Shown here piece after piece: positions 1 to 64,000 of a stretch of 64,000 nucleotides of DNA. Below the pieces are notes generated by a model, which saw nothing but the letters and a program-made list of their open reading frames with translations, made no database searches and had not been told where the DNA came from. The DNA is taken from assembly GCF_013315695.1 (NCBI RefSeq), contig NZ_CP054353.1, one strand, 5' to 3'. The stretch comes from Escherichia coli. Lineage in GTDB: Bacteria > Pseudomonadota > Gammaproteobacteria > Enterobacterales > Enterobacteriaceae. Made by a program: the position numbers and the translations under genes. Positions within the stretch are counted from its first letter, which is position 1; each line of letters begins with the position of its first letter.

Positions 1-2
1 AG

Positions 3-585
3 CGTAATCATCTGGAAAACGTAGCCAACGCGCTCGATAAGCATTTGCAGTATAACGTCGACAAACTGATCTTTTTGCGTAATGGCATGCGCGAAGCTCT
101 CGTGGCGCCACTGGATTTCACCTCTCTGCGTAATGCCGTAACCGAGTTCGAACAGCATCGCGACGAGCACACCTGGCAAATCGAACTCAACCGACGGCGC
201 ACCCTGCCAGTCAATGGCGTATCGGATGCATTAGTCAGCGAGGGGAATCTCCTGTCTCGCGAAAATGAAAGCCTCGACAATGAAATTACCGCTGCACTGG
301 AAGTTGGTTACTTGCTGCGACTGGCGCACAACTCCTCGTCGATGGTTGAACAGGCGGTGTATGTCTCGCGTGCTGGATTTTACGTTTCGACGCTGCCGAC
401 CTTGTTTACGCGCAATGTACCAACGCGTTATTACGGCTATGTCACCCAACCCTGGTTTATCGGCCATTCACAACGAGAAAATCGTCACCGCGCGGTACGC
501 TGGTTCACTTCGCAACCGGAACACGCCAGCAATACTGAACCGCAGGTTACCGTCAGTGTTCCGGTAGACAGTAATAACTACTGGT
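3..585 (+). pseudogene. dgcQ: dgcQ (yedQ) diguanylate cyclase, 5' fragment interrupted by prophage insertion; gene start lies upstream of window
   Basis: Frame from position 3 reads [28 protein letters not shown]...VDSNNYW, matching the periplasmic N-terminal region of E. coli DgcQ as I recall it; reading frame leaves host sequence after NNYW and stops 13 codons later in phage DNA (track ORF 45..626). Confidence 0.85.
580..585. repeat. Left copy of 6-bp target-site duplication ACTGGT
   Basis: ACTGGT at 580..585 is repeated at 38077..38082; joining the flanks restores an uninterrupted dgcQ frame (..[11 protein letters not shown]..). Confidence 0.7.
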
Positions 586-631
586 TGATCAGACATGAGA
601 TAAATGAAGGGGGATCCGTGAGATAAATAAC
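586..631. repeat. Left terminal inverted repeat with two GAGATAAAT motifs (candidate transposase binding sites)
   Basis: tgatcagacatGAGATAAATGaagggggatccgtGAGATAAATA; reverse complement of the right end reads tgatgcgccgcGCGATAAATGcactctatcttgtGCGATAAATG, with motifs at the same offsets (11 and 34). Confidence 0.65.
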
Positions 632-946
632 GAATTGGAGTGGGTTAACATGGGTTCTGGTGAACAGAACTGAAATTCTTTTCCGCTATACGATAGATAA
701 GTCGGGCATTGAAATCATCCTTCCTGGCAACTTAGAATCGAGTTTGCTGAAACATGACCCGTAACAAAAAGGATGATTCCAATGACTACTCAAAACAATA
801 AGCATGACAGCCTGGATTACTCAGAAAAGCCCAAAAGCAAGCACATTGTGACGTTCGAGCGCGATTCCGGTAGAAAAGGAGAATCGTCTTCCTCTGCCAA
901 TAAAACCACTATGCCGGCAGCTCCTGCTCCAGGGAAAAAATAAACA

Positions 947-1657
947 TCATTCATCGTTCGTTGCACGAACGCGCCTGATCTCCACTCTGGCAATCTGATC
1001 TGCTGGAATATAGGTTGCCAGAGCTCCCCAGTACTTATCAACCACGCCTTTATACTCTTCCCATTCGTTACTTCCTGAAGGGCTGCTGTGCGTGACGTAA
1101 AGAACCATATCGCCTTTATTTCCCAGGGTAAACGGACCGTTAGGCCACTCTTCAAAGTTCCCTGGCAGCCGTGACATCATACCGGAACCATCGCGAAGAA
1201 TCACTCTGACCTCGGTGACGCTGAAGCCTGTTTGATCAAACATTGCCTGCCATGCTGAGCTGGTATTGTCAGACCATGAAATATCATTATTCCACAGTAA
1301 TCTGTACATCCATTTGCGACCGTACCTGCGCCACCACGCACCGCATGTAACGGCACACAGAAGTGCTGGGGGGGTTGCCAGCCAGGCATTCAGACCTGCC
1401 CACATAACAGCCTGGTAAGCCATCATTGCTGTCAGGCCAAAAATCAGCGAAGAAAAAGTCACCTCAATGGGTTTGTGGTGATCCTTCAGCCCCACATTCG
1501 CAATAAAATACCCAATATAGCCACTGGTCAGGGTCACCAGTGTTGCCCATGGCAGATTTAATAACGAAACGTCAAACATATTTTCTCCCGGCATCCTGAA
1601 TATTACATAGAGAGCATAAAAAAAGCACGGTAAAGGGTCTACCGTGCTCTTATACAA
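947..1657 (-). CDS. Hypothetical membrane protein (three predicted hydrophobic helices plus ~120 aa soluble C-terminal domain); last gene before the left prophage end
   Basis: Track ORF 236 aa; hydrophobic segments LPWATLVTLTSGYIGYFIANV, VTFSSLIFGLTAMMAYQAVMWAGL, ALLCAVTCGAWW; real start may be the internal Met (MFDVSLL). No family recognised. Confidence 0.5.
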   Translation of the reverse strand: MYKSTVDPLPCFFYALYVIFRMPGENMFDVSLLNLPWATLVTLTSGYIGYFIANVGLKDHHKPIEVTFSSLIFGLTAMMAYQAVMWAGLNAWLATPPALLCAVTCGAWWRRYGRKWMYRLLWNNDISWSDNTSSAWQAMFDQTGFSVTEVRVILRDGSGMMSRLPGNFEEWPNGPFTLGNKGDMVLYVTHSSPSGSNEWEEYKGVVDKYWGALATYIPADQIARVEIRRVRATNDE

Positions 1658-1693
1658 TAAGGAGATTTTTGAAAGGACTTTAACAAGCAGGAA

Positions 1694-2092
1694 TTATCTG
1701 GATTTGTTAACGTCTTTCGTCTCCTCTGGCAGATCTTCATCAAACAACCTGCCCTGCATCCGATCCAGTTCTTCTTTTCTGACCCGCTTAACCACGCTGT
1801 AGACCCACTGAAGCGAAACACCAAAATTGCGGGCCAGTTCGTGGTGGTTGCGTCCGTTAAACTCCCTGAAGATTTCCCGGTCGCGCTGACTGACCTTCCA
1901 TACCATGCCCATCGGGAAATAAACGTTTTGCCCGCCCCAGACCTGCATCATTCGGTTCGCGACGGCCTGACCAATCTGGTCGGCAATTGCGGGCTCAATA
2001 TCAATAATCTCGCGAACGGTCTCAGAGGTATGCTGTGCCAGTTCCACCAGGAGTTCCGGCCCTTTACTTCGAAACTGATTCAGGTCGCTCAT
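1694..2092 (-). CDS. mor: Mor/C-family transcriptional activator (middle operon regulator-like)
   Basis: 132 aa; resembles phage Mu Mor as recalled (..HHELARNFGVSLQWVYSVVKR.. C-terminal HTH); sits after the GemA-like gene as in Mu. Confidence 0.75.
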   Translation of the reverse strand: MSDLNQFRSKGPELLVELAQHTSETVREIIDIEPAIADQIGQAVANRMMQVWGGQNVYFPMGMVWKVSQRDREIFREFNGRNHHELARNFGVSLQWVYSVVKRVRKEELDRMQGRLFDEDLPEETKDVNKSR

Positions 2093-2555
2093 GTTTTACT
2101 CCCGCAGCTCTGCGCTGCCACTTCTTCAGTTTCTCAATAACACTGCTTGCCTGTTCAGTATTGAGCCAGCGCAGGGCGCTGATGCCCGTTTCCCGCTTGA
2201 TCCACCGCGCTAATGCATTTTCTGAACGGTCACGAACAATGCCGGCAGCAGCCATTTCAAGCCATAGCGCACGGATTTTCCTGGACTGCGGATGGTTATC
2301 CAGCGGTAAACCGGAGCTGGCTTTTCTGGCAGGCTTAACGCGAAAGCCTTTCCTTTTCATGGATTCCAGCACGCAGTTTAGTTGTGTGGTATCCATTCCT
2401 TTGGTTGAGGCTTTACCGGTCAGCCCCTGTAACATCTGGCGGTAGGTGTCTTCATCCATACCCAGTTCATTACGGGCAATATGAATGAGCTGGATAAGAC
2501 GTTGTTTAGTCATCATCGTTGCTCCTTTTACCTGCGCCACCGATATAATCGACAT
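2064..2555 (-). CDS. GemA-like protein (Mu gp16 family)
   Basis: 163 aa ORF directly upstream of the mor-like gene on the same strand; sequence resembles Mu GemA/gp16-type proteins as recalled. Confidence 0.6.
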   Translation of the reverse strand: MSIISVAQVKGATMMTKQRLIQLIHIARNELGMDEDTYRQMLQGLTGKASTKGMDTTQLNCVLESMKRKGFRVKPARKASSGLPLDNHPQSRKIRALWLEMAAAGIVRDRSENALARWIKRETGISALRWLNTEQASSVIEKLKKWQRRAAGVKHERPESVSK

Positions 2556-2877
2556 ATAAAGGAAGCGCCACAGGCCAGCACAGGAACATCACCGACCAGC
2601 TAATCCAGTAGCCGGCACCACTGTAACGTGAATAAAACCCTGAACGGCGGTGCAGTTCAGCAGTACACCAACCGACAAAACAATACCAGAACAGGGCACA
2701 TACAACAGATTCAGCCGTCATTCTGAATATCCCCCCAACTGATATGAATATTACGGGCAGCAATGACAGGGTCGTTATTCCACCATGCACCTGACATGTA
2801 TTTTTCAACCTGTTCGCGTCCGGCAATAACACCAATTGTGATCCCCGGCCTGACGTTCTTAAAAAAGGCGCGGGCAA
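2506..2877 (-). CDS. Small hydrophobic protein; true start probably the internal Met near 2721
   Basis: Track ORF 123 aa; C-terminal 71 aa (MTAESVVCALFWYCFVGWC..WSVMFLCWPVALPLYV) has two hydrophobic helices; the N-terminal part overlaps ORF 2711..2941 in another frame. Confidence 0.3.
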   Translation of the reverse strand: MPAPFLRTSGRGSQLVLLPDANRLKNTCQVHGGITTLSLLPVIFISVGGIFRMTAESVVCALFWYCFVGWCTAELHRRSGFYSRYSGAGYWISWSVMFLCWPVALPLYVDYIGGAGKRSNDDD

Positions 2878-2941
2878 AAAGGTATCTGGCAGATATTCGG
2901 CAGGCTTTTAATTTCCGGCTGTTACCTGATAGCGTAATCAT
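2711..2941 (-). CDS. Hypothetical small phage protein
   Basis: 76 aa ORF tightly packed between neighbours in the early operon; no recognisable motif. Confidence 0.3.
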   Translation of the reverse strand: MITLSGNSRKLKACRISARYLFARAFFKNVRPGITIGVIAGREQVEKYMSGAWWNNDPVIAARNIHISWGDIQNDG

Positions 2942-3657
2942 CTGGCCTCCAGTTTCTGTTGTTCCTGCCCACTGACCGGGCGGTGCAGTCTGACGTTCTG
3001 CCCTTCACGAAACCCCGCATAGCGCGAGGCGTCGCCATTGCGGCTTCTTCCCGGTTTACGCGCCCTGGTGGTTTGCGTCTGCGGGTATTTATGTTCCAGC
3101 CACTGCTGCATCAGTTCACGCTCATCATCGGTCAGGGCAAAGGACTGTATTTCACTGATAACGGCCAGCACCCAGCCTTCGGCAAACTGGTCTCCACGGC
3201 TGGTGCGGGTGGCGGTTTTTATTCTTTTGTTCTGTGCACTGATATACTGCTGACGCGCCTTTTTCAGCTGACGGGCCAGCACTTCCCAGGTGTATGCAGC
3301 CAGTGCCGCACGTTCCCGGTTGCCGTAGAACCCCACAGACGGGTGCGTGCCGGGGTGAATGATGGAGTTAACACCAAATACCTCGCGGATGATGTTCATC
3401 AGGCCCAGCATGTAGCGCGGTGGACGGAGACTGCCTGTCGGCCAGTAGTGACTGATGGTTTCATCAATATCACTCATAGCAATGTCGGAATGTGTGATGC
3501 CGTGAACATCCATCAGTTTACGGGCTCGGCGCAGTGCCAGAGCGGCCTCGTGCGGGTTGCCGGATGCGGCCAGCGCCAGCAACTTTTTCAGTTTCTCAAT
3601 GTGTTTATTCTGGTCTGTCATTGTTCTGTATCTCCGGTATTTTTCTGCCGTTTCCAT
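2938..3657 (-). CDS. Hypothetical early protein, DUF2786-like N-terminal region
   Basis: 239 aa; N-terminal KLKKLLALAASGNPHEAALALRRARKLM resembles the DUF2786 motif common in Mu-like early regions (from memory). Confidence 0.55.
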   Translation of the reverse strand: METAEKYRRYRTMTDQNKHIEKLKKLLALAASGNPHEAALALRRARKLMDVHGITHSDIAMSDIDETISHYWPTGSLRPPRYMLGLMNIIREVFGVNSIIHPGTHPSVGFYGNRERAALAAYTWEVLARQLKKARQQYISAQNKRIKTATRTSRGDQFAEGWVLAVISEIQSFALTDDERELMQQWLEHKYPQTQTTRARKPGRSRNGDASRYAGFREGQNVRLHRPVSGQEQQKLEAR

Positions 3658-3833
3658 GCCCGGACAGCGTCGGACAGCTCTTTCAGGCTGTATGCTGCTT
3701 TAAGCTTTTCCCATAACCACTGTGTTGTTATGTGCATCAGCAGGGCAGCCAGGGCTGCCCCCGCACTGAGGCATGTCGCCAGGCCAGTAAGAATCAGTGT
3801 CCATGCGGTGATTTCCCTGAGTATGTCAGCCAT
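3618..3833 (-). CDS. Small membrane protein
   Basis: 71 aa with one hydrophobic helix (WTLILTGLATCLSAGAALAALLM); overlaps neighbours by a few codons, consistent with an operon. Confidence 0.4.
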   Translation of the reverse strand: MADILREITAWTLILTGLATCLSAGAALAALLMHITTQWLWEKLKAAYSLKELSDAVRAWKRQKNTGDTEQ

Positions 3834-3847
3834 TGAATGCCTCCCGG

Positions 3848-4144
3848 TTACTCGTTCGTGTAAATCACGCCCAGTCGTGCAGCCAGACGTTCCAGTTTTT
3901 TCTGTTTGTGGAAGTCAATCAGCCGGTCCATCCCCTGAAGGCGCAGTTGCTCTGTCATGATTTCCACGTCTGCCAGCTCTGCCGCGAGGTCACTTTCGCT
4001 GCCCTGTCCGTTCAGGTTGCGGGCGGCACTGGCCGCCAGTTCAGCGGCCTCTTCTGCCAGTTTCAGGGCCTGTGCGTCCGGCCCGAAACGCTGCAGGGCC
4101 AGACGGTAGAGGGCGGTGCGGGTGAGTTCGGTGTTTCGTGTCAT
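3848..4144 (-). CDS. MazG-like nucleotide pyrophosphohydrolase (small all-alpha NTP-PPase)
   Basis: 98 aa; acidic helix motifs LAEEAAELAAS and ELADVEIMTEQL resemble the EExxE/ExxD metal-binding helices of MazG/HisE-type pyrophosphatases. Confidence 0.5.
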   Translation of the reverse strand: MTRNTELTRTALYRLALQRFGPDAQALKLAEEAAELAASAARNLNGQGSESDLAAELADVEIMTEQLRLQGMDRLIDFHKQKKLERLAARLGVIYTNE

Positions 4145-4153
4145 GCCGCGCCC

Positions 4154-4426
4154 TCAGTGCTTCCGGCTGACGGTGATGTGCAGGCCGCCTTCTGCAGTGG
4201 TTTCCATCCGGTACGGCACCTCATGCTCTGCCGTGTGGGTGAGTGTGTTCATCAGTACCTGCAGGGCAGCCTCCTTTCCGTTGGTCGCCACAATGGCCTG
4301 TGTGGCCATGCTGATTAGCGCCGTCAGGACGTGATTCACATCGGTGAGGTCGCGGCATTCACACTCGTTGACATAGTGTTCAACAAGGGTTCGGGTGCGC
4401 TGTCGTGCTTCCTGTGGGGTAATCAT
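4154..4426 (-). CDS. Hypothetical early protein
   Basis: 90 aa ORF in the early operon; no motif recognised. Confidence 0.4.
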   Translation of the reverse strand: MITPQEARQRTRTLVEHYVNECECRDLTDVNHVLTALISMATQAIVATNGKEAALQVLMNTLTHTAEHEVPYRMETTAEGGLHITVSRKH

Positions 4427-4617
4427 TGCGCGTCCTCCCTGTCAGGGCGGGAGAATTCCATGACGGGCACGTCCGCCGAAAAATGCTGGCTGCAGTACGG
4501 GCAGACCAGGGTGACACGTACTGCAGGTATGTGATACTTACCGGACATCACGGCGATGGCGCTGTGAAAACGCAGGGCTGTTATATCCCTCTCGCACTGA
4601 ATACATTTAAATATCAT
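4423..4617 (-). CDS. Small zinc-ribbon-like protein
   Basis: 64 aa with CxxC ... CxxC spacing (CIQCERD ... CPYCSQ). Confidence 0.4.
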   Translation of the reverse strand: MIFKCIQCERDITALRFHSAIAVMSGKYHIPAVRVTLVCPYCSQHFSADVPVMEFSRPDREDAQ

Positions 4618-4714
4618 AATTTAATTCTCCTCTGTTTCCGGCGTGCAGAAGCCCACGGCGCTGACGCCGGAATAAAAAAGAAAATGTTTTTATTAAATAA
4701 TTAACGTGGTGTGT

Positions 4715-5245
4715 TTACTGCACATCCTGCTCAAAAGGAATTATTGAAAAATCCTCAATGTCGCTTTTAATGGAAATACCGGGAATATTTTTCACGGCCT
4801 CTTTTTCATTCAGAATGGCATCTTTATTTATTTCCTCCTTTACACGAATAAAGCGCTCAAGCCCCAGACGTCTCAGCAGTTCAATGACATTATCCGCCCC
4901 GCGAATGCTGACTGACGGCGGACGGTTTCGCCACTGCACCTCGCCGGTGGTGAGGTTAGCGAACTTCACCTTCCCGTTGCCGGTCAGTTCATCACGGTGC
5001 GCCTCACACCATGTCTGGATACCGGACTGCAGTTCGGCCATGCGTTTTTTCAGGCTCTCGGTGAGCGGGGCATAACGTGCAGTGATGTCGCCAATGGTGT
5101 CATTCATTTCTGTTTCAGCCCTGACCAGTTCACGTTGCGCGTCACCAAGCAGTCTGATTCCCTCAATGACCTCTTCGCGTGTCCCCGGCACCCAGAGTGC
5201 TGCTGCGGCTTTGATACGTTTTGCCCCTTTTGTACTTTTTGCCAT
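4715..5245 (-). CDS. gam: Gam-like host-nuclease inhibitor (DNA-end binding, Ku-like)
   Basis: 176 aa; strong resemblance to Mu Gam as recalled (AKRIKAAAALWVP.., ..CEAHRDELT.., ..RPPSVSIRG.., ..IEDFSIIPFEQ). Confidence 0.85.
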   Translation of the reverse strand: MAKSTKGAKRIKAAAALWVPGTREEVIEGIRLLGDAQRELVRAETEMNDTIGDITARYAPLTESLKKRMAELQSGIQTWCEAHRDELTGNGKVKFANLTTGEVQWRNRPPSVSIRGADNVIELLRRLGLERFIRVKEEINKDAILNEKEAVKNIPGISIKSDIEDFSIIPFEQDVQ

Positions 5246-5272
5246 ATTTTATGACTCCTCCTGTTGTGCTGA

Positions 5273-5542
5273 TTACCACAAAGATTCCGGCCACACGACG
5301 CGACAGCCGTGCAGTTCGAAAACGCCCTGACGGAAATATCCCCTGTGGTCATGTCCGGTATACAGATAACAGGCCTTTCCCTGCTCAAGCATGCGCATGC
5401 AATGCGCACTCCGGGAAACGCGGATGACAGGTTTGTTACCCCTGATGGTGATGCTTTGTACATCCGTGTTCGTCGCCTTAAGCGCCATAATGGCTGACTG
5501 CACTTTGCTGATTTGCTGGTTGATACCTGTGGTGGATTTCAT
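5273..5542 (-). CDS. Hypothetical early protein
   Basis: 89 aa ORF immediately downstream of the transposition ATPase gene. Confidence 0.4.
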   Translation of the reverse strand: MKSTTGINQQISKVQSAIMALKATNTDVQSITIRGNKPVIRVSRSAHCMRMLEQGKACYLYTGHDHRGYFRQGVFELHGCRVVWPESLW

Positions 5543-5544
5543 TA

Positions 5545-6750
5545 TTAAACCCCTTTGACAACGTCAGCGTTGACCTGTGGAACCCCGATTTCAGCGGCCA
5601 GATTCATGGCGGCTATCACCAGGTTACTGACGGCCAGCGGATACAGCAGGCTGACCATATTTTTACGATGACTTCCCGGATTGCTCAGGCGGGCACGTAT
5701 GGCATCCACTGCGCTGGCGTCCATAATGTCCGTCAGTTGTTTACCGGCCCGTTGCAGTTTGAACGTCAGAAATTCTTCAAGGTTATTGTCCAGAGGCAGA
5801 AGTTCGACCACCTCACAACGCTGAACGACTTCACGGACTTCCATATTGCGTTCAGACAGTTTTGTCGCCAGTTCCGGCTGGCCAATCAGCACGATGGACA
5901 GCAGTTTTTTGAAACCGGACTCCAGCTCAAAAAAGCGTTTGAGGTGTTTCAGTGTCGGAATGGGCAGACTGTGGGCCTCCTCAATCACCAAAACGTGGCT
6001 GAACCCCGCCTGGCTGCTGTCTTTCAGGACGCGATGCAACTGGCGAAAGCGGGCGTCCTGACTGCGTCTGATGCTTTCCAGTGGTGCGATGGTACTGATA
6101 ATGGCTTCGGCAATCGCTGCTGCCTTCAGGGTTTTCCCTTTCACATCGTTGTCTTCCATAGCGATGATGTATGGCTCGATAACAATTACCGGCGCATTCT
6201 CGCGGTTGATACGTTCAGTCAGGTCGCGGCGCAGCGTGGATTTACCCGCACCGGACTCACCGATGACGGCCATAAACCCACCATGACGGGCTGTCTGGTA
6301 CAACGCCTCACGCACGTAGCGAATGTCCGGGGTGGTGAACACATCATCAGAACCCTGCATGGCTTCATCGGCGAACGGGTCACGGAAAAGACCAAACGCT
6401 TTTTTGGTTGCTGGAAATAACACCTGTTTTTTGAGTAACATATTCTCTTCCTCACTGAGGCTCGTTTTATCTGTGGTACCCGCTGTACGGGGCGTGGCTG
6501 CGCCCTGTACAGCATCAAAACTCTTCGTTGTATCAATCCCCTGACTTTCCAGCCAGGACGCAAGACGCCGGCGCACTTCTCCGGGGCTGGTGCGGGGCCA
6601 CGCGTTATGATTCACAATCTGGGCCAGCGTGGCCTCAGAAACATCGACAGCTCTCGCCACCACCGCCTGTGGGATACGGGCCTCTTTCAGTTGCTGCTTC
6701 AGTACCAGCATGTTTTCCTCCTCAGTTGCCGTTAACAATGCTGATAACAC
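5545..6750 (-). CDS. Transposition ATPase (AAA+; functional analogue of Mu B / TniB-like)
   Basis: 401 aa; Walker A GESGAGKST and Walker B-like HVLVIEEAH; N-terminal HTH-like segment; directly downstream of the transposase. Confidence 0.85.
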   Translation of the reverse strand: MLSALLTATEEENMLVLKQQLKEARIPQAVVARAVDVSEATLAQIVNHNAWPRTSPGEVRRRLASWLESQGIDTTKSFDAVQGAATPRTAGTTDKTSLSEEENMLLKKQVLFPATKKAFGLFRDPFADEAMQGSDDVFTTPDIRYVREALYQTARHGGFMAVIGESGAGKSTLRRDLTERINRENAPVIVIEPYIIAMEDNDVKGKTLKAAAIAEAIISTIAPLESIRRSQDARFRQLHRVLKDSSQAGFSHVLVIEEAHSLPIPTLKHLKRFFELESGFKKLLSIVLIGQPELATKLSERNMEVREVVQRCEVVELLPLDNNLEEFLTFKLQRAGKQLTDIMDASAVDAIRARLSNPGSHRKNMVSLLYPLAVSNLVIAAMNLAAEIGVPQVNADVVKGV

Positions 6751-8491
6751 TGCTGCGTGCCGGCGTGGTCAGCGTGGCCATGACTTCATCCAGTGCAGCT
6801 TCCGGTACGCCGTCCGGGTACTGTGCCGTTAACTGGCGGTAATGTTCCGGCGTCCAGGTAAGGCCGTCGGCGCTGAACTTATCGCGCAGGGCTTTCGCGG
6901 CCTCCACATGAGTCATGGGACGTTGTTCAGTGCGCGGCCCGCGTACGTCAGAGGCCTGACCACGCTTCGGCATATAGGCCGGAAGTGTGGTGTCGTCGAT
7001 ATGTTTATACGGGTCAAGCCGCCCGCCGAACGGCAGCGCCTTCGCCTTGCGTGCGGCGGCTGCATCTGCGGCGTTGTCTGTACCGGTAACCAGCGCTTCA
7101 GTTTCTTTTGCCGCCATCTGTGCCGAGGTTTCCGGCAGGGCTTTGTAACTTTCGCCAAATACCGCCGCGCCTTCAGCAAAGCCAAACTCGTTCTTTCTGA
7201 CCTCTTCGACCAGGAAGAACGTCTCGTGGCCGTCCTCACCGGTCAGAACCACCTGTGCCACATCGCTGCGCCATGGGTTACGGGTAATCATCAGTTTTTC
7301 ACCAACCAGTACGCCCGGTACCGTTGATACGTCAAATTCAGTGCCCCGGAACGAGACACGAAGTTTTGGCGTGACTTTGCGGAGTTCTGGTGCCGCCACA
7401 GCCAGTTCACGACATACCTCAACGGAAGGCGCTTTTTTCAGCTGCTCAGCAGTAATCTTCAGCCAGATATCCGTGCGGGTTTTACCGTGGCGGCTGTGAA
7501 CAGCCGTGGCGTTAAAGTGGCTGCGCCATTTCGCGGCCAGCGCGTTGAGTTCTTCCAGACTGTGAACCGGCCGGAACTTCAGCCCCGGCTCCAGCTTGCG
7601 TTCGATAATGTCACGCGCCTTTTCCACCTGTCCGGTGGCGCGGGCGTTATGCGGCTTGTGCGCTATCAGGTCGATGCCCAGTGAGCGGCACATGTTTTTC
7701 GTCATACCCGCGGTGTTTGCCGAGCCGGGGTCGAGATAGAGTATTTTCGGCACGCCGTGCAGCACGTCTGCGCCGCCACGCTCCTGCATGGCGTTGATAA
7801 GCACAGAGCACAGGTTCTCACCTGATTCCGCGCCCGTCACATACTCAACGTAAATCCAGCCGCTGGCATGGTCGGTAATCTCGTAACTCCACACGCGGTC
7901 ACTGGCGATACGGGCAAGGTTAGCGGGCTTGTTCTTGTAGAACTTCGCGCTGTCCATCACCTGCAGCCCTTTATGTCCATTGCTCAGGTAGTAAAGCGTG
8001 CAGAGTGAGGCGTCAATCTGCCAGACATGATTGGGATGCAGACTGGCCACTTCGGTATGTGGTGCAGGGGCATCCAGTTGTTCCGGGTGCAGGCCATAGT
8101 TACGCAGAGCACGGCTGATGGCATCTTCAGACAACGGGAAAAACTCACTGGTGGTTTCATCTGTTCTGCCTGCGGTGATAAAGCCGTTAGCCCGCAGGGT
8201 TTCCACTGCATCTGCGATGGAATAGAGACGCTTACCGTTCTTGCGGGTGGCCTCACGCAGTGTGGCAGATATCAGCGCGGCTTCGTCGCGGGTCAGGGCG
8301 CTGCGCCCGGCATCGGCGCGTTTTTTGCGTTTATCAGTCACAGAGACCTCCTTCAGCCTGCGCAGCAGAGTGGCGCGGGACATGCCAAGTTCAGCACAGG
8401 CAGCGTCGTATATTGCACCGCGTTTACCATGCCCCGCGTCACGTGCCGCGCGGGCGACATAAACCAGTCGTTCAGTCAGGGCAGCATTCAT
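6722..8491 (-). CDS. DDE transposase (Mu A-like, integrase-core fold)
   Basis: 589 aa; N-terminal HTH, central HVWQIDASL-type DDE core; paired with an AAA+ ATPase gene as in transposable phages. Confidence 0.85.
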   Translation of the reverse strand: MNAALTERLVYVARAARDAGHGKRGAIYDAACAELGMSRATLLRRLKEVSVTDKRKKRADAGRSALTRDEAALISATLREATRKNGKRLYSIADAVETLRANGFITAGRTDETTSEFFPLSEDAISRALRNYGLHPEQLDAPAPHTEVASLHPNHVWQIDASLCTLYYLSNGHKGLQVMDSAKFYKNKPANLARIASDRVWSYEITDHASGWIYVEYVTGAESGENLCSVLINAMQERGGADVLHGVPKILYLDPGSANTAGMTKNMCRSLGIDLIAHKPHNARATGQVEKARDIIERKLEPGLKFRPVHSLEELNALAAKWRSHFNATAVHSRHGKTRTDIWLKITAEQLKKAPSVEVCRELAVAAPELRKVTPKLRVSFRGTEFDVSTVPGVLVGEKLMITRNPWRSDVAQVVLTGEDGHETFFLVEEVRKNEFGFAEGAAVFGESYKALPETSAQMAAKETEALVTGTDNAADAAAARKAKALPFGGRLDPYKHIDDTTLPAYMPKRGQASDVRGPRTEQRPMTHVEAAKALRDKFSADGLTWTPEHYRQLTAQYPDGVPEAALDEVMATLTTPARSSVISIVNGN

Positions 8492-8494
8492 TGG

Positions 8495-9409
8495 TTATGC
8501 CTCCAGCCCGTTAATCTGTGGCGTCGGCTCAGTCAGCCATGAAGGCGCTGCATTGCCTGTTGGCTCGTCCGGCAGGTCAAATGTGGAGCGCAGGCTACGC
8601 GCTGTGCTTTCCAGTTGACAGACCAGGCCTGCCATGAAGTCTCTGGGGGTATCAATCATGTTTTCAGCACAATATGCGCACAGCGTCTCAAAAGCGCTGG
8701 ACAGTCGGACGGCGATAGCAGATTCCGCCTCAACCGCTAATGCTGTTACTTCCGCCCGCAGCTTCTTAACCTCCTCATCAGGCTCAGGCGGCTGAATACG
8801 GGATTTCTTCTCCAGTCTGGTGGAGAGTGAATCTATTTTTTCATTTTTGTCGGCGAGTACGCGCTGTTGTGCTGCGTTGGTTTCGCGCGCTTCGCGCAGG
8901 GCCTGACGCAATTCACGTACTGACATGCGATCAACGTCGTCAAGCGTCAGGCCGGCAACTGTGCCGCCGTCGGCCAATTCATCAAGTTCTTCATTATCCA
9001 GAACCATCAGGTCGTACAGTTTGGCTTTCCCCAAAACGCTCAACGTTGAGCGTTTTGTTGGCTCATCACCTTCTCCCAAAAACTTCATACTGGCTTGCAT
9101 CATGCGGCGAGCAACTTGTGGTGCAAGTCCGAGTTCATTTTCTAAAATGTTTGTAAAATCACCGTGTGGCTCATTTTCTTTTAAGATGATCAGCCGCTTA
9201 CCCGCTTCCAGCATAGATTCAGCACTCTGCGCCATATAAAAACGTGCTTCGTGAACAATGCGATCACGTTCATAAGGCAGTCCATCACCAAACTGCTGCA
9301 TAATTTCCATGCGATGCTGTGTCATAGCGTTCAAATTGACATTGATGTTATCTGACAGCGGAACCTCAACATTCAGTTCAGTGTTAACGGGTGATTTGGT
9401 GCGTCCCAT
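8495..9409 (-). CDS. Hypothetical protein with coiled-coil region, between ner-like gene and transposase
   Basis: 304 aa ORF; heptad-rich central region (..RELRQALREARETNAAQQRVLADKNEKIDSLSTRLEKK..). Not recognised. Confidence 0.45.
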   Translation of the reverse strand: MGRTKSPVNTELNVEVPLSDNINVNLNAMTQHRMEIMQQFGDGLPYERDRIVHEARFYMAQSAESMLEAGKRLIILKENEPHGDFTNILENELGLAPQVARRMMQASMKFLGEGDEPTKRSTLSVLGKAKLYDLMVLDNEELDELADGGTVAGLTLDDVDRMSVRELRQALREARETNAAQQRVLADKNEKIDSLSTRLEKKSRIQPPEPDEEVKKLRAEVTALAVEAESAIAVRLSSAFETLCAYCAENMIDTPRDFMAGLVCQLESTARSLRSTFDLPDEPTGNAAPSWLTEPTPQINGLEA

Positions 9410-9419
9410 TGATTACTCC

Positions 9420-9791
9420 TTACAAACGACTACCTGAAATAACTCGTTGGTTGATTTCGTTAATACGATCCTGTGCACGCGCCATCTCGTGACTGTGAGC
9501 CATGGCGATCTGTAGTAACTGGATTCCCGGTGCGAAACGTCCGTTCTCTAATTTCATGGCCAGTCCCTCTTCAATAAGGGTATTAAGTGCTCGATTGATA
9601 TTCGCCGGGGACTCCCCCAGGGCTGATGCCAGTTCACCGTTAGAAACACCGTTCAGAGCATGACCGCGTAGAGCTTTGAGTACACGTAGGATGCGGGTCC
9701 CAGAACTGGAAATATTTACTTTACTCATGTCACATTTCCATTTTTGCAATATGTGATAACCTGTTGCATATGTGGAAAATTTATGCCGCAT
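9420..9791 (-). CDS. Putative DNA-binding protein (HTH-like)
   Basis: 123 aa; segment LNGVSNGELASALGESPANINRALNTLIEEGL resembles a winged-helix/HTH element. Confidence 0.4.
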   Translation of the reverse strand: MRHKFSTYATGYHILQKWKCDMSKVNISSSGTRILRVLKALRGHALNGVSNGELASALGESPANINRALNTLIEEGLAMKLENGRFAPGIQLLQIAMAHSHEMARAQDRINEINQRVISGSRL

Positions 9792-9969
9792 TTGACGTGG
9801 GTTTTAATCCCAGTTTTACGGCAATTTCATGGGCTTTGCCGTAACGAGCTTTGGTCTGTCCATTGAGAACACGATAGACCTCATTGCGGCTGTAGCCGTG
9901 TTCTTCGGCCCAGCGGGTAAACGTGATACCACGCTGACGGAAGAGATTTTTAACTTGTTCGGAAGTCAT
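9781..9969 (-). CDS. ner: Ner/Nlp-family DNA-binding protein
   Basis: 62 aa; resembles Ner/Nlp family (..TFTRWAEEHGYSRNEVYRVLNG..KARYGKAHEIAVKLG); first gene of the leftward early operon, divergent from the repressor. Confidence 0.75.
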   Translation of the reverse strand: MTSEQVKNLFRQRGITFTRWAEEHGYSRNEVYRVLNGQTKARYGKAHEIAVKLGLKPTSNAA

Positions 9970-10018
9970 TGTTGTCTCCTTTGTTGATGCAATGATGTTT
10001 GTTTTATATGTGATAGAT

Positions 10019-10038
10019 TATGAGAACTATTGTTCTCA
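10019..10038. promoter_or_regulatory. Candidate operator: 8-bp inverted repeat ATGAGAAC-N4-GTTCTCAT between the ner-like and repressor genes
   Basis: Perfect inverted repeat read directly from the sequence in the divergent control region. Confidence 0.35.
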
Positions 10039-10481
10039 TTGTCAATGAGGTTTGTGTGAATTTTGATTCTCTTTGCGCGTCGCGGTTCAAAGCTGAGCGT
10101 TCGCGGTTATCACTCAAGCAGGCTGAAGTAGCAGCCCTTTGTGGCGTTTCAAGAGAAATGTGGGGGAAATATGAACGAGGGGTTGCTGTTCCCGGAGGTG
10201 AGTTACTTGCAGCCTTTGCAAGAATTGGGGCCAATGTACAGTTCATTCTTACCGGGGAGTCATCAGGTATAACTTTATCACGTGATGAAATGGAGTTACT
10301 GCAGCACTACCGGCAGGCACCATTACAGGTCAAAGGTTCAGTTTTGTCGGCCTTGACTACTGGCTCCTCCAGAGAACGGGCGGAACAGGTTATTCATGGA
10401 GATGTTCTGGGGAATGTTATCAAAGGTAACGTAACCATAGGAACAGGTGGAATAATGAACAAAAATACCAAGAGAAGATGA
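10020..10481 (+). CDS. Phage repressor (XRE-family HTH); start codon uncertain, possibly GTG at 10056
   Basis: 153 aa; HTH LSLKQAEVAALCGVSREMWGKYERG; divergent from the early operon as for a c-type repressor. Confidence 0.7.
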   Translation: MRTIVLIVNEVCVNFDSLCASRFKAERSRLSLKQAEVAALCGVSREMWGKYERGVAVPGGELLAAFARIGANVQFILTGESSGITLSRDEMELLQHYRQAPLQVKGSVLSALTTGSSRERAEQVIHGDVLGNVIKGNVTIGTGGIMNKNTKRR

Positions 10482-11464
10482 GTAAAGAGAAGCAAACAGT
10501 TAACGGGGATGTGGGTAACGTTGTCAGCGGTGATGTTACCATTCATAACTATTCTGCTGACATACTTCCTTCGGCCCAGCAACCAATTTCGTTGCTGCAA
10601 AAACGCGATTTACACAGATTGATGGATGAATTGGTTGATCTGGGGGAAAGTAAGCGCGAGCTATGGATGACGATCCACACGAAACTTAATACCAAAACAG
10701 TTAATGAAATGACTGCGGCTGATTATCATGGTGCGGTTGAGATCCTTCAGAGATATGCACAACAGATCCAGAATATGAAGGACTGTAATCTTCTGGTCAG
10801 CAAAATAATGGCGCTTACTGACCCTGGGTATCGTCTTGACCGTGACAGATACTGTCTGAAGCATTTCGGTACAACCCATCTTAAAGGCCTAGACAAAGAG
10901 CAGTTGCAGGCTGTGTTTGGTTATTTTGATGATCTGCTGAATATTCGTGATGAGAGTAAAACTCTATCACCTCCATCGGAAAGCGGTGCAAAATCAGTCG
11001 CAACTGTACCAACCAGAAGCCGGAAGCCTCATGTAGTAGTGTTGGGGGGAGTGTTAGTTCTTGTAGCAATATTTTTCGTGGGAATGATTGTGTTCGCTGG
11101 TAAATGGGGAAATGCCAAAGCAGTAGCTTCTACTGAAACCAGCGTTTTTAACATTAAAACCAACGATAAAATAATAGAAGATTCCATCCCCGCACTGCGC
11201 AGCATGTTTCCAGGGTTAAATAAGTACTCAGATGATTTCCATTCGGTTTCAAGCTACAAGCAAAAAACGGGCTGGCATACCCTTAAATTTACTGTATCAG
11301 CAAAGGCATCCGTCCCCGAAAATTATAGTGTTAAGGGCAAGGTTTGTTACATTAACATAAGCCCTGATGGTAGTTATGCTCGGGTTTTGACTGCTCCATG
11401 TCGTTCACTGCTACTTGATCAGCAAAGCACTCCTGACAGTAAATACCGTTTTATTCTTAAATAG
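10478..11464 (+). CDS. Hypothetical bitopic membrane protein, translationally coupled to the repressor
   Basis: 328 aa; ATG overlaps the repressor stop (ATGA at 10478..10481); single hydrophobic helix VVVLGGVLVLVAIFFVGMIVFAG around aa 186-208; no family recognised. Confidence 0.6.
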   Translation: MSKEKQTVNGDVGNVVSGDVTIHNYSADILPSAQQPISLLQKRDLHRLMDELVDLGESKRELWMTIHTKLNTKTVNEMTAADYHGAVEILQRYAQQIQNMKDCNLLVSKIMALTDPGYRLDRDRYCLKHFGTTHLKGLDKEQLQAVFGYFDDLLNIRDESKTLSPPSESGAKSVATVPTRSRKPHVVVLGGVLVLVAIFFVGMIVFAGKWGNAKAVASTETSVFNIKTNDKIIEDSIPALRSMFPGLNKYSDDFHSVSSYKQKTGWHTLKFTVSAKASVPENYSVKGKVCYINISPDGSYARVLTAPCRSLLLDQQSTPDSKYRFILK

Positions 11465-11545
11465 AAAATAACAGCTGAATTACCATGGGATCAGAAAAAA
11501 GACAAAGGCGGCATCATGCTGCGTTCTGAAATTTTAATGTAAAAG

Positions 11546-12136
11546 GTGATGAACATGGCAGGGATTCAGGTTATCGCAGGAAGTTTTCCTAAAGGGTGGG
11601 CAAGCATGGGGTTCGGTACCATCGTGTTTGCCAAAAAAACAAAACAAGGCTTTCCTGAAAATATTGTATTAAATCTGAAAGAAGAGCTTTTATCGATTGA
11701 ACTTGCGGATAGTGAAGAGGAAAGCCGTATAGGTAAGGCGGCAGGCGCAGGTTTGCTTGGTGGATTAATCTTTGGTGGTGCAGGGTTGGTCATTGGAGGT
11801 TTGCTTGGTGCGGCGGACAAGACGAAAAAAACTATCACTTTTAAGGCAATGTTTACGGGAAATAGGTTACTTCTGGCTAAAACAGATTCAAAAACTTTTG
11901 TAAAACTTCAGTCAATTGCTGCTGATAATGCCCATAACGCATCTGTAATCAACATGAAGCAAACTAATAGGGGCGATGTTTCTTCTCGTAAACAACTAAC
12001 AGAAAATCCACAGCAGCAAGACTTACCTGCGCCCGCTACAACAGTAAAAATGACTGCCAAAGATAAGTTAGAATCGGCTCTTGGGCTGGGAATCATCGTT
12101 ATAGCTGTTTGGGCAATAATACACTTCTTTTTTTAG
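11546..12136 (+). CDS. Hypothetical membrane protein with glycine-zipper segment and C-terminal hydrophobic anchor
   Basis: 196 aa; GAGLLGGLIFGGAGLVIGGLLGAA and C-terminal LGLGIIVIAVWAIIHFFF; possible RBS aaaggtga upstream. Confidence 0.5.
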   Translation: MMNMAGIQVIAGSFPKGWASMGFGTIVFAKKTKQGFPENIVLNLKEELLSIELADSEEESRIGKAAGAGLLGGLIFGGAGLVIGGLLGAADKTKKTITFKAMFTGNRLLLAKTDSKTFVKLQSIAADNAHNASVINMKQTNRGDVSSRKQLTENPQQQDLPAPATTVKMTAKDKLESALGLGIIVIAVWAIIHFFF

Positions 12137-12137
12137 T

Positions 12138-12160
12138 GCAGCCCTTCAGGGCTGTTTCTG
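12138..12160. terminator. Hairpin between convergent genes (possible bidirectional terminator)
   Basis: gcagccc-ttca-gggctg stem-loop followed by tttctgtt, between ORF 11546..12136 (+) and 12174..12650 (-). Confidence 0.4.
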
Positions 12161-12173
12161 TTCAGGAGGTATC

Positions 12174-12650
12174 TTAAGGATTATCCGGGGCGTTTTCCTG
12201 TTTGCCGTACTTCGGAGACGAACAACATTCTGTTGGCTGACCGGTGAGTTTACGTAACTCCTTCATGAGCAGCTCCTGATCGTAAACTGTCATCAGTGCC
12301 GCAATGGTGGCATGCAGTGCATCGGGCAGTATCCAGGGTTGCCGGCCCGTGGGGCATATAACATCCAGCAGCTCATTCGTCCGACAGATACGCTCCTCGC
12401 CGTATGACAACAGGCCCTGTCCCGTGTATTCCTCTAGCCTGATCACTGTGCCACCCCGTGGCTTCTGCCAGGTCGTCAGATCTTCGCCATTCATACGGCG
12501 CTCATTCTCCACGTCAGCAGCATCGACAATGACGCTGTTTCCGAGTTCCTGTTTCACCATCTCTTCTATCCGCGCCAGTACGTAACTTTTACCGCTGCCC
12601 ACAGGACCGGACACAGTGACAGTGATGACCGGATTCAGTGTGTGCGTCAT
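12174..12650 (-). CDS. Small P-loop NTPase / kinase-like protein
   Basis: 158 aa; Walker A GPVGSGKS at residues 15-22; convergent with the preceding membrane-protein gene. Confidence 0.55.
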   Translation of the reverse strand: MTHTLNPVITVTVSGPVGSGKSYVLARIEEMVKQELGNSVIVDAADVENERRMNGEDLTTWQKPRGGTVIRLEEYTGQGLLSYGEERICRTNELLDVICPTGRQPWILPDALHATIAALMTVYDQELLMKELRKLTGQPTECCSSPKYGKQENAPDNP

Positions 12651-12747
12651 ATCGTATTCTCCTCTGTGAATAATTCATCGTTTATCCTGCACATCCCGTA
12701 TCCCCGGCTCTCTTAACGCGCTTTAAAATCCTTCGCGCCCTGTATTT

Positions 12748-13131
12748 GTGATGCTGTCTCCACCAAACGAGGAGACACACATGAAAAACCTGAAAAAATT
12801 CATTCCCCCTGTTAAAAAACCTCGCCTCAGCGGCTGGCTGCTGACCTCAGTGCTGTTGCTGGGCACCATCGCTCTGGTCTCACCACAGCAGCTGCCTGTT
12901 GTGATCTACAAGCTGGCACTCATCACGCTGGCAGCAGTGCTGGGTTACTGGCTTGACCGTTCGCTCTTCCCCAAAGCCCGTCCCGGTCAGTACCTGAAAC
13001 ATGACGACAGGCTGATGGCTGAAGGGCGTTTCCCGGTACAGACCGGCCTTCACCTGGTGTTTTCTGCTGCGTTAATCCGCCGTGCACTGATTGTTGCAGC
13101 GGTCTGCCTGGCTGTTGCGATGGGGCTTTAA
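12748..13131 (+). CDS. Putative holin / small membrane protein upstream of the endolysin
   Basis: 127 aa with 2-3 hydrophobic helices (LLTSVLLLGTIALV, LALITLAAVLGYW, LIVAAVCLAVAMGL); position immediately before the endolysin gene. Confidence 0.45.
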   Translation: MMLSPPNEETHMKNLKKFIPPVKKPRLSGWLLTSVLLLGTIALVSPQQLPVVIYKLALITLAAVLGYWLDRSLFPKARPGQYLKHDDRLMAEGRFPVQTGLHLVFSAALIRRALIVAAVCLAVAMGL

Positions 13132-13133
13132 TC

Positions 13134-13874
13134 ATGAACTGGCCGCAGATCACCTGGATTGTATGCATGTCCCTGAAACTGGCTTTCGAAGCCTTTCGGG
13201 TCTTCATCAGAACCGAACGCCTGTCAGTCCGCGCCGGGACCTTTCTGGTTCATATGGCATGGGTATTCTTTGTCGCAATGTTGCTCTGGTGTGGCGGCTT
13301 TTTCAGCCAGGCATGCGCAGCACAACCTCCGCAGGCTGCGCTGCAGTATCGCGATGATGTGATCCGTAATGCCCGGCTTGAATGGGGACTGTCTGCGCCG
13401 GTGGCCGATTTCGCCGCGCAACTGCATCAGGAAAGCGGCTGGCGACCTGATGCGATCTCGCCGGCTGGCGCTCAGGGACTGGCGCAGTTCATGCCTGCCA
13501 CTGCCGACTGGATAAGCCAGTTGATACCGATGCTGAGCAGTCGTGAGCCGTTTAATCCGGCATGGGCTATCCGGGCGCTGGTCAGCTATGACCGCTGGCT
13601 GTGGCAGCGTGTCAGCGCCGCCAGTGACTGCGAGCGTATGGCCATGACACTGTCGGGCTATAACGGTGGTCTGGGCTGGGTACAACGGGACAGGCGGCTT
13701 GCATCACAGAAAGGTCTGGACAGCACCCGCTGGTTCGGACATGTCGCCACGGTGAATGCCGGACGCAATGCGGCCAGCTGGCGGGAGAACCGCCATTATC
13801 CGCAGCGCATCCTGCGCGAACTGGCACCGCGATATCTCACATGGGGAGGCAGCAGTTGTGTGGCATCTGGTTAA
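13134..13874 (+). CDS. Endolysin, lytic transglycosylase (SLT domain), possibly signal-anchored
   Basis: 246 aa; SLT-type motifs QLHQESGWRPDAIS, GAQGLAQFMPAT and SGYNGG; an N-terminal hydrophobic segment may mean a later start around 13254. Confidence 0.8.
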   Translation: MNWPQITWIVCMSLKLAFEAFRVFIRTERLSVRAGTFLVHMAWVFFVAMLLWCGGFFSQACAAQPPQAALQYRDDVIRNARLEWGLSAPVADFAAQLHQESGWRPDAISPAGAQGLAQFMPATADWISQLIPMLSSREPFNPAWAIRALVSYDRWLWQRVSAASDCERMAMTLSGYNGGLGWVQRDRRLASQKGLDSTRWFGHVATVNAGRNAASWRENRHYPQRILRELAPRYLTWGGSSCVASG

Positions 13875-14508
13875 AAAGCTGCCGTGGCGCGGCATTCTGC
13901 TGGCCATTCTTATCAATGCCTTTCTGGTCGGCCTGTATGCCATGGGATACAGAAGTGGTCATGACTCTGCAAAGCGTGACGGTGATACCGCGCTCAGTCA
14001 GTTGCAGTCAGCATTTGACGCGTACAAAACGGAGCAGGCAACGCTTGAGAATGCTGCGCTGCGGGCCTGGGCCAGACGGTATCAGGAGCAGGTGGCCGCC
14101 GGGCAGCGGGCTGAAGCCGGTTATCTTGAGCAGATTGCTCAACTGGAGAGCCGGAACAAACAACTACAGGGGCAAATTAACGATGTCACACAGCGCTGGA
14201 TTGATGAAAAAGGTAAGAGTCATCCCATTGAGTGCGTGTTTACTCGCGGTTTCGTGCGCCAGTACAACGCCGCACTCGGGTATGACAACGCATCTGTCGA
14301 CACCGGTCATTCAGACTCAGTTGCCGCCACTGGCACCCGCTCTGGCACAGCGACCGGGCAACCTGAAACCACTGACACCCGGTTACGCGATTCGGGTGTC
14401 TCCCAGCGTGACGTTCTCGCCAACATCATCGACAACGCAGGACAATGTCGTCGCTGGCGGAACCAGATAAACGCGTTACTGGATGAACGGGAAGGATTAC
14501 AGAAATGA
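13858..14508 (+). CDS. i-spanin (Rz-like), GTG start preceded by GGGGAGG
   Basis: N-terminal hydrophobic helix ILLAILINAFLVGLYAMGY followed by a coiled-coil-like periplasmic region; immediately after the endolysin. Confidence 0.6.
   Translation: MWHLVKKLPWRGILLAILINAFLVGLYAMGYRSGHDSAKRDGDTALSQLQSAFDAYKTEQATLENAALRAWARRYQEQVAAGQRAEAGYLEQIAQLESRNKQLQGQINDVTQRWIDEKGKSHPIECVFTRGFVRQYNAALGYDNASVDTGHSDSVAATGTRSGTATGQPETTDTRLRDSGVSQRDVLANIIDNAGQCRRWRNQINALLDEREGLQK
14204..14470 (+). CDS. o-spanin (Rz1-like lipoprotein) embedded in the +1 frame of the i-spanin gene
   Basis: MKKVRVIPLSACLLAVSC lipoprotein signal with lipobox Cys, followed by proline-rich PVIQTQLPPLAPALAQRPGNLKPLTP; entirely inside the i-spanin gene. 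Confidence 0.6.
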   Translation: MKKVRVIPLSACLLAVSCASTTPHSGMTTHLSTPVIQTQLPPLAPALAQRPGNLKPLTPGYAIRVSPSVTFSPTSSTTQDNVVAGGTR

Positions 14509-14831
14509 CACTGCAGGTTGAATTCTGGACGGTGGTGAGTTTTTTGCTCACCTTCATGGGGTTTGTGGGAGGGCTCGCCAAATGGTTGTTCAGTAAAACA
14601 GAAGAACGCCAGGCGGCACGATTCGCCTCTCTTGAACAGGCCCTGCAACAGTCCGCATCCAACTGGGGCGAGCTGGAAAAAGAATTTATGCGATTTAAAG
14701 CGGATTTACCGCTGAATTATGTCCGTCGCGAGGATTATATCCGTGGCCAGACAGTCATCGAGGCCAAACTGGACGCGCTTTATAACAAACTGGAAGTGGT
14801 ACAGCAGTACCGCAATACCGGAGGTCAATAA
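14505..14831 (+). CDS. Small membrane protein (Mu gp25-position)
   Basis: 108 aa; N-terminal hydrophobic helix VVSFLLTFMGFVGGLAKWLF; start overlaps the i-spanin stop. Confidence 0.45.
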   Translation: MTLQVEFWTVVSFLLTFMGFVGGLAKWLFSKTEERQAARFASLEQALQQSASNWGELEKEFMRFKADLPLNYVRREDYIRGQTVIEAKLDALYNKLEVVQQYRNTGGQ

Positions 14832-15142
14832 TGGTCGATATTACCCGGGTACGCCGCGAATCCCTGCGCTGGAGTCTGCTGGTTGCCCTGAACAAAACCC
14901 GCCCTTACACCGCCAGCGAAACGTTGCTGCTGGACGTGTCCCGCGCCATCTACCCGGACACCACGCAACTGGAGCTGCGCCGGGAGCTTGATTATCTGGC
15001 AGATCGCAAAATGGTGGAGCTGGAGAAGAGACCGTCCGGTGACTGGTTTGCCGATCTGAGTCGCCTTGGTGTGGATATTGTGGAATACACCGTGGAATGC
15101 GGCCCGGGTATTGCCCGACCGGAAAAATACTGGAGTGAGTGA
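14831..15142 (+). CDS. Hypothetical protein (Mu gp26-position)
   Basis: 103 aa ORF, translationally coupled to neighbours. Confidence 0.45.
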   Translation: MVDITRVRRESLRWSLLVALNKTRPYTASETLLLDVSRAIYPDTTQLELRRELDYLADRKMVELEKRPSGDWFADLSRLGVDIVEYTVECGPGIARPEKYWSE

Positions 15143-15687
15143 TTATGGGACGTCGCAGCAGCATTGATTCTCTGCCGACGGATGTCCGCCGCTGGCTGGA
15201 GCGGGCGCTGACGGAGAATAATTTCACCGGCTATGCTGAACTTGAAAGTTTGTTAAAAGAGAGGGGATATGTGATAACCCGCTCCTCCCTGCAGCGGTTC
15301 GGCTACAAAATGGAGCAGCAACTGGCCCGTGTTCGTGCGGCAACTGAAGCAGCCAGGCTGATGGCTCGTGAAGCGGGGGATGATGCGGATGACCGTTCTG
15401 CGGGACTGATGACGTTGATCCAGACGGAGATGATCGACATCCTGATGCGTCTGCAACAAGTCAGTGACGAGAATGATCCGACTGATCGGGCGAAATTGCT
15501 GGCCACCGCTTCCCGCAATATTGCGACCCTGACCCGCGCCTCTGTCAATCTCAAGCGTTTTCAGAGTGAGGTCAAGGAAAAAGCAGAACTTGCAGCGAAT
15601 GCGGCCGAGAAAATTGCCCGTAAGGGCGGATTGTCAAGCGACGCAGTACAGGCACTTCGTCGCGAGATTCTGGGGATTGCCACATGA
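15139..15687 (+). CDS. Terminase small subunit-like protein (Mu gp27-position)
   Basis: 182 aa immediately upstream of and overlapping the large terminase gene. Confidence 0.6.
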   Translation: MIMGRRSSIDSLPTDVRRWLERALTENNFTGYAELESLLKERGYVITRSSLQRFGYKMEQQLARVRAATEAARLMAREAGDDADDRSAGLMTLIQTEMIDILMRLQQVSDENDPTDRAKLLATASRNIATLTRASVNLKRFQSEVKEKAELAANAAEKIARKGGLSSDAVQALRREILGIAT

Positions 15688-17207
15688 GCCAGTTCACGCC
15701 GGTAATACCAGACACTTCCGGTTATGATGCCCCTCCCGTTCTGTTGCCCTACCAGCAGCGCTGGGTGGCAGATGCCTCTCCGCTTAAGGTGATAGAAAAG
15801 AGCCGTCGTACCGGTATTACATGGGCTGAGGCATCCGATAACGTACTGACCGCCGCCTCTTCTGCGCCAGCAGGCGGGATGAATGTGTATTACATCGCTT
15901 ATAACCAGGACATGACCGTCGAATACATTCAGGCGTGTGCGATGTGGGCACGGGCATTCAACTATGCGGCCAGTGAAATTGAAGAAGGATTCTGGGAAGA
16001 GGACGACGACGACAAACACATCAAGACTTACACCATCAAATTTCCTGACTCCGGCTTTCGTATTGTTGCGCTCTCCAGCCGCCCGTCTAACCTGCGTGGC
16101 CGTCAGGGTATTATTGTTATCGACGAAGCGGCGTTCCATGAGCAACTGGACGAACTGCTGAAAGCGGCGCTGGCGATGCTTATCTGGGGGGGAAAGGTAC
16201 GCGTTATCTCCACCCATGACGGTGACGACAATCCGTTCAATACGCTTATCGGGGATATCCGTGCCGGACGTCAGGGAGGCAGCGTACATCGCATCACTTT
16301 CCGGGAAGCCGTATCTGAGGGGCTGTTCCGGCGCGTCTGTCTGCGCACCGGGAAGGAATGGTCAGAGGCATCCGAGCAGGCCTGGATGGCGTCGGTGTAC
16401 AAATTCTACGCTGCCGGCGCATCCGAAGAGCTTGACTGTATTCCGGTCAACGGTGGCGGCGCCTGGCTGTCCCGTGCCCTGATAGAGTCCCGCATGTCCG
16501 CTGATACGCCGGTATTGCGTCTGACCTGTCAGGAAGGTTATGAACTGCTGTCTGATGAGGTTCGCTTCCACGAGACACAGGACTGGCTTGATGAGCATCT
16601 GAAACCCTTGCTGGAGGCACTCCCCGCTGATGCCCGCTCTTTCCTGGGGCGCGACTTTGGCCGTAGCGGTGATTTGTCGGTGGACTATCCCCTGCTGCAG
16701 GAGAAGAACCTGGTACGACGCGTGCCATTCGTACTGGAGCTGCGTAACGTGCCGTTCAGACAGCAGGAGCAAATCACCTGGTATCTGATGGATGGCCTGC
16801 CCGGTCTACTGGGTGCAGCGTTTGATGCCCGTGGTAATGGTGCCTATCTGGCTGAATACGCCATGCAGCGCTACGGCTCCAGCCGGGTTCAGCAGGTGAT
16901 GCCAACTGAAGGCTGGTACCGGGAGCATATGCCTCCGGTCAAAGCTGCACTGGAAGACGGTAACCTGGTGGACTTACCAAAGGATGAAGACACACTGGAT
17001 GACCTGCGGGCCGTTCAGGTGGTGAACGGTGTCCCCCGCGTGCCGGAGCAACGCTCAAAAGCAAAGGCTGACGGTGGTAAACGCCACGGGGATTCAGCCA
17101 TCGCACTGGCGCTGGCGTATTTCGCCAGCCGTGAAATTAACAAAGGGCCGGTGAAGGCAAGCTCACGCCGTCGTCGTCAGGCGGCCCGTATGCTGGAGGG
17201 ATTCTGA
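15684..17207 (+). CDS. Terminase large subunit (Mu gp28-like)
   Basis: 507 aa, directly before the portal gene; size and position typical of Mu-type TerL. Confidence 0.8.
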   Translation: MSQFTPVIPDTSGYDAPPVLLPYQQRWVADASPLKVIEKSRRTGITWAEASDNVLTAASSAPAGGMNVYYIAYNQDMTVEYIQACAMWARAFNYAASEIEEGFWEEDDDDKHIKTYTIKFPDSGFRIVALSSRPSNLRGRQGIIVIDEAAFHEQLDELLKAALAMLIWGGKVRVISTHDGDDNPFNTLIGDIRAGRQGGSVHRITFREAVSEGLFRRVCLRTGKEWSEASEQAWMASVYKFYAAGASEELDCIPVNGGGAWLSRALIESRMSADTPVLRLTCQEGYELLSDEVRFHETQDWLDEHLKPLLEALPADARSFLGRDFGRSGDLSVDYPLLQEKNLVRRVPFVLELRNVPFRQQEQITWYLMDGLPGLLGAAFDARGNGAYLAEYAMQRYGSSRVQQVMPTEGWYREHMPPVKAALEDGNLVDLPKDEDTLDDLRAVQVVNGVPRVPEQRSKAKADGGKRHGDSAIALALAYFASREINKGPVKASSRRRRQAARMLEGF

Positions 17208-18700
17208 TGGCGAGGGGTATCTGGGTTTCACCCGATGAATTTGTTGCTTTTTCTGAGCCTCAGAAATCACTGACCGCGCAGATTGCCTCCCGCAGCCGCG
17301 CGATCGACTTTTACGGACTGGGCATGTATCTGCCCAATCCTGATCCCATTCTCAAGGCTCAGGGACGGGATATCCGTATCTACCGCGAACTGCGCACCGA
17401 CCCGCTGGTCGGGGGCTGTATCCGCAGACGTAAAGCAGCGCTCAAATCGCTGGAGCGTGGACTGGAGCGTGGTCACGCCTCTGCCCGGGTCTTCCGTTTC
17501 ATCCGCGACATGCTCGACGATCTGGATCTGTCCCGCATCATCGGTGAAATGAGCGATGCCGTGCTCTACGGGTATCAGCCCTGTGAAATCATGTGGGGCC
17601 GTTCGGTCAGGGCGTGGGCGGTGACGGATATTGTCGGCAAACCGCCTGAGTGGTTTCAGTTTGATACGGACAACTGCCTGCGCTTCCGGGCGCGTGATGC
17701 GGGTGTGGAGGGTGAGCTGCTGTCACCGTCAAAATTCGTGGTGCCGGCACAGGATGCCTCGTATGACAATCCTTACGGTTTCCCTGACCTGTCCATGTGC
17801 TTCTGGCCGGTCGCCTTCAAGAAAGGCGGGATGAAATTCTGGCTCCGCTTTGCCGAAAAGTTTGGCTCCCCGTGGGTGATCGGTAAGCACCCGAGGGGCG
17901 CAAATGATGCAGAGATTGAAAAACTGCTGGACTCCATGGAGCAGATGGTGGAGGACGCGGTGGCCGCCATCCCCGATGACAGCAGTATTGAGCTCAGGGC
18001 AGCGGATGGCAAGGCAGACAGCAGCGAGGTATTTCGCGAGCTGATCACACTGTCACGCAGTGAGATCTCCATTGCATTACTCGGTCAGAATCAGACCACG
18101 GAAGCGAACAGTAACAAGGCCTCTGCACAGGCCGGGCTGGAGGTAACGGCTGATATCCGCGATGCGGATGCGGACATCATTCAGGCGGCAGTGAATCAGG
18201 TCATCAGAACGGTGGTCACCCTGAACTTCGGCGATGTGCCGTGTCCGGTCTGGGCCATGTGGGAACAGGAGGCCATTGATGACACCCGCGCCACCCGCGA
18301 CGAAAAACTCACCCGCGCGGGACTGCGCCTGACCCCGCAGTACTTCATGCGGGAGTACCAGCTGCAGGAGGGGGATATTGACCTCTCTGATGCACCGGTT
18401 GCGGACGGGGCAGTGCCTGCGGAATTTGCCGAGGCGATAAGCGCCGATCATGATGCACAACAGCAGCTTGACGACGCGCTGGACATTCTGATGAACGGAG
18501 GTGTGTTAAATGGCACGCTGGAACCCGTCCTGGCACCTCTGTTTAAGCGGGTCGAAAATGGGGTTAACCCGTCTGAGCTGCTGGGCGAACTGGCGGAGCT
18601 CTACCCTCAGATGAACACGGACGATCTGCAGGAACGGTTGGCCCGCATTCTCTTTGTGGCAAATATCTGGGGGCGTCTGCATGAGCGTGACAACGGCTGA
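17207..18700 (+). CDS. Portal protein (Mu gp29-like)
   Basis: 497 aa; position between the terminase and head-morphogenesis genes. Confidence 0.8.
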   Translation: MARGIWVSPDEFVAFSEPQKSLTAQIASRSRAIDFYGLGMYLPNPDPILKAQGRDIRIYRELRTDPLVGGCIRRRKAALKSLERGLERGHASARVFRFIRDMLDDLDLSRIIGEMSDAVLYGYQPCEIMWGRSVRAWAVTDIVGKPPEWFQFDTDNCLRFRARDAGVEGELLSPSKFVVPAQDASYDNPYGFPDLSMCFWPVAFKKGGMKFWLRFAEKFGSPWVIGKHPRGANDAEIEKLLDSMEQMVEDAVAAIPDDSSIELRAADGKADSSEVFRELITLSRSEISIALLGQNQTTEANSNKASAQAGLEVTADIRDADADIIQAAVNQVIRTVVTLNFGDVPCPVWAMWEQEAIDDTRATRDEKLTRAGLRLTPQYFMREYQLQEGDIDLSDAPVADGAVPAEFAEAISADHDAQQQLDDALDILMNGGVLNGTLEPVLAPLFKRVENGVNPSELLGELAELYPQMNTDDLQERLARILFVANIWGRLHERDNG

Positions 18701-19502
18701 ACTGGCGTACTGCATGACGCTTCCCCCGAAGCGGGCAGTCAGTTACCTGAAGTCCAAAGGGTATCAGATTACCTGGGACTGGGAAGAAATGTGGCAGGAG
18801 GCCCATGCCCGCGCCTTTACCGTTGCTAAAGTGACCCGCCTGGATATCCTGGAAGATATTCGCGGGGCACTGCAGCAGGCTGTCGATGAAGGAAAAACCG
18901 ATCGCTGGTTCCGGCAGGAGCTGGAGCCGGTGCTGAAGCGTAAGGGATGGTGGGGACCACGTGACACGACTGACCCGGTAACGGGTAAGCCGGTCACCAT
19001 TCAGCAGGGCAGTCCGTGGCGGCTCGATACCATCTTTCGCACCAATATGTCCGTACTCTACAGCGCCGGTCGTTGGGCGGAACAGATGGAAAACGTCGAC
19101 GACAGGCCGTACTGGATGTATACCGGCATCAACGACAGCCATACCCGCAGGAGCCATCTGGCGCTGCATGGTCTGGTGCTGCGCTGGGATGACCCGTTCT
19201 GGCAGGCATTTTACCCGCCGAACGGCTGGCGCTGCCGCTGTAGTGTGATTGCCCTGAGTGCGGCGGATGTACGTGCCCGTGGCCTGAAGGTTATCAGCTC
19301 CGGCTCTGCCATGGGCCAGGAACTGAAACTGGTCTCAGAGAAAACCGGCGAAATGCGGAACGTGGCCACCTTTAATACCGGCACCACGAAGGTGACCACC
19401 GACGTCGGCTGGTCTTATGCACCGGGGGCAGCATACCGTCCCGACCTGGCCCGCTATCAGGGTACGCTTCAGCCACTGGCACAACAGGAACTGAGAGGAT
19501 AA
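18681..19502 (+). CDS. Head morphogenesis protein (Mu F-like)
   Basis: ATG at 18681 overlapping the portal stop; track ORF begins at 18654 with TTG; follows the portal as in Mu. Confidence 0.7.
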   Translation: MSVTTAELAYCMTLPPKRAVSYLKSKGYQITWDWEEMWQEAHARAFTVAKVTRLDILEDIRGALQQAVDEGKTDRWFRQELEPVLKRKGWWGPRDTTDPVTGKPVTIQQGSPWRLDTIFRTNMSVLYSAGRWAEQMENVDDRPYWMYTGINDSHTRRSHLALHGLVLRWDDPFWQAFYPPNGWRCRCSVIALSAADVRARGLKVISSGSAMGQELKLVSEKTGEMRNVATFNTGTTKVTTDVGWSYAPGAAYRPDLARYQGTLQPLAQQELRG

Positions 19503-19504
19503 CA

Positions 19505-19963
19505 ATGGCTTCCGATAACCTGGTCAGTATCACCATTAACGATAAATCCCTGCGCCGGAGCCTCCGTGCGCTGGATCTTGCTGCCACAGACCTGGAGCCC
19601 GCGATGCGCAAAATCGCCGGAACCCTGCTGGCGGAAACACAGTTTAACTTTCTTGATGAGGGGCGTCCGGGGTGGATCCCCTCGCTGGCAGCGGAAGAAC
19701 GTGACGGGCAGACACTGCAGGATACCGGGCGTCTGATGGGGTCAGTATCAACCGACCATGACGACCGGCAGGCTGTTGTGGGGACCAACGTTGTTTACGG
19801 TGCCATTCACCAGTTCGGGGGTAAAACGGGGCGTAATGAGTCTGTTGAACTTCCGGCCCGCCCGTTCCTGCCGGTGACGGGGGATGGAGAACTACAGCCT
19901 GAAGTGGTAATCCCCATCCTCGATACCATTGTCCGCCATCTTGAATCAGCGGCCCGTCGCTGA
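19505..19963 (+). CDS. Virion morphogenesis protein (Mu G-like)
   Basis: 152 aa ORF following the F-like gene. Confidence 0.6.
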   Translation: MASDNLVSITINDKSLRRSLRALDLAATDLEPAMRKIAGTLLAETQFNFLDEGRPGWIPSLAAEERDGQTLQDTGRLMGSVSTDHDDRQAVVGTNVVYGAIHQFGGKTGRNESVELPARPFLPVTGDGELQPEVVIPILDTIVRHLESAARR

Positions 19964-20177
19964 GTTTTCTCTCTTCAGGCGGGTGATTTATCATTGCCAG
20001 CGAATGAGGGGCTGTATTACCTTTATAAAGGCTTTACAGCCTCTGTTTTATAACCGCCTCCGGTTCACCGCATTGCTTTCCCTGTCCTTCTCCCCTGATG
20101 TTTTCTAAAGCAGATTAAAATCGCCGGGCCTGCATTTCTCACAAACTGTCTCCGACAACATAACGCGGGACAGCAAA

Positions 20178-21293
20178 ATGTCAGCCATTCACATTTTTAA
20201 AGCCGGTACTCATACCGATATGCACGGCAAAAAACTGCCGTTCACGCCAGACGATCTTGCCGCCTGCGTGAAAGCCTATGACCCGTCCGTCCATGAAGCA
20301 CCACTCGTGATTGGTCATCCCAGAACGGAAGACCCGGCGTGGGGCTGGGTGAAAGCCCTGTCGCTCAGCGGCGTCGATCTGATGGCAGAGCCTGCCCAGC
20401 TGGACCCGCAGTTTGCTGAGATGGTCACCGACGGACGATTCAAAAAAGTGTCCGCCTCTTTCTACCTCCCGGATTCACCGTCCAATCCGAAGCCCGGCGT
20501 GCTCTACCTTCGCCATGTGGGCTTTCTCGGGGCACAGCCACCTTCCGTCAAGGGGCTGAAACAGGTGTCCTTCAGTGAGCAGGAAGAAGGTGTGGTGGAG
20601 TTCGCCGACTGGCAGGCCATCACGAATGCCTCCCTGTGGGGAAAGCTGCGCGATTTTCTGATCGCCCGCTTCAGTCTGGACGAGGCAGAAAAAGTCCTGC
20701 CGGAATGGCAGCTCAACAGTCTGCGCGAAGAGGCGTACCGCGACACACTGTCGCAGGATGCAGCAGGTGCACAATTCAGTGAGACAGGCCCGGGGCCGTC
20801 TTCCGCAAGTAACGAGGAATCATCGATGACAAAAGAAGAGATTGAAGCCCTTCAGGAGGAGAACCGCCGCTTGAAGCAGCAGGCTGCTGATCGCGATGCG
20901 CGTGATGCACAGGTCAGACAGGAGCAACTGCATAAGGACAATGTGGCCTTTGCAGAAAAACTGGTCGCAGAGGGCCGTCTGGCTCCCCGCGCCTCCTCCG
21001 TGGTGGTTGCCCTGCTGGATGCCGTCGCCGGTGGCGACAAGCCGGTGGAGTTTGCTGAGGGGGAAAGCCGCACACCGCTGGCCACCGCCTTTCGTTCATT
21101 GCTCTCCGACGGGGAGCCGGTGATGAATTTCGCCGAACAGGCCACAAAAGAGCGTGTCGGCGACACGGTGAAGGTGGATGTGGCAGAGTTTGCGGAAGCC
21201 GATCCTGAGCGTCTGGCCCTGCATCAGAAAGCAGTGGCCCTGTCCAAAAAAGAAGGCATCAGCTATGAGGCTGCTGTCGCACGCTGCCTGTAA
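20178..21293 (+). CDS. Head protease / scaffold protein (Mu I-like)
   Basis: 371 aa immediately upstream of the major capsid gene; acidic coiled-coil C-terminal half typical of scaffolds. Confidence 0.65.
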   Translation: MSAIHIFKAGTHTDMHGKKLPFTPDDLAACVKAYDPSVHEAPLVIGHPRTEDPAWGWVKALSLSGVDLMAEPAQLDPQFAEMVTDGRFKKVSASFYLPDSPSNPKPGVLYLRHVGFLGAQPPSVKGLKQVSFSEQEEGVVEFADWQAITNASLWGKLRDFLIARFSLDEAEKVLPEWQLNSLREEAYRDTLSQDAAGAQFSETGPGPSSASNEESSMTKEEIEALQEENRRLKQQAADRDARDAQVRQEQLHKDNVAFAEKLVAEGRLAPRASSVVVALLDAVAGGDKPVEFAEGESRTPLATAFRSLLSDGEPVMNFAEQATKERVGDTVKVDVAEFAEADPERLALHQKAVALSKKEGISYEAAVARCL

Positions 21294-21307
21294 TTTAAGG
21301 AGAGAGC

Positions 21308-22261
21308 ATGTCTGATTACTTAAAAGGTAAACGTGTCGTTGATCCGGTACTGACCAGTATCGCCCGTGGCTATAAAAATGCCGCATTCATCGGCGAACGT
21401 ATTTTCCCCGTCGTGCTGACGGACAAGGAAGGCGTGCGTGTACCGACCTTCGGGAAAACCGCCTTTGTGGAATATGACACCGAGCGTGCCGTCGGGGCGG
21501 ACAGCAATGTTCTGGTCCGTGAAAAAACAGGCACGCTGGACCTGGTGCTGGGTGAACACGATCTGGCTGCGCCGGTGGACTATCGCGAGCAGGCGGAGTC
21601 CATGTTTAACGAAGAGAGCAAGGCCATCCGTCGCGCCACGAATGGCGTGAACCTGCGCCGTGAACTTATCGCTGCCCGTCTGGCTCAGGATGAAAAGGTC
21701 TACCGTACCGGGCACGTCAAAAAACTGACAGCCAGTGATCGCTGGGCCGGTGGTAAGGGGGACCCCATCGGGGTGATTGAAGCCGGTATGGAAGCGGTCC
21801 GTACGGCCACGGGGCTGCGTCCTAACCTGATGACCATGGGGGCCGGCGTGATGGCGCTGCTGAAGTTCCACCCGGCGATTCAGGCCGCCATCGGAGCCAA
21901 CGAACGCAAGCGCATCACCACAGAAATCCTGCAGGACCTCTTTCAGATCGAAGAGATCGTCATCGGTGCCCCAGTCTCCCTGCCGTCCATGAAAGCGGCA
22001 ATGGATAAGAACAGCGTGCCGGCGGATATCTGGGGAGACAATCTGATGCTGCACTATGTCGGCAAACCGCAGCCGGGGGCGGACAGCGCGGACGAGAACG
22101 AGCCGTCCTTCGGCTACACCCTGCGTCGTAAGGGGATGCCTGTTGCCGACAAATACGACGGAGCCGGTGGCAAGGTGAAGTACTGCCGTTATACCGATAT
22201 CTACAAAGTCGCCGTGGTTGGTGGCGATGCCGGGTATCTCATTACCGGTATCAGTAAATAA
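21308..22261 (+). CDS. Major capsid protein (Mu T-like)
   Basis: 317 aa with strong RBS (aggagag) after the protease/scaffold gene. Confidence 0.8.
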   Translation: MSDYLKGKRVVDPVLTSIARGYKNAAFIGERIFPVVLTDKEGVRVPTFGKTAFVEYDTERAVGADSNVLVREKTGTLDLVLGEHDLAAPVDYREQAESMFNEESKAIRRATNGVNLRRELIAARLAQDEKVYRTGHVKKLTASDRWAGGKGDPIGVIEAGMEAVRTATGLRPNLMTMGAGVMALLKFHPAIQAAIGANERKRITTEILQDLFQIEEIVIGAPVSLPSMKAAMDKNSVPADIWGDNLMLHYVGKPQPGADSADENEPSFGYTLRRKGMPVADKYDGAGGKVKYCRYTDIYKVAVVGGDAGYLITGISK

Positions 22262-22270
22262 GGAGGCGTT

Positions 22271-22609
22271 ATGGGAACCACTCAGCAGGTCATTCTGATC
22301 ACAACCGTAACGGCAGGGGCAGCACTGGCACAGCAGCGTTTTGTCGGGGCAGATAATACCCCCTGTAAAGCCGGTGCCGCAGCGCTCGGGGTTGCCGAAG
22401 TGGATGCTGTTACCGGCGACAGCACGCCGGTGAGCGTTCTGGGCATTATTGCTGTCGAGGCCGGGGCCGCTGTCAGCCGTGGTGTGGCTGTTCAGTCAGA
22501 TGCTCAGGCCAGAGCCGTGCCGCAGTCCGGCGACGGTAAATCCTGTGGTATTGCACTTGATGAAGCCGGGGGTGAAGGCGACGTCATTCGTATCCTGCGC
22601 GGGGTGTGA
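22271..22609 (+). CDS. Hypothetical head-associated protein
   Basis: 112 aa Ala/Gly/Val-rich ORF downstream of the major capsid gene. Confidence 0.45.
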   Translation: MGTTQQVILITTVTAGAALAQQRFVGADNTPCKAGAAALGVAEVDAVTGDSTPVSVLGIIAVEAGAAVSRGVAVQSDAQARAVPQSGDGKSCGIALDEAGGEGDVIRILRGV

Positions 22610-22610
22610 C

Positions 22611-23057
22611 ATGTACTGCACCCTGGAGGATTTGCTTGCGCAGGTGCCGGAGCGGACGCTTATCGAGCTCACCAGTGAAGAGATGGACTTCGACTCACCT
22701 GCAACAGTGAATACCCGTGTGGTGGACAGCTGTATCCGCTATGCCGACGAGCTGATTGATGCCCATCTGCGCGGACGCTATATCCTGCCACTGGCAGAGA
22801 TACCGACTGTTCTGCGGGACATTGCCATCACGCTGGTCCGTTACCGGCTCTACGCCCGCCGCCCGGAAGGTGACCTCCCGGATACGGTGAAGGATGACCA
22901 CAAAGAAGCGCTGCGGCAACTCAGGGAGTTACGTGATAACAGGCTCACGCTGGGGCTGCCGTCCACTCAGAAAGATGTGCCTGAGCCTGGCGAGTTTCGT
23001 GTACGCAGTCGCCCGGCTACTTTCGGCGGTCGTGACGGTTTACTGGAGAAATACTGA
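22611..23057 (+). CDS. Head completion / connector-like protein (Mu gp36-position)
   Basis: ATG at 22611 directly after the preceding stop; track ORF 22449..23057 extends upstream in the same frame. Confidence 0.55.
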   Translation: MYCTLEDLLAQVPERTLIELTSEEMDFDSPATVNTRVVDSCIRYADELIDAHLRGRYILPLAEIPTVLRDIAITLVRYRLYARRPEGDLPDTVKDDHKEALRQLRELRDNRLTLGLPSTQKDVPEPGEFRVRSRPATFGGRDGLLEKY

Positions 23058-23521
23058 TGAACGTTCTGCCCGTCCTTGATGCGGTACTGGCCCGGTTACG
23101 CGAGAAGCTGCCGCAACTGCAGGTGGAGTACTTCCCGGAGAAACCGGCTGAATATCGCCTGAACCATCCGGTTGGCGCGTTGCTGTTGAGCTATGCCGGT
23201 TCGCGCTTTGACAGGCCGGATGATACCGGTGCAGTGATCCAGTCTCAGACTATCCAGCTCTGCGTCACGGTGGTCTTCCGCCAGCTCAACGGTAAAAAAG
23301 GGGCGATTAATGTCCTGGATGCTGTCCGCCGCATTCTCGGTGGCCACACCCCGCCCGGCTGCCGCCGCCGTATCTGGCTGACCCGCGAGGTGTTTATCGG
23401 TGAAGTCAGGGGGCTGTGGCAGTACGCCCTCGACTTCGCGACTGAAAGCGTCTTTATCGAAGACAGCGATTTACCGTCCGGCCCGCTGTTAACCGAAGTG
23501 AACTATGAGGAAAGCGAGTGA
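23057..23521 (+). CDS. Hypothetical tail-completion protein (Mu gp37-position)
   Basis: 154 aa, start overlaps the previous stop. Confidence 0.5.
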   Translation: MNVLPVLDAVLARLREKLPQLQVEYFPEKPAEYRLNHPVGALLLSYAGSRFDRPDDTGAVIQSQTIQLCVTVVFRQLNGKKGAINVLDAVRRILGGHTPPGCRRRIWLTREVFIGEVRGLWQYALDFATESVFIEDSDLPSGPLLTEVNYEESE

Positions 23522-23772
23522 TGAAAGAATACCGCTATTCCGGCCCGGCCAGCGGCGTCACGCTGTCGGACGGAACCGAAATCCTGCTCTGGCCGGGGAA
23601 GACGGTTTCCCTGCCGGAGGAGCATGACTACGTGAAGGTACTGGTGGCGCTGAAACATCTGACGCCGGTACCTGAAGAGACTAAACCCGCCGGCACACCG
23701 GCTGTGCAGTCACCAAAGCGCAGAAGCAGCAGTGACAGCGAAGTGAAAACGGAGGACACCCATGGCAGCTAA
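23518..23772 (+). CDS. Hypothetical protein (Mu gp38-position)
   Basis: 84 aa, coupled between neighbouring genes. Confidence 0.45.
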   Translation: MMKEYRYSGPASGVTLSDGTEILLWPGKTVSLPEEHDYVKVLVALKHLTPVPEETKPAGTPAVQSPKRRSSSDSEVKTEDTHGS

Positions 23773-25189
23773 CTATCTGCATGGTCCCGAAACCATTGAG
23801 GTGGAAAACGGTGCCCGCCCGGTTAAAACGGTGAAATCTGCCGTTATTGGCCTGATTGGTACCGCCCCGATGGGGGATGTCAATACGCTGGTACAGTGCC
23901 TGTCTGAGAAAGACGCAGCGGCATTTGGCAGCCAGTTCACCGGCTTTACCATTCCGCAGGCGCTGGATGCGATTTATGACCATGGTGCAGGTATCGTTCT
24001 GGTCATTAACGTCCTCGACCCGGCGAAACATAAAACGGCGATCGAGGATGAGGTGGTTACCTTTGACAAATCGACAGGGCAGGCCAGACTGGCGCATCCG
24101 GTTGTCGCTAATGTGGTGGTGAAAAACAGTGAAGGCAGCACCTCCCACACGGCGAACACGGACTACCGTGTTGATGCGCAGGCGGGTGTGCTCACGAACC
24201 TGGGCAAGGCTATTGAGGCCGGTGGCAGCGTGAAGGTGAGCTATGAGTACGCGGACCCGTCGAAGGTGACTGCGGCGGACATCATCGGCGGGGTGAACAG
24301 CGCCGGAAACCGAACCGGCATGAAGCTGCTTAACGACAGCTTCAACCTGTACGGCTATTTCGCCAAAATTCTGATTGCGCCGGTGTTCTGCACCCAGAAG
24401 AGTGTCGCAGTTGAGCTTATCGCCATGGCAGAGAAGCTGGGCGCGGTAACCTACATTGATGCGCCTGTCGGTACCACCTTTGCACAGGCTCTGGCAGGTC
24501 GTGGCCCGGAAGGCACCATCAACTTCAATACCAGCTCCGACCGCGTCCGTCTGTGCTATCCGCATGTGAAGGTATATGACCCGGTGACAAACACAGAGCG
24601 TCTGGAGCCGCTCAGCCAGCGTGCAGCAGGTCTGCGTGCCAGAGTCGATCTGGACAAGGGCTACTGGTGGTCATCCTCCAATCAGGAGATTCTGGGGATC
24701 ACTGGCGTGGAGCGCCAGCTGTCCGCGATGATTGATGACCCGCAGAGTGAGGTGAACCTGCTTAACGAACAGGGGATCACCACGGTATTCAGCAGTTACG
24801 GCAGCGGCCTTCGTCTGTGGGGTAACCGGACGGCAGCATGGCCAACGGTCACCCATATGCGTAACTTTGAGAACGTTCGCCGCACCGGTGATGTGATCAA
24901 CGAGTCCATTCGTTATTTCAGCCAGCAGTACATCGACATGCCGATTACTCAGGCGCTGATTGATGCACTGACGGAGTCGGTCAACGCCTACGGTCGCAAA
25001 ATGACTGGTGATGGTGCGGTACTGGGCTTCCGTTGCTGGTTTGATCCGGCCCGCAATCCGGAGACGGAGCTGGCCGCCGGGCACCTGTTGCTGAGCTACA
25101 AATATACGCCACCACCGCCGCTGGAGCGACTGACGTTTGAGACTGAGATCACCTCGGAATACCTGTTAACCCTGAAAGGGGGCAACTGA
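23762..25189 (+). CDS. Tail sheath protein (Mu L-like)
   Basis: 475 aa immediately followed by the tail tube gene. Confidence 0.8.
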   Translation: MAANYLHGPETIEVENGARPVKTVKSAVIGLIGTAPMGDVNTLVQCLSEKDAAAFGSQFTGFTIPQALDAIYDHGAGIVLVINVLDPAKHKTAIEDEVVTFDKSTGQARLAHPVVANVVVKNSEGSTSHTANTDYRVDAQAGVLTNLGKAIEAGGSVKVSYEYADPSKVTAADIIGGVNSAGNRTGMKLLNDSFNLYGYFAKILIAPVFCTQKSVAVELIAMAEKLGAVTYIDAPVGTTFAQALAGRGPEGTINFNTSSDRVRLCYPHVKVYDPVTNTERLEPLSQRAAGLRARVDLDKGYWWSSSNQEILGITGVERQLSAMIDDPQSEVNLLNEQGITTVFSSYGSGLRLWGNRTAAWPTVTHMRNFENVRRTGDVINESIRYFSQQYIDMPITQALIDALTESVNAYGRKMTGDGAVLGFRCWFDPARNPETELAAGHLLLSYKYTPPPPLERLTFETEITSEYLLTLKGGN

Positions 25190-25710
25190 TGTCAAAGATT
25201 GAGATAAACCGCATCACGAATGCCAACATCTATCTGGATGGTACTAACCTGCTGGGACGGGCTGAGGAAGTTAAACTCCCCGATGTCTCCATGATTATGC
25301 AGGAACACAAGGCGCTGGGGATGGTGGGTAAGGTGGAACTCCCGGCTGGTTTTGACAAACTGGAAGGCGAAATCAAATGGAACAGCTTTTACCGCGATGC
25401 GATGCTGTCTGCCGCGAACCCGTACAGGTCGCTGGCACTGCAGTGTCGTTCCAGCGTCCAGCGCTACAGCTCGCAGGGGCTGATTGACGAAATCCCGCTG
25501 GTCACCTTCCTGACGATTATGTTCAAGAAGAACCCGCTGGGGACGTTCAAACAGCACGAGAACGCCGAGTTCTCCAGTAGCTTCACCTGCACGTATATCA
25601 GACAGGTACTGGATGGTGAAGAGCTGCTGCAACTGGACTATCTGGCCAACATCTTCCGGGTCGGCGGTGTTGATCAACTGACTGACTACCGTATCAATAT
25701 CGGGGGCTGA
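25189..25710 (+). CDS. Tail tube protein (Mu M-like)
   Basis: 173 aa between sheath and chaperone/tape-measure genes. Confidence 0.75.
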   Translation: MSKIEINRITNANIYLDGTNLLGRAEEVKLPDVSMIMQEHKALGMVGKVELPAGFDKLEGEIKWNSFYRDAMLSAANPYRSLALQCRSSVQRYSSQGLIDEIPLVTFLTIMFKKNPLGTFKQHENAEFSSSFTCTYIRQVLDGEELLQLDYLANIFRVGGVDQLTDYRINIGG

Positions 25711-25712
25711 CG

Positions 25713-25994
25713 GTGAGTGTTGAACTGACGGATAAAGGAGGACGATGTGCGGCACTGGGCATGTCAAATGGTACGTGGTTTACCCTCCTTGATATTCCGG
25801 GGGTGGAAACCCTTTTTAATACCCGTAAAACCAATGACCCGATTGACTGCACACGTTCAAAGGCCCGCAAACTGGCGGATTTGATTGAAGCATGGGAGCC
25901 TCCCGACCACTGGTTCTCCGGCATCGGCAAATCTGAGGGAAAGACGCTTCTCATCGCTTTCCTGCGTAACTGCAAGGGGTTTCGCACTTGCTGA
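25713..25994 (+). CDS. Hypothetical protein, uncertain
   Basis: 93 aa track ORF between tube and chaperone genes; no motif. Confidence 0.3.
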   Translation: MSVELTDKGGRCAALGMSNGTWFTLLDIPGVETLFNTRKTNDPIDCTRSKARKLADLIEAWEPPDHWFSGIGKSEGKTLLIAFLRNCKGFRTC

Positions 25995-26091
25995 CATCAC
26001 AGGGGCTCCGGCCCCTTCTTCTTAATCTCCTTTAATATCCGTCACGCGCTTCTCCCGACATACTGCCCTGAACTTACACAGGAGCACAATC

Positions 26092-26427
26092 ATGTCACAG
26101 ACCCCATCCGATACTTTTAAATTGTCTTATCCCTTCACCACTGCTGCAGGCACCAGAATTGAGCTGGTTGAACTGAAACGCCTGACGGTAAAAGACCTGA
26201 AGCAGGTGCGCAAAATCAGCAAAAACCCGGCAGACTGGGACGAACCGCTGATTGCCCGCAGTACTGGTCTTCTCCCGGAAGATCTCGACAATATGGATCT
26301 GGCTGATTACCTGCAGTTACAGAAACGATTTCAGCTCATCACGGGGATGGGTGAGAGCAACCAGGGCGCTGACGCAGGCGCAGGGGCTGCTGGCGAGATG
26401 GTTCCGGTTTCAGCCGGGGGAGATTGA
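26092..26427 (+). CDS. Tail assembly chaperone
   Basis: 111 aa immediately upstream of the tape measure gene; overlapped by a second frame (26252..26509). Confidence 0.55.
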   Translation: MSQTPSDTFKLSYPFTTAAGTRIELVELKRLTVKDLKQVRKISKNPADWDEPLIARSTGLLPEDLDNMDLADYLQLQKRFQLITGMGESNQGADAGAGAAGEMVPVSAGGD

Positions 26428-26509
26428 TGCCCTCGATACTGACGATCTGGAGATGTGGCTGGAGCAGGCTGAAGAGCAAATAAAAAGCGAGTACGGCGAC
26501 AAATCATAG
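26252..26509 (+). CDS. Overlapping frame, possible frameshift extension of the tail assembly chaperone
   Basis: +1 frame relative to 26092..26427; its C-terminal part (..DALDTDDLEMWLEQAEEQIKSEYGD) looks protein-like; G5 run at 26416..26420 near the upstream stop. Confidence 0.4.
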   Translation: MPAVLVFSRKISTIWIWLITCSYRNDFSSSRGWVRATRALTQAQGLLARWFRFQPGEIDALDTDDLEMWLEQAEEQIKSEYGDKS

Positions 26510-26584
26510 TACAGACAGCCGCCAGTAGCGGCTGTTCTGCGTTATTCCCTCACGTCTTTTCACCTTCCCCGGAGGTTAACCACT

Positions 26585-29536
26585 ATGTCGGGACAGTTTT
26601 CAGTCGGCGTTGTTATCGGCGGGATGATTGGCAGCACATTCCGTTCTGCAATGAGCGGTACCCGCCGTGCGCTTGATTCCCTGAGCGATACCTCACGCCG
26701 CCTGCAGGAACGTCAGAACGCTTTAACCCGTGCAACAGAACGTTATGGTCAACTGGGTTCTTCCCGGATGCAGCATCTCAACAGCGAGCTGCTGCGGGTA
26801 AGCCGCACCATGGAGCAAATTGAGCGCCAGCAGCGCCGTCTGTCAGCGGCATCCGCTACCAGTGATGCGCTGAAAGCTAACCGCATGGCGCTGTATGGTC
26901 AGGGGATTGAAGCGTATGGCATGGCACAGACTGTTTATCATACGGTTTCCCCTGCCGTTCAGCAGTCCATGTCTTTTCAGGACAAAATGATTGATATGTC
27001 GATCACCGCAAAATATGACAATAAAACGCGGGATGCACTTGCCGGACAGATAAAAGGCTGGGCGCTTAAATACAATCAGTATCAGGATGAGCTGCAGGAG
27101 GCGGTGGGTTCACTCATCAGCGACAATATTGATAATGTGTCAGATATCGGTTTTCTGATGCCGGATATTGCCCGCGCGGCAACGGCAACACGCACGTCTG
27201 CTCAGGACTGGGCAAAAGTGGCCGCAGTCTGGCAAAACTCCCTGAAAGGTGCGGCCAGAGATTTTGGTGCCGTTCAGAATATTATGGCTTATGCCGGTGA
27301 CCAGGGGTCATTTGAAATCCCGGATCAGGTCAAGTGGATGCAGTCCCTGGCCCCAATGATGGCGGGTATTGCCAGTGGAAAAGAGGCTGTTGCTGAAATC
27401 GGGGCCAGTCTCCAGATAGCAAAAATCGGTGCAGGTTCCACCGACGAAGCAGCTAATAATTTTAAAAACTTTCTTACCAAAATTTTTGCCCGCGATACTC
27501 AGAAACAGTTTGCTGATCTGGGTATTGATTTGCAGGGATCTATTGCGAGTTATAAAGCTGCGGGGATCTCTCCGATTGAAGGGATGTTGAGTGTTATAGA
27601 ACGTTACCTCAATGCCAAAAGCCCCGAAGCGCTGGCCGGCTTCAAATCAGCCATGAAAATAAAGAATGATACGGCAAGAGATGAGGCACTTCAGGCTCTG
27701 GCGAAAAACTTTGGTCTGGGCGATATGTTCGCGGATATGCAGGTCATGGCATTTATCCGCCCGATGCTGGCCAACATGGACAGATATCGAGAGATCCGTG
27801 CCGGTGCTCTCAGGGCTGCGGATAACGATTTGCTTGCCAGTGCTTATGATCAGCGGCTGAAATCTCCCCTTGAAGCCACTAAAACACTTATGGTCAGCAG
27901 TCGCGATCTGGCAATTACGCTGGGCGATCAATTAGCTCCATCTTTTATTTCTTTGACTCAGGAACTGCTTCCACTCATTCAGGGGGCAAAACACTGGGTA
28001 GCGACTCACCCGCAATTTGTCAGTGGGGCTTTTAAGCTCATCAGTGCGCTCCTTGCGATTAAGATAGCGACTGTTGGTCTCAAACTGGGGCTGAATCTCC
28101 TTATTTCCCCCTTTGTAAGTGTCTGGAAAAATGCTGTTTTACTTCGGGCCAACTGGCTTCGTCTGTCGCTCGCACTGGGGCAAGGCGGTAAGCTCCGCTG
28201 GCTGGTGACCGGATTTAGCGCCGTCGCCAGAGGAGCCAGAACACTGAGTGGCGTGCTCTCCGGGGGGCTGGTTCGCGGAATTATGCTCGCCGGACGTGCT
28301 GTTCTCTGGATTGGACGTGCGCTGATGATGAATCCCATCGGTCTCGTTATCACCGCTGTCGCGGCAGCAGCTTACCTTATCTACCGCAACTGGGGGGCAG
28401 TCAGTGGCTGGTTTAAACAGCGCTGGGCAGACATTCAGGAAGCCTTTAACGGCGGCATTGTGGGAATTGGTAAGTTACTGATTAACTGGTCGCCGGCAGG
28501 CCTGCTCTATAAAGCCTTTGCGGCTGCGCTGAAATATTTCGGCGTTGCTCTGCCGGCAAAGTTCACCGACTTCGGTGGCCATCTTATCGACGGTCTGATT
28601 AACGGTATCAAAAACAAATGGGGGTCGCTCAAATCCAGTGTAACCGGAATGGGTGACAGCATCAGTAGCTGGTTTAAACAGTGCTGGGCTGACATTCAGG
28701 AAGCCTTTAACGGCGGTATCGCGGGAACTGGTAAGCTGCTGATTAACTGGTCGCCGGCAGGTCTGCTCTATAAAGCCTTTGCAGCTGCGCTGAAATATCT
28801 TGGTGTTGATCTGCCGGCAAAGTTCACCGACTTCGGTGGCCATCTTGTCGACGGTCTGATTAACGGTATCAAAAACAAATGGGAGTCGCTCAAATCCAGT
28901 GTAACCGGAATGGGTGACAGCATCAGTGGCTGGTTCAGCGAAAAGCTGGGCATTCATTCGCCGAGCCGCGTGTTTATGGGCTTTGGTGACAATATCGCGC
29001 AGGGGGCCGCCATTGGCCTGCAGCGGACCACTCCGCTTGCAGCTCTGGCCGGGCAGCGAATGGCCAGTGAACTGCTCCCCAAAATGCCCGTGAGCATTCA
29101 GGGGCCAGAAATACGGGATAACACTTCAGGTGTTCGCTTCAGTATGCCGTTGCCCGATATCAATGGGTTTATGTCGTCTGCTAAAAATGCGATCGGAGCC
29201 GTAATCAATAGTTTGTCTTCCATGCCCGCTATCCCGCTCTCCACCCGGGCATCGATTTTACCAGGGCAACGTCTGGCAAATGAGATGACACCGGATGTTC
29301 CCCGTATCCCCTCGCCTGAAATCATGGCTGCCGGATATTCAGGCCGTGGTGCAGCTGCAACCGGCGGTGGAACGTCTGGTGGTATCCAGGTCAGCTTTAA
29401 TCCTCAGTTTTTCCTCAATGGCAGGGAAACCACAGCGCCTGCAGGACTGACTGGTGCCCTGAATATGAGTCTGCATGAGCTGGAAAAAATGCTGGAGCGT
29501 CTGCTGGCTCAGAAACAACGTAAGGAGTACCGCTGA
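26585..29536 (+). CDS. Tail tape measure protein
   Basis: 983 aa, largest tail ORF, after the chaperone genes; contains internal tandem duplication and hydrophobic segments. Confidence 0.85.
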   Translation: MSGQFSVGVVIGGMIGSTFRSAMSGTRRALDSLSDTSRRLQERQNALTRATERYGQLGSSRMQHLNSELLRVSRTMEQIERQQRRLSAASATSDALKANRMALYGQGIEAYGMAQTVYHTVSPAVQQSMSFQDKMIDMSITAKYDNKTRDALAGQIKGWALKYNQYQDELQEAVGSLISDNIDNVSDIGFLMPDIARAATATRTSAQDWAKVAAVWQNSLKGAARDFGAVQNIMAYAGDQGSFEIPDQVKWMQSLAPMMAGIASGKEAVAEIGASLQIAKIGAGSTDEAANNFKNFLTKIFARDTQKQFADLGIDLQGSIASYKAAGISPIEGMLSVIERYLNAKSPEALAGFKSAMKIKNDTARDEALQALAKNFGLGDMFADMQVMAFIRPMLANMDRYREIRAGALRAADNDLLASAYDQRLKSPLEATKTLMVSSRDLAITLGDQLAPSFISLTQELLPLIQGAKHWVATHPQFVSGAFKLISALLAIKIATVGLKLGLNLLISPFVSVWKNAVLLRANWLRLSLALGQGGKLRWLVTGFSAVARGARTLSGVLSGGLVRGIMLAGRAVLWIGRALMMNPIGLVITAVAAAAYLIYRNWGAVSGWFKQRWADIQEAFNGGIVGIGKLLINWSPAGLLYKAFAAALKYFGVALPAKFTDFGGHLIDGLINGIKNKWGSLKSSVTGMGDSISSWFKQCWADIQEAFNGGIAGTGKLLINWSPAGLLYKAFAAALKYLGVDLPAKFTDFGGHLVDGLINGIKNKWESLKSSVTGMGDSISGWFSEKLGIHSPSRVFMGFGDNIAQGAAIGLQRTTPLAALAGQRMASELLPKMPVSIQGPEIRDNTSGVRFSMPLPDINGFMSSAKNAIGAVINSLSSMPAIPLSTRASILPGQRLANEMTPDVPRIPSPEIMAAGYSGRGAAATGGGTSGGIQVSFNPQFFLNGRETTAPAGLTGALNMSLHELEKMLERLLAQKQRKEYR
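28411..28932 (+). repeat. Two tandem copies of a 261-bp (87 aa) unit inside the tape measure gene
   Basis: GWFKQRWADIQEAFNGGI..KSSVTGMGDSIS repeated as SWFKQCWADIQEAFNGGI..KSSVTGMGDSIS; unit starts at 28411 and 28672, next at 28933. Confidence 0.8.
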
Positions 29537-30420
29537 TGTTTGCCGTACTGGGTGATATTGAGTTTGAGCTGATTACCTACTGGGACGGCTTCGAGGCCAC
29601 GTTCGGCGTCGATTATGCGGAGCATGCCCGCATCGGGGGTAAGCCTGGCCTGCAGTTCGTCGGCGACAGGCTGGACGAAATCCAGATAACTCTGGTTTTC
29701 CATCAGCATTATTGTGTACCCGATGTGGAGCTGGCGAGACTGCGAACAGCCATGAAAGCCCATCAGGCACTGGCGCTGGTCTTCGGCAACGGTGACTATC
29801 GCGGCTGGTTCGTGATTACCGATGTGACTGCAACCAGCGAGCAGACTGACAGTACCGGCAACGTGCTGGCTGTCAGTGCCACCGTGTCTCTCCGGGAATA
29901 CACCGGTGACCCGAAAAATCCTCTGCAACCACCGGCAATACGCACGAAGCTCCCGGGTGTCGGGGCGGTCTCCGGTGCCATTCCTTCGCCTTCAGGGGTG
30001 GCGCAGTTCATCCGCAACGGCGTCAACTATGCGAAACAGGCGCAGTCTGTACTCCAGACCACTATCAGCGCCGTTCGGGTGACACAGAAAATGAAGGATA
30101 ACCCCGTTGTCGCACTGACCCGTGTGCCGGGGCTGATGAGCGGACTGGGTAATATCTCCGGGGCTCTGGGGAAAAGTGTTCCGGCGTTTAACGCACTCTC
30201 TGAATCCATGCCCGATGCCATCAGTCTGGCCAGAACAGCCAGCGAAGCAGCCACGTATGTACAGCAGGCACAGTCTGCGCTGAGTGGTGTGGACAAAAGA
30301 AATATTGCAGGTGCTCTGGATACCGTTTCCGGGCAGCTTAACGCCGCCGGCACAGCATTCAACCGCATGTCTCCGGGATTAAGTGCAATGGCCACCAGAA
30401 TACTGACGAGGAGTGTGTGA
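29536..30420 (+). CDS. DNA circularisation protein (Mu N-like)
   Basis: 294 aa directly after the tape measure gene, as in Mu. Confidence 0.65.
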   Translation: MFAVLGDIEFELITYWDGFEATFGVDYAEHARIGGKPGLQFVGDRLDEIQITLVFHQHYCVPDVELARLRTAMKAHQALALVFGNGDYRGWFVITDVTATSEQTDSTGNVLAVSATVSLREYTGDPKNPLQPPAIRTKLPGVGAVSGAIPSPSGVAQFIRNGVNYAKQAQSVLQTTISAVRVTQKMKDNPVVALTRVPGLMSGLGNISGALGKSVPAFNALSESMPDAISLARTASEAATYVQQAQSALSGVDKRNIAGALDTVSGQLNAAGTAFNRMSPGLSAMATRILTRSV

Positions 30421-30632
30421 TGTTTCTTGAACATATTACCCGTGACGGAGAGCGCTGGGATTCGCTGGCATGGCAGTACTACGGTGACCCGCTGGGCTAT
30501 CCCCGGATTATTGCAGCCAATCCGCACGTGGCCATCACGCCGGTGCTGCCCTCCGGGTTGTTGTTACTGATCCCGGTTATTGAGGCTGAAGATGCCCGTA
30601 CAGAAGAGGATATTGCCCCATGGCTGAGATAA
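30417..30632 (+). CDS. Small tail protein, LysM-like (P2 X-like)
   Basis: 71 aa; N-terminal GERWDSLAWQYYGD resembles the LysM-type motif of P2 gpX-like tail proteins. Confidence 0.45.
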   Translation: MMFLEHITRDGERWDSLAWQYYGDPLGYPRIIAANPHVAITPVLPSGLLLLIPVIEAEDARTEEDIAPWLR

Positions 30633-31774
30633 ACAGTACTGCGCAAGCCACATCAGCGTTAACCGGCGTCAGCGATGTGCTGACGCCGGTATTCACTCTG
30701 TGGTATCTGCAGAAAAACATCACCTCTGATATCGCGCCTTATGTCACCCGTGTGGTCTGGAGCGATAACATCAAAAATGAGTCCGATACCATTGAGGTGG
30801 AGCTGGACGACACCGATGGCCGCTGGCTGGATAAGTGGTATCCGGGCAAGGGTGACACGCTGACGCTGAAAATGGGTTATCAGGGCGAGAAACTGCTGTC
30901 CTGCGGTACATTCTCAATAGACGAGATCGAAGTGAGTTCGCCCGCGTCCGTTGTCGCTATCCGTGGGGTGGCCACCTCGGTTAACAGTGCTCTGCGGACT
31001 AAATCCAGCCGTGGTTTTGAGAACACCACGCTGGCAGCTGTTGCGGGGCGGATTGCCAGAAAGCACCGGCTGAAACTGGTGGGCAGCATTGAGTCCATCA
31101 GAATCGACCGGGTGACCCAGTATGCTGAAACCGACGTGGGTTTTCTGCGCCGGCTGGCCAGCGAGTATGGTTATGCAGTGAAAGTGGTCAGTGACCAGCT
31201 GATTTTTTCTCATCTGGCCACACTGCGCAGTCAGGAGCCGGTCAGGCAGTTAAAACCGCAGGATGTGGCCCGCTTTTCCCTGCGTGACACCATCAACCGG
31301 GTCTATAAATCTGCAAAGGTAAAACACCAGAAAAGCAGCAGTAAAAAACTGATCGTCTACGAAGCTGATGGTGGTACCCGTGAAAGCGACAAAAAGCTCA
31401 AAGGTGGTAAGGTTACCAGCGCTGACTCACTTAAAGTTAACAGCCGCGTCAGCGACCCGGACAGTGCCCGGATTAAAGCGGATTCAGCACTGGCCAGACA
31501 TAACGAATACCAGCAGAACGGCTCCCTGACGCTGACGGGAACACCTCAACTGACAGCAGGCAACAAAATTGAACTGGTGGGTTTTGGGCAGTTATCCGGG
31601 CCATGGCTCATAACCACTGCCCGCCATGCGTTTGACCGTAACAGCGGCTACACCACAGAGCTGGAAGTGGCACGGGGGCCAGTCACAAGAGGGAAAAAAC
31701 AAAAAACTCAGAAACTCACGGTTTATCACCCGGATGGCAGTACATCGACGGTGATTAAGGAGAAGAAAAAATGA
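30620..31774 (+). CDS. Tail/baseplate hub protein (Mu P-like)
   Basis: 384 aa, position between the N-like and spike genes. Confidence 0.65.
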   Translation: MAEINSTAQATSALTGVSDVLTPVFTLWYLQKNITSDIAPYVTRVVWSDNIKNESDTIEVELDDTDGRWLDKWYPGKGDTLTLKMGYQGEKLLSCGTFSIDEIEVSSPASVVAIRGVATSVNSALRTKSSRGFENTTLAAVAGRIARKHRLKLVGSIESIRIDRVTQYAETDVGFLRRLASEYGYAVKVVSDQLIFSHLATLRSQEPVRQLKPQDVARFSLRDTINRVYKSAKVKHQKSSSKKLIVYEADGGTRESDKKLKGGKVTSADSLKVNSRVSDPDSARIKADSALARHNEYQQNGSLTLTGTPQLTAGNKIELVGFGQLSGPWLITTARHAFDRNSGYTTELEVARGPVTRGKKQKTQKLTVYHPDGSTSTVIKEKKK

Positions 31775-32367
31775 CTGGTGTCACTCGTCAGGTCGGTACG
31801 GTCAGTGCCGTTGATGCCGACAGGGTTCAGGCCCGCGTTCGTCTGCCTGAATGCGATAACCTGCGCACAAACTGGCTTAACGTGCTGCAGCGCAATATCC
31901 AGGATAACAAAGATTACTGGCTCCCTGACGTGGGGGAGCAGGTTGAGGTGCTGCTCGATGCCAACGGCGAGGATGGTGTTATTCTGGGCGCGGTGTATTC
32001 AGACGTCGATAAACCACCGTTCAGTGACAAAAATATCCGGGGAACCCGGTTTGCTGATGGTGCAGAGTACAGCTACAACCGGAAGACGCACACTCTGATC
32101 ATCCGGGGCGGCATTGAGCATATTGTCATTGAGTGTGGTGCTGATGTGGTATTGAAAACACAGAAAGCCACGATTGACGCACCGGAAACCGAACTTACCG
32201 GAGATCTGCGTGTCAGGGGTAAACTGATTTACGAAGGAGGCATGGCGGGTTCTGGTGGTGAAGGTGTTACCGCGACCATCCATGGCAATATCGAGATTAA
32301 AGGGAATGCCCATGCCACGGGCAGTATGTTGTCTGATGGCGAAAACTCCAGCCACCACTCCCACTGA
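31771..32367 (+). CDS. Baseplate central spike protein (gpV-like)
   Basis: 198 aa; Gly-rich C-terminus with HxH-type residues (NSSHHSH) as in spike tips; between hub and wedge genes. Confidence 0.65.
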   Translation: MTGVTRQVGTVSAVDADRVQARVRLPECDNLRTNWLNVLQRNIQDNKDYWLPDVGEQVEVLLDANGEDGVILGAVYSDVDKPPFSDKNIRGTRFADGAEYSYNRKTHTLIIRGGIEHIVIECGADVVLKTQKATIDAPETELTGDLRVRGKLIYEGGMAGSGGEGVTATIHGNIEIKGNAHATGSMLSDGENSSHHSH

Positions 32368-32421
32368 GCTTTTTAAACGCCTTTAATATCAGCGTTCCCG
32401 CACGGGGGCAATACTGCCCCC

Positions 32422-32769
32422 ATGAAAACAACCTCAGTATTCTGGCAACCAGCCCTGCAGGCTCCCGGCGAAATTGTCCGGGGGCTGGATGATATCCGGC
32501 AGGCGATTCAAATTATCCTGCGGACTCCCCGCGGCAGCGACCCGCATCGCCCGGAGTTCGGCAGCAATCTGCATCTTTATATCGACTGGCCTGTAGACCG
32601 GGCCATTCCGCATGTGGTGCGCGAATCCGTCGATGCCATCCGGCGCTGGGAGCCCCGCTGCCAGCTTATGTCAGTTAAACCCGCCGTCGACGGCGAACAT
32701 CTTACGCTCCGGGTGAGCTGGAAAGGCTCAGACGGACAGACCCGGACTCAGGAGCTGCTATGGCGCTGA
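32422..32769 (+). CDS. Baseplate wedge protein (gpW/gp25-like)
   Basis: 115 aa immediately upstream of the J-like baseplate gene. Confidence 0.6.
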   Translation: MKTTSVFWQPALQAPGEIVRGLDDIRQAIQIILRTPRGSDPHRPEFGSNLHLYIDWPVDRAIPHVVRESVDAIRRWEPRCQLMSVKPAVDGEHLTLRVSWKGSDGQTRTQELLWR

Positions 32770-33863
32770 CAGAACCCGATTTTATTGAACGCGATGCCGA
32801 CAAAATCACGGCAGAAATGATTGCGAAGTATGAAGCGGATACCGGCAAAACGCTGTACCCGGCACAGGCAGAACGTCTGCTGATTGATCTGTGGGCCTAT
32901 CGCGAAATGCTGGTCAGGGTTGCGGTACAGGAGGCAGCAAAGCAGAATCTGGTCGCCTTTGCCCGTGAGCCGATGATTGATTACCTCGGTGAACTGGTTG
33001 GTGTATACCGTCTTGCCGCGCAGCCTGCCACCACCACGCTCCAGTTCTCCGTAGATGAGGCACTGGCCATTGATGTGCTGATCCCGGCAGGCACCCGCGT
33101 CAGCGCTTCCGACAGCGTTATTTTTGCCACCGATACAGATGTGGTACTGAAGGCCGGATTGCTGCTGGTCAATGTCACGTCCACCTGTACCGAACCCGGT
33201 ACCGCTGGTAACGGCTGGCAACCTGCGCAGGTCAGTCAGTTACTCGATGAGATTGATAACGTCGACCTGCTGGTGAGCAATCTGACGGCCAGTTCCGGCG
33301 GTTCAGAACAGGAAGACGATGACAGGCTCCGGGAGCGTATCAGGCTGGCCCCGGAGTCATTCACCAATGCCGGAAGCCGTGGCGCATACCGCTTTCATGC
33401 CATGCAGGCCCATCCCAACATTGTCGATGTTGCTGTGCTTTCCCCGGTTCCCGGGACCGTAGATCTGTATCCGCTGCTCAGTACCGGTCTGCCGGACGGC
33501 GGTGTTCTCACGCTGGTAGAGAGTTTCTGCTCTGATGAGAAAGTCAGGCCACTCACTGATACAGTGCGGGCTAAAACACCAGTGAAGGTGGATTACACCA
33601 TTGAAGCCAGGATTACGATCTATCGTGATCAGGATGCCAGGTCTGTAAAAGATGCCGCTAACAGCGCCATACAGAACTGGGTGGCATCACGTGCCGCCAC
33701 GCTGGGGCGCGATATTGTCCCCAGCCAGATTATCAGTGCATTGTCCGTTTCCGGGGTGTACCCGGTTGAACTGGTGACACCGGCACTGCGGGTGGTGGCA
33801 GAAAACGAATGGGCAAACTGTACGGCAATCACTCTTAACATGACTGGAGTGTCTGATGACTGA
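32760..33863 (+). CDS. Baseplate wedge protein (gpJ-like)
   Basis: 367 aa in conserved W-J-I-fibre order. Confidence 0.7.
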   Translation: MALTEPDFIERDADKITAEMIAKYEADTGKTLYPAQAERLLIDLWAYREMLVRVAVQEAAKQNLVAFAREPMIDYLGELVGVYRLAAQPATTTLQFSVDEALAIDVLIPAGTRVSASDSVIFATDTDVVLKAGLLLVNVTSTCTEPGTAGNGWQPAQVSQLLDEIDNVDLLVSNLTASSGGSEQEDDDRLRERIRLAPESFTNAGSRGAYRFHAMQAHPNIVDVAVLSPVPGTVDLYPLLSTGLPDGGVLTLVESFCSDEKVRPLTDTVRAKTPVKVDYTIEARITIYRDQDARSVKDAANSAIQNWVASRAATLGRDIVPSQIISALSVSGVYPVELVTPALRVVAENEWANCTAITLNMTGVSDD

Positions 33864-34434
33864 GCCATTACAACTCCCGCCACCGCTTGAGGGTGATATC
33901 AGTCTCAGGACGCTGGGAAGACTGGCAGGACGGCTGGATAACATCGACCTGAGCGTACTGATGGTCTTTCTCGTCGATATCGTCGACAGTTCCGCGCTGC
34001 CATGGCTGGGCGAGCAGTTCTCACTGTCTGGCGATGGCTGGGAGCTGGCGGAATCGGACGATGTTCGCCGCATGCTTATAAAAGCAGCCATCGAACTGCA
34101 CCGGTATAAAGGGACGCCGTGGTCAATCCGGGAAGTTATCCGCCGTTTTGGCTTTGGTGAAGTGGATCTGATTGAAGGCACAGGTCGTCTCAGTTACGAC
34201 GGCAATCGCAGCTATAACGGACTGTTTGTTCATGGAGATGCAGCCGCCTGGGCAGTTTATCGCGTTATTCTGAAACAGCCCATTACTAACGATCAGGCCG
34301 CGATGCTGCGTCAGACGCTGGCTGCATTTGCACCGGCCCGCTGCCATCTGGCCAGCCTGGAGTATCAGTCTGTGGCCATTCGCTATAACAATACAGCCAT
34401 CCATGATGGCAGTTATAACCACGGGAGCAGTTGA
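33856..34434 (+). CDS. Baseplate protein (gpI-like)
   Basis: 192 aa immediately upstream of the tail fibre gene. Confidence 0.6.
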   Translation: MTEPLQLPPPLEGDISLRTLGRLAGRLDNIDLSVLMVFLVDIVDSSALPWLGEQFSLSGDGWELAESDDVRRMLIKAAIELHRYKGTPWSIREVIRRFGFGEVDLIEGTGRLSYDGNRSYNGLFVHGDAAAWAVYRVILKQPITNDQAAMLRQTLAAFAPARCHLASLEYQSVAIRYNNTAIHDGSYNHGSS

Positions 34435-36221
34435 TTATGGGAAACCTGAATGAAACAGAAAAGTGGGAAGAAAATATCTATCAACTGGAGACATCAGATC
34501 CGGTTCTGGGTGGTGCAGACGGGATATCAAATCGAGCCCCCCGGCAACTGGCAAACAGGACGAAATGGCTGAAGAAAAAAACGGAGGAAGCCGCACAGTC
34601 ACTGGCTGAACACGTACGTTCCCGTAACCACCCGGACGCGACACTGACAGCTAAGGGGTTCACCCAACTGAGCAGTGCCACCAACAGCACCTCTGAAACG
34701 CTGGCCGCCACACCAAAAGCCGTCAAGGCTGCATACGACCTTGCAGCCGGCAAGGCGCCCGTCAGCCACACTCACCCGTGGAGTCAGATAACGGGAGTGC
34801 CTGCTGCCTCGCTGACGGCAAAAGGCACCGTACAATTGAGCAGTGCCATCAACAGCACGTCTGAAATACTGGCCGCCACACCGAAGGCGGTCAAGGCTGC
34901 ATACGACCTTGCAGCCGGCAAGGCGCCCGTCAGCCACACTCACCCGTGGAGTCAGATAACGGGAGTGCCTGCTGCCTCGCTGACGGCAAAAGGCACCGTA
35001 CAACTGAGCAGCGCCATCAACAGCACGTCTGAAACGCTGGCCGCCACACCGAAAGCGGTCAAGGCTGCATACGACCTGGCAGCCGGCAAGGCGCCTGCCA
35101 GCCACACTCACCCGTGGAGTCAGATAACGGGAGTGCCTGCGGCTTCACTGACGGCAAAAGGCACCGTACAACTGAGCAGCGCCACGGACAGTCAATCAGA
35201 AACTGAGGCTGCCACGCCGAAGGCGGTCAAGGCTGCATACGACCTTGCAGCCGGCAAGGCGCCCGTCAGCCACACTCACCCGTGGAGTCAGATAACGGGA
35301 GTGCCTGCTGCCTCGCTGACGGCAAAAGGCACCGTACAACTGAGCAGTGCCATCAACAGCACGTCTGAAATACTGGCCGCCACACCGAAAGCGGTCAAGG
35401 CTGCATACGATCTGGCAGCCGGCAAGGCGCCCGTCAGCCACACTCACCCGTGGAGTCAGATAACGGGAGTGCCTGCTGCCTCGCTGACGGCAAAAGGCAC
35501 CGTACAACTGAGCAGTGCCATCAACAGCACGTCTGAAATACTGGCCGCCACACCGAAAGCGGTCAAGGCTGCATACGATCTGGCAAACGGAAAACAACCG
35601 GCAGATGCCACGCTCACTGCTCTGGCAGGACTTGCCACTGCAGCAGATCGGTTGCCTTATTTTACCGGAGCAGACCGCGCAGCGCTGGCAACCCTTACAG
35701 CTATTGGTCGCGCTATTATCGCTAAGGGCAGTATAAAAGATGTCCTCAATTACCTTGGTTTGGGGGAAGGCTCTGCATTGCCTGTTGGTGTACCGGTTCC
35801 GTGGCCCACCGCCACACCGCCAGCAGGCTGGTTACAGTGCAACGGAGCTACGTTCACCAAAGAACAATATCCTGTTCTGGCCAGAGTCTACCCGACCCTC
35901 CGTCTTCCCGATTTACGCGGTGAGTTTATCCGTGGATGGGACGGTGGTCGCAAGGTTGATACCGGGCGTGCGCTACTTTCATTTCAGGAAGGGACTATCG
36001 TATCCGGTTTTGATGATAATGATACCGGAGATATCAGTTCGCTCGGCTCTACACAATACGGATTTGGTGACGCTTTAACCTCTAATCAACTGGGGGTCAT
36101 AAATGGCAAAAAGTGGATATTTGATGCATCCTCTAAAGGTGCACAAAGATATGACTGGTGGGCTTATGTATCAGCTCGCCCCCGCAATATCGCATTTAAC
36201 TATATCGTGAGGGCGGCGTGA
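34431..36221 (+). CDS. Tail fibre protein with six tandem repeats and an invertible C-terminal domain
   Basis: 596 aa; six 56-aa repeats (..TAKGTVQLSSAINSTSE.LAATPKAVKAAYDLAAGKAPVSHTHPWSQITGVPAAS..); C-terminal ~130 aa lie within the Gin-invertible segment. Confidence 0.8.
   Translation: MIMGNLNETEKWEENIYQLETSDPVLGGADGISNRAPRQLANRTKWLKKKTEEAAQSLAEHVRSRNHPDATLTAKGFTQLSSATNSTSETLAATPKAVKAAYDLAAGKAPVSHTHPWSQITGVPAASLTAKGTVQLSSAINSTSEILAATPKAVKAAYDLAAGKAPVSHTHPWSQITGVPAASLTAKGTVQLSSAINSTSETLAATPKAVKAAYDLAAGKAPASHTHPWSQITGVPAASLTAKGTVQLSSATDSQSETEAATPKAVKAAYDLAAGKAPVSHTHPWSQITGVPAASLTAKGTVQLSSAINSTSEILAATPKAVKAAYDLAAGKAPVSHTHPWSQITGVPAASLTAKGTVQLSSAINSTSEILAATPKAVKAAYDLANGKQPADATLTALAGLATAADRLPYFTGADRAALATLTAIGRAIIAKGSIKDVLNYLGLGEGSALPVGVPVPWPTATPPAGWLQCNGATFTKEQYPVLARVYPTLRLPDLRGEFIRGWDGGRKVDTGRALLSFQEGTIVSGFDDNDTGDISSLGSTQYGFGDALTSNQLGVINGKKWIFDASSKGAQRYDWWAYVSARPRNIAFNYIVRAA
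34644..35651 (+). repeat. Six tandem copies of a 168-bp in-frame repeat within the tail fibre gene
   Basis: Unit starts at 34644, 34812, 34980, 35148, 35316, 35484; near-identical units with a few substitutions. Confidence 0.85.
35755..35834. repeat. Left inverted repeat of the invertible tail-fibre segment (contains candidate recombination site)
   Basis: 80-bp sequence ttggtttgggggaaggctctgcattgcc...cagcaggctggtta is the reverse complement of 37280..37359. Confidence 0.8.
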
Positions 36222-36227
36222 TACCGT

Positions 36228-61348: not shown

Positions 61349-61424
<76 letters not shown>

Positions 61425-61469
61425 GTTTAAAAGACATCGGCGTCAAGCGGATGTCTGGCTGAAAGGCCT

Positions 61470-61543
61470 GAAGAATTTGGCGCGTTAACAAAGCGGTTAT
61501 GTAGCGGATTGCAAATCCGTCTAGTCCGGTTCGACTCCGGAAC
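61470..61543 (+). tRNA. cysT: tRNA-Cys (anticodon GCA)
   Basis: GGCGCGTTAACAAAGCGGTTATGTAGCGGATTGCAAATCCGTCTAGTCCGGTTCGACTCCGGAACGCGCCTCCA. Confidence 0.9.
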
Positions 61544-61564
61544 GCGCCTCCACTTTCTTCCCGA

Positions 61565-61651
61565 GCCCGGATGGTGGAATCGGTAGACACAAGGGATTTA
61601 AAATCCCTCGGCGTTCGCGCTGTGCGGGTTCAAGTCCCGCTCCGGGTACCA
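61565..61651 (+). tRNA. leuZ: tRNA-Leu (anticodon TAA)
   Basis: GCCCGGATGGTGGAATCGGTAGACACAAGGGATTTAAAATCCC...GGGTTCAAGTCCCGCTCCGGGTACCA; long variable arm. Confidence 0.9.
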
Positions 61652-61693
61652 TGGGAAAGATAAGAATAAAATCAAAGCAATAAGCAGTGTCGT

Positions 61694-61719
61694 GAAACCA
61701 CCTTCGGGTGGTTTTTTTG
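61694..61719 (+). terminator. Rho-independent terminator after the tRNA cluster
   Basis: gaaaccacc-ttcg-ggtggttt hairpin followed by a T-run. Confidence 0.6.
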
Positions 61720-61846
61720 TGCCTGCAACTTGTCGTTACACCCTCCTTAATTTTTAATCACCGGCAAAGCCACTCAAAAAGTATCTCTGATACGGACCGG
61801 CATGTAAGATAGGTGCTGGCGAGTTGAGATCCACAAGGAAAAGCGT

Positions 61847-62512
61847 ATGAAAACGGGACCGTTAAACGAAAGTGAGTTGGAATGGCTGGACGATATTCTG
61901 ACCAAATACAACACTGACCACGCCATTCTTGATGTGGCGGAGCTGGACGGTTTATTGACGGCGGTGTTGAGTTCTCCGCAAGAGATTGAACCGGCACAGT
62001 GGCTGGTTGCCGTGTGGGGTGGGGCTGACTATGTGCCGCGCTGGGCGTCAGAGAAAGAGATGACGCGCTTTATGAACCTGGCTTTTCAACATATGGCCGA
62101 TACCGCAGAGCGTCTGAACGAATTCCCGGAGCAGTTTGAGCCGTTATTCGGCTTGCGAGAAGTCGATGGCAGCGAGCTGACGATTGTTGAGGAGTGGTGC
62201 TTTGGCTATATGCGGGGCGTGGCACTTTCTGACTGGTCAACGTTGCCCGATTCGTTAAAACCAGCGCTGGAGGCGATTGCGCTGCACGGTACTGAGGAAA
62301 ACTTCGAGCGGGTAGAGAAGATGTCGCCAGAAGCGTTTGAAGAGAGCGTAGATGCTATTCGGCTGGCGGCGCTTGATTTACATGCATACTGGATGGCGCA
62401 TCCGCAGGAAAAAGCTGTTCAGCAACCGATCAAAGCAGAAGAGAAACCGGGGCGTAACGATCCTTGTCCGTGTGGCAGTGGTAAGAAATTTAAGCAGTGC
62501 TGCCTGCATTAA
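61847..62512 (+). CDS. yecA: UPF0149-family protein YecA with C-terminal SEC-C zinc motif
   Basis: 221 aa ending ..[18 protein letters not shown]; matches E. coli YecA. Confidence 0.8.
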
Positions 62513-62562
62513 GAGGTCACATTGGGTGTCAGCGTTAATTCTGGCACCCAATAAGAATCTAA

Positions 62563-63774
62563 TCACCCCACTTCTGGTAACAAGCCTGCCGCAATCAAAA
62601 ATTGCACGCCAATCACAGCAATACCACAGAGAAACACCACCACCAGCGCCGGACGACCACCTTTCACCCGGTAACCCGCCTGAGGATTGTGCTTCCTGCT
62701 TTGCCAGGTCAACAGCGAAGGGATAATCAATGCCAGTACCGCCAGTGCCACACCGGCGTAACCCAGCGCCATCACAAATCCTCGTGGATAAAACAGTGCA
62801 AACGCCAGTGGCGGCAGAAAGGTAATTGCACCAGTTTGCAATCGTCCACCAACGGTATTTGAACGCTGAAACAAATCTGCCAGATAATCAAATAAGCCTA
62901 ACGCTACGCCGAGGAAGGACGTGGCGAGGGCTAAATCAGCAAATAAATGCACTGCCAGCTCAACATGCGGAGAGGCCACCATTTCGCGTAACGCCTGTAA
63001 CAGCCCGTTTAATCCGGCATGATTAGCCAGCAATCCCATAAAGGTTGTTGAATCAATGCTGCCAAGGGTCGCCAGCTGCCAGAAAATATATGCCACCAGG
63101 GGGATCGCACTACCGATTATAAACACCCAGCGTAGCTTACGAATGTTGCCATCCATATAGCTGACAATACTCGGCACGCTACCGTGAAAACCAAACGACG
63201 TAAAAATCACCGGGATTGCAGACAGTGCCAGTCCCTGTTGCAACGGCAGGGTTAAAAGATTCACTTTGTGAATATGCGGTAGCAGCAATACCAGCATCAC
63301 CACCAAAAAAATAATTTTGGCGCTGAACAGAAAACGGTTAAATAAATCGACCAGCGAAGTTCCGACACAAACCACGCCACCGGCAACAAAAGTGAACAAC
63401 AGCACGCCAGCGGTTGCCGACATTGAAATACCTGTCCAGTCGCTGATGCTGGAGGCCAACAATTCACCGGCACCGCTGATGTATGCCGCAGTCAGAGCAT
63501 ACATTAAGAACATCATACTGAAGCCCGTCAGCCACTGACCGTAGCGTCCCAGATAGCGTTTTGCCAGCGTGCCCAGACCGGTATCTGCCGGGACATGCTG
63601 GTACACCTCCAGCAGTAATAGCGCCGTGTAGCACATCAATGCCCAAAGCCCAATTAACAAGATTAACGTGACGCTAAAACCAACACCTGCCGCAGCCAGC
63701 GGCATTGCCAGCATACCAGCGCCAATTGTGGTTCCCGCCACGATAAAAACACTTCCCAGAGTTCTGTTTTTCAC
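62563..63774 (-). CDS. tyrP: Tyrosine-specific transport protein TyrP
   Basis: 403 aa [33 protein letters not shown].. polytopic permease matching E. coli TyrP. Confidence 0.85.
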
Positions 63775-63853
63775 GCTTTCTTCTGTCCTGACGATCTTTA
63801 TGAGTGATATCTGCGGCGCAGGTTAAGGCATAACGGCTGATTCGTCAAACCGA

Positions 63854-63883
63854 CGTTACATATGTTGTAAATATAAATGTACA
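63854..63883. promoter_or_regulatory. TyrR box(es) in the tyrP promoter region
   Basis: TGTAAATATAAATGTACA (TGTAAA-N6-TTTACA-like) plus an overlapping GTTACATATGTTGTAAA element upstream of tyrP. Confidence 0.5.
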
Positions 63884-63963
63884 ATAAAAAGCGTTCAGTT
63901 CTGCGCTGGCGCAAAGTCTTCATAAGCGGCAATCGCTACGCTAGGCTTTTTTTGAGGAGGAAC

Positions 63964-64000
63964 GATGGACTCTATTCACGGTCACGAAGTGTTAAATATG
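63964..64000 (+). CDS. 5' end of a CDS continuing beyond the window (unidentified)
   Basis: ATG preceded by gaggagg RBS; reads MDSIHGHEVLNM then window ends. Confidence 0.35.

Follow-up and report, generated by a model that had tools for sequence, protein, structure and literature searches.

Several ways of controlling a prophage repressor are known: cleavage stimulated by RecA, anti-repressors in soluble form, proteolysis, and signalling by peptides or quorum sensing. In the SinR/SinI system of Bacillus subtilis (and likewise in SlrR/SlrA), the anti-repressor mimics the repressor's own oligomerisation element: a neighbouring gene encodes the antagonist of the XRE-type repressor, and this antagonist shares sequence with the C-terminal self-association region of the repressor. 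Repressors that are soluble may also be controlled by an inner-membrane protein that binds them through its cytoplasmic portion, as when PtsG sequesters Mlc. The C-terminal tail of the phage Mu repressor, a winged-helix protein unrelated to the XRE repressor described below, controls ClpXP sensitivity as well as DNA binding, its last about 20 residues being regulatory, and MuA carries a basic C-terminal ClpX tag; we know of no mimicking partner protein for Mu. Finally, in amyloid motif pairs (fungal HET-s/sigma/PP; bacterial BASS1-10; BASS11 Bab/Agp), as in the pair described here, a motif at the C-terminal end of one protein is met again at the N-terminal end of the adjacent one.

The window analysed here, a 64-kb stretch of Escherichia coli DNA, holds the immunity region of a Mu-like prophage, in which the following features are discussed:

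10017..10045, minus strand: promoter-like site TTGACA-17-CATAAT (11/12), a consensus match only
10020/10056-10481, plus strand: immunity repressor gene with XRE-type HTH; annotated start ATG 10020
10278..10364, plus strand: linker helices of the repressor, SRDEMELLQHYRQAPLQVKGSVLSALTTG; two helices in the AlphaFold2 model, pLDDT about 75
10395..10439, plus strand: C-terminal motif copy of the repressor, HGDVLGNVIKGNVTI, aa 126-140, within an extended conserved stretch at 10386-10451
10458..10478, plus strand: basic extreme C-terminus of the repressor, NKNTKRR
10478..11464, plus strand: partner gene, encoding a 328-aa bitopic membrane protein (phrog_10002; hypothetical protein in RefSeq)
10502..10543, plus strand: N-terminal motif copy of the partner, NGDVGNVVSGDVTI, aa 9-22, within the extended conserved stretch KQTVNGDVGNVVSGDVTIHNY at 10490-10552
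10583..10957, plus strand: predicted cytoplasmic Flk_N domain of the partner, a helical bundle of about aa 36-160 (NCBIfam, Pfam of homologues, BLASTP, AlphaFold2)
11030..11101, plus strand: single transmembrane helix of the partner, aa 185-208 (Kyte-Doolittle 19-residue maximum of 3.05 at aa 186)
11102..11461, plus strand: C-terminal domain of the partner, presumably periplasmic, with two conserved Cys; conserved among homologues of the partner
11546..12155 (including the hairpin), plus strand: third gene of the transcription unit, 196 aa, phrog_12025, with a hydrophobic C-terminus
12138-12155: terminator-like hairpin

The first-pass annotation had taken the upstream protein for a repressor, and this is borne out: the protein matches HTH_31 (4.7e-07) and HTH_3 (1.6e-04) in Pfam, falls in PHROG transcriptional regulator/repressor families and has an HTH fold matching those of P22 c2, 434 and SinR (1b0n and 3qq6 among the matches). 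Its gene is divergent from a Ner-like gene and the transposase operon; with its HTH_3/HTH_31 domain and this position opposite the early lytic operon of a prophage, the protein belongs with the temperate-phage immunity repressors of the CI/C2-like, XRE kind. Pfam gave no match in it to Peptidase_S24, the LexA-like autocleavage domain. Translation more likely begins at GTG 10056 (giving 141 aa) than at the annotated ATG 10020, since GAGG lies 5 nt upstream of the former, homologues begin V/MNFDS, and a leftward promoter-like site (10045..10017) overlaps the latter. The site points towards the Ner-like gene and the transposase operon and would serve the switch region as its divergent early promoter. 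The C-terminal half of the repressor consists, in the AlphaFold2 model, of two helices and a tail; the linker segment (..YR.APL..KAA.LAALT..) is kept, together with the tail, in repressors with differing HTH domains, and nearly all tail-bearing homologues close the G-rich tail with a Lys/Arg-rich end (..NKKNK, ..NENKK, ..GRKRK, ..SKKKR).

The partner starts at 10478 and the repressor stop occupies 10479-10481, so that the two genes, as had been noted earlier, are translationally coupled through an ATGA overlap. Read backwards from the partner ATG, its frame stays open for 48 nt. The gene at the third position varies among related loci; the third gene and the hairpin are context, and we do not claim their membership in the motif system. 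That the downstream product is a membrane protein holds as well, as it has one hydrophobic helix at aa 185-208; the RSRKPH stretch ahead of this helix implies, by the positive-inside rule, a putative N-in topology. Ahead of the helix, the partner matches the NCBIfam Flk model NF007987 (E 2.9e-12) in one stretch across aa 19-147, where true Flk representatives give two matched stretches; at 46.6 bits against a cut-off of 353, it is not an equivalog. A Flk_N domain (PF27202) is nevertheless present: homologues of the partner carry precomputed matches to it, a profile search agreed, BLASTP against Flk of E. coli K-12 gave 25% identity (E 1e-5), and AlphaFold2 predicted helices over residues 39-159 (pLDDT about 90). 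The presumably periplasmic C-terminal domain is limited to the partner class of the window and is missing in the tail-anchored partners of four other loci (L002, L005, L053, L054).

The repeated motif that had drawn attention to this locus reads as described: the partner starts with ...NGDV-GNVVSGDVTI..., and a Smith-Waterman alignment of the two whole proteins (BLOSUM62) scores 55 exactly on the motif segments. Both segments are short and compositionally biased, as chance resemblance of two low-complexity Gly/Asn/Val-rich stretches would demand. Nevertheless, composition-preserving shuffles gave 29.9 ± 4.3 (maximum 54; 0/2000 reaching 55), a triple G[DN]V regular expression finds only these two matches in the six frames of the 64-kb window, and dozens of loci show the arrangement again in other sequences; the probability left to chance is negligible. 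The motif is present in close repressor homologues and nearly invariant in 20 partner homologues down to 44% identity (positions G10, G13, N14, V15, V16, S17, G18, V20, T21, I22 and Y25), its copy being the most conserved part of the partner. What had been proposed as a shared short domain is instead a motif of 14-20 residues embedded in regions predicted to be disordered. No Pfam-A family covers the motif in either protein. Pentapeptide repeats (tandem A(D/N)LXX) were also considered: Pfam gave no Pentapeptide match, by eye, a period-5 G[DN]Vxx can be followed through just 3 units, and the other motif classes have no period.

Similarity between the two copies is also seen at the DNA level, as had been pointed out, but it does not exceed what the protein similarity requires: 4 of the 11 identical aligned residues of the window pair share a codon, against 3.8 expected from local codon usage. 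For 94/224 identical aligned residues (42%) the same codon is used, with about 38% expected by chance. Codon sharing this close to chance indicates that the similarity is kept at the protein level; synonymous codons are randomised, and selection acts on the protein. An RNA-level or gene-conversion origin of the match is ruled out by the codon analysis, and a recent local duplication of DNA finds no support in the randomised synonymous sites. We also considered programmed frameshifting or transcriptional slippage fusing the two ORFs, and rejected it: between 10430 and 10478 there is an A5 run at most, an X_XXY_YYZ heptamer is absent, and in other motif classes the genes are separated by gaps of 2-35 nt with stops between them.

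The same pairing of a repressor gene with a Flk_N gene occurs in Mu-like as well as in P2/186-like prophages, and the repressor tail matches the partner N-terminus at every locus (48/48) that was collected by way of the partner. The matched sequence itself differs widely, with at least 12 motif versions (GDVxGNV, NRVAGRDY, FNGxxxGQF, HRxALGDY, HGGQF..INNY, NIYNI and others). The match is specific to each class: tail GDVLGNVIKGNVTI goes with partner GDV-GNVVSGDVTI, SGNGNRVAGRDYNE with SGDQNRTAGRDFTE, QIFNGDVSGQFAGNQIIN with QEFNGTAQGQFSSRDIIN, GKGHRFALGDYHEN with GQEHRIALGDYYEH, VHGGQFSTGTINNY with IHGGQFGQVINNY, QIFNGNIDGQVSAENIYNI with QHFNHTVGQVAANNIYNI, and VKNAAGRDINNY with ARNLAGRDINNY. 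Loci were also harvested with a back-translated DNA pattern for the repressor (RE[MI]W[GS]KYERG). Across 60 non-redundant repressor/next-gene pairs collected by HTH alone, cognate combinations scored 31.9 against 20.2 for non-cognate ones (permutation 0/10000), and when only tails with a match to some partner were taken (34), the values were 40.1 and 22.6 (0/20000), although the loci inside one motif class are related and these permutation counts thus overstate the independent events; the distinct motif versions number about 12-15. For the same 34 tails, the table of motif classes is diagonal. Out of sample, five Flk_N representatives were picked for their divergent N-termini, and four of them have an upstream HTH repressor with a matching tail (0, 0, 4 and 6 of 2000 shuffles reaching the observed score). 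One Flk_N protein (L193) had no HTH neighbour, and one tail-bearing repressor from Burkholderiaceae (L052) had no detectable matching neighbour. The motif pair is thus real, conserved and co-varies in a cognate-specific manner.

One and the same motif class can sit on unrelated partner architectures (Flk_N plus transmembrane helix, two transmembrane helices, Zn-ribbon plus transmembrane helix, small soluble proteins) and on repressors with unrelated HTH domains, where HTH identity is 29-55%, that of the tail half 59-90% and that of the partner 64-97%. In this, the motif acts like a self-contained module, and the tail-bearing half of the repressor is inherited with the partner gene while HTH domains are swapped. 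Non-Flk_N partners had no family in PHROGs. A further resemblance, between helical ends of the repressor (..ERIIRLVRAA) and of the partner (..KIVRLVREAS), was significant in 2/6 loci only, and we make no claim on it.

There is moreover a single-chain protein composed of an HTH domain, a G-rich stretch and a Flk_N-like domain (P0224), which connects repressor and partner in the manner of a Rosetta stone. Such a protein is what one would look for if an ancestral HTH-motif-Flk_N gene had been divided in two when a small tandem duplication put it out of frame, both copies being leftovers that persist for unrelated reasons, for example as a linker in one protein and a start region in the other; the window copies indeed lie 107 nt apart (10395, 10502) in different frames, as an out-of-frame duplication leaves them. 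However, had the copies drifted independently since a single ancient duplication, a tail would be no closer to its own partner than to those of other classes, and the opposite is observed; synonymous sites are saturated while residues are kept, the partner copy is better conserved than the rest of its protein, and the matching extends to non-Flk_N partners. We consider so passive an origin very unlikely as an account of the present pair. The local duplication suggested in the first-pass annotation is unsupported as a recent DNA event; in view of P0224, an ancient duplication or gene fission is a possible origin.

The DNA of the region was found in 572/5426 of the complete E. coli genomes searched; 126 of these 572 cover at least 80% of the query, the carriers including ST131 and other extraintestinal strains; versions varying in sequence occur in Citrobacter, Pectobacterium, Serratia, Photorhabdus, Pasteurellaceae, Orbaceae and beyond. 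Among deposited phages, megablast returned one weak partial match (PhiKM), and tblastn with a partner of class C (NRVAGRDY type) returned 3 records. The module is mostly a prophage feature.

How the two copies might work together was approached by structure prediction. When the first 165 residues of the partner were linker-joined to the repressor and modelled by AlphaFold2 with a paired alignment, the domains were confident, both motifs had pLDDT below 50 and no secondary structure, and no complex was predicted. The common interaction surface that had been put forward for the motif is the best fit to ends that co-vary over motif versions and partner architectures, but AlphaFold2 gave it no folded complex. 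Our proposed explanation, to which we assign a probability of about 0.4, is that the repressor tail and the N-terminal segment of the partner are two copies of one short, Gly-rich, disordered and beta-prone motif of self-association, coupling the repressor to its cognate membrane protein. Given their in-register match, the copies would let the repressor co-assemble specifically with its membrane-anchored partner and not with the versions of other prophages. A fraction of the immunity repressor would thereby be held at the cytoplasmic face of the inner membrane, on a protein with a Flk_N and a periplasmic domain; repressor availability, through sequestration, stability or oligomeric state, would be tied to the state of this membrane protein, which lysogeny maintenance, induction or immunity would then follow. 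That the copies pair physically, that the repressor is tethered to the membrane and that the switch is affected are our inferences.

Two peptides that are identical in register would be expected just as much from binding to a shared third site, for example the linker helices or HTH of the repressor, or the globular domain of the partner. The partner N-terminus would then be a pseudo-ligand that competes with the tail and alters oligomerisation or DNA binding of the repressor. Competition for one site predicts just such identity, conservation of the tail extends to the linker helices, and SinI, whose complex with SinR (1b0n) is among the HTH fold matches, sets a precedent in mimicking the oligomerisation element of its repressor. 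Yet a site in the globular domain of the partner is ruled out by one motif class occurring on several unrelated partner architectures, the widely differing motif versions found side by side among the prophages of a single host species make a site encoded by the host unlikely, and AlphaFold2 docked neither motif on the linker helices or the HTH. Taken together, binding to a common third site appears a doubtful, if reasonable, explanation.

The pair could also represent a new family of prion-like signalling motifs, in which one protein, on clustering or activation, seeds a cross-beta assembly and this serves as template for the motif of its counterpart, resulting in switch-like inactivation of the repressor or activation of the membrane protein. 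Its genomic signature is that of HET-s and BASS (adjacent genes, C-end and N-end motifs, many families; 10.1101/2020.01.06.895854), and a defence island of an E. coli prophage employs the BASS11 pair Bab/Agp (10.1101/2024.11.07.622273). The motifs are rich in G, N, Q and D with spaced beta-branched residues, and the monomers are predicted to be disordered; a concatemer of three tail plus N-terminus units gave short in-register strands at equivalent positions in 6/6 copies, at a mean pLDDT of 37 that is too low to use. Against this stand the shortness of the motifs (14-20 aa) and their conserved charged pairs (GRD), and the fact that a repressor needed in every lysogen would risk spontaneous and irreversible aggregation. 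Neither protein is an NLR/STAND-type receptor or a known cell-death or membrane-disrupting effector such as Bell, HeLo or TIR, and PADLOC returned no match for the window proteins or for non-Flk_N partners. We regard amyloid-type signalling as unlikely. Were it to operate, the motif family would be a large one acting on a transcription factor, the membrane protein with its putative periplasmic sensor would nucleate the assembly, and the repressor would be removed in an all-or-none, self-propagating manner, inducing the prophage, a course of events that we likewise think improbable; conversely, the repressor might possibly arm a membrane effector. Under such a scheme, the possession by each prophage of its own motif version would keep co-resident prophages from triggering one another.

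If correct, cognate-specific self-association would add a further route into the lysogeny switch, possibly one reporting the state of the envelope or periplasm, and would provide a testable entry to the Flk_N domain; how this domain works in the assembly of flagella is a matter of current study. The rule that the C-end of one gene product equals the N-end of the next would then find functional pairs beyond its original field of use, the NLR/effector systems, and the co-varying motif versions lend themselves to specificity swaps. No description of the repressor/partner pair was found in the open-access literature, although absence there is not proof.

Compared with Flk itself, the partner has the same combination of a cytoplasmic helical Flk_N domain and a C-terminal membrane anchor, but in Flk the Flk_N repeat is present twice and the motif is absent from the N-terminus, which is rich in Pro and Gly (MIQPISGPPPGQ...). 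The flk gene is chromosomal, lying between pdxB and yfcJ, and no repressor gene adjoins it. The Mu repressor is likewise a repressor of a transposable phage with a C-terminal end of note, here the basic ..NKNTKRR that follows the motif. Sequestration of the Mlc/PtsG type, which in the window is a conjecture, differs in having neither a shared motif nor an adjacent co-varying gene pair. SinR/SinI resembles the window pair in combining an XRE HTH repressor, of related HTH fold, with an adjacent gene product that shares its C-terminal element. The Sin element, however, is a helical hook domain, whereas here a G-rich stretch of 14-20 residues is predicted to be disordered or beta; the SinI Pfam domain has no match in either protein, and the tail has no helix in the AlphaFold2 model. 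Furthermore, the mimic in the window is membrane-anchored, co-transcribed downstream and translationally coupled, and any antagonism by it is putative. With the amyloid motif pairs, our pair has in common that there are many families, each pair with its own match (as seen here in the permutation tests and the diagonal class table), that the G/N/Q-rich motifs are disordered in the monomers, that one member is directed to the membrane and that they are found in prophages. Those pairs combine an NLR/STAND or TPR sensor with a Bell/HeLo-type pore-former, whereas here an XRE repressor is combined with Flk_N or small membrane proteins; the N-terminal copy is on the membrane protein, and the motifs are shorter, with conserved charged residues. 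SinR/SinI mimicry and amyloid-signalling motif pairs are the closest analogues of this module, and the recurrence of matched ends in many sequence versions among prophages points to a so far undescribed direct link from the lysogeny switch to a membrane protein.

The C-terminal tail of the XRE-type repressor (residues 126-140, HGDVLGNVIKGNVTI, 10395-10439) aligns with residues 9-22 (NGDV-GNVVSGDVTI, 10502-10543) of the 328-aa membrane protein encoded directly downstream, hereafter the partner; the two genes overlap by ATGA. Local alignment of the whole repressor with the partner scores 55, against 29.9 ± 4.3 for composition-preserving shuffles, none of which (0/2000) reaches this value, and the triple G[DN]V pattern is restricted to the two motif sites across six frames of the 64 kb. 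Within the partner, the motif is the best-conserved stretch (20 homologues, down to 44% identity), and the tail is kept in close homologues of the repressor. The repeat reported in the first-pass annotation thus holds against shuffled sequences and in homologues, and the probability that it arose by chance is very small.

The window agrees base for base with annotated E. coli chromosomes (1551 bases are 100% identical to an ST131 strain, with coinciding gene coordinates), and a Mu-like myovirus prophage spans about 1700-38640 of it. Its central features are as follows.

Leftward from 9969 (-): genes for Ner-like, IclR-like HTH and DUF3102 proteins, a 589-aa transposase, an ExeA/MuB-like ATPase, Gam and Mor
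10045..10017 (-): leftward promoter-like site, TTGACA-17-CATAAT, near-consensus (11/12)
Rightward from 10020 (+): XRE repressor gene, 328-aa 'hypothetical protein' (the partner), 196-aa protein
12138-12155: terminator-like hairpin after the 196-aa protein gene, with lysis, head and tail genes next

RefSeq starts the repressor at ATG 10020, which falls within the leftward promoter-like site, while GTG 10056 is preceded by GAGG 5 nt upstream and yields an N-terminus like that of homologues (V/MNFDS...); the real start is therefore probably GTG 10056. The protein carries HTH_31/HTH_3, and in the model the HTH overlays those of P22 c2, 434 and SinR. Beyond the tail, the extreme C-terminus is basic (..NKNTKRR, with equivalents in other repressors) and may be important. 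MuA carries a basic ClpX tag and the Mu repressor a regulatory tail, both of which it calls to mind.

The early operon (Ner-like to Mor, 1694-9969, -) reads away from the late genes (10020-38000, +) and the repressor operon is directed towards the lysis and head genes, an arrangement opposite to the classical Mu layout. Between the immunity and lysis genes, and convergent with the repressor operon, lies a 158-aa ORF of phrog_3787 (12174-12650, -), which has a P-loop (GPVGSGKS), is annotated 'ABC transporter ATPase' and is possibly a moron. At the distal end, 36354-38638 resembles an invertible host-range segment of the Gin/Cin type: a recombinase-family gene (38066-38638, +) adjoins tail-fibre and tail-fibre-assembly genes in opposite orientations, of which one is truncated. 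Judging from the flanks (40-1580 and 38700-64000), the prophage is embedded in remnants of a second, lambdoid or Rac-like prophage, with truncated DUF6645 and SASA-esterase genes on one side and IraM, HokD, RusA, DUF968 and YdaT-type genes on the other; in strain IAI39 the same element adjoins a truncated lom gene and lambdoid tail-fibre genes.

The first-pass annotation had proposed looking for the motif in other repressor-linked proteins, and there the tail/N-terminus match does recur, in 48/48 loci harvested via the partner. The same two-gene module is found in a P2/186-like Citrobacter prophage (repressor, protein with the helical Flk_N domain, further gene, integrase) and in a Mu-like Pectobacterium prophage, where the N-termini of the partners copy the tail of their own repressor and not that of the window. 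More distant repressor homologues end in different G-rich tails, and loci L053 and L054 provide two further motif variants. Since a harvest through the partner would select on the partner, viral, genome and metagenome collections were also searched with a back-translated repressor HTH pattern (RE[MI]W[GS]KYERG). This search gave new motif versions, several of them on partners lacking Flk_N, namely 2-TM proteins (136-153 aa), proteins combining a Zn-ribbon with a TM segment and, at a slightly greater distance downstream, small soluble proteins.

Repressor tail / partner N-terminus pairs
Citrobacter/Pectobacterium modules, first pair: ...VSGNGNRVAGRDYNEKK (stop) / MEVNSSGDQNRTAGRDFTEN...
Citrobacter/Pectobacterium modules, second pair: ...SQIFNGDVSGQFAGNQIINNG..KKNK (stop) / MRQEFNGTAQGQFSSRDIINIH...
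New version: KGHRFALGDYHEN / QEHRIALGDYYEH
New version: VHGGQFSTGTINNY / IHGGQFGQVINNYY
New version: QIFNGNIDGQVSAENIYNI / QHFNHTVGQVAANNIYNI
New version: VKNAAGRDINNY / ARNLAGRDINNY
New version: VKNVAGRDII / AKNVAQRDVI
New version: KITGNGNRIAGRDYNEH / KINGDNNRVAANDYHEY
Prediction test, 0/2000 shuffles reach score: QQFNGPVGTVTTGDVVN / QQFHGAVEQVAAGDIKN
Prediction test, 0/2000 shuffles reach score: SGIVVSGSGNRTAGENYHE / SDIGVEGDQNRVAGRDYLE
Prediction test, 4/2000 shuffles reach score: VGQYIEGSVNQAG / VGQVAEGDINNFG
Prediction test, 6/2000 shuffles reach score: QIVHGDVGQSISGD / QKVYGNVGQMIGRD

On average, tails resemble the N-terminus of their own partner more than those of other partners. Over 60 non-redundant pairs, the mean score is 31.9 for cognate and 20.2 for non-cognate combinations (0/10000 permutations reach it), and for the 34 tails matching any partner in the set it is 40.1 versus 22.6 (0/20000 permutations). 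For thirteen of these 34 the cognate ranks first, and for most of the rest only N-termini of the same class score above it, the table of motif classes being essentially diagonal; as loci of the same class are related, we count about 12-15 independent motif versions and not dozens. The correspondence also has predictive value: when the contigs of five Flk_N representatives with divergent N-termini, taken from a profile search, were looked up, four had an upstream HTH repressor with a matching tail, and the fifth had no HTH neighbour.

Repressors of the same family with a helical C-terminal domain and no G-rich tail have unrelated neighbours. An exception to the matching is the repressor of a Burkholderiaceae Mu-like prophage (L052 / L119 / L121), whose clear G-rich tail (..IRIDGTVHGHVVQGDVVQHG..) has no matching N-terminus within 6.5 kb and whose neighbour is a DUF4236 protein. 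In six other loci (L170, L159, L127, L123, L187, L077) the repressor ends in a helix (..ERIIRLVRAA, ..NVIQLIRRVA) and is followed by an Flk_N-like protein starting with a similar amphipathic helix (..KIVRLVREAS, ..QLIRIIREAE), its G-rich stretch lying further in; this resemblance is significant in only 2/6 loci. In the Mu-like locus L192 (3490-4362), the repressor-Flk_N operon extends to a protein with TIR_2, a domain common in anti-phage defence.

Codon usage indicates that selection acts on the protein. Among 23 matched pairs, the same codon is used at 94/224 identical aligned residues (42%, versus ~38% expected by chance), and in the window at 4/11 (3.8 expected). Such near-chance sharing excludes recent duplication, gene conversion and RNA-level constraint, so that the local duplication suggested in the first-pass annotation does not hold as a recent event. 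Within one tail class, HTH domains can differ widely (29-55% identity) while linker-plus-tail halves (59-90%) and partners (64-97%) remain alike; recombination therefore splits operator specificity from a co-inherited unit, which comprises the C-terminal half of the repressor and the partner gene. By its architecture, the 262-aa protein P0224 (XRE HTH, G-rich stretch ..ATVLHVNSKGPVVGFVHQGATVNQIHNHHH.. and Flk_N-like domain in one chain, no membrane anchor) corresponds to the two window genes joined into one. We consider it very improbable that the pair is a functionless relic of gene fission. P0218 and P0223 begin, as judged by eye, with a region characteristic of phage regulatory proteins of the Rha type and continue with an Flk_N-like stretch, suggesting that Flk_N is combined with other phage regulator modules too.

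The partner belongs to phrog_10002. Its residues 19-147 match the NCBIfam Flk model with an E of 2.9e-12, a score that falls well short of the equivalog cut-off; its homologues carry PF27202 (Flk_N), and it is 25% identical to E. coli K-12 Flk (BLASTP, E 1e-5). AlphaFold2 predicts a confident helical bundle at residues 39-159; a single hydrophobic helix follows (185-208), and then a C-terminal domain of about 120 residues with two conserved cysteines. Because basic residues precede the helix, the motif and Flk_N should be cytoplasmic and the C-terminal domain periplasmic; in Flk, Flk_N lies on the cytoplasmic side (PMC13344023). This extra, presumably periplasmic domain (11102-11461, ..CYINISPDGSYARVLTAPC..) occurs only in the window's partner class, truncated relatives and other classes stopping at the membrane anchor. 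True Flk, unlike the partner, carries two Flk_N repeats, its Pro-rich N-terminus lacks the motif, and no repressor gene lies next to flk: the partner has an Flk_N domain but is not Flk.

In-register identity, cognate specificity and independence from HTH type and partner fold point to the motif as an autonomous recognition element. Our favoured reading, with a probability of roughly 0.4, is that its two copies associate directly and homotypically. The repressor would then be tethered or titrated at the membrane partner, which could couple the lysogeny switch to the partner's state. Because the partner shares a transcript with the repressor and the two are coupled in translation, it is present in the lysogen and is not an induced anti-repressor. 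In an AlphaFold2 model of a fused chain (paired alignment, 25 rows; partner 1-165, 30-residue GS linker, repressor, an order that places the two motifs far apart), Flk_N, the HTH and two linker helices are confident, while residues 1-30 and the last 39 have pLDDT below 50 and no secondary structure. Both peptides might instead compete for one common site, for example on those linker helices, an alternative we regard as rather unlikely. When three tails and three N-termini were concatenated and modelled from the single sequence, short strands (NV[IV], VTIxx) came out at equivalent places in 6/6 copies, at a mean pLDDT of 37, too low to count. On these models, both motifs are thus best regarded as short, intrinsically disordered and beta-prone.

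Compared with known systems, the pair has the same genomic signature as amyloid signalling motif pairs (10.1101/2020.01.06.895854), one of which, Bab/Agp, belongs to an E. coli prophage defence island (10.1101/2024.11.07.622273), but lacks their defining receptor and effector domains; true amyloid-type templating between the copies appears distinctly unlikely. The mimicry logic is similar to that of SinR/SinI, whose Sin domain is absent here. Among the open-access papers searched, none connects motifs of this sort with XRE repressors or with Flk_N proteins. In kind, the system resembles those in which the ends of neighbouring gene products match, or in which an anti-repressor acts by mimicry; here the two proteins are the repressor of a prophage and a protein of the membrane.

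Follow-up and report, generated by a model that had tools for sequence, protein, structure and literature searches.

An embedded spanin pair of ordinary type in the lysis cassette of a BcepMu-like prophage of Escherichia coli

An Rz-like gene in the chromosome of Escherichia coli (contig NZ_CP054353.1, assembly GCF_013315695.1) raised the question of whether its +1 frame also encodes an outer-membrane lipoprotein, such that both subunits of a two-component spanin would be specified by one stretch of DNA. The window, i.e., the whole stretch of DNA that was analysed, is 64,000 nucleotides long, and all positions refer to it (Table 1). A BcepMu-like (Bcepmuvirus) transposable prophage has its lysis cassette at 12781-14508. 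The DNA of this segment was 100% identical to that of E. coli ST131 chromosomes, and prophages of this type occurred in 637 of the 5426 complete E. coli genomes (~12%), ST131 included. Phage PhiKM, a close relative, has been placed in Bcepmuvirus. The cassette runs from a holin (PF13272) through an SLT transglycosylase endolysin (PF01464) to the Rz-like i-spanin. Its genes overlap or abut, with the holin and SLT endolysin genes directly 5' of the i-spanin gene: the endolysin gene starts 2 nt past the holin stop, and the 5' end of the i-spanin gene overlaps the 3' end of the endolysin gene by 17 nt. The genes are translationally coupled within a late lysis operon. No sigma-70-like promoter was detected between 12100 and 15300, and terminator scans of the same region gave nothing above chance. 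The original prediction, made from the letters of the sequence, had proposed a lysis cassette with an o-spanin gene fully inside the i-spanin gene, preceded by an SLT-type endolysin and a putative holin. Both enzyme and holin were recovered by Pfam and PHROG models, the holin being 52% identical to the BcepMu gp21 holin, and the proposed o-spanin gene does lie entirely between the start and the stop of the i-spanin gene.

Table 1. Coordinates of the lysis genes, the adjoining gene and their main sequence features in the window.
Feature	Position	Strand	Basis
Holin, 116 aa, three hydrophobic segments	12781..13131	+	PF13272 Holin_2-3 E 1e-41; phrog_1528 E 5.5e-55; hydropathy
SLT-type lytic transglycosylase endolysin, 246 aa	13134..13874	+	PF01464 SLT E 1.8e-14; phrog_669 endolysin E 9e-69
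i-spanin (Rz-like), 216 aa, GTG start	13858..14508	+	phrog_1403 Rz-like spanin, E 4.8e-92
i-spanin transmembrane segment, residues 13-29, ILLAILINAFLVGLYAM	13894..13944	+	mean Kyte-Doolittle 2.45; within AlphaFold2 helix 10-118
o-spanin (predicted Rz1-like outer-membrane lipoprotein precursor), 88 aa, fully embedded	14204..14470	+	+1 frame
Lipoprotein signal peptide MKKVRVIPLSACLLAVS and predicted lipidated Cys18 (codon 14255-14257)	14204..14257	+	PROSITE PS51257-type rule
BcepMu gp25-family membrane-tethered protein, 108 aa	14505..14831	+	phrog_462

The i-spanin gene is preceded, 8 nt 5' of its start, by the Shine-Dalgarno sequence GGGGAGG, and its product is identical to RefSeq WP_016234468.1, which is named 'lysis system spanin subunit'. 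BLASTP matched this product to ORF27 of phage B3 (3e-16) and to BcepMu gp23 (2e-9), and tblastn found matches in 57 B3-like and Ralstonia phages. Alignments with these relatives revealed the common motifs CVFTRGFVRxYNAALG and SGVxxxDVLA...QLNxLLD. The segment at residues 13-29 is the sole hydrophobic one and is preceded, on the cytoplasmic side, by K6, K7, and R11; the protein is therefore predicted to be a type II inner-membrane protein with its basic N-terminus in the cytoplasm (N-in/C-out). The AlphaFold2 model, whose overall pLDDT of 64.8 makes it usable for secondary structure only, contained a helix at 10-118 (pLDDT 83-92 over 11-100), a low-confidence linker at 140-182, and a helix at 183-214, a secondary structure that fits an Rz-like i-spanin. 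In the model, the periplasmic part would consist of a long helix (to ~118), a disordered linker (~140-182), and a C-terminal helix (183-214). Periplasmic cysteines that could serve homotypic intermolecular disulfides are available at C126, which is nearly invariant across the wider family, and at C197.

The embedded ORF starts at codon position 2 of the i-spanin frame [(14204-13858) mod 3 = 1], i.e., in the +1 frame, and spans 0.53 L-0.94 L of the i-spanin gene. It reads MKKVRVIPLSACLLAVSCASTTPHSG..., in exact agreement with the sequence quoted in the original prediction. The signal, MKKVRVIPLSACLLAVS followed by C, satisfied the PS51257-type pattern of PROSITE, positional rules included, at Cys18, and did so only with the start at 14204; the lipobox that had been proposed was thus recovered, and the product is predicted to be a lipoprotein precursor. 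The lipobox reads A-V-S-C, in which Ala at -3 departs from the [LVI][ASTVI][GAS]C consensus, and 'AVSC' did not occur in the part of the SpaninDB text that was searched. The predicted mature N-terminus is C-A-S-T, and the Ala at +2 is invariant in relatives; since this residue is Ala and not Asp, the o-spanin carries no inner-membrane retention signal. The mature protein of 71 aa has no Cys beyond the predicted lipidated one and includes 10 Pro, 12 Thr, and 8 Ser (14% Pro; P+S+T+A+G = 59%). The tail had been described beforehand as proline-rich; it is indeed rich in Pro, Thr, and Ser, but is not strikingly proline-rich.

The same embedded o-spanin might instead start at ATG 14183 (95 aa, MSHSAGLMKK...) and/or be lipidated at Cys12 rather than Cys18. 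The upstream ATG is in frame, occurs in every relative, and is preceded at 10 nt by an AGGGG motif, whereas the motif in front of ATG 14204, GCTGGA, is weak; however, the i-spanin codons N-D-V confound the conservation of ATG 14183. Cys12 is likewise invariant in relatives, and L-S-A-C is closer to the classical lipobox consensus than A-V-S-C. On the other hand, the hydrophobic core before Cys12 comprises only ~6 residues (VIPLSA) with either start, fewer than a signal peptide needs, and no combination besides 14204 with Cys18 satisfied the PROSITE-type rule. Furthermore, B3, JBD25, and RS138 each have a single lipobox Cys, and this aligned with Cys18, as did the Cys that SpaninDB uses for BcepMu (mature length 56 of 84). 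The longer form and Cys12 lipidation are quite improbable.

A lipoprotein pattern by itself would be weak evidence for an o-spanin. When the same rule was applied to all six frames of the window, ~15 distinct ORFs passed, a rate that predicts ~0.05 chance occurrences over both alternative frames of a gene of 651 nt. The +1 frame could also be untranslated, and be open and conserved merely through nucleotide conservation of the i-spanin gene and a G+C-rich composition that disfavours stops. The +1 frame is in fact open over 13841-14470 (209 codons), nearly the whole i-spanin gene, in the window and in the closest relatives, and gene callers never report the ORF at 14204-14470. The o-spanin ORF is nevertheless more than a chance pattern because it is conserved. 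The 88-codon ORF was kept, with invariant start, Cys12, Cys18, and stop, in 41/41 clean distinct relatives (i-spanins 70-100% identical), a set from which two sequences that had internal stops or shifted alignments were excluded. Among the 43 distinct relatives, the +2 frame of the i-spanin gene was full of stops, and the +1 frame 5' of 14204 contained stops in 34, whereas none was located within the 88 codons. Nucleotide diversity at i-spanin codon positions 1/2/3 was.157/.106/.284 upstream vs.111/.043/.097 in the overlap. Where the i-spanin amino acid was invariant, synonymous variation was found at 26/33 codons upstream vs 16/44 in the overlap (Fisher p = 2.4e-4), such p-values being approximate since the relatives are phylogenetically related. 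Suppression of synonymous sites was therefore specific to the overlap, and in i-spanin codons 135-165 the most variable position was the wobble position of the +1 frame. These patterns indicate that both overlapping frames are under purifying selection.

The frame was also retained at greater distance. Homologous +1 lipoproteins occur at the same relative position in BcepMu, B3, JBD25/TAB03, and RS138, of which the i-spanins are only ~30% identical, and still hold the same signal, Cys, and RP...PLxPxY. The o-spanins, including those of distant phages, have in common the motif C[AG][ST]TP...LPPxLxxRPxxxxPLxPxY, and in a six-sequence alignment M, R, L, L, T, P, L, R, P, L, and P were invariant, with the lipobox Cys (Cys18 in the prophage) aligned throughout. 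Absence of a predicted lipobox and loss of the embedded frame in related phages had each been named in advance as grounds for rejecting the prediction; the lipobox was predicted, the frame was kept in close and distant relatives alike, and an untranslated ORF is extremely unlikely. Phage-encoded outer-membrane lipoproteins with non-spanin roles exist, e.g., lysogenic-conversion or superinfection-exclusion lipoproteins of the Cor/Llp type, but such a role is scarcely credible for an ORF at 0.53-0.94 L of an i-spanin gene in a late coupled lysis operon, with homology to the annotated BcepMu Rz1 and in a cassette without any other o-spanin candidate (neighbours named 'lipoprotein' have no lipobox).

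The single N-terminal transmembrane segment, the helical periplasmic domain, the lipoprotein signal, and the conserved frame all agree with the embedded two-component spanin that was originally proposed. The pair is very probably a functional spanin of the embedded type and the last module of a holin-endolysin-spanin cassette, as judged from sequence comparison. By analogy with lambda Rz/Rz1, the precursor would be cut before Cys18 by signal peptidase II and then lipidated, and Lol would sort the o-spanin to the outer membrane because its +2 residue is Ala rather than Asp. The C-terminal regions of the two subunits would bind each other, giving a complex that crosses the periplasm via the meshes of the peptidoglycan. 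After holin triggering and breakdown of the murein by the SLT endolysin, the spanin complexes would be free to oligomerise and change conformation, and would then fuse the inner and outer membranes, removing the last barrier to phage release.

The two-component spanin and its embedded architecture were reportedly described by Summer in 2007. Embedded two-component spanins have been assigned to BcepMu/phiE255 and B3/JBD25/JBD18/JBD67, and embedded o-spanins typically extend from ~0.4-0.5 L to 0.9-1.0 L (Kongari et al., 2018, PMC6139136). The nearest parallel is BcepMu, in whose record (NC_005882; Summer et al., 2004) gp24 is annotated as 'Rz1, out of frame, embedded proline-rich protein'. BcepMu has the same order of genes (holin, SLT endolysin, i-spanin/+1 o-spanin, gp25, gp26, gp27 small terminase, gp28), and seven homologous genes shared 52, 61, 32, 38, 52, 57, and 51% identity with the prophage. 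The o-spanin matched gp24 at 38% over 63 aa (E 6e-4, database of 27 sequences), a weak match alone but one that is backed by position, which supports homology of the two proteins: the BcepMu o-spanin lies at 0.51-0.94 L in SpaninDB (Kongari et al., 2018, PMC6139136) vs 0.53-0.94 L in the prophage. The two differ in the sequence of the spanin subunits (i-spanins 32% and o-spanins 38% identical), in the lipobox (LSAC in BcepMu vs AVSC), in a periplasmic Cys that gp24 has and the prophage o-spanin lacks, in an extra N-terminal hydrophobic segment of the prophage endolysin that BcepMu gp22 does not have, and in host, BcepMu being a Burkholderia phage.

Outside the enterobacterial clade, ORF27 of the Pseudomonas phage B3 was the best i-spanin match (33% over 207 aa, E 3e-16). 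B3 has a +1 lipoprotein with the same place and motifs, as well as a two-segment endolysin N-terminus and a gp25-family gene; its +1 ORF as traced ends 7 nt past the annotated i-spanin stop. Unlike the E. coli prophage, B3, JBD25, JBD18, and JBD67 are siphoviruses of Pseudomonas. The prototype, lambda Rz/Rz1, has in common with the prophage pair the embedded +1 o-spanin, the topology of either subunit, and the last place in the cassette (Kongari et al., 2018; established knowledge), but shows no detectable sequence similarity to it. The prophage subunits are longer (216 and 88 aa vs 153 and 60 in lambda), the o-spanin contains less Pro (14% vs 25% in lambda Rz1), and it has no counterpart of the periplasmic Cys through which Rz1 forms a disulfide. 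Phage Mu, the gp23/gp23.1 spanin and gp25 releasin of which were described by Chamblee et al. (2022, PMC9239132), is also transposable and has the same downstream order of spanin, small membrane-tethered protein, gp26-like, gp27, and gp28. However, its o-spanin gene is overlapped rather than embedded, as the +1 ORF runs past the gp23 stop, and Mu is without a holin and uses a SAR muramidase as endolysin.

The embedded spanin pair of the E. coli prophage is thus real but ordinary, and is already explained. The only new points are that no record checked annotates the o-spanin and that the AVSC lipobox is slightly off consensus, which widens the range of lipoboxes seen in o-spanins. The o-spanin gene was absent from the RefSeq annotation and from the records of phages PhiKM and KP12, and searches of the 88-aa product against Pfam, PHROG, and NCBIfam models returned nothing meaningful. 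Neither the 88-aa nor the 95-aa form had an exact entry in a 15-billion-protein collection, and a homology search of that collection yielded 5 entries only, all fragmentary or frameshift-like. The finding therefore has little weight for biology and some for annotation, in that it illustrates how embedded genes are systematically missed by gene callers. Anything new could come only from two neighbouring parts, the N-terminus of the endolysin and the gp25-family protein.

The endolysin was 61% identical to BcepMu gp22 and 52% to B3 ORF25. Its N-terminus contains hydrophobic segments at residues 9-25 and 37-53, followed by ...FFSQACA/AQPP, an architecture that was kept in three sequence variants at 62 loci. 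All variants carry ...FFSQA[RCSH]A/AQP, an AxA-type site resembling that of signal peptidase. The proposal that the endolysin may be signal-anchored held in part: an N-terminal export or anchor region is present, but it is not SAR-like. A single N-terminal transmembrane segment that is weakly hydrophobic and rich in Gly/Ala/Ser/Thr is expected of the SAR (signal-anchor-release) class, whereas the prophage protein has two, of which the second is strongly hydrophobic (mean Kyte-Doolittle 2.19) and low in Gly/Ala/Ser/Thr (12%), vs 1.46 and 59% in the SAR domain of Mu gp22. Assignment to the SAR endolysins is accordingly not favoured on these sequence features.

The gp25-family gene shares an ATGA overlap with the i-spanin gene (translational coupling), and the 108-aa protein probably belongs to the cassette. 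It has an N-terminal transmembrane segment (residues 9-25) and a helical cytoplasmic domain, and was 52% identical to BcepMu gp25 and 42% to B3 ORF28, within a family of 1113 representative clusters (50% identity). Located two genes downstream of the endolysin gene, it occupies the same slot as Mu gp25 and the DUF2730 (PF10805) protein that JBD25 has in place of a gp25-family protein; in B3-like phages the two kinds of protein alternate at exactly the same locus. In size (~100 aa), N-terminal transmembrane topology, and position within five genes of the endolysin, it corresponds to a releasin. Homology to DUF2730 releasins was, however, unsupported: single-sequence Pfam searches gave no PF10805 match for the 108-aa protein, BcepMu gp25, or B3 ORF28, none of 24 family members matched, 2 of 106 gave sub-threshold matches (E at least 0.025), and profile-profile comparison of the family with DUF2730 (hhalign) gave probabilities of 1.4% and 8%. 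Its identification as a DUF2730 releasin is thus not supported, as position, size, and topology alone agree. It is a tentative and rather doubtful possibility that the SLT endolysin is exported or tethered by its two-segment N-terminus and that the 108-aa protein is its releasin-like regulator; if this were true, the cassette would work in a hitherto undescribed way, with releasin-type control alongside a holin, and control of that type would be much commoner than is currently assumed. Two UniRef names in the gp25 family include 'DUF2730', although those proteins do not match PF10805, and both the i-spanin and the gp25-like protein are often misnamed 'lipoprotein' in records.

The i-spanin gene, a GTG-start ORF of 216 codons with a Shine-Dalgarno sequence (GGGGAGG) 8 nt upstream, entirely contains a second ORF of 88 codons that runs from an ATG at 14204 to a stop at 14470. 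Because (14204-13858) mod 3 = 1, this ORF lies in the +1 frame, and its translation begins with MKKVRVIPLSACLLAVSCASTTPHSG..., as quoted in the original prediction, which had placed a short lipoprotein inside the Rz-like gene. Thr, Pro, and Ser abound in the predicted mature o-spanin (71 aa, of which 10 are Pro; P+S+T+A+G = 59%). It matched nothing in any of the profile libraries searched and is unannotated in the RefSeq, PhiKM, and KP12 records. The exact 88-aa or 95-aa sequence was absent from a collection of ~15 billion proteins, which contained only five fragmentary look-alikes.

The lipoprotein signal was assessed with a PROSITE PS51257-type rule (the pattern, a Cys at position 15-35, and Lys/Arg among the first seven residues), which is satisfied only with the start at 14204 and Cys18 (PLSACLLAVSC). 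The lipobox predicted earlier in the embedded frame was thus recovered at Cys18, and the controls BcepMu, B3, JBD25, RS138, and lambda Rz1 also passed. Less probably, Cys12 may be lipidated instead of Cys18, or translation may start at 14183 instead of 14204: the residues up to Cys12 form a perfect L-S-A-C box, although only ~six hydrophobic residues precede it, and the in-frame ATG at 14183 is conserved. With lipidation at Cys18, the lipobox would be A-V-S-C, in which Ala at -3 falls off the narrow [LVI] consensus; an AWAC lipobox is functional (Kongari et al., 2018; PMC6139136). Residue +2 is Ala, and outer-membrane sorting of the o-spanin is therefore expected. The rule did not select the i-spanin or its 108-aa neighbour; these two proteins, neither of which has a lipobox, are often called "lipoprotein" or "putative lipoprotein" (PQ738613, OM835952, NC_005882, NC_006548), and the real lipoprotein is missing from the annotation of E. 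coli and Klebsiella records. The lipobox scan also picked up a bona fide-looking lipoprotein gene (MKKLAIAGALMLLAGC...) far downstream, which is probably a host gene because it lies well past the last phage-type gene identified (tail-fibre assembly).

The lipoprotein pattern by itself is not rare, since the same rule applied to six frames of the window returned ~15 distinct ORFs, or ~0.05 expected in two frames of 651 nt; support for the embedded ORF comes from comparison. The comparison set drew i-spanins 70-100% identical from 58 IMG/VR loci and from records of phages and genomes, giving 43 distinct nucleotide sequences, of which 41 were counted as free of internal stops or alignment shifts. 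All 41 kept the 88-codon ORF, as expected from the original prediction if the frame is conserved in relatives, with Met1, Lys2, Lys3, Arg5, Cys12, Cys18, and the stop invariant. The +1 frame has no stop for 209 codons (13841-14470) in the window and in the relatives nearest to it, beginning ahead of the i-spanin start; stops upstream of 14204 in 34 of the 43 sequences indicate that maintenance is confined to the final 88 codons. The +2 frame contained many stops in all sequences. Nucleotide diversity at codon positions 1/2/3 was.157/.106/.284 upstream of the overlap, a normal single-frame pattern, and.111/.043/.097 within it, where the third-position excess was gone; at codons 135-165 variability was highest at the wobble position of the +1 frame. 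Of the codons with an invariant amino acid, 26/33 upstream but only 16/44 within the overlap varied synonymously (Fisher p = 2.4e-4, an approximate value given the relatedness of the sequences). Both frames are under selection. In one IMG/VR locus (IMGVR_UViG_2734481909_000003, ~2501-3136), a nonsense codon was found near i-spanin codon 199 (CRI*RSQ) and the embedded o-spanin frame was intact.

The i-spanin has a single transmembrane segment (residues 13-29) preceded by a basic N-terminus. In its AlphaFold2 model, used for secondary structure only on account of a mean pLDDT of 64.8, residues 10-118 form a long helix (pLDDT 83-92 between residues 11 and 100) and residues 183-214 a C-terminal one, with a linker of low confidence between them at ~140-182. 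Most of the stretch shared with the o-spanin gene (codons 116-204) encodes this linker, the part of the i-spanin where a second frame is cheapest. The i-spanin is ~30% identical to the Rz of Pseudomonas phage B3 and relatives and of Ralstonia phage RS138, and, in the C-terminal half, 32% identical to BcepMu gp23, with the common motifs CVFTRGFVRxYNAALG and SGVxxxDVLA...QLNxLLD. In BcepMu, B3, JBD25/TAB03, and RS138 alike, the CVFTRGF motif is where a +1-frame lipoprotein begins, at the same position as here; it aligns with the o-spanin, with the lipobox Cys in register and the common motif C[AG][ST]TP...LPPxLxxRPxxxxPLxPxY. The BcepMu counterpart, gp24, is annotated "Rz1, out of frame, embedded proline-rich protein", and the entire gp21-gp28 block is collinear with the window. 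Embedded two-component spanins include (BcepMu, phiE255) and (B3, JBD25, JBD18, JBD67), and the o-spanin of BcepMu spans 0.51-0.94 of its i-spanin (Kongari et al., 2018; PMC6139136), compared with 0.53-0.94 here. With architecture, topology signals, homology to annotated spanins, and a place in the lysis operon established, and selection acting on both frames, the pair is supported as a standard two-component spanin of the embedded type, which belongs to a family already covered by the BcepMu annotation and by SpaninDB; the original prediction had observed correctly, and its interpretation is upheld. By analogy with lambda Rz/Rz1 (Kongari et al., 2018, and work cited there), the two subunits would bridge the periplasm between the inner and outer membranes and would fuse these membranes once the holin has triggered and the SLT enzyme has degraded the murein. 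Only two points are new: a gene that annotation has missed in a very widespread E. coli prophage, and a lipobox that is a little out of the ordinary.

Features of the prophage and its surroundings in the window
Feature	Coordinates	Strand	Match or name
Transposase, B-type transposition protein, Gam	4715-8491	minus	
Regulators, lysis genes, gp27-type small terminase, large terminase, head and tail genes		plus	PF11985 (small terminase)
Unknown-function gene	11546-12136	plus	phrog_12025
Unknown-function gene	12174-12650	minus	phrog_3787; RefSeq "ABC transporter ATPase"
Holin	12781-13131	plus	PF13272, E 1e-41; phrog_1528
SLT lytic transglycosylase endolysin	13134-13874	plus	PF01464; phrog_669 endolysin
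Endolysin codons 1-65	13134-13330	plus	
Rz-like spanin (i-spanin)	13858-14508	plus	phrog_1403, E 4.8e-92; RefSeq now "lysis system spanin subunit"
Embedded o-spanin	14204-14470	plus	
108-aa neighbour	14505-14831	plus	
Tail-fibre assembly	36228-36842		
Lipoprotein gene, probably host	45113-45529		

The lysis region is part of a Mu-like transposable prophage. Its 2.2 kb were found in 637 of 5426 complete E. coli genomes, with 100% identity in O25b:H4-ST131 chromosomes, and Escherichia phage PhiKM (classified in Bcepmuvirus) was 99.2% identical. The putative holin and SLT-type endolysin upstream of the spanin gene were confirmed by Pfam and phrog matches. The genes are tightly packed: 2 nt separate the holin stop from the endolysin ATG, the i-spanin GTG overlaps the 3' end of the endolysin gene by 17 nt, the i-spanin stop and the next start overlap as ATGA, and the junction after that reads TAATG. 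Two genes of unknown function lie immediately before the holin, one of them on the strand opposite to the lysis genes; since PhiKM and KP12 carry other genes there, the spot is possibly one for variable cargo or morons.

The N-terminal 60 residues of the endolysin comprise two hydrophobic segments with a basic loop between them and end in LLWCGGFFSQA[RCSH]A|AQP; among 62 loci this region came in three sequence variants, all identical in layout. The enzyme is predicted to be exported by Sec and may then be cleaved, tethered, or released. The suggestion that the enzyme may be signal-anchored was half right: the N-terminus holds an export signal, but the second segment, strongly hydrophobic and poor in Gly/Ala/Ser/Thr, is unlike the Mu gp22 SAR domain, and the AxA site suggests possible cleavage. 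B3 ORF25 has the same two-segment N-terminus, whereas BcepMu gp22 and the JBD25 enzyme have a short single signal only. In phage TAB03 (= JBD25; 1125-1754), the lipoprotein rule accepts Cys16 in the N-terminus of the endolysin (MKRLLTLGLLGLLSAC), so that JBD25-type endolysins, a group treated as SAR endolysins by Chamblee et al. (2022; PMC9239132), may by sequence be lipoprotein-anchored.

The 108-aa neighbour, translationally coupled to the i-spanin, has an N-terminal transmembrane segment and a helical domain, whose invariant core is YVRREDYxRGQxxIEAKLD, and belongs to the BcepMu gp25/B3 ORF28 family (1113 representative clusters). In Mu, the same slot is held by gp25, a DUF2730 "releasin" without which the SAR endolysin of Mu is not freed (Chamblee et al., 2022; PMC9239132), and in the B3-like phage JBD25/TAB03 by a true PF10805 protein (E 4.6e-9) included in Table S1 of that study. 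Homology of the 108-aa protein's family to DUF2730 was not detected with Pfam (0/24 members; 2 weak matches among 106) or hhalign (probabilities 1.4% and 8%). The protein is possibly a functional analogue of the releasin, the analogy being one of position and architecture only. An apparent prophage remnant in Salmonella Infantis SARB27 (2150-3372; records note LT2 tags STM4212-STM4219) lacks the i-spanin/o-spanin pair. It retains genes for a small membrane protein, for an SLT endolysin that lacks the long N-terminus, and for a member of the gp25 family, with tail genes coming directly after.

Follow-up and report, generated by a model that had tools for sequence, protein, structure and literature searches.

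The window, by which we mean the whole stretch of 64,000 nucleotides that was analysed, represents an E. coli prophage of the BcepMu-like type. Between positions 25189 and 26700 it is 99.8% identical to Escherichia phage PhiKM (Bcepmuvirus), and the 600 nt surrounding the site discussed here are present in 640 of 5426 complete E. coli genomes. The tail genes are ordered as sheath (23762-25189), tube (25189-25710), tail assembly chaperone, tape measure, gpU-like, X and gpD-like, with a small DUF7739-like ORF (25713-25994) between the tube and chaperone genes. The chaperone gene (26092..26427, plus strand), which carries the RefSeq name 'phage tail assembly protein', encodes 111 amino acids in frame 0, from an ATG at 26092 to a TGA at 26425-26427, and a Shine-Dalgarno motif AGGAG (26080..26084, plus strand) can be read from the sequence 7 nt before the ATG. 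Residues 8-81 of its product match the Pfam family PF10109, Phage_TAC_7 (E 5.5e-21), described as 'Phage tail assembly chaperone proteins, E, or 41 or 14', and this domain occupies the N-terminus in all 20 family representatives (20/20). The gene at 26092-26427 is thus named here as a chaperone gene of the P2 gpE / Mu gp41 type. Its presumed binding partner, the tape measure protein, is encoded at 26585..29536 on the plus strand (Pfam PF10145, E 2e-20).

Several other features of this region were recorded. A GC-rich, terminator-like hairpin at 26001-26016 (AGGGGCTCCGGCCCCT followed by TCTTCTT) is situated between the DUF7739-like ORF and the chaperone gene, inside what is presumed to be a single late operon. 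A second hairpin of 7 bp, CAGCCGC-CAGTA-GCGGCTG at 26516-26534, has stems that are identical and loops that vary in four enteric relatives, and no proper T-run after it; it is located ahead of the tape measure gene, directly past the stop codon of the overlapping ORF described below. The tape measure gene itself contains a 261-nt tandem duplication at 28401-28935 (2.0 copies, 93% identical), corresponding to an in-frame repeat of 87 amino acids, and the PhiKM record has a sequencing gap at this duplication. The tape measure genes of relatives are shorter, 2466 nt vs 2952 nt in the window, and the duplication could underlie variation in tail length among otherwise near-identical prophages.

A preliminary sequence-only reading of this DNA had drawn attention to an ORF at 26252-26509 that overlaps the chaperone gene in the +1 frame and whose end resembles genuine protein sequence. 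Coordinates and frame arithmetic agree with this placement (26092 mod 3 = 1; 26252 mod 3 = 2), the overlap amounts to 59 codons, and the reading's remark that the geometry is not that of a simple -1 shift holds, the extension lying in the +1 frame. The part of interest (26333..26509, plus strand) consists of 58 codons and the stop codon TAG at 26507-26509 and encodes SSSRGWVRATRALTQAQGLLARWFRFQPGEIDALDTDDLEMWLEQAEEQIKSEYGDKS. The same reading had proposed an alignment with related phages as a check on the overlap. For this comparison 142 distinct homologous loci of 45-69% GC were collected from two IMG/VR scans and from phage records, covering relatives from Enterobacteria, Burkholderia, Pseudomonas and Ralstonia. 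In 140 of the 142, an E'-like ORF without a conserved start codon was found in the +1 frame, as it also was in the more distant isolate phage Bise. The conservation of the +1-frame overlap, as judged from these alignments, is far greater than chance would give. The exception is one metagenome contig (IMGVR_UViG_3300002920_000058), retrieved twice as L080 and L113, in which chaperone and E' are fused in a single frame of 125 amino acids (L080 1423-1576). This single-frame gene is either a natural constitutive fusion or an assembly indel, and it cannot serve to locate a shift site.

The substitution pattern in the overlap follows the +1 frame. Five enteric sequences keep the +1 peptide A-R-W-F-R-F with an Arg codon that is AGA, AGG, CGG or CGC, and the +1 peptide LLARWFRFQPGEID is kept between the window and four enteric relatives through the changes AGA->AGG, TTC->TTT and CGG->AGG/AGA, which are synonymous in +1 and alter frame 0 to P, Q or even a stop. 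The +1 Gly codon at 26384-26386 appears as GGG, GGC, GGT or GGA across the enteric sequences, and the frame-0 residues opposite conserved +1 residues vary (P/Q/stop; A/P/S/T). In a locus that is 98% identical to the window (L030), CAG has become TAG at frame-0 codon 91 (window 26362-26364), a change that is nonsense in frame 0, where it cuts off the tail, and synonymous (ACC->ACT) in +1. In the predicted fusion, residues Trp86 and Leu93 are at least 90% conserved; this +1 Trp is found two to five codons past the last Phe codon of the chaperone domain. Judged by these substitutions, the +1 ORF is a real coding sequence and both frames are coding, so that the claim of genuine protein sequence in the second frame has been borne out by its retention in 140 of 142 relatives, by its synonymous changes and by its homology to P2 gpE'.

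This homology is found at the C-terminal side. The segment at 26390..26488 (plus strand, +1 frame; LARWFRFQPGEIDALDTDDLEMWLEQAEEQIKS) would form a GpE'-like domain, with a weak match to PF06528 (Phage_P2_GpE) at E 0.022 for the ORF alone and 0.0015 for the fusion, both below the gathering score. PF06528 was matched in 7 of 20 divergent family representatives (best E 3.6e-5), and when a profile of fusions joined at Phe80 was compared with P2 gpE+E' by hhalign, both halves were aligned (E 3.4e-5, probability 72%). Based on the Pfam and hhalign matches, the second ORF can be taken as the counterpart of P2 E' and, at the level of these profiles, is a homologue of the P2 gpE' extension. NCBIfam gave no match for either frame or for the fusions.

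A second coding frame might be expressed without any frameshift, if the +1 ORF were translated alone from an internal start such as GTG 26351 and yielded a small 'GpE family phage tail protein'. That is the name which NCBI records give to products of 46-52 amino acids from this ORF (P0006, P0012), and BcepMu gp42 and phiE255 gp16 are annotated as separate genes; moreover, GTG 26351 in the window is preceded by GGGGA. This start codon is not conserved, however, being GCA in two of the relatives (L003 and L005), and in 52 of the 140 loci the +1 ORF lacks any ATG, GTG or TTG ahead of the conserved Trp. At least 14 lineages have a +1 frame that is open from just 8 nt ahead of the TTT of the last conserved Phe codon, with no start codon, and conservation of the +1 frame begins immediately after this Phe. 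The homologous P2 E' is furthermore made solely as an E+E' fusion (AF063097; PMC3931495). Translation from an independent start is therefore regarded as unlikely.

If the two frames are joined by a ribosomal frameshift, the shift has to occur, in each lineage, past the last stop codon of the +1 frame and ahead of the one that ends frame 0. The ORF opening at 8 nt before TTT sets the upstream limit; the downstream limit comes from at least 20 lineages whose frame 0 stops 18-27 nt past TTT. On these stop codons, a shift common to the lineages must fall in an interval of about 30 nt surrounding the codon for the last conserved Phe in the chaperone domain (26329-26331). Between the bounds, from TTT-8 to TTT+20, the only shared element that is slippery in the +1 direction is UUU_C, formed in the window by the Phe80 codon TTT and the C of the following CAG (26329..26332, plus strand). 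All 137 site codons that encode Phe are TTT; TTC does not occur, not even in loci of 60-69% GC. Counted over all 142 loci, the codon ends in T 137 times, in G 5 times and in C not once, and in-phase UUU followed by a pyrimidine is present in 137 of 142 relatives. The base after the site codon is C in 142 of 142, though the next residue is Q, R or L. In the same genes the third bases of Asp codons (GAY) are about 50:50 C/T, and the background share of TTT among Phe codons in the high-GC loci is 0.26-0.28. After clustering below 70% amino-acid identity, the 22 clusters comprise 21 with TTT, 1 with TTG and 0 with TTC. These counts demonstrate, within the alignment, conservation of TTT_C at the nucleotide level. 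The single TTTC in the chaperone gene of phage Bise is in phase at the homologous Phe.

The codon phase of the variation changes at the same place. Within 0-30 nt past TTT, the codon position with the most variation ceases to be the third base of frame 0 and becomes that of the +1 frame; at +45 to +104 hardly any variation is left in the frame-0 third positions. This switch was seen independently in an enteric-type set of 56 sequences and in a high-GC set of 54 sequences. Nearly all enteric loci, and a Ralstonia phage (L010), have the rare Arg codon CGA directly ahead of UUU (26326-26328), in a stretch where nearby third positions vary; CGA is possibly part of the frameshift context.

The TTT_C element alone is not unique, since 34 of 142 chaperone genes contain further in-phase TTT_C sites upstream. 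In the enteric clade taken alone, the stop-codon bounds are loose (-77 or -26 to +75 or +96), and the precise site in the window therefore rests on homology across the family. These enteric bounds permit any position from about 26300 to 26404, and a +1 shift elsewhere in the enteric lineage, at 26333-26347 (e.g. at GGG_A in ACG GGG AUG, 26344-26347) or spread over several weak sites, was considered for this reason. The GGG at 26344-26346 is nearly invariant in the enteric loci, and the lineages with TTG CGG described below indicate that the family can manage without UUU. Yet this Gly codon is AGC in one locus (L009) and GGA in two others (L072 and L073), and the G-run is absent from the high-GC relatives, with which TTT_C is shared. 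In addition, the +1 residues between Phe80 and Trp86 follow a conserved pattern, [SR]-[SKT]-x-x-[GD]-W. A shift at 26333-26347, or over several weak sites, is accordingly judged improbable, and UUU_C remains the preferred position. A different G-run, GGG_G at 26383-26386, was rejected as a +1 site: relatives have GGGC there, and coding in the +1 frame has begun before this run is reached.

The TTG CGG lineages are four divergent relatives (L159, L164, L168 and L173) in which TTG CGG GAA replaces TTT CGG GAA (at about 1208-1223 of each locus). Their +1 E' ORF is intact despite the TTG. They have no codon that is obviously slippery in the +1 direction, with CGG_G as the sole candidate, and these four must shift differently or poorly. 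With respect to stimulators, the fold of the RNA from 26329-26440 is no better than that of shuffled sequences (z -0.39), and RNAalifold found no covariation downstream of the site in four enteric sequences. A Shine-Dalgarno-like stimulator at a fixed distance upstream was likewise absent, positions -1 to -6 being variable across the family; GAGGTG occurs upstream in some Pseudomonas-type loci and is not shared family-wide. The frame-0 codon following UUU in the window, CAG, is not rare in E. coli. Finally, hhalign sets the Phe of the P2 slip site opposite the +1 Trp86 and not Phe80; in this profile alignment the P2 slip-site Phe is within about 4 residues of the site proposed here.

The sequence-only reading had also singled out a run of five G residues just before the upstream stop. 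This run is present (26416..26420, plus strand), two codons ahead of the frame-0 stop TGA at 26425-26427 and about 87 bases downstream of UUU_C; it is lineage-specific and is a by-product of the +1 codons CCG GGG GAG (Pro-Gly-Glu). If ribosomes shifted here (GGG GGA, 26416-26421), either by -2 as in Mu or by +1 on GGG_G, the product would read ...VSAG(G)EIDALD.... The run stands in the register GGG_GGA_G, and the verified -2 site of Mu is likewise a G5 near the frame-0 stop. Ralstonia phage L010 and the TTG CGG relative L159 have GGG_GGA_G elsewhere in their overlaps, and databases hold 138-aa variants fused exactly at this run, with G4 replacing G5 (P0018, P0019). Against this, the run lies inside the conserved E' domain and can be reached in frame 0 in only 28 of 140 relatives. 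In 19 of 65 enteric-type loci a TAG terminates frame 0 before the run, and in BcepMu frame 0 ends earlier still. Close relatives carry TGGGG or AGGGG at this position (CCT/CCA Pro, synonymous in +1), GGGTG or GAGTG, and some carry AGT. The codon phase has switched to +1 about 60-85 nt before the run is reached, and a product fused here would lose the conserved LLARWFRFQP, the first third of the E' domain; in the database variant P0018 the PF06528 match is indeed gone. The G4 variants are indistinguishable from homopolymer sequencing errors; P0010 and P0011 have similar 1-nt deletions in two further runs. The G5 run is consequently judged highly improbable as the place of the shift. Of the non-canonical recoding, +1 or -2, that had been suggested for this gene, the +1 frame has stood, a Mu-like -2 event at G5 has not, and the data point to UUU_C at 26329-26332.

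The 138-aa database entries were also discarded as a means of locating the site, as they carry 1-nt homopolymer deletions at three runs and are probably sequencing errors. The runs affected in P0010, P0011, P0018 and P0019 are a G3 at about 26364, an A5 in the O68-type allele and the G5 at 26416, and some of the 138-aa fusions occur on 5-12 contigs.

Based on the above, we propose that a +1 slip of tRNA-Phe from UUU to UUC at 26329-26332 probably generates, in addition to the chaperone of 111 amino acids, an E+E'-like fusion of 138. What we infer is that the event is a +1 slip of the ribosome at UUU_C, how efficient it is and what the two products do. Most ribosomes would remain in frame 0 throughout and synthesize the 111-aa protein, presumably the short and major product. 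With the Phe80 codon UUU (26329-26331) in the P site, a minority of the ribosomes would allow tRNA-Phe (anticodon GAA) to slip by +1 onto UUC (26330-26332), after which translation would resume at AGC at 26333 and follow the +1 frame to the TAG at 26507-26509. A -2 event is impossible at UUU_C because no re-pairing can take place two bases back. The long product of 138 amino acids would then consist of chaperone residues 1-80 followed by SSSRGW...YGDKS, that is, an N-terminal chaperone domain linked to a GpE'-like helical domain at the C-terminus. If the two forms act as in lambda G/GT and P2 E/E+E', the short one might coat the tape measure protein; the rare long one might also bring in the tube protein and thereby allow the tail to polymerise to its proper length.

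An AlphaFold2 model of the fusion (pLDDT 82.7, pTM 0.70) has Phe80 where the final helix of the chaperone domain ends, followed by a short, less confident linker and then by the three E' helices. Among predicted viral structures, the best match was to a 137-aa 'tape measure chaperone' from Burkholderia phage Mica (E 1.9e-5). Among solved structures, neither hmmsearch of PDB sequences nor a Foldseek search of the PDB with the AlphaFold2 model gave a meaningful match.

Across the family, it seems rather likely that the BcepMu-like contractile-tail phages and prophages, a large and widespread family in Enterobacteria, Burkholderia, Pseudomonas and Ralstonia, rely on a deeply conserved +1 shift at a bare UUU_C without apparent stimulator. 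If true, this would be a natural, selected use of a UUU-pyrimidine site of the kind regarded as 'error-prone'. It would also mean that homologous chaperone genes have switched the direction of the shift at what is essentially one domain boundary, with -1 in P2, +1 in the present family and -2 in Mu, and hence that the direction of recoding can change between homologues with the two-product logic kept. Tail chaperone genes are a textbook example of recoding by frameshift; to our knowledge, nearly all the characterised examples are -1 shifts, with Mu at -2. A family-wide UUU_C site would moreover offer a simple and easily mutated natural model for bacterial +1 slippage, and tail assembly would be predicted to depend on tRNA-Phe and on its modification state. 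Tail chaperone genes of tailed phages are described as using -1, -2 or +1 frameshifts (PMC5009743).

The proposal would also correct the annotation of a protein that is probably essential for tail assembly. In the E. coli element and its relatives the public annotation carries the short product alone, and a fusion at the Phe codon is unannotated in the records examined for BcepMu, phiE255, the vB_E427-type phages, Komp_PAO1_1, Bise, PhiKM, KP12 and the RefSeq E. coli entries. The fusion is thus missing from the inspected records of the clade, and the prophage is found in about 12% of complete E. coli genomes; BcepMu-like phages with the same gap in their annotation are being considered for Burkholderia and Pseudomonas work. 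Literature searches found no earlier account of this +1 site in BcepMu-like phages, which by itself does not prove that none exists.

When set beside the known systems, the locus has the features by which lambda G/GT is recognized, i.e. a position between the tube and tape measure genes, a conserved second ORF without a start and a slippery sequence in the overlap, here UUU_C and not a canonical -1 heptamer. Like the abundant gpG and the rare frameshifted gpGT of lambda, encoded just upstream of the tape measure gene (PMC5009743), the window would combine an abundant short chaperone with a rare long form. The two have no sequence similarity, and lambda differs in shifting by -1 at G_GGA_AAG and in having a non-contractile tail.

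The resemblance to P2 gpE/gpE+E' extends to the proteins themselves, in which an N-terminal PF10109 domain is followed by an E'-type C-terminal extension (PF06528, matched in the window below the gathering score). In both, the chaperone gene is located between the tube (FII in P2) and tape measure (T) genes and the second ORF has no start of its own, and the slip would take place on a codon for Phe where the chaperone domain ends, at positions within about 4 residues of each other. P2 E' is made as an E+E' frameshift fusion (PMC3931495; annotated in AF063097). The P2 extension, however, lies in the -1 frame and is reached through the canonical heptamer T_TTT_TTG (T6G), whereas the window has its extension in +1, at UUU_C; a -1 frameshift on T6G or T7G is a feature that the window lacks, with its +1 frame and only three T residues. 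The direction and mechanism of slippage would thus differ from those of P2, because the extension is in +1 and only UUU_C is present. In a distant homologue, from Pasteurella phage AFS-2018a (L012, 1168-1700), the E'-like extension is in the -1 frame, as in P2, and it is on this basis that the frameshift direction is seen to differ among homologous chaperone genes.

Mu gp41/FS-gp41 shares with the window the Pfam family ('E, or 41 or 14'), an extension frame that corresponds to +1 or -2, and a place in the tail module of contractile-tailed, Mu-like transposable phages. The -2 frameshift of Mu was reportedly described by Xu, Hendrix & Duda in 2004 within the lambda G/GT paradigm. It takes place on CGG_GGG_CGA in an overlap of 12 codons, in contrast to the 59 codons of the window, and is annotated as verified in a note to the Mu GenBank record. 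A conserved G-run that could act as a -2 site is absent from the window, where the conserved element is UUU_C, and the structural similarity to Mu FS-gp41 is weak (BFVD E 0.19).

The orthologous locus of BcepMu, gp41/gp42/gp43 (AY539836), has the same TTT_C and the same +1 E' ORF. Unlike the reading presented here, its record treats gp42 as an independent gene with slippage from gp42 to gp43, and proposes none from gp41 to gp42 at the Phe codon. In BcepMu (L013, 5859-6364), gp43 is situated in a gap of roughly 275 nt that precedes the tape measure gene; the corresponding gap in the E. coli window is 75 nt, with no gp43 equivalent.

As to the slippery sequence, many relatives carry the dicodon UUU CGG at the site. 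UUU-pyrimidine sites are said to be prone to +1 shifts in E. coli, in work ascribed to Schwartz & Curran in 1997 (NAR 25:2005) and to Fu & Parker in 1994, and UUU CGG is reportedly one of the dicodons studied there; the 1997 paper is cited by PMC3789692. At such sites, as would be the case in the window, the P-site tRNA re-pairs one base in the 3' direction, and the move from UUU to UUC improves pairing with the anticodon GAA; they differ from the window in that they have been described as error sites or in engineered contexts. The programmed +1 frameshift of prfB needs a Shine-Dalgarno-like sequence about 3 nt upstream and a stop (or hungry) codon in the A site. The window differs from prfB in both respects, as its upstream sequence CAGAAACGA contains no Shine-Dalgarno motif and its A-site codon is CAG, not a stop. 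The putative +1 shift at UUU_C would be a new form of the known tail-chaperone frameshift, next to lambda G/GT, the -1 shift of P2 and the -2 shift of Mu.

Follow-up and report, generated by a model that had tools for sequence, protein, structure and literature searches.

Tape measure proteins (TMPs) are the textbook molecular ruler. To our knowledge, nearly all direct evidence for this function was obtained with engineered mutants of a small number of phages, most of them siphophages. Here, we ask what a natural tandem duplication in the TMP gene of an E. coli prophage with a contractile tail may do to the length of that tail, and how the duplication came about. The gene lies in a 64,000-nucleotide stretch of E. 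coli DNA (the window), and its alleles with one, two, and three units encode TMPs of 896, 983, and 1070 aa, respectively. This natural, almost isogenic series in a contractile Mu-like phage is a ready-made test of the ruler rule, which could give the number of nanometers per residue for a helical module interrupted by Gly and Pro, and could tell whether tail length is quantised in tube rings.

The host element is a BcepMu/Mu-like transposable prophage that spans positions 586–38076 of the window and is inserted in dgcQ. Its 983-aa TMP is encoded on the plus strand at 26585–29536, as derived from the open reading frame (ORF) list, the translation, and profile matches. In a profile search, PF10145 (PhageMin_Tail) matches residues 159–340 with 74 bits and TIGR01760 (tape_meas_TP901) matches residues 119–493 with 58.6 bits, both exceeding the curated family thresholds (33.2 and 28.8 bits, respectively). 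Furthermore, PHROG 28 (‘tail length tape measure protein’) matches the ORF with E = 8.5e-135, and the RefSeq annotation of a 100%-identical record also names it a TMP. The tail genes follow the order sheath (PF04984), tube (PF04985), chaperone (PF10109), TMP, gpU (PF06995), and gpD (PF05954), which, together with the two family matches, bears out the original prediction that this ORF is a tape measure gene. It is flanked by gpU and by its partner, a gpE-like tail assembly chaperone (26092–26427; PF10109, E = 5.5e-21), with the genes of the tail tube protein (25189–25710; PF04985, E = 2.9e-53) and the contractile sheath (23762–25189; PF04984 and PF17482) upstream, all on the plus strand.

Tandem Repeats Finder reports a repeat at 28401–28935 with a period of 261 bp, 2.0 copies, 93% matches, 0% indels, and a score of 951. 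In the reading frame of the TMP it comprises two adjacent plus-strand units of 261 bp (87 aa), unit A (28406–28666, residues 608–694, GWFKQRW...DSIS) and unit B (28667–28927, residues 695–781, SWFKQCW...DSIS), that are 93.5% identical and free of indels, a similarity that far exceeds chance. The predicted in-frame duplication is thus present; the array had been placed at 28411–28932, which locates it correctly but is shifted by 5 nt from the register of the frame units (28406–28927). The units differ at 17 of 261 nucleotides, 15 of which fall in the first 143, and share 79 of 87 amino acids, the codon differences being eight nonsynonymous and seven synonymous. The dS between the units is 0.17, compared to 0.46–0.62 to the outgroup, and their dN/dS is 0.24, which shows that both copies are constrained as protein.

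The array is bordered by two plus-strand copies of a 13-nt microhomology, TCAGTGGCTGGTT, found by sequence comparison. The left copy (28401–28413) encodes ..S-GWF and the right one is located at 28923–28935, where the likeness stops. The supposed beginning of a third unit is only this GWF: beyond 28927 the likeness runs for just ~9 nt, and a partial third copy was rejected. Single-copy alleles carry the same GWF(S/K)EKLGIHSPS sequence directly 3′ of their unit, and the GWF that follows unit B is therefore ancestral flank. Single-copy outgroups display imperfect TCAGTGGCTGGTT-type microhomology at both unit edges. A masked-protein HMM search found no further degenerate copies of the unit in the TMP (E = 0.04, 0.8 bits), and a dot plot of the protein contains only the offset-87 diagonal and a weak offset-71 signal.

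Two hydrophobic segments (residues 477–513 and 572–600, 28013–28384, plus strand; Kyte-Doolittle, 19-aa windows above 1.5) lie just 5′ of the array; the second, which was the one covered by the AF2 model described below, is predicted to be a helix. Directly after the array comes the conserved motif GWFSEKLGIHSPSRVF (residues 782–797, 28928–28975, plus strand), whose W, F, L, G, I, S, P, S, and V columns are nearly invariant in an alignment of 37 homologues. The module lies 3′ of the hydrophobic segments and 5′ of the conserved GIHSPSRVF motif. Alignments also delineate a second length-variable segment of 71 aa (residues 823–893, 29051–29263, plus strand), which is bounded by a GQR(M/L)A.E motif, is missing in 821-aa alleles, and displays weak self-similarity (a score of 57 vs 27 ± 5 for shuffles).

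The original prediction proposed comparing the length of this TMP with that of its homologues, and the homologues were found to carry one, two, or three copies; they do not all share the same two, which would have refuted it. Of 5,426 complete genomes of E. coli, ~630 are carriers. Systematic sampling of 633 carriers, carried out twice with 60 genomes each, gave two, three, and one copies in 42, 12, and 5 genomes and in 42, 13, and 4 genomes, respectively. Two copies are accordingly carried by ~70%, three by ~21%, and one by ~7% of carriers, percentages that are approximate and fall short of a full count, as they derive from samples and best-place-per-genome tables. Record spans were used instead of counts of BLAST ‘places’, since the joining of pieces is inconsistent near repeats and makes such counts unfit for a census. 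A four-copy query recovered only three-copy alleles from complete E. coli genomes, and four or more copies were absent from the top-scoring protein clusters. Clinical E. coli, ST131-labelled strains and ABU 83972 among them, often carry the prophage. Lysogens of the one-copy class include EcPF7 and DLI.5a, those of the two-copy class AF3 and IAI39, and those of the three-copy class ABU 83972 and EC11. The two-copy allele had been put forward as a candidate tail-length variant; copy number does vary, but the allele in the window is the commonest and apparently the parental form in E. coli, the one- and three-copy alleles being the derived variants.

The insertion sites are several for each class: three-copy alleles occur at barA-adjacent, rstB, and ybaP-adjacent sites, one-copy alleles at yidJ-adjacent and otsB-adjacent sites, and two-copy alleles at dgcQ. 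An identical tube protein (WP_162832341.1) accompanies all of them. Given the variety of host genes in which each class is inserted, together with the shared tube protein, all three are probably viable. Sheath and capsid are likewise near-identical across the classes. The literature that we searched describes the general phenomenon only and contained no earlier description of this copy polymorphism.

The history of the array was reconstructed by reading the 17 A/B-diagnostic sites in each unit and polarising them with ~35 single-copy outgroup units. Unit A carries derived states at sites 1, 24, 51, 54, 70, 72, 96, 133, 143, and 218, and unit B at sites 16, 56, 62, 117, 138, and 181; site 135 is ambiguous. 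The unit of the close one-copy alleles (L002, L010, L020, L040, and L088) reads aaaaaaaaaabbbbbbb, an A-start/B-end hybrid. It is A-derived in nt 1–96 and B-derived in nt 117–181, and was rejected as the ancestral state. The middle units of three-copy alleles are B-start/A-end hybrids, reading bbbbbbbabaaaaaaaa in L003 and L021 and babaaaaabaaaaaaaa in L004, L011, L023, L086, and L087. Contraction and extra unit are thus reciprocal hybrids, the products expected from an unequal crossover in a two-copy parent. To judge from the sequences, expansion to three copies happened at least twice. The ~35 diverged single-copy relatives all have one ancestral-type copy and share a pattern of roughly babbbaabbbabaabab, and L018, L019, and L024 contain a B-type conversion patch within copy A. 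Few distinct breakpoints were seen; the crossover points can be read one by one because the duplication is young (93.5% nucleotide identity). The unequal recombination behind the one-, two-, and three-copy alleles is an ordinary kind of event.

We propose a model, which we hold to be likely as a whole, in which a TMP module was duplicated in frame, recombination made the one- and three-copy alleles, and each unit lengthens the tail by ~13 nm. The starting point would be an ancestor with one copy, in which the ~13-nt direct repeats at the unit edges (TCAGTrrCTGGTT, encoding the GWF motif) most likely mediated the first duplication, either through slippage or through illegitimate recombination. 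The two 261-bp copies could then misalign, and unequal homologous recombination would produce a three-copy and a one-copy allele, with gene conversion giving rise to mosaic copies. The one-, two-, and three-copy forms would have persisted under purifying selection. Because the TMP, located in the lumen of the tube, serves as its ruler, each unit should add ~13 nm, or ~3 tube/sheath rings. At 0.15 nm per residue, the 896-, 983-, and 1070-aa TMPs are predicted to specify tails of ~134, 147, and 160 nm, and longer TMPs would go with proportionally more copies of the tube protein in each virion.

The effect of copy number on tail length is one that we infer from lambda, TP901-1, T4, and extracellular contractile injection systems (eCIS). 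Deletions and duplications in the TP901-1 TMP alter tail length by ~0.15 nm per residue (Pedersen 2000; Mahony 2016, PMC5099701), and engineered in-frame changes in the length of lambda gpH also alter tail length (Katsura and Hendrix 1984, as cited in PMC3271669). Akin to the series described here, these are internal in-frame changes of TMP length, for which, as summarised in these sources, a proportional change of the tail was measured. However, the lambda and TP901-1 variants are laboratory mutants of non-contractile siphophages, whereas ours is a natural series, common in E. coli populations, in a contractile Mu-like phage with a P2-type tail. Closer in machine type are T4 gp29 (as cited in PMC5099701), Afp14, and AlgoCIS Alg14 (bioRxiv 10.64898/2026.05.27.728243), in which the length of the contractile sheath-tube follows that of the helical region of the TMP; the TMP likewise tunes the length of contractile eCIS (bioRxiv 10.64898/2026.05.27.728243). 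Those results were obtained with engineered constructs, and the likeness drawn here is one of machine type. In the phage KS10, a TMP of 811 aa goes with a tail of ~140 nm (PMC2628397).

Natural repeats have been described in the form of 11-aa W/F repeats, which occur in TMPs in variable number, with 29 in TP901-1 (Belcaid, Bergeron and Poisson 2011, PMC3271669). Like the array studied here, with its one, two, or three units, they are tandem TMP repeats whose number varies between related phages by duplication and loss. Our unit, in contrast, is 87 aa long, occurs in one to three copies only, and lacks an 11-residue aromatic period (spacings of 1, 4, 7, 14, 7, 3, 6, 1, 8, 3, and 16). The NWSPLGLFYKAF module is also duplicated in ~25% of full-length distant TMPs (representative proteins P0122–P0184), where a homologous module at the same TMP position is present in 2 to 4 copies, but with periods of 76, 83, 87, 105, and 113–114 aa, a copy identity of 34–73%, and other boundaries. 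These are older, independent events.

The reading that competes most seriously with a ruler effect, although we regard it as unlikely, is that the array is neutral for length, since the module either folds back or, being processed or buried in the baseplate, lies outside of the ruler, and that copy number drifts by recombination. An AF2 model based on the 37-sequence alignment, which covers residues 560–760 of the single-copy TMP form only, contains helices at 2–23, 25–42, 44–63, 66–75, 78–92, 100–142, and 147–187, and this segment is thus predominantly alpha-helical, as predicted for a TMP. About 87% of the 87-aa unit is predicted to be in four helices (mean pLDDT 77.8, pTM 0.38); no solved structure resembling the unit was found by sequence match or fold match. 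Four separate helices with breaks, in a unit that is 18% Gly+Pro, could accommodate a folded-back module. As the pTM is just 0.38, their packing is uncertain: end to end they would contribute the full 13 nm, and folded back, less. Copy number is also stable in the large clone sampled, where ~35 genomes, many of them ST131-labelled, carry identical two-copy alleles. Against neutrality stand (i) the linear shortening of the TP901-1 tail by deletions in both the repeat and the hydrophobic regions (PMC5099701), (ii) the A/B dN/dS, by which both copies are constrained, and (iii) the independent duplication of the same TMP region in about a quarter of distant full-length relatives, consistent with a ruler segment that tolerates extension.

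It is less probable still that copy number mainly tunes the conduit formed by the TMP after ejection, i.e. how far it reaches across the periplasm and the inner membrane or what shape it takes there, whether or not tail length changes too. The array does lie directly 3′ of two hydrophobic, membrane-like segments, and TMPs are described as taking part in DNA transit (PMC5099701), but the sequence data contain no specific pointer to such a role, which is moreover compatible with a ruler effect. Returning to the ruler, we give a low probability to a stronger version in which the copy series is a maintained tail-length polymorphism, with lengths that suit host surface layers (capsule or O-antigen thickness) and a ceiling at three. 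If true, the recombination-prone module would serve this phage lineage as an inbuilt means of adjusting length, a role that would extend to many TMPs with an independent duplication of the same module.

A hypermutable contingency locus, at which tail length switches at high frequency within a clone, is very improbable. The occurrence of three length classes, with products that are clearly recombinant, would suit it, but the ~35 genomes sampled from the dominant group show no copy change within one clone and all carry one two-copy allele with identical scores; furthermore, distinct breakpoints are few, and a 261-bp unit at 93.5% identity is not a simple-sequence tract. Finally, expansion or collapse of the repeat by an assembler can be dismissed with near certainty. 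Short-read assemblies do break here: in the GenBank record of PhiKM the TMP is interrupted at the repeat by a sequencing gap, and the sole array of more than three copies (an impossible 3.4 + 4 in IMG/VR scaffold L022) is unreliable, as it spans a scaffold gap with an N at 5700. However, 17 fixed sites tell the two copies apart, hundreds of complete genomes that stem from independent projects have the identical structure, and there are at least 42 clusters of 983-aa proteins, one with 1,995 members.

Automatic annotation is also misled by the repeat, with intact three-copy genes called pseudogenes in Eco889 and CD306. Minus-strand ORFs within the repeat (e.g. 28475–28957) lie wholly inside the conserved coding gene and were duplicated along with the TMP array.

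The tandem duplication of 261 bp predicted in the tape measure gene is real and lies in frame within an ORF of 983 amino acids (26585..29536, + strand). Tandem Repeats Finder reports a single array in the 24-34 kb part of the window, at 28401..28935 (period 261, 2.0 copies, 93% matches, 0 indels, score 951), which is the array of the original prediction rotated by 5 nt. Unit A (28406-28666, +) encodes residues 608-694 of the tail's tape measure protein (TMP) and unit B (28667-28927, +) residues 695-781. The two units differ at 17 of 261 nucleotides, 15 of them within the first 143 nt, and have 79 of 87 residues in common. What had been taken for the start of a third unit is merely the second copy of a 13-nt string, TCAGTGGCTGGTT, which occurs at 28401-28413 and 28923-28935; the right copy is followed by GWFSEKLGIHSPSRVF, where unit similarity ends, and no further unit copies were found elsewhere in the window TMP. 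The 11-residue aromatic periodicity of classical TMP repeats (PMC3271669) is absent from the 87-residue unit.

The ORF scores 74 bits against PF10145 (cut-off 33.2) and 58.6 bits against TIGR01760 (cut-off 28.8) and is part of a P2-type tail module in the order sheath (PF04984), tube (PF04985), gpE-like chaperone (PF10109), TMP, gpU (PF06995), gpX and gpD. This module belongs to a transposable, Mu/BcepMu-like prophage (586..38076) that interrupts dgcQ (yedQ). The prophage begins with TGATCAG... and ends with ...GCGCATCA; on either side of it stands the 6-bp direct repeat ACTGGT (580-585 and 38077-38082), a target-site duplication of the kind that transposition typically leaves. Among isolated phages, Escherichia phage PhiKM (Bcepmuvirus) is the nearest. 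A 1.6-kb segment of E. coli AF3 (NZ_OZ547117.1) is 100% identical to window 27900-29536; the AF3 annotation describes the element as a Mu-like prophage and lists Mor, Gam, transposase, DUF935 portal and Mu-type head genes.

The possibility that homologues all carry two copies does not hold, as E. coli TMPs contain one unit (896 aa; ECKH-100, DLI.5a, EcPF7), two units (983 aa; the window, AF3, IAI39 and many ST131-labelled strains) or three units (1070 aa; EC11, Eco889, 2016C-3878, ABU 83972, CD306). Unit positions were confirmed in all three forms, and the protein database contains the same three length classes. The TMP region is present in 633 of 5,426 complete E. coli genomes. Two systematic samples of 60 carrier records each, with copies read from the match span, gave two copies in 42 and 42 records, three in 12 and 13, one in 5 and 4, and another arrangement in 1 and 1, which corresponds to approximate allele shares of 70%, 21% and 7% for two, three and one copies. 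No 1157-aa form was found in the protein database search, where it would score highest, and a four-copy query against complete E. coli genomes returned three-copy alleles only (2 pieces, span 1098). The sole longer array, at 4817-6766 of an IMG/VR draft scaffold (L022, IMGVR_UViG_2740892433_000005) in which position 5700 is an N, comprises 3.4 copies, a restart at the left boundary and then 4 copies; as it spans the N, it is unreliable and could be either a four-copy allele or a mis-join.

The 17 sites that distinguish A from B were polarised with ~35 single-copy units of diverged relatives (L005, L006, KP12, Phi06 and IMG/VR L025-L082; L numbers denote the loci compared), all of which display one and the same ancestral pattern. 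Derived states occur in both A and B, and the duplication therefore arose within the E. coli sublineage. The dS value is 0.17 between A and B and 0.46-0.62 between either copy and the outgroup, while dN/dS between A and B is 0.24, so both copies remain under purifying selection. The single-copy outgroups already carry an imperfect ~13-nt direct repeat at both unit edges, a plausible substrate at which slippage or illegitimate recombination may have produced the first duplication.

The close one-copy allele (L002, L010, L020, L040, L088) might be taken for the ancestor of the array, but it combines A-derived and B-derived states in one unit, which rules this out. It is A-type at 10/10 sites through nt 96 (seven of these states being A-derived) and B-type at 7/7 from nt 117 onwards, among them the B-derived 117, 138 and 181; this A-then-B pattern makes it a recombinant contraction product. 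The middle unit of three-copy alleles starts as B-type and is A-type thereafter; L003 and L021 switch after site 62, and L004, L011, L023, L086 and L087 switch after site 1. Two different switch points imply at least two independent expansions. Judging by these patterns, the one-copy and three-copy hybrids represent the reciprocal products expected of unequal crossover in a two-copy parent. The wider protein set contains additional one-copy breakpoints, GRVIF|DVE and GRVIFAI|E, and a B-type patch within copy A of the two-copy loci L018, L019 and L024 is best read as gene conversion.

A hypermutable locus is very unlikely in view of the dominant group, in which one two-copy allele with identical scores recurs in ~35 sampled genomes, many of them ST131-labelled. 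The two-copy class is inserted in dgcQ, the three-copy class next to barA, in rstB and next to ybaP, and the one-copy class at a yidJ-adjacent symporter and next to otsB. Given this transposition to new sites in different strains, each copy class has presumably been through infectious cycles. The tube protein WP_162832341.1 is identical in all of these 1-, 2- and 3-copy prophages.

A full-library phmmer search with the 87-residue unit matched 582 representative clusters at E <= 1e-3. Among 91 full-length proteins in the best 150 matches, 68 contain one module copy, 21 two, 1 three and 1 four. Periods in multi-copy relatives are 76 aa (14 cases), 83, 87, 105 and 113-114 aa, and copies are 34-73% identical to each other. 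These duplications are older, independent events in the same NWSPLGLFYKAF module, and their recurrence indicates that this TMP stretch tolerates tandem duplication; of all those found, the one in E. coli is the youngest. The TMPs of IMG/VR loci L046-L065, L076 and L077 share only ~55% overall identity with the window protein, yet their unit is >=80% DNA-identical to unit A; the gene's C-terminal part, module included, is thus mosaic and common to phages that have otherwise diverged. Locus L066, from another lineage, carries one ancestral-type unit at 2650 and a second at 3355, a distance of 705 bp (235 aa), and no DNA tandem repeat is detectable between the two; the pair reflects a separate and larger event, a duplication or an insertion, in that same part of the TMP. 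A second length-variable segment, a 71-aa block edged by GQR(M/L)A.E motifs (29051-29263, aa 823-893), is present in the window, L002 and L005 and missing from 821-aa alleles (L006, Klebsiella phage KP12, Phi06_2974 B). The block bears a weak similarity to the stretch that comes after it, suggestive of an older duplication or of a deletion between short repeats.

In phage TP901-1, the tail lengthens linearly with the TMP, by ~0.15 nm per residue, and this holds for a hydrophobic region outside the repeats as well (PMC5099701); the transposable myophage KS10 combines an 811-aa TMP with a ~140 nm tail (PMC2628397), and the particle length of a contractile eCIS is tuned by a longer or shorter TMP (bioRxiv 10.64898/2026.05.27.728243). 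By this ruler, each unit would add a predicted ~13 nm to the tail, with TMP extents of 134, 147 and 160 nm for one, two and three units. With an assumed rise of ~4 nm per tube/sheath ring, we estimate that one unit would equal about three rings. AlphaFold2 modelling of residues 560-760 in the single-copy form, based on an alignment of 37 sequences (mean pLDDT 77.8, pTM 0.38), predicts the unit as four helices that comprise ~87% of its residues, with short Gly/Pro breaks between them; no match by sequence or by fold was found among solved structures. Should the four helices double back on one another, the increment would fall below ~13 nm. As a candidate, the proposal of a tail-length variant is essentially right, although the window carries the modal two-copy form.

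Internal duplication and loss in TMPs is a known phenomenon, and the E. coli case is of the same kind. It is marked by a large, non-periodic 87-residue module, a contractile Mu-like phage host, a common 1/2/3-copy polymorphism and legible reciprocal recombinants. No earlier description of such a polymorphism was found in the literature searched, and the three forms offer a natural set, already at hand, with which the ruler can be tested in a contractile phage. The repeat also calls for caution in assembly and annotation, both of which it misleads: PGAP splits the three-copy TMP into two pseudogene fragments in Eco889 (L003, 703..3915) and CD306 (L087, 8980..12192), and in the PhiKM GenBank record (L001) a sequencing gap interrupts the TMP at the repeat. 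The Eco889 gene is not a pseudogene, its ORF being intact at 1070 aa with no stops.

Upstream of the TMP gene, the gpE-like chaperone ORF (26092-26509 region) is overlapped by an alternative-frame ORF ending at 26509; together they probably form the E/E' frameshift pair, which is conserved. In some related records, a 'GpE family' ORF is annotated separately and the chaperone appears as a pseudogene containing an internal stop. The prophage also has an invertible tail-fibre region that resembles the Mu G segment (34437-37998). Its + strand carries fibre and assembly genes, its - strand an alternative 'phage tail protein' (36893..37354), and a Gin-like recombinase is located at 37426..37998. The segment is inverted in the related CD306 and EcPF7 prophages, whose fibre C-termini differ. 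An IS1A adjoins a truncated fliR at 41668-42466, and the flagellar fli operon appears to be partly deleted in the window strain.

Follow-up and report, generated by a model that had tools for sequence, protein, structure and literature searches.

Tail fibre gene and invertible tip of the prophage

The window, a stretch of 64,000 nt of Escherichia coli DNA (GCF_013315695.1, NZ_CP054353.1), carries on its plus strand a tail fibre gene at 34437..36221, which encodes 594 aa from the ATG at 34437. The mechanically called ORF is slightly longer (596 aa, 34431..36221, plus strand) and begins with a TTG at 34431; for strains 83972, AF10 and KUEC74, RefSeq starts the CDS at the equivalent of ATG 34437. 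PHROG tail fibre families match the gene with E-values down to 1e-185. Pfam places six Phage_fiber_2 domains (PF03406) in it, with i-Evalues from 1.2e-19 to 4.4e-17 and each covering model positions 1 to 39–40 of 42, and a Collar domain (PF07484) at aa 453–500 of the fibre ORF. The gene lies directly 3′ of the baseplate wedge genes: ORFs 32422..32769, 32760..33863 and 33856..34434, the homologues of gpW, gpJ and gpI, carry the annotations GPW/gp25, baseplate J and tail protein I at identical loci in RefSeq, and a homologue of baseplate protein V is found upstream as well. Wedge genes directly upstream and an adjacent gene for an assembly chaperone are features of fibre genes of the Mu S / P2 H type. 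A sequence-only reading of the window had described the gene product as a fibre shaft of in-frame 56-aa units, and the V, W, J and I homologues upstream, the assembly gene downstream and the combination of six Phage_fiber_2 domains with a Collar domain bear this out.

We compared the gene with its counterparts in 12 complete E. coli genomes and in Escherichia phage PhiKM. The first 210 nt (34437..34646, plus strand) show 0–1 differences between the window and these 13 alleles, and the N-terminal 70 aa are thus constant in the whole set. Helices are predicted in this part at residues 5–19 and 33–61 (AlphaFold2 model, see below). The N-terminus of Mu gp49 docks onto the baseplate wedge (PMC11915804), and by analogy the N-terminal 70 aa probably represent the part that attaches the fibre to the baseplate. 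This N-terminus belongs to the Mu-like/P2-like baseplate type and differs from that of the lambda side fibre.

The element that carries the gene is a transposable E. coli prophage of the Mu-like (BcepMu-like) kind. PhiKM, which is classified as Bcepmuvirus, is the closest and only matching phage record; its genes bear the Mu-type notes Mup42, Mup45, GemA and gam, and a transposase is also encoded. The chromosomal location of this prophage varies among complete E. coli genomes (rstB, clbH, near yeiH, srlE, otsB and dgcQ), as would be expected for a transposable Mu-like phage. In the window, the right end of the prophage adjoins a truncated dgcQ.

Downstream of the constant part of the fibre gene we found an inverted repeat with two arms of 229 nt, 35752..35980 and 37134..37362, which are 90% complementary to each other. 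The homology of the arms begins at TTGGTTTGGGGGAAGG, and the left arm encodes the start of the Collar domain. The repeat brackets a cassette of fibre tip and chaperone: the tail fibre assembly (chaperone) gene at 36228..36842 (minus strand; phrog_105, E 1e-86, and RefSeq annotation) lies inside the invertible segment, together with a currently unexpressed alternative tip of 170 aa at 36842..37354 (minus strand; phrog_523 tail collar fiber protein, E 7e-66). Beside the cassette lies a gene for a serine DNA invertase of the Gin/Cin/Pin type (37426..37998, plus strand; phrog_125, E 3e-94), which RefSeq lists as ‘recombinase family protein’. Strains Z0117 and 22726 carry the tip segment in the opposite orientation to that of the window, with the alternative tip joined to the constant part including the repeats, so both orientations occur in nature. 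The repeat array described below belongs to the constant part and ends ∼170 bp upstream of the inversion crossover, with a non-repeat segment in between (35586..35751, plus strand) that is 97.6–100% identical among the 13 alleles. Because of this position, either tip is placed on the same shaft. The arrangement resembles that of Mu S (gp49) and the G segment, where a constant part likewise receives a tip that is swapped by a Gin-type invertase and the chaperone gene is found on the invertible segment (PMC11915804). In contrast to Mu, the tip of the fibre studied here bears a Collar domain similar to that of T4 gp37/gp12, and the remaining prophage resembles phages of the BcepMu type.

A tandem array of 168-bp units

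Tandem Repeats Finder reported a period of 168 bp over 34665..35585 (5.5 copies, 92% matches, 0% indels, score 1588), and this was the only tandem array within 33000..38000. A second, independent repeat finder placed in-register copies at 34642, 34810, 34978, 35146 and 35314, again with a spacing of 168. The window contains six occurrences of a 35-nt core pattern, all of them within the array, compared with an expectation of 0.00 from shuffled sequences. Read in frame with the 596-aa ORF, successive units begin at 34647, 34815, 34983, 35151, 35319 and 35487. Five complete units of 168 bp, or 56 aa, occupy 34647..35486 (plus strand), with one PF03406 core each. They are followed by a partial sixth unit at 35487..35585 (plus strand) that consists of the Phage_fiber_2 core only: it equals the first 99 nt of unit 5, after which the sequence is unique, and thus represents the first ∼33 aa or ∼0.6 of a unit, with the Pfam match at aa 351–390 of the 596-aa ORF. 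The stretch 35586..35651 is non-repeat sequence.

The sequence-only reading had reported six near-perfect and recent 168-bp repeats over 34644–35651. The array itself is confirmed, and six is the right number for the Pfam cores, but only five units are complete and the repeat stops near 35585, where unit 6 diverges after its 99 nt, rather than at 35651. Nucleotide identity between pairs of complete units ranges from 85.1 to 97.6%, so that the description as near-perfect holds for the long perfect tracts but not for the array overall. The longest of these tracts measures 171 nt at an offset of 168 (35247–35417 is identical to 35415–35585); further ones are 131 nt (offset 336), 114 nt (offsets 168 and 504) and 93 nt (offset 672) long. 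The 171-nt tract is the mark of a very recent duplication, and the 339 bp of perfect period-168 sequence at 35247..35585 (plus strand) are the footprint of the latest one-unit duplication. Synonymous divergence between units reaches 0.36, however, and most units are therefore not recent copies; the term ‘recent’ applies to the last duplication alone. In the plus frame, pN/pS between units is 0–0.30, which indicates that this frame is under purifying selection.

Two antisense ORFs overlap the array on the minus strand, one of 170 aa at 34599..35111 and one of 133 aa at 35196..35597. These lengths could be taken to speak for real overlapping genes. Both ORFs, however, share a single antisense frame that has only three stops across 34599..35651 and is open just because each unit happens to have no stop there. 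Two of the three stops fall in unit 4, at substitutions specific to this unit, and break the frame; the other units leave it open. Family searches with both ORFs yielded sub-threshold matches only, and the substitution pattern fits coding on the plus strand. We therefore reject the two ORFs as genes, a reading to which we give practically no credence, and regard them as by-products of a repeated stop-free stretch, as had been suggested from the sequence.

Copy number among related prophages

The number of Phage_fiber_2 cores differs between otherwise closely similar prophages. Three cores were found in IPCEC31 (ST131) and in PhiKM, five in KUEC74, AST216, E-1246, EcPF7 and Z0117, six in 83972 and ECAMP047 as in the window, seven in 22726 and AVS0973 and eight in IAI39; AF10 has the same 1791-bp gene span as the window. 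In the compared complete genomes, the 1.4–1.7 kb upstream are 99.0–99.9% identical to the window. The minimum is two cores, which occurs in database representatives with the same N-terminus, and no allele with fewer than two was found among the 13 alleles and the representative library. The expectation that the array is prone to expansion and contraction thus finds support in complete genomes with near-identical flanks, and the comparison of related prophages proposed along with it gave a range of two to eight cores.

The clearest case is KUEC74: its array equals that of the window minus exactly one period of 168 bp and is otherwise identical throughout. The period that it lacks may start at any position of 35247..35418, the perfect 171-nt duplication. 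Unit 5 of the window is a composite in which the head of unit 6 is joined to the tail of unit 4, and this is the product expected from one event of out-of-register exchange or slippage. Other alleles differ in the kind of unit as well. AST216, Z0117 and IAI39 carry a second flavour, 44 aa long, in which the linker reads GKYTAQDATT and has no HxH motif. Higher-order repeats are also present: unit types alternate in AVS0973 and 22726, and IAI39 has a double unit of 100 aa.

Among the 60 E. coli records with the best match, 46, many with the label ST131, share a span of 1287 bp, which corresponds to the allele with three cores; the array is therefore stable within clones. It is polymorphic between prophage variants and not hypermutable. 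We also considered a phase-variable contingency locus, where a short simple-sequence repeat turns a gene on or off by altering the reading frame or the spacing of the promoter, and rejected it: 168 bp is a multiple of three, all 12 complete-genome alleles are in frame, and the array is clonally stable. Literature searches on how the copy number of this repeat varies, and on fibre length in relation to host range, returned nothing specific to Phage_fiber_2.

Arrays of this kind raise the question whether the copy number in the window results from a collapse or expansion during assembly. The 339 bp of perfect period-168 sequence exceed a typical short read, which makes the assembly-collapse hazard pointed out before plausible in principle, and the PhiKM record, with its fewer units, is a partial, gapped assembly with a junction that truncates the fibre ORF. 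However, two independent complete genomes, 83972 and ECAMP047, have an array of equal length with the same order of units; AF10, another independent complete genome, matches over the same gene span with 99.8% identity and no gap; and the exact 594-aa protein, under the names tail fiber or phage tail protein (NCBI), is found on 20 public contigs. Since the copy number recurs in this way, we rejected an assembly error as the source of the six cores in the window and consider it very improbable. The array is nevertheless a real hazard for short-read assembly as well as for automatic annotation: in IPCEC31, RefSeq divides an intact read-through ORF into a pseudogene fragment and a separate CDS. 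Copy number also provides a cheap marker that separates Mu-like prophages which are otherwise 99.0–99.9% identical.

Module anatomy, distribution and gain or loss of units

Each 56-aa unit is composed of a Phage_fiber_2 core, TAKGTVQLSSAINSTSEILAATPKAVKAAYDLAA, and a 20-aa linker, GKAPVSHTHPWSQITGVPAASL. We obtained an AlphaFold2 single-chain model from an alignment of 62 sequences, which with a mean pLDDT of 62.8 and a pTM of 0.24 is useful for the secondary structure within each unit only. The same elements are predicted in every unit, two short strands and then a 14-residue helix over TPKAVKAAYDLAAG. With a pLDDT of 70–88 in this region, the core is predicted to be a small β-hairpin followed by the 14-residue helix, whereas a one-turn helix at WSQ is predicted in the linker at lower confidence. 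Searching the PDB with the model in Foldseek returned a single match, weak and extended, to 9f4b_F1 (a baseplate chain of Klebsiella phage KP1; E 1e-4, TM ∼0.1), which we note as a lead only.

When the whole fibre and a two-unit fragment were searched against PDB sequences, no solved Phage_fiber_2 array was found, and the linker GKAPVSHTHPWSQITGVPAASL was found in no solved structure. The only match to the repeat was Mu S, which has a single matched core (residues 109–148) compared with six in the window; the tip matched T4 gp37, gp12 and a short tail fibre. The in situ study of Mu built the N-terminus of gp49 only (PMC11915804), and a paper from 2012 stated that little was known about structure and function of the Pf2 domain (PMC3368898). 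The fibre array is a target for a first structure of a Phage_fiber_2 array.

The linker contains an HTH (HxH) motif, which we read from the sequence at 34767..34775 in unit 1 and at 34935–34943, 35103–35111, 35271–35279 and 35439–35447 in units 2–5 (all on the plus strand). In the R1/R2 pyocin fibre, the T4 gp37 tip and the P2 gpV spike, three HxH motifs, one from each chain of the trimer, hold one buried Fe on the axis with their six histidines (PMC6116203). By analogy it is reasonable to assume that each unit may provide one candidate metal-binding site in a trimer. HxH is common to these iron-site proteins and the present fibre, but here the motif occurs once per 56-aa unit and lies in the repeated linker of the shaft instead of the tip. 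The module can do without a metal site, since its 44-aa flavour has no HxH.

Pf2 was originally recognised in lambda stf, and StfR contains the domain as well (PMC3368898). Other PF03406 fibres, such as lambda Stf, Rac StfR and the fibres of EHEC prophages, likewise carry tandem modules in the fibre shaft; the present one combines the core with a 20-aa HxH linker to a period of 56 aa, whereas many others have 44-aa units without HxH. In the collagen-like and coiled-coil segments of EHEC prophage fibres, length differences are whole multiples of the repeat unit (PMC3368898). Those units comprise 3 or 7 aa in contrast to the folded module of 56 aa described here, but both kinds vary by whole units. 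The array combines a known module family with a known kind of variation, and modular, mosaic fibres built from repeats are textbook knowledge. Current understanding is unchanged by our results: the protein was already annotated, the repeat family is catalogued, and the variation in length is as known for repeat-built fibres.

In order to see how widely the module occurs, we searched one 56-aa unit against 1.84 billion representative proteins at E ≤ 0.001. A match was found in 1399 proteins, single proteins having as many as 15 matched stretches; a fragment among them had 12 stretches at 85% identity. Two spacings between cores dominated, 44 aa with 89 cases and 56 aa with 53, and the element HTHxWxQ[IV]TGxP was also found in tandem on its own, in a protein of 1641 aa. 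Proteins bearing the module have N-termini of unrelated fibre types. Matches to the gene occur at a median of 5 places per matching E. coli genome, and 140 of the places lie on plasmids. The modules are thus building blocks that are shared by many fibre genes, in agreement with the mosaicism for which fibre genes have long been known. Short conserved modules common to unrelated phages act as points of recombination. Studies by Haggard-Ljungquist (1992), Sandmeier (1992, 1994) and Tetart (1998) reportedly dealt with the His boxes (GxHxH) of T-even gp37 and with mosaicism in the fibre genes of P1, P2, Mu and lambda. Whereas these studies on T-even phages, P1, P2, Mu and lambda concern exchange between phages, the main visible effect in the present case is gain or loss of units within one gene.

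Taken together, we consider it likely, with a probability of roughly 0.8, that the array is the modular tail fibre shaft of a Mu-like prophage, and that this shaft gains and loses whole units, is trimeric and carries a tip that can be swapped. Three chains would assemble into one fibre. The units may stack along the trimeric shaft, each contributing a fixed increment of length, so that the number of modules would set the length of the fibre. The HxH motifs could clamp the three chains around a metal ion, possibly with one six-histidine site per unit. At the DNA level, out-of-register homologous recombination or replication slippage would add or remove whole units of 168 bp, and the reading frame is kept in such a change because 168 is a multiple of three. 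RecA-dependent unequal exchange at the perfect tracts of 93–171 nt is probably the route, with replication slippage as the alternative. The commonly cited minimum for efficient RecA-dependent recombination is tens of base pairs, and the tracts are well above it. Exchange with similar modules of other prophage fibre genes might add to the mosaicism, including the appearance of the 44-aa flavour.

The spread of the module could also be read in a different way, with shaft length being neutral, the array being kept mainly as portable homology for the exchange of fibre tips between unrelated phages, and copy-number variation being a harmless side effect. The notion that conserved motifs in fibres are sites of recombination is classical and goes back to the His boxes of T-even gp37. 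In line with it, the modules are ∼80–90% identical at the amino acid level in fibres with unrelated N-termini (P1/lambda-like and P2 gpH-like), the several matching places per genome and those on plasmids would offer such homology, and the 44-aa flavour in AST216, IAI39 and Z0117 looks imported from fibre genes of this kind. However, purifying selection on the units and the lack of a sampled allele with fewer than two cores suggest that the modules are needed as protein. Neutral length is unlikely in our judgement, though worth keeping in view, and it complements the structural reading without excluding it.

Starting from the modular shaft as the preferred reading, one may go further and propose that shaft length is a second selected axis of host adaptation that acts independently of the tip, with metal-clamped (His6-Fe) modules being gained or lost and thereby tuning the reach of the tip through O-antigen or capsule layers that differ in thickness. 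We regard this proposal as speculative and rather doubtful. If it were true, prophage populations would carry a standing set of fibre lengths of two to eight modules, each with either tip. The natural series of two to eight modules on an otherwise constant fibre offers a ready test of the effect of length on adsorption.

Module make-up of the fibre repeat units

The 56-aa unit of the tail fibre combines a Phage_fiber_2 core with a linker, and the linker element HTHxWxQ[IV]TGxP also occurs as a tandem repeat in its own right, with ∼15 copies in P0022, a representative protein of 1641 aa that was matched in a database search with one 56-aa unit. The linker repeats of this protein are found without any Phage_fiber_2 core, and the 56-aa unit is therefore made of two modules, each mobile on its own, that have become fused. 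In the fibre genes of the relatives AST216, Z0117 and IAI39, 44-aa units are interleaved among the 56-aa units; their linker, GKYTAQDATT, lacks the HxH motif. Two core spacings, 44 aa and 56 aa, predominated among the 150 representative proteins.

A Foldseek search of the PDB with the AlphaFold2 single-chain model of the fibre protein (m90c8cce86ee8) yielded 9f4b_F1 as the sole match with E < 0.001 (E 1e-4, 307 columns, TM about 0.1). This entry is a baseplate chain of Klebsiella phage KP1, 446 residues long. Hairpin-helix modules of a similar kind may be present in it, and among experimental structures it could be the nearest.

Invertible tip cassette and fibre genes of relatives

An invertible fibre-tip cassette lies at 35752..37998 of the window. 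Besides genes for a chaperone and a Gin-type invertase, it carries an alternative tip that lacks a promoter. Its inverted repeats are 229 nt long (35752-35980 and 37134-37362). Among the relatives compared, Z0117 and 22726 hold the cassette in the opposite orientation to that of the window, and some carry two or three spare tips (AST216, AVS0973).

The fibre CDS of phage PhiKM (PQ738613.1, 6007..7264) breaks off abruptly within the inverted-repeat region, and the genes that come next are early genes on the opposite strand. This record is a partial assembly, in which scaffolds seem to have been wrongly joined at the invertible segment. The prophage of the ST131 strain IPCEC31 (NZ_AP026783.1) is a remnant with a shortened baseplate J gene directly after a head gene. 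Its fibre ORF (3007..4287) reads through intact, encoding 426 aa with three cores; RefSeq splits it into a pseudogene fragment and a separate CDS.

Insertion sites of the Mu-like prophage

The right end of the prophage adjoins a truncated dgcQ, which codes for a cellulose-regulating diguanylate cyclase (window 38088..39026). The annotation of dgcQ in the matching genome AF10 reads ‘missing N-terminus’, and the gene appears to be disrupted by the prophage insertion. In ECAMP047 (NZ_CP196265.1, 7215..8276) the same prophage adjoins clbH of the colibactin island, and in other strains its neighbours are rstB, yeiH, srlE or otsB. Since the neighbouring genes differ among strains, random transposition is suggested, possibly with inactivation of a gene at each insertion site.
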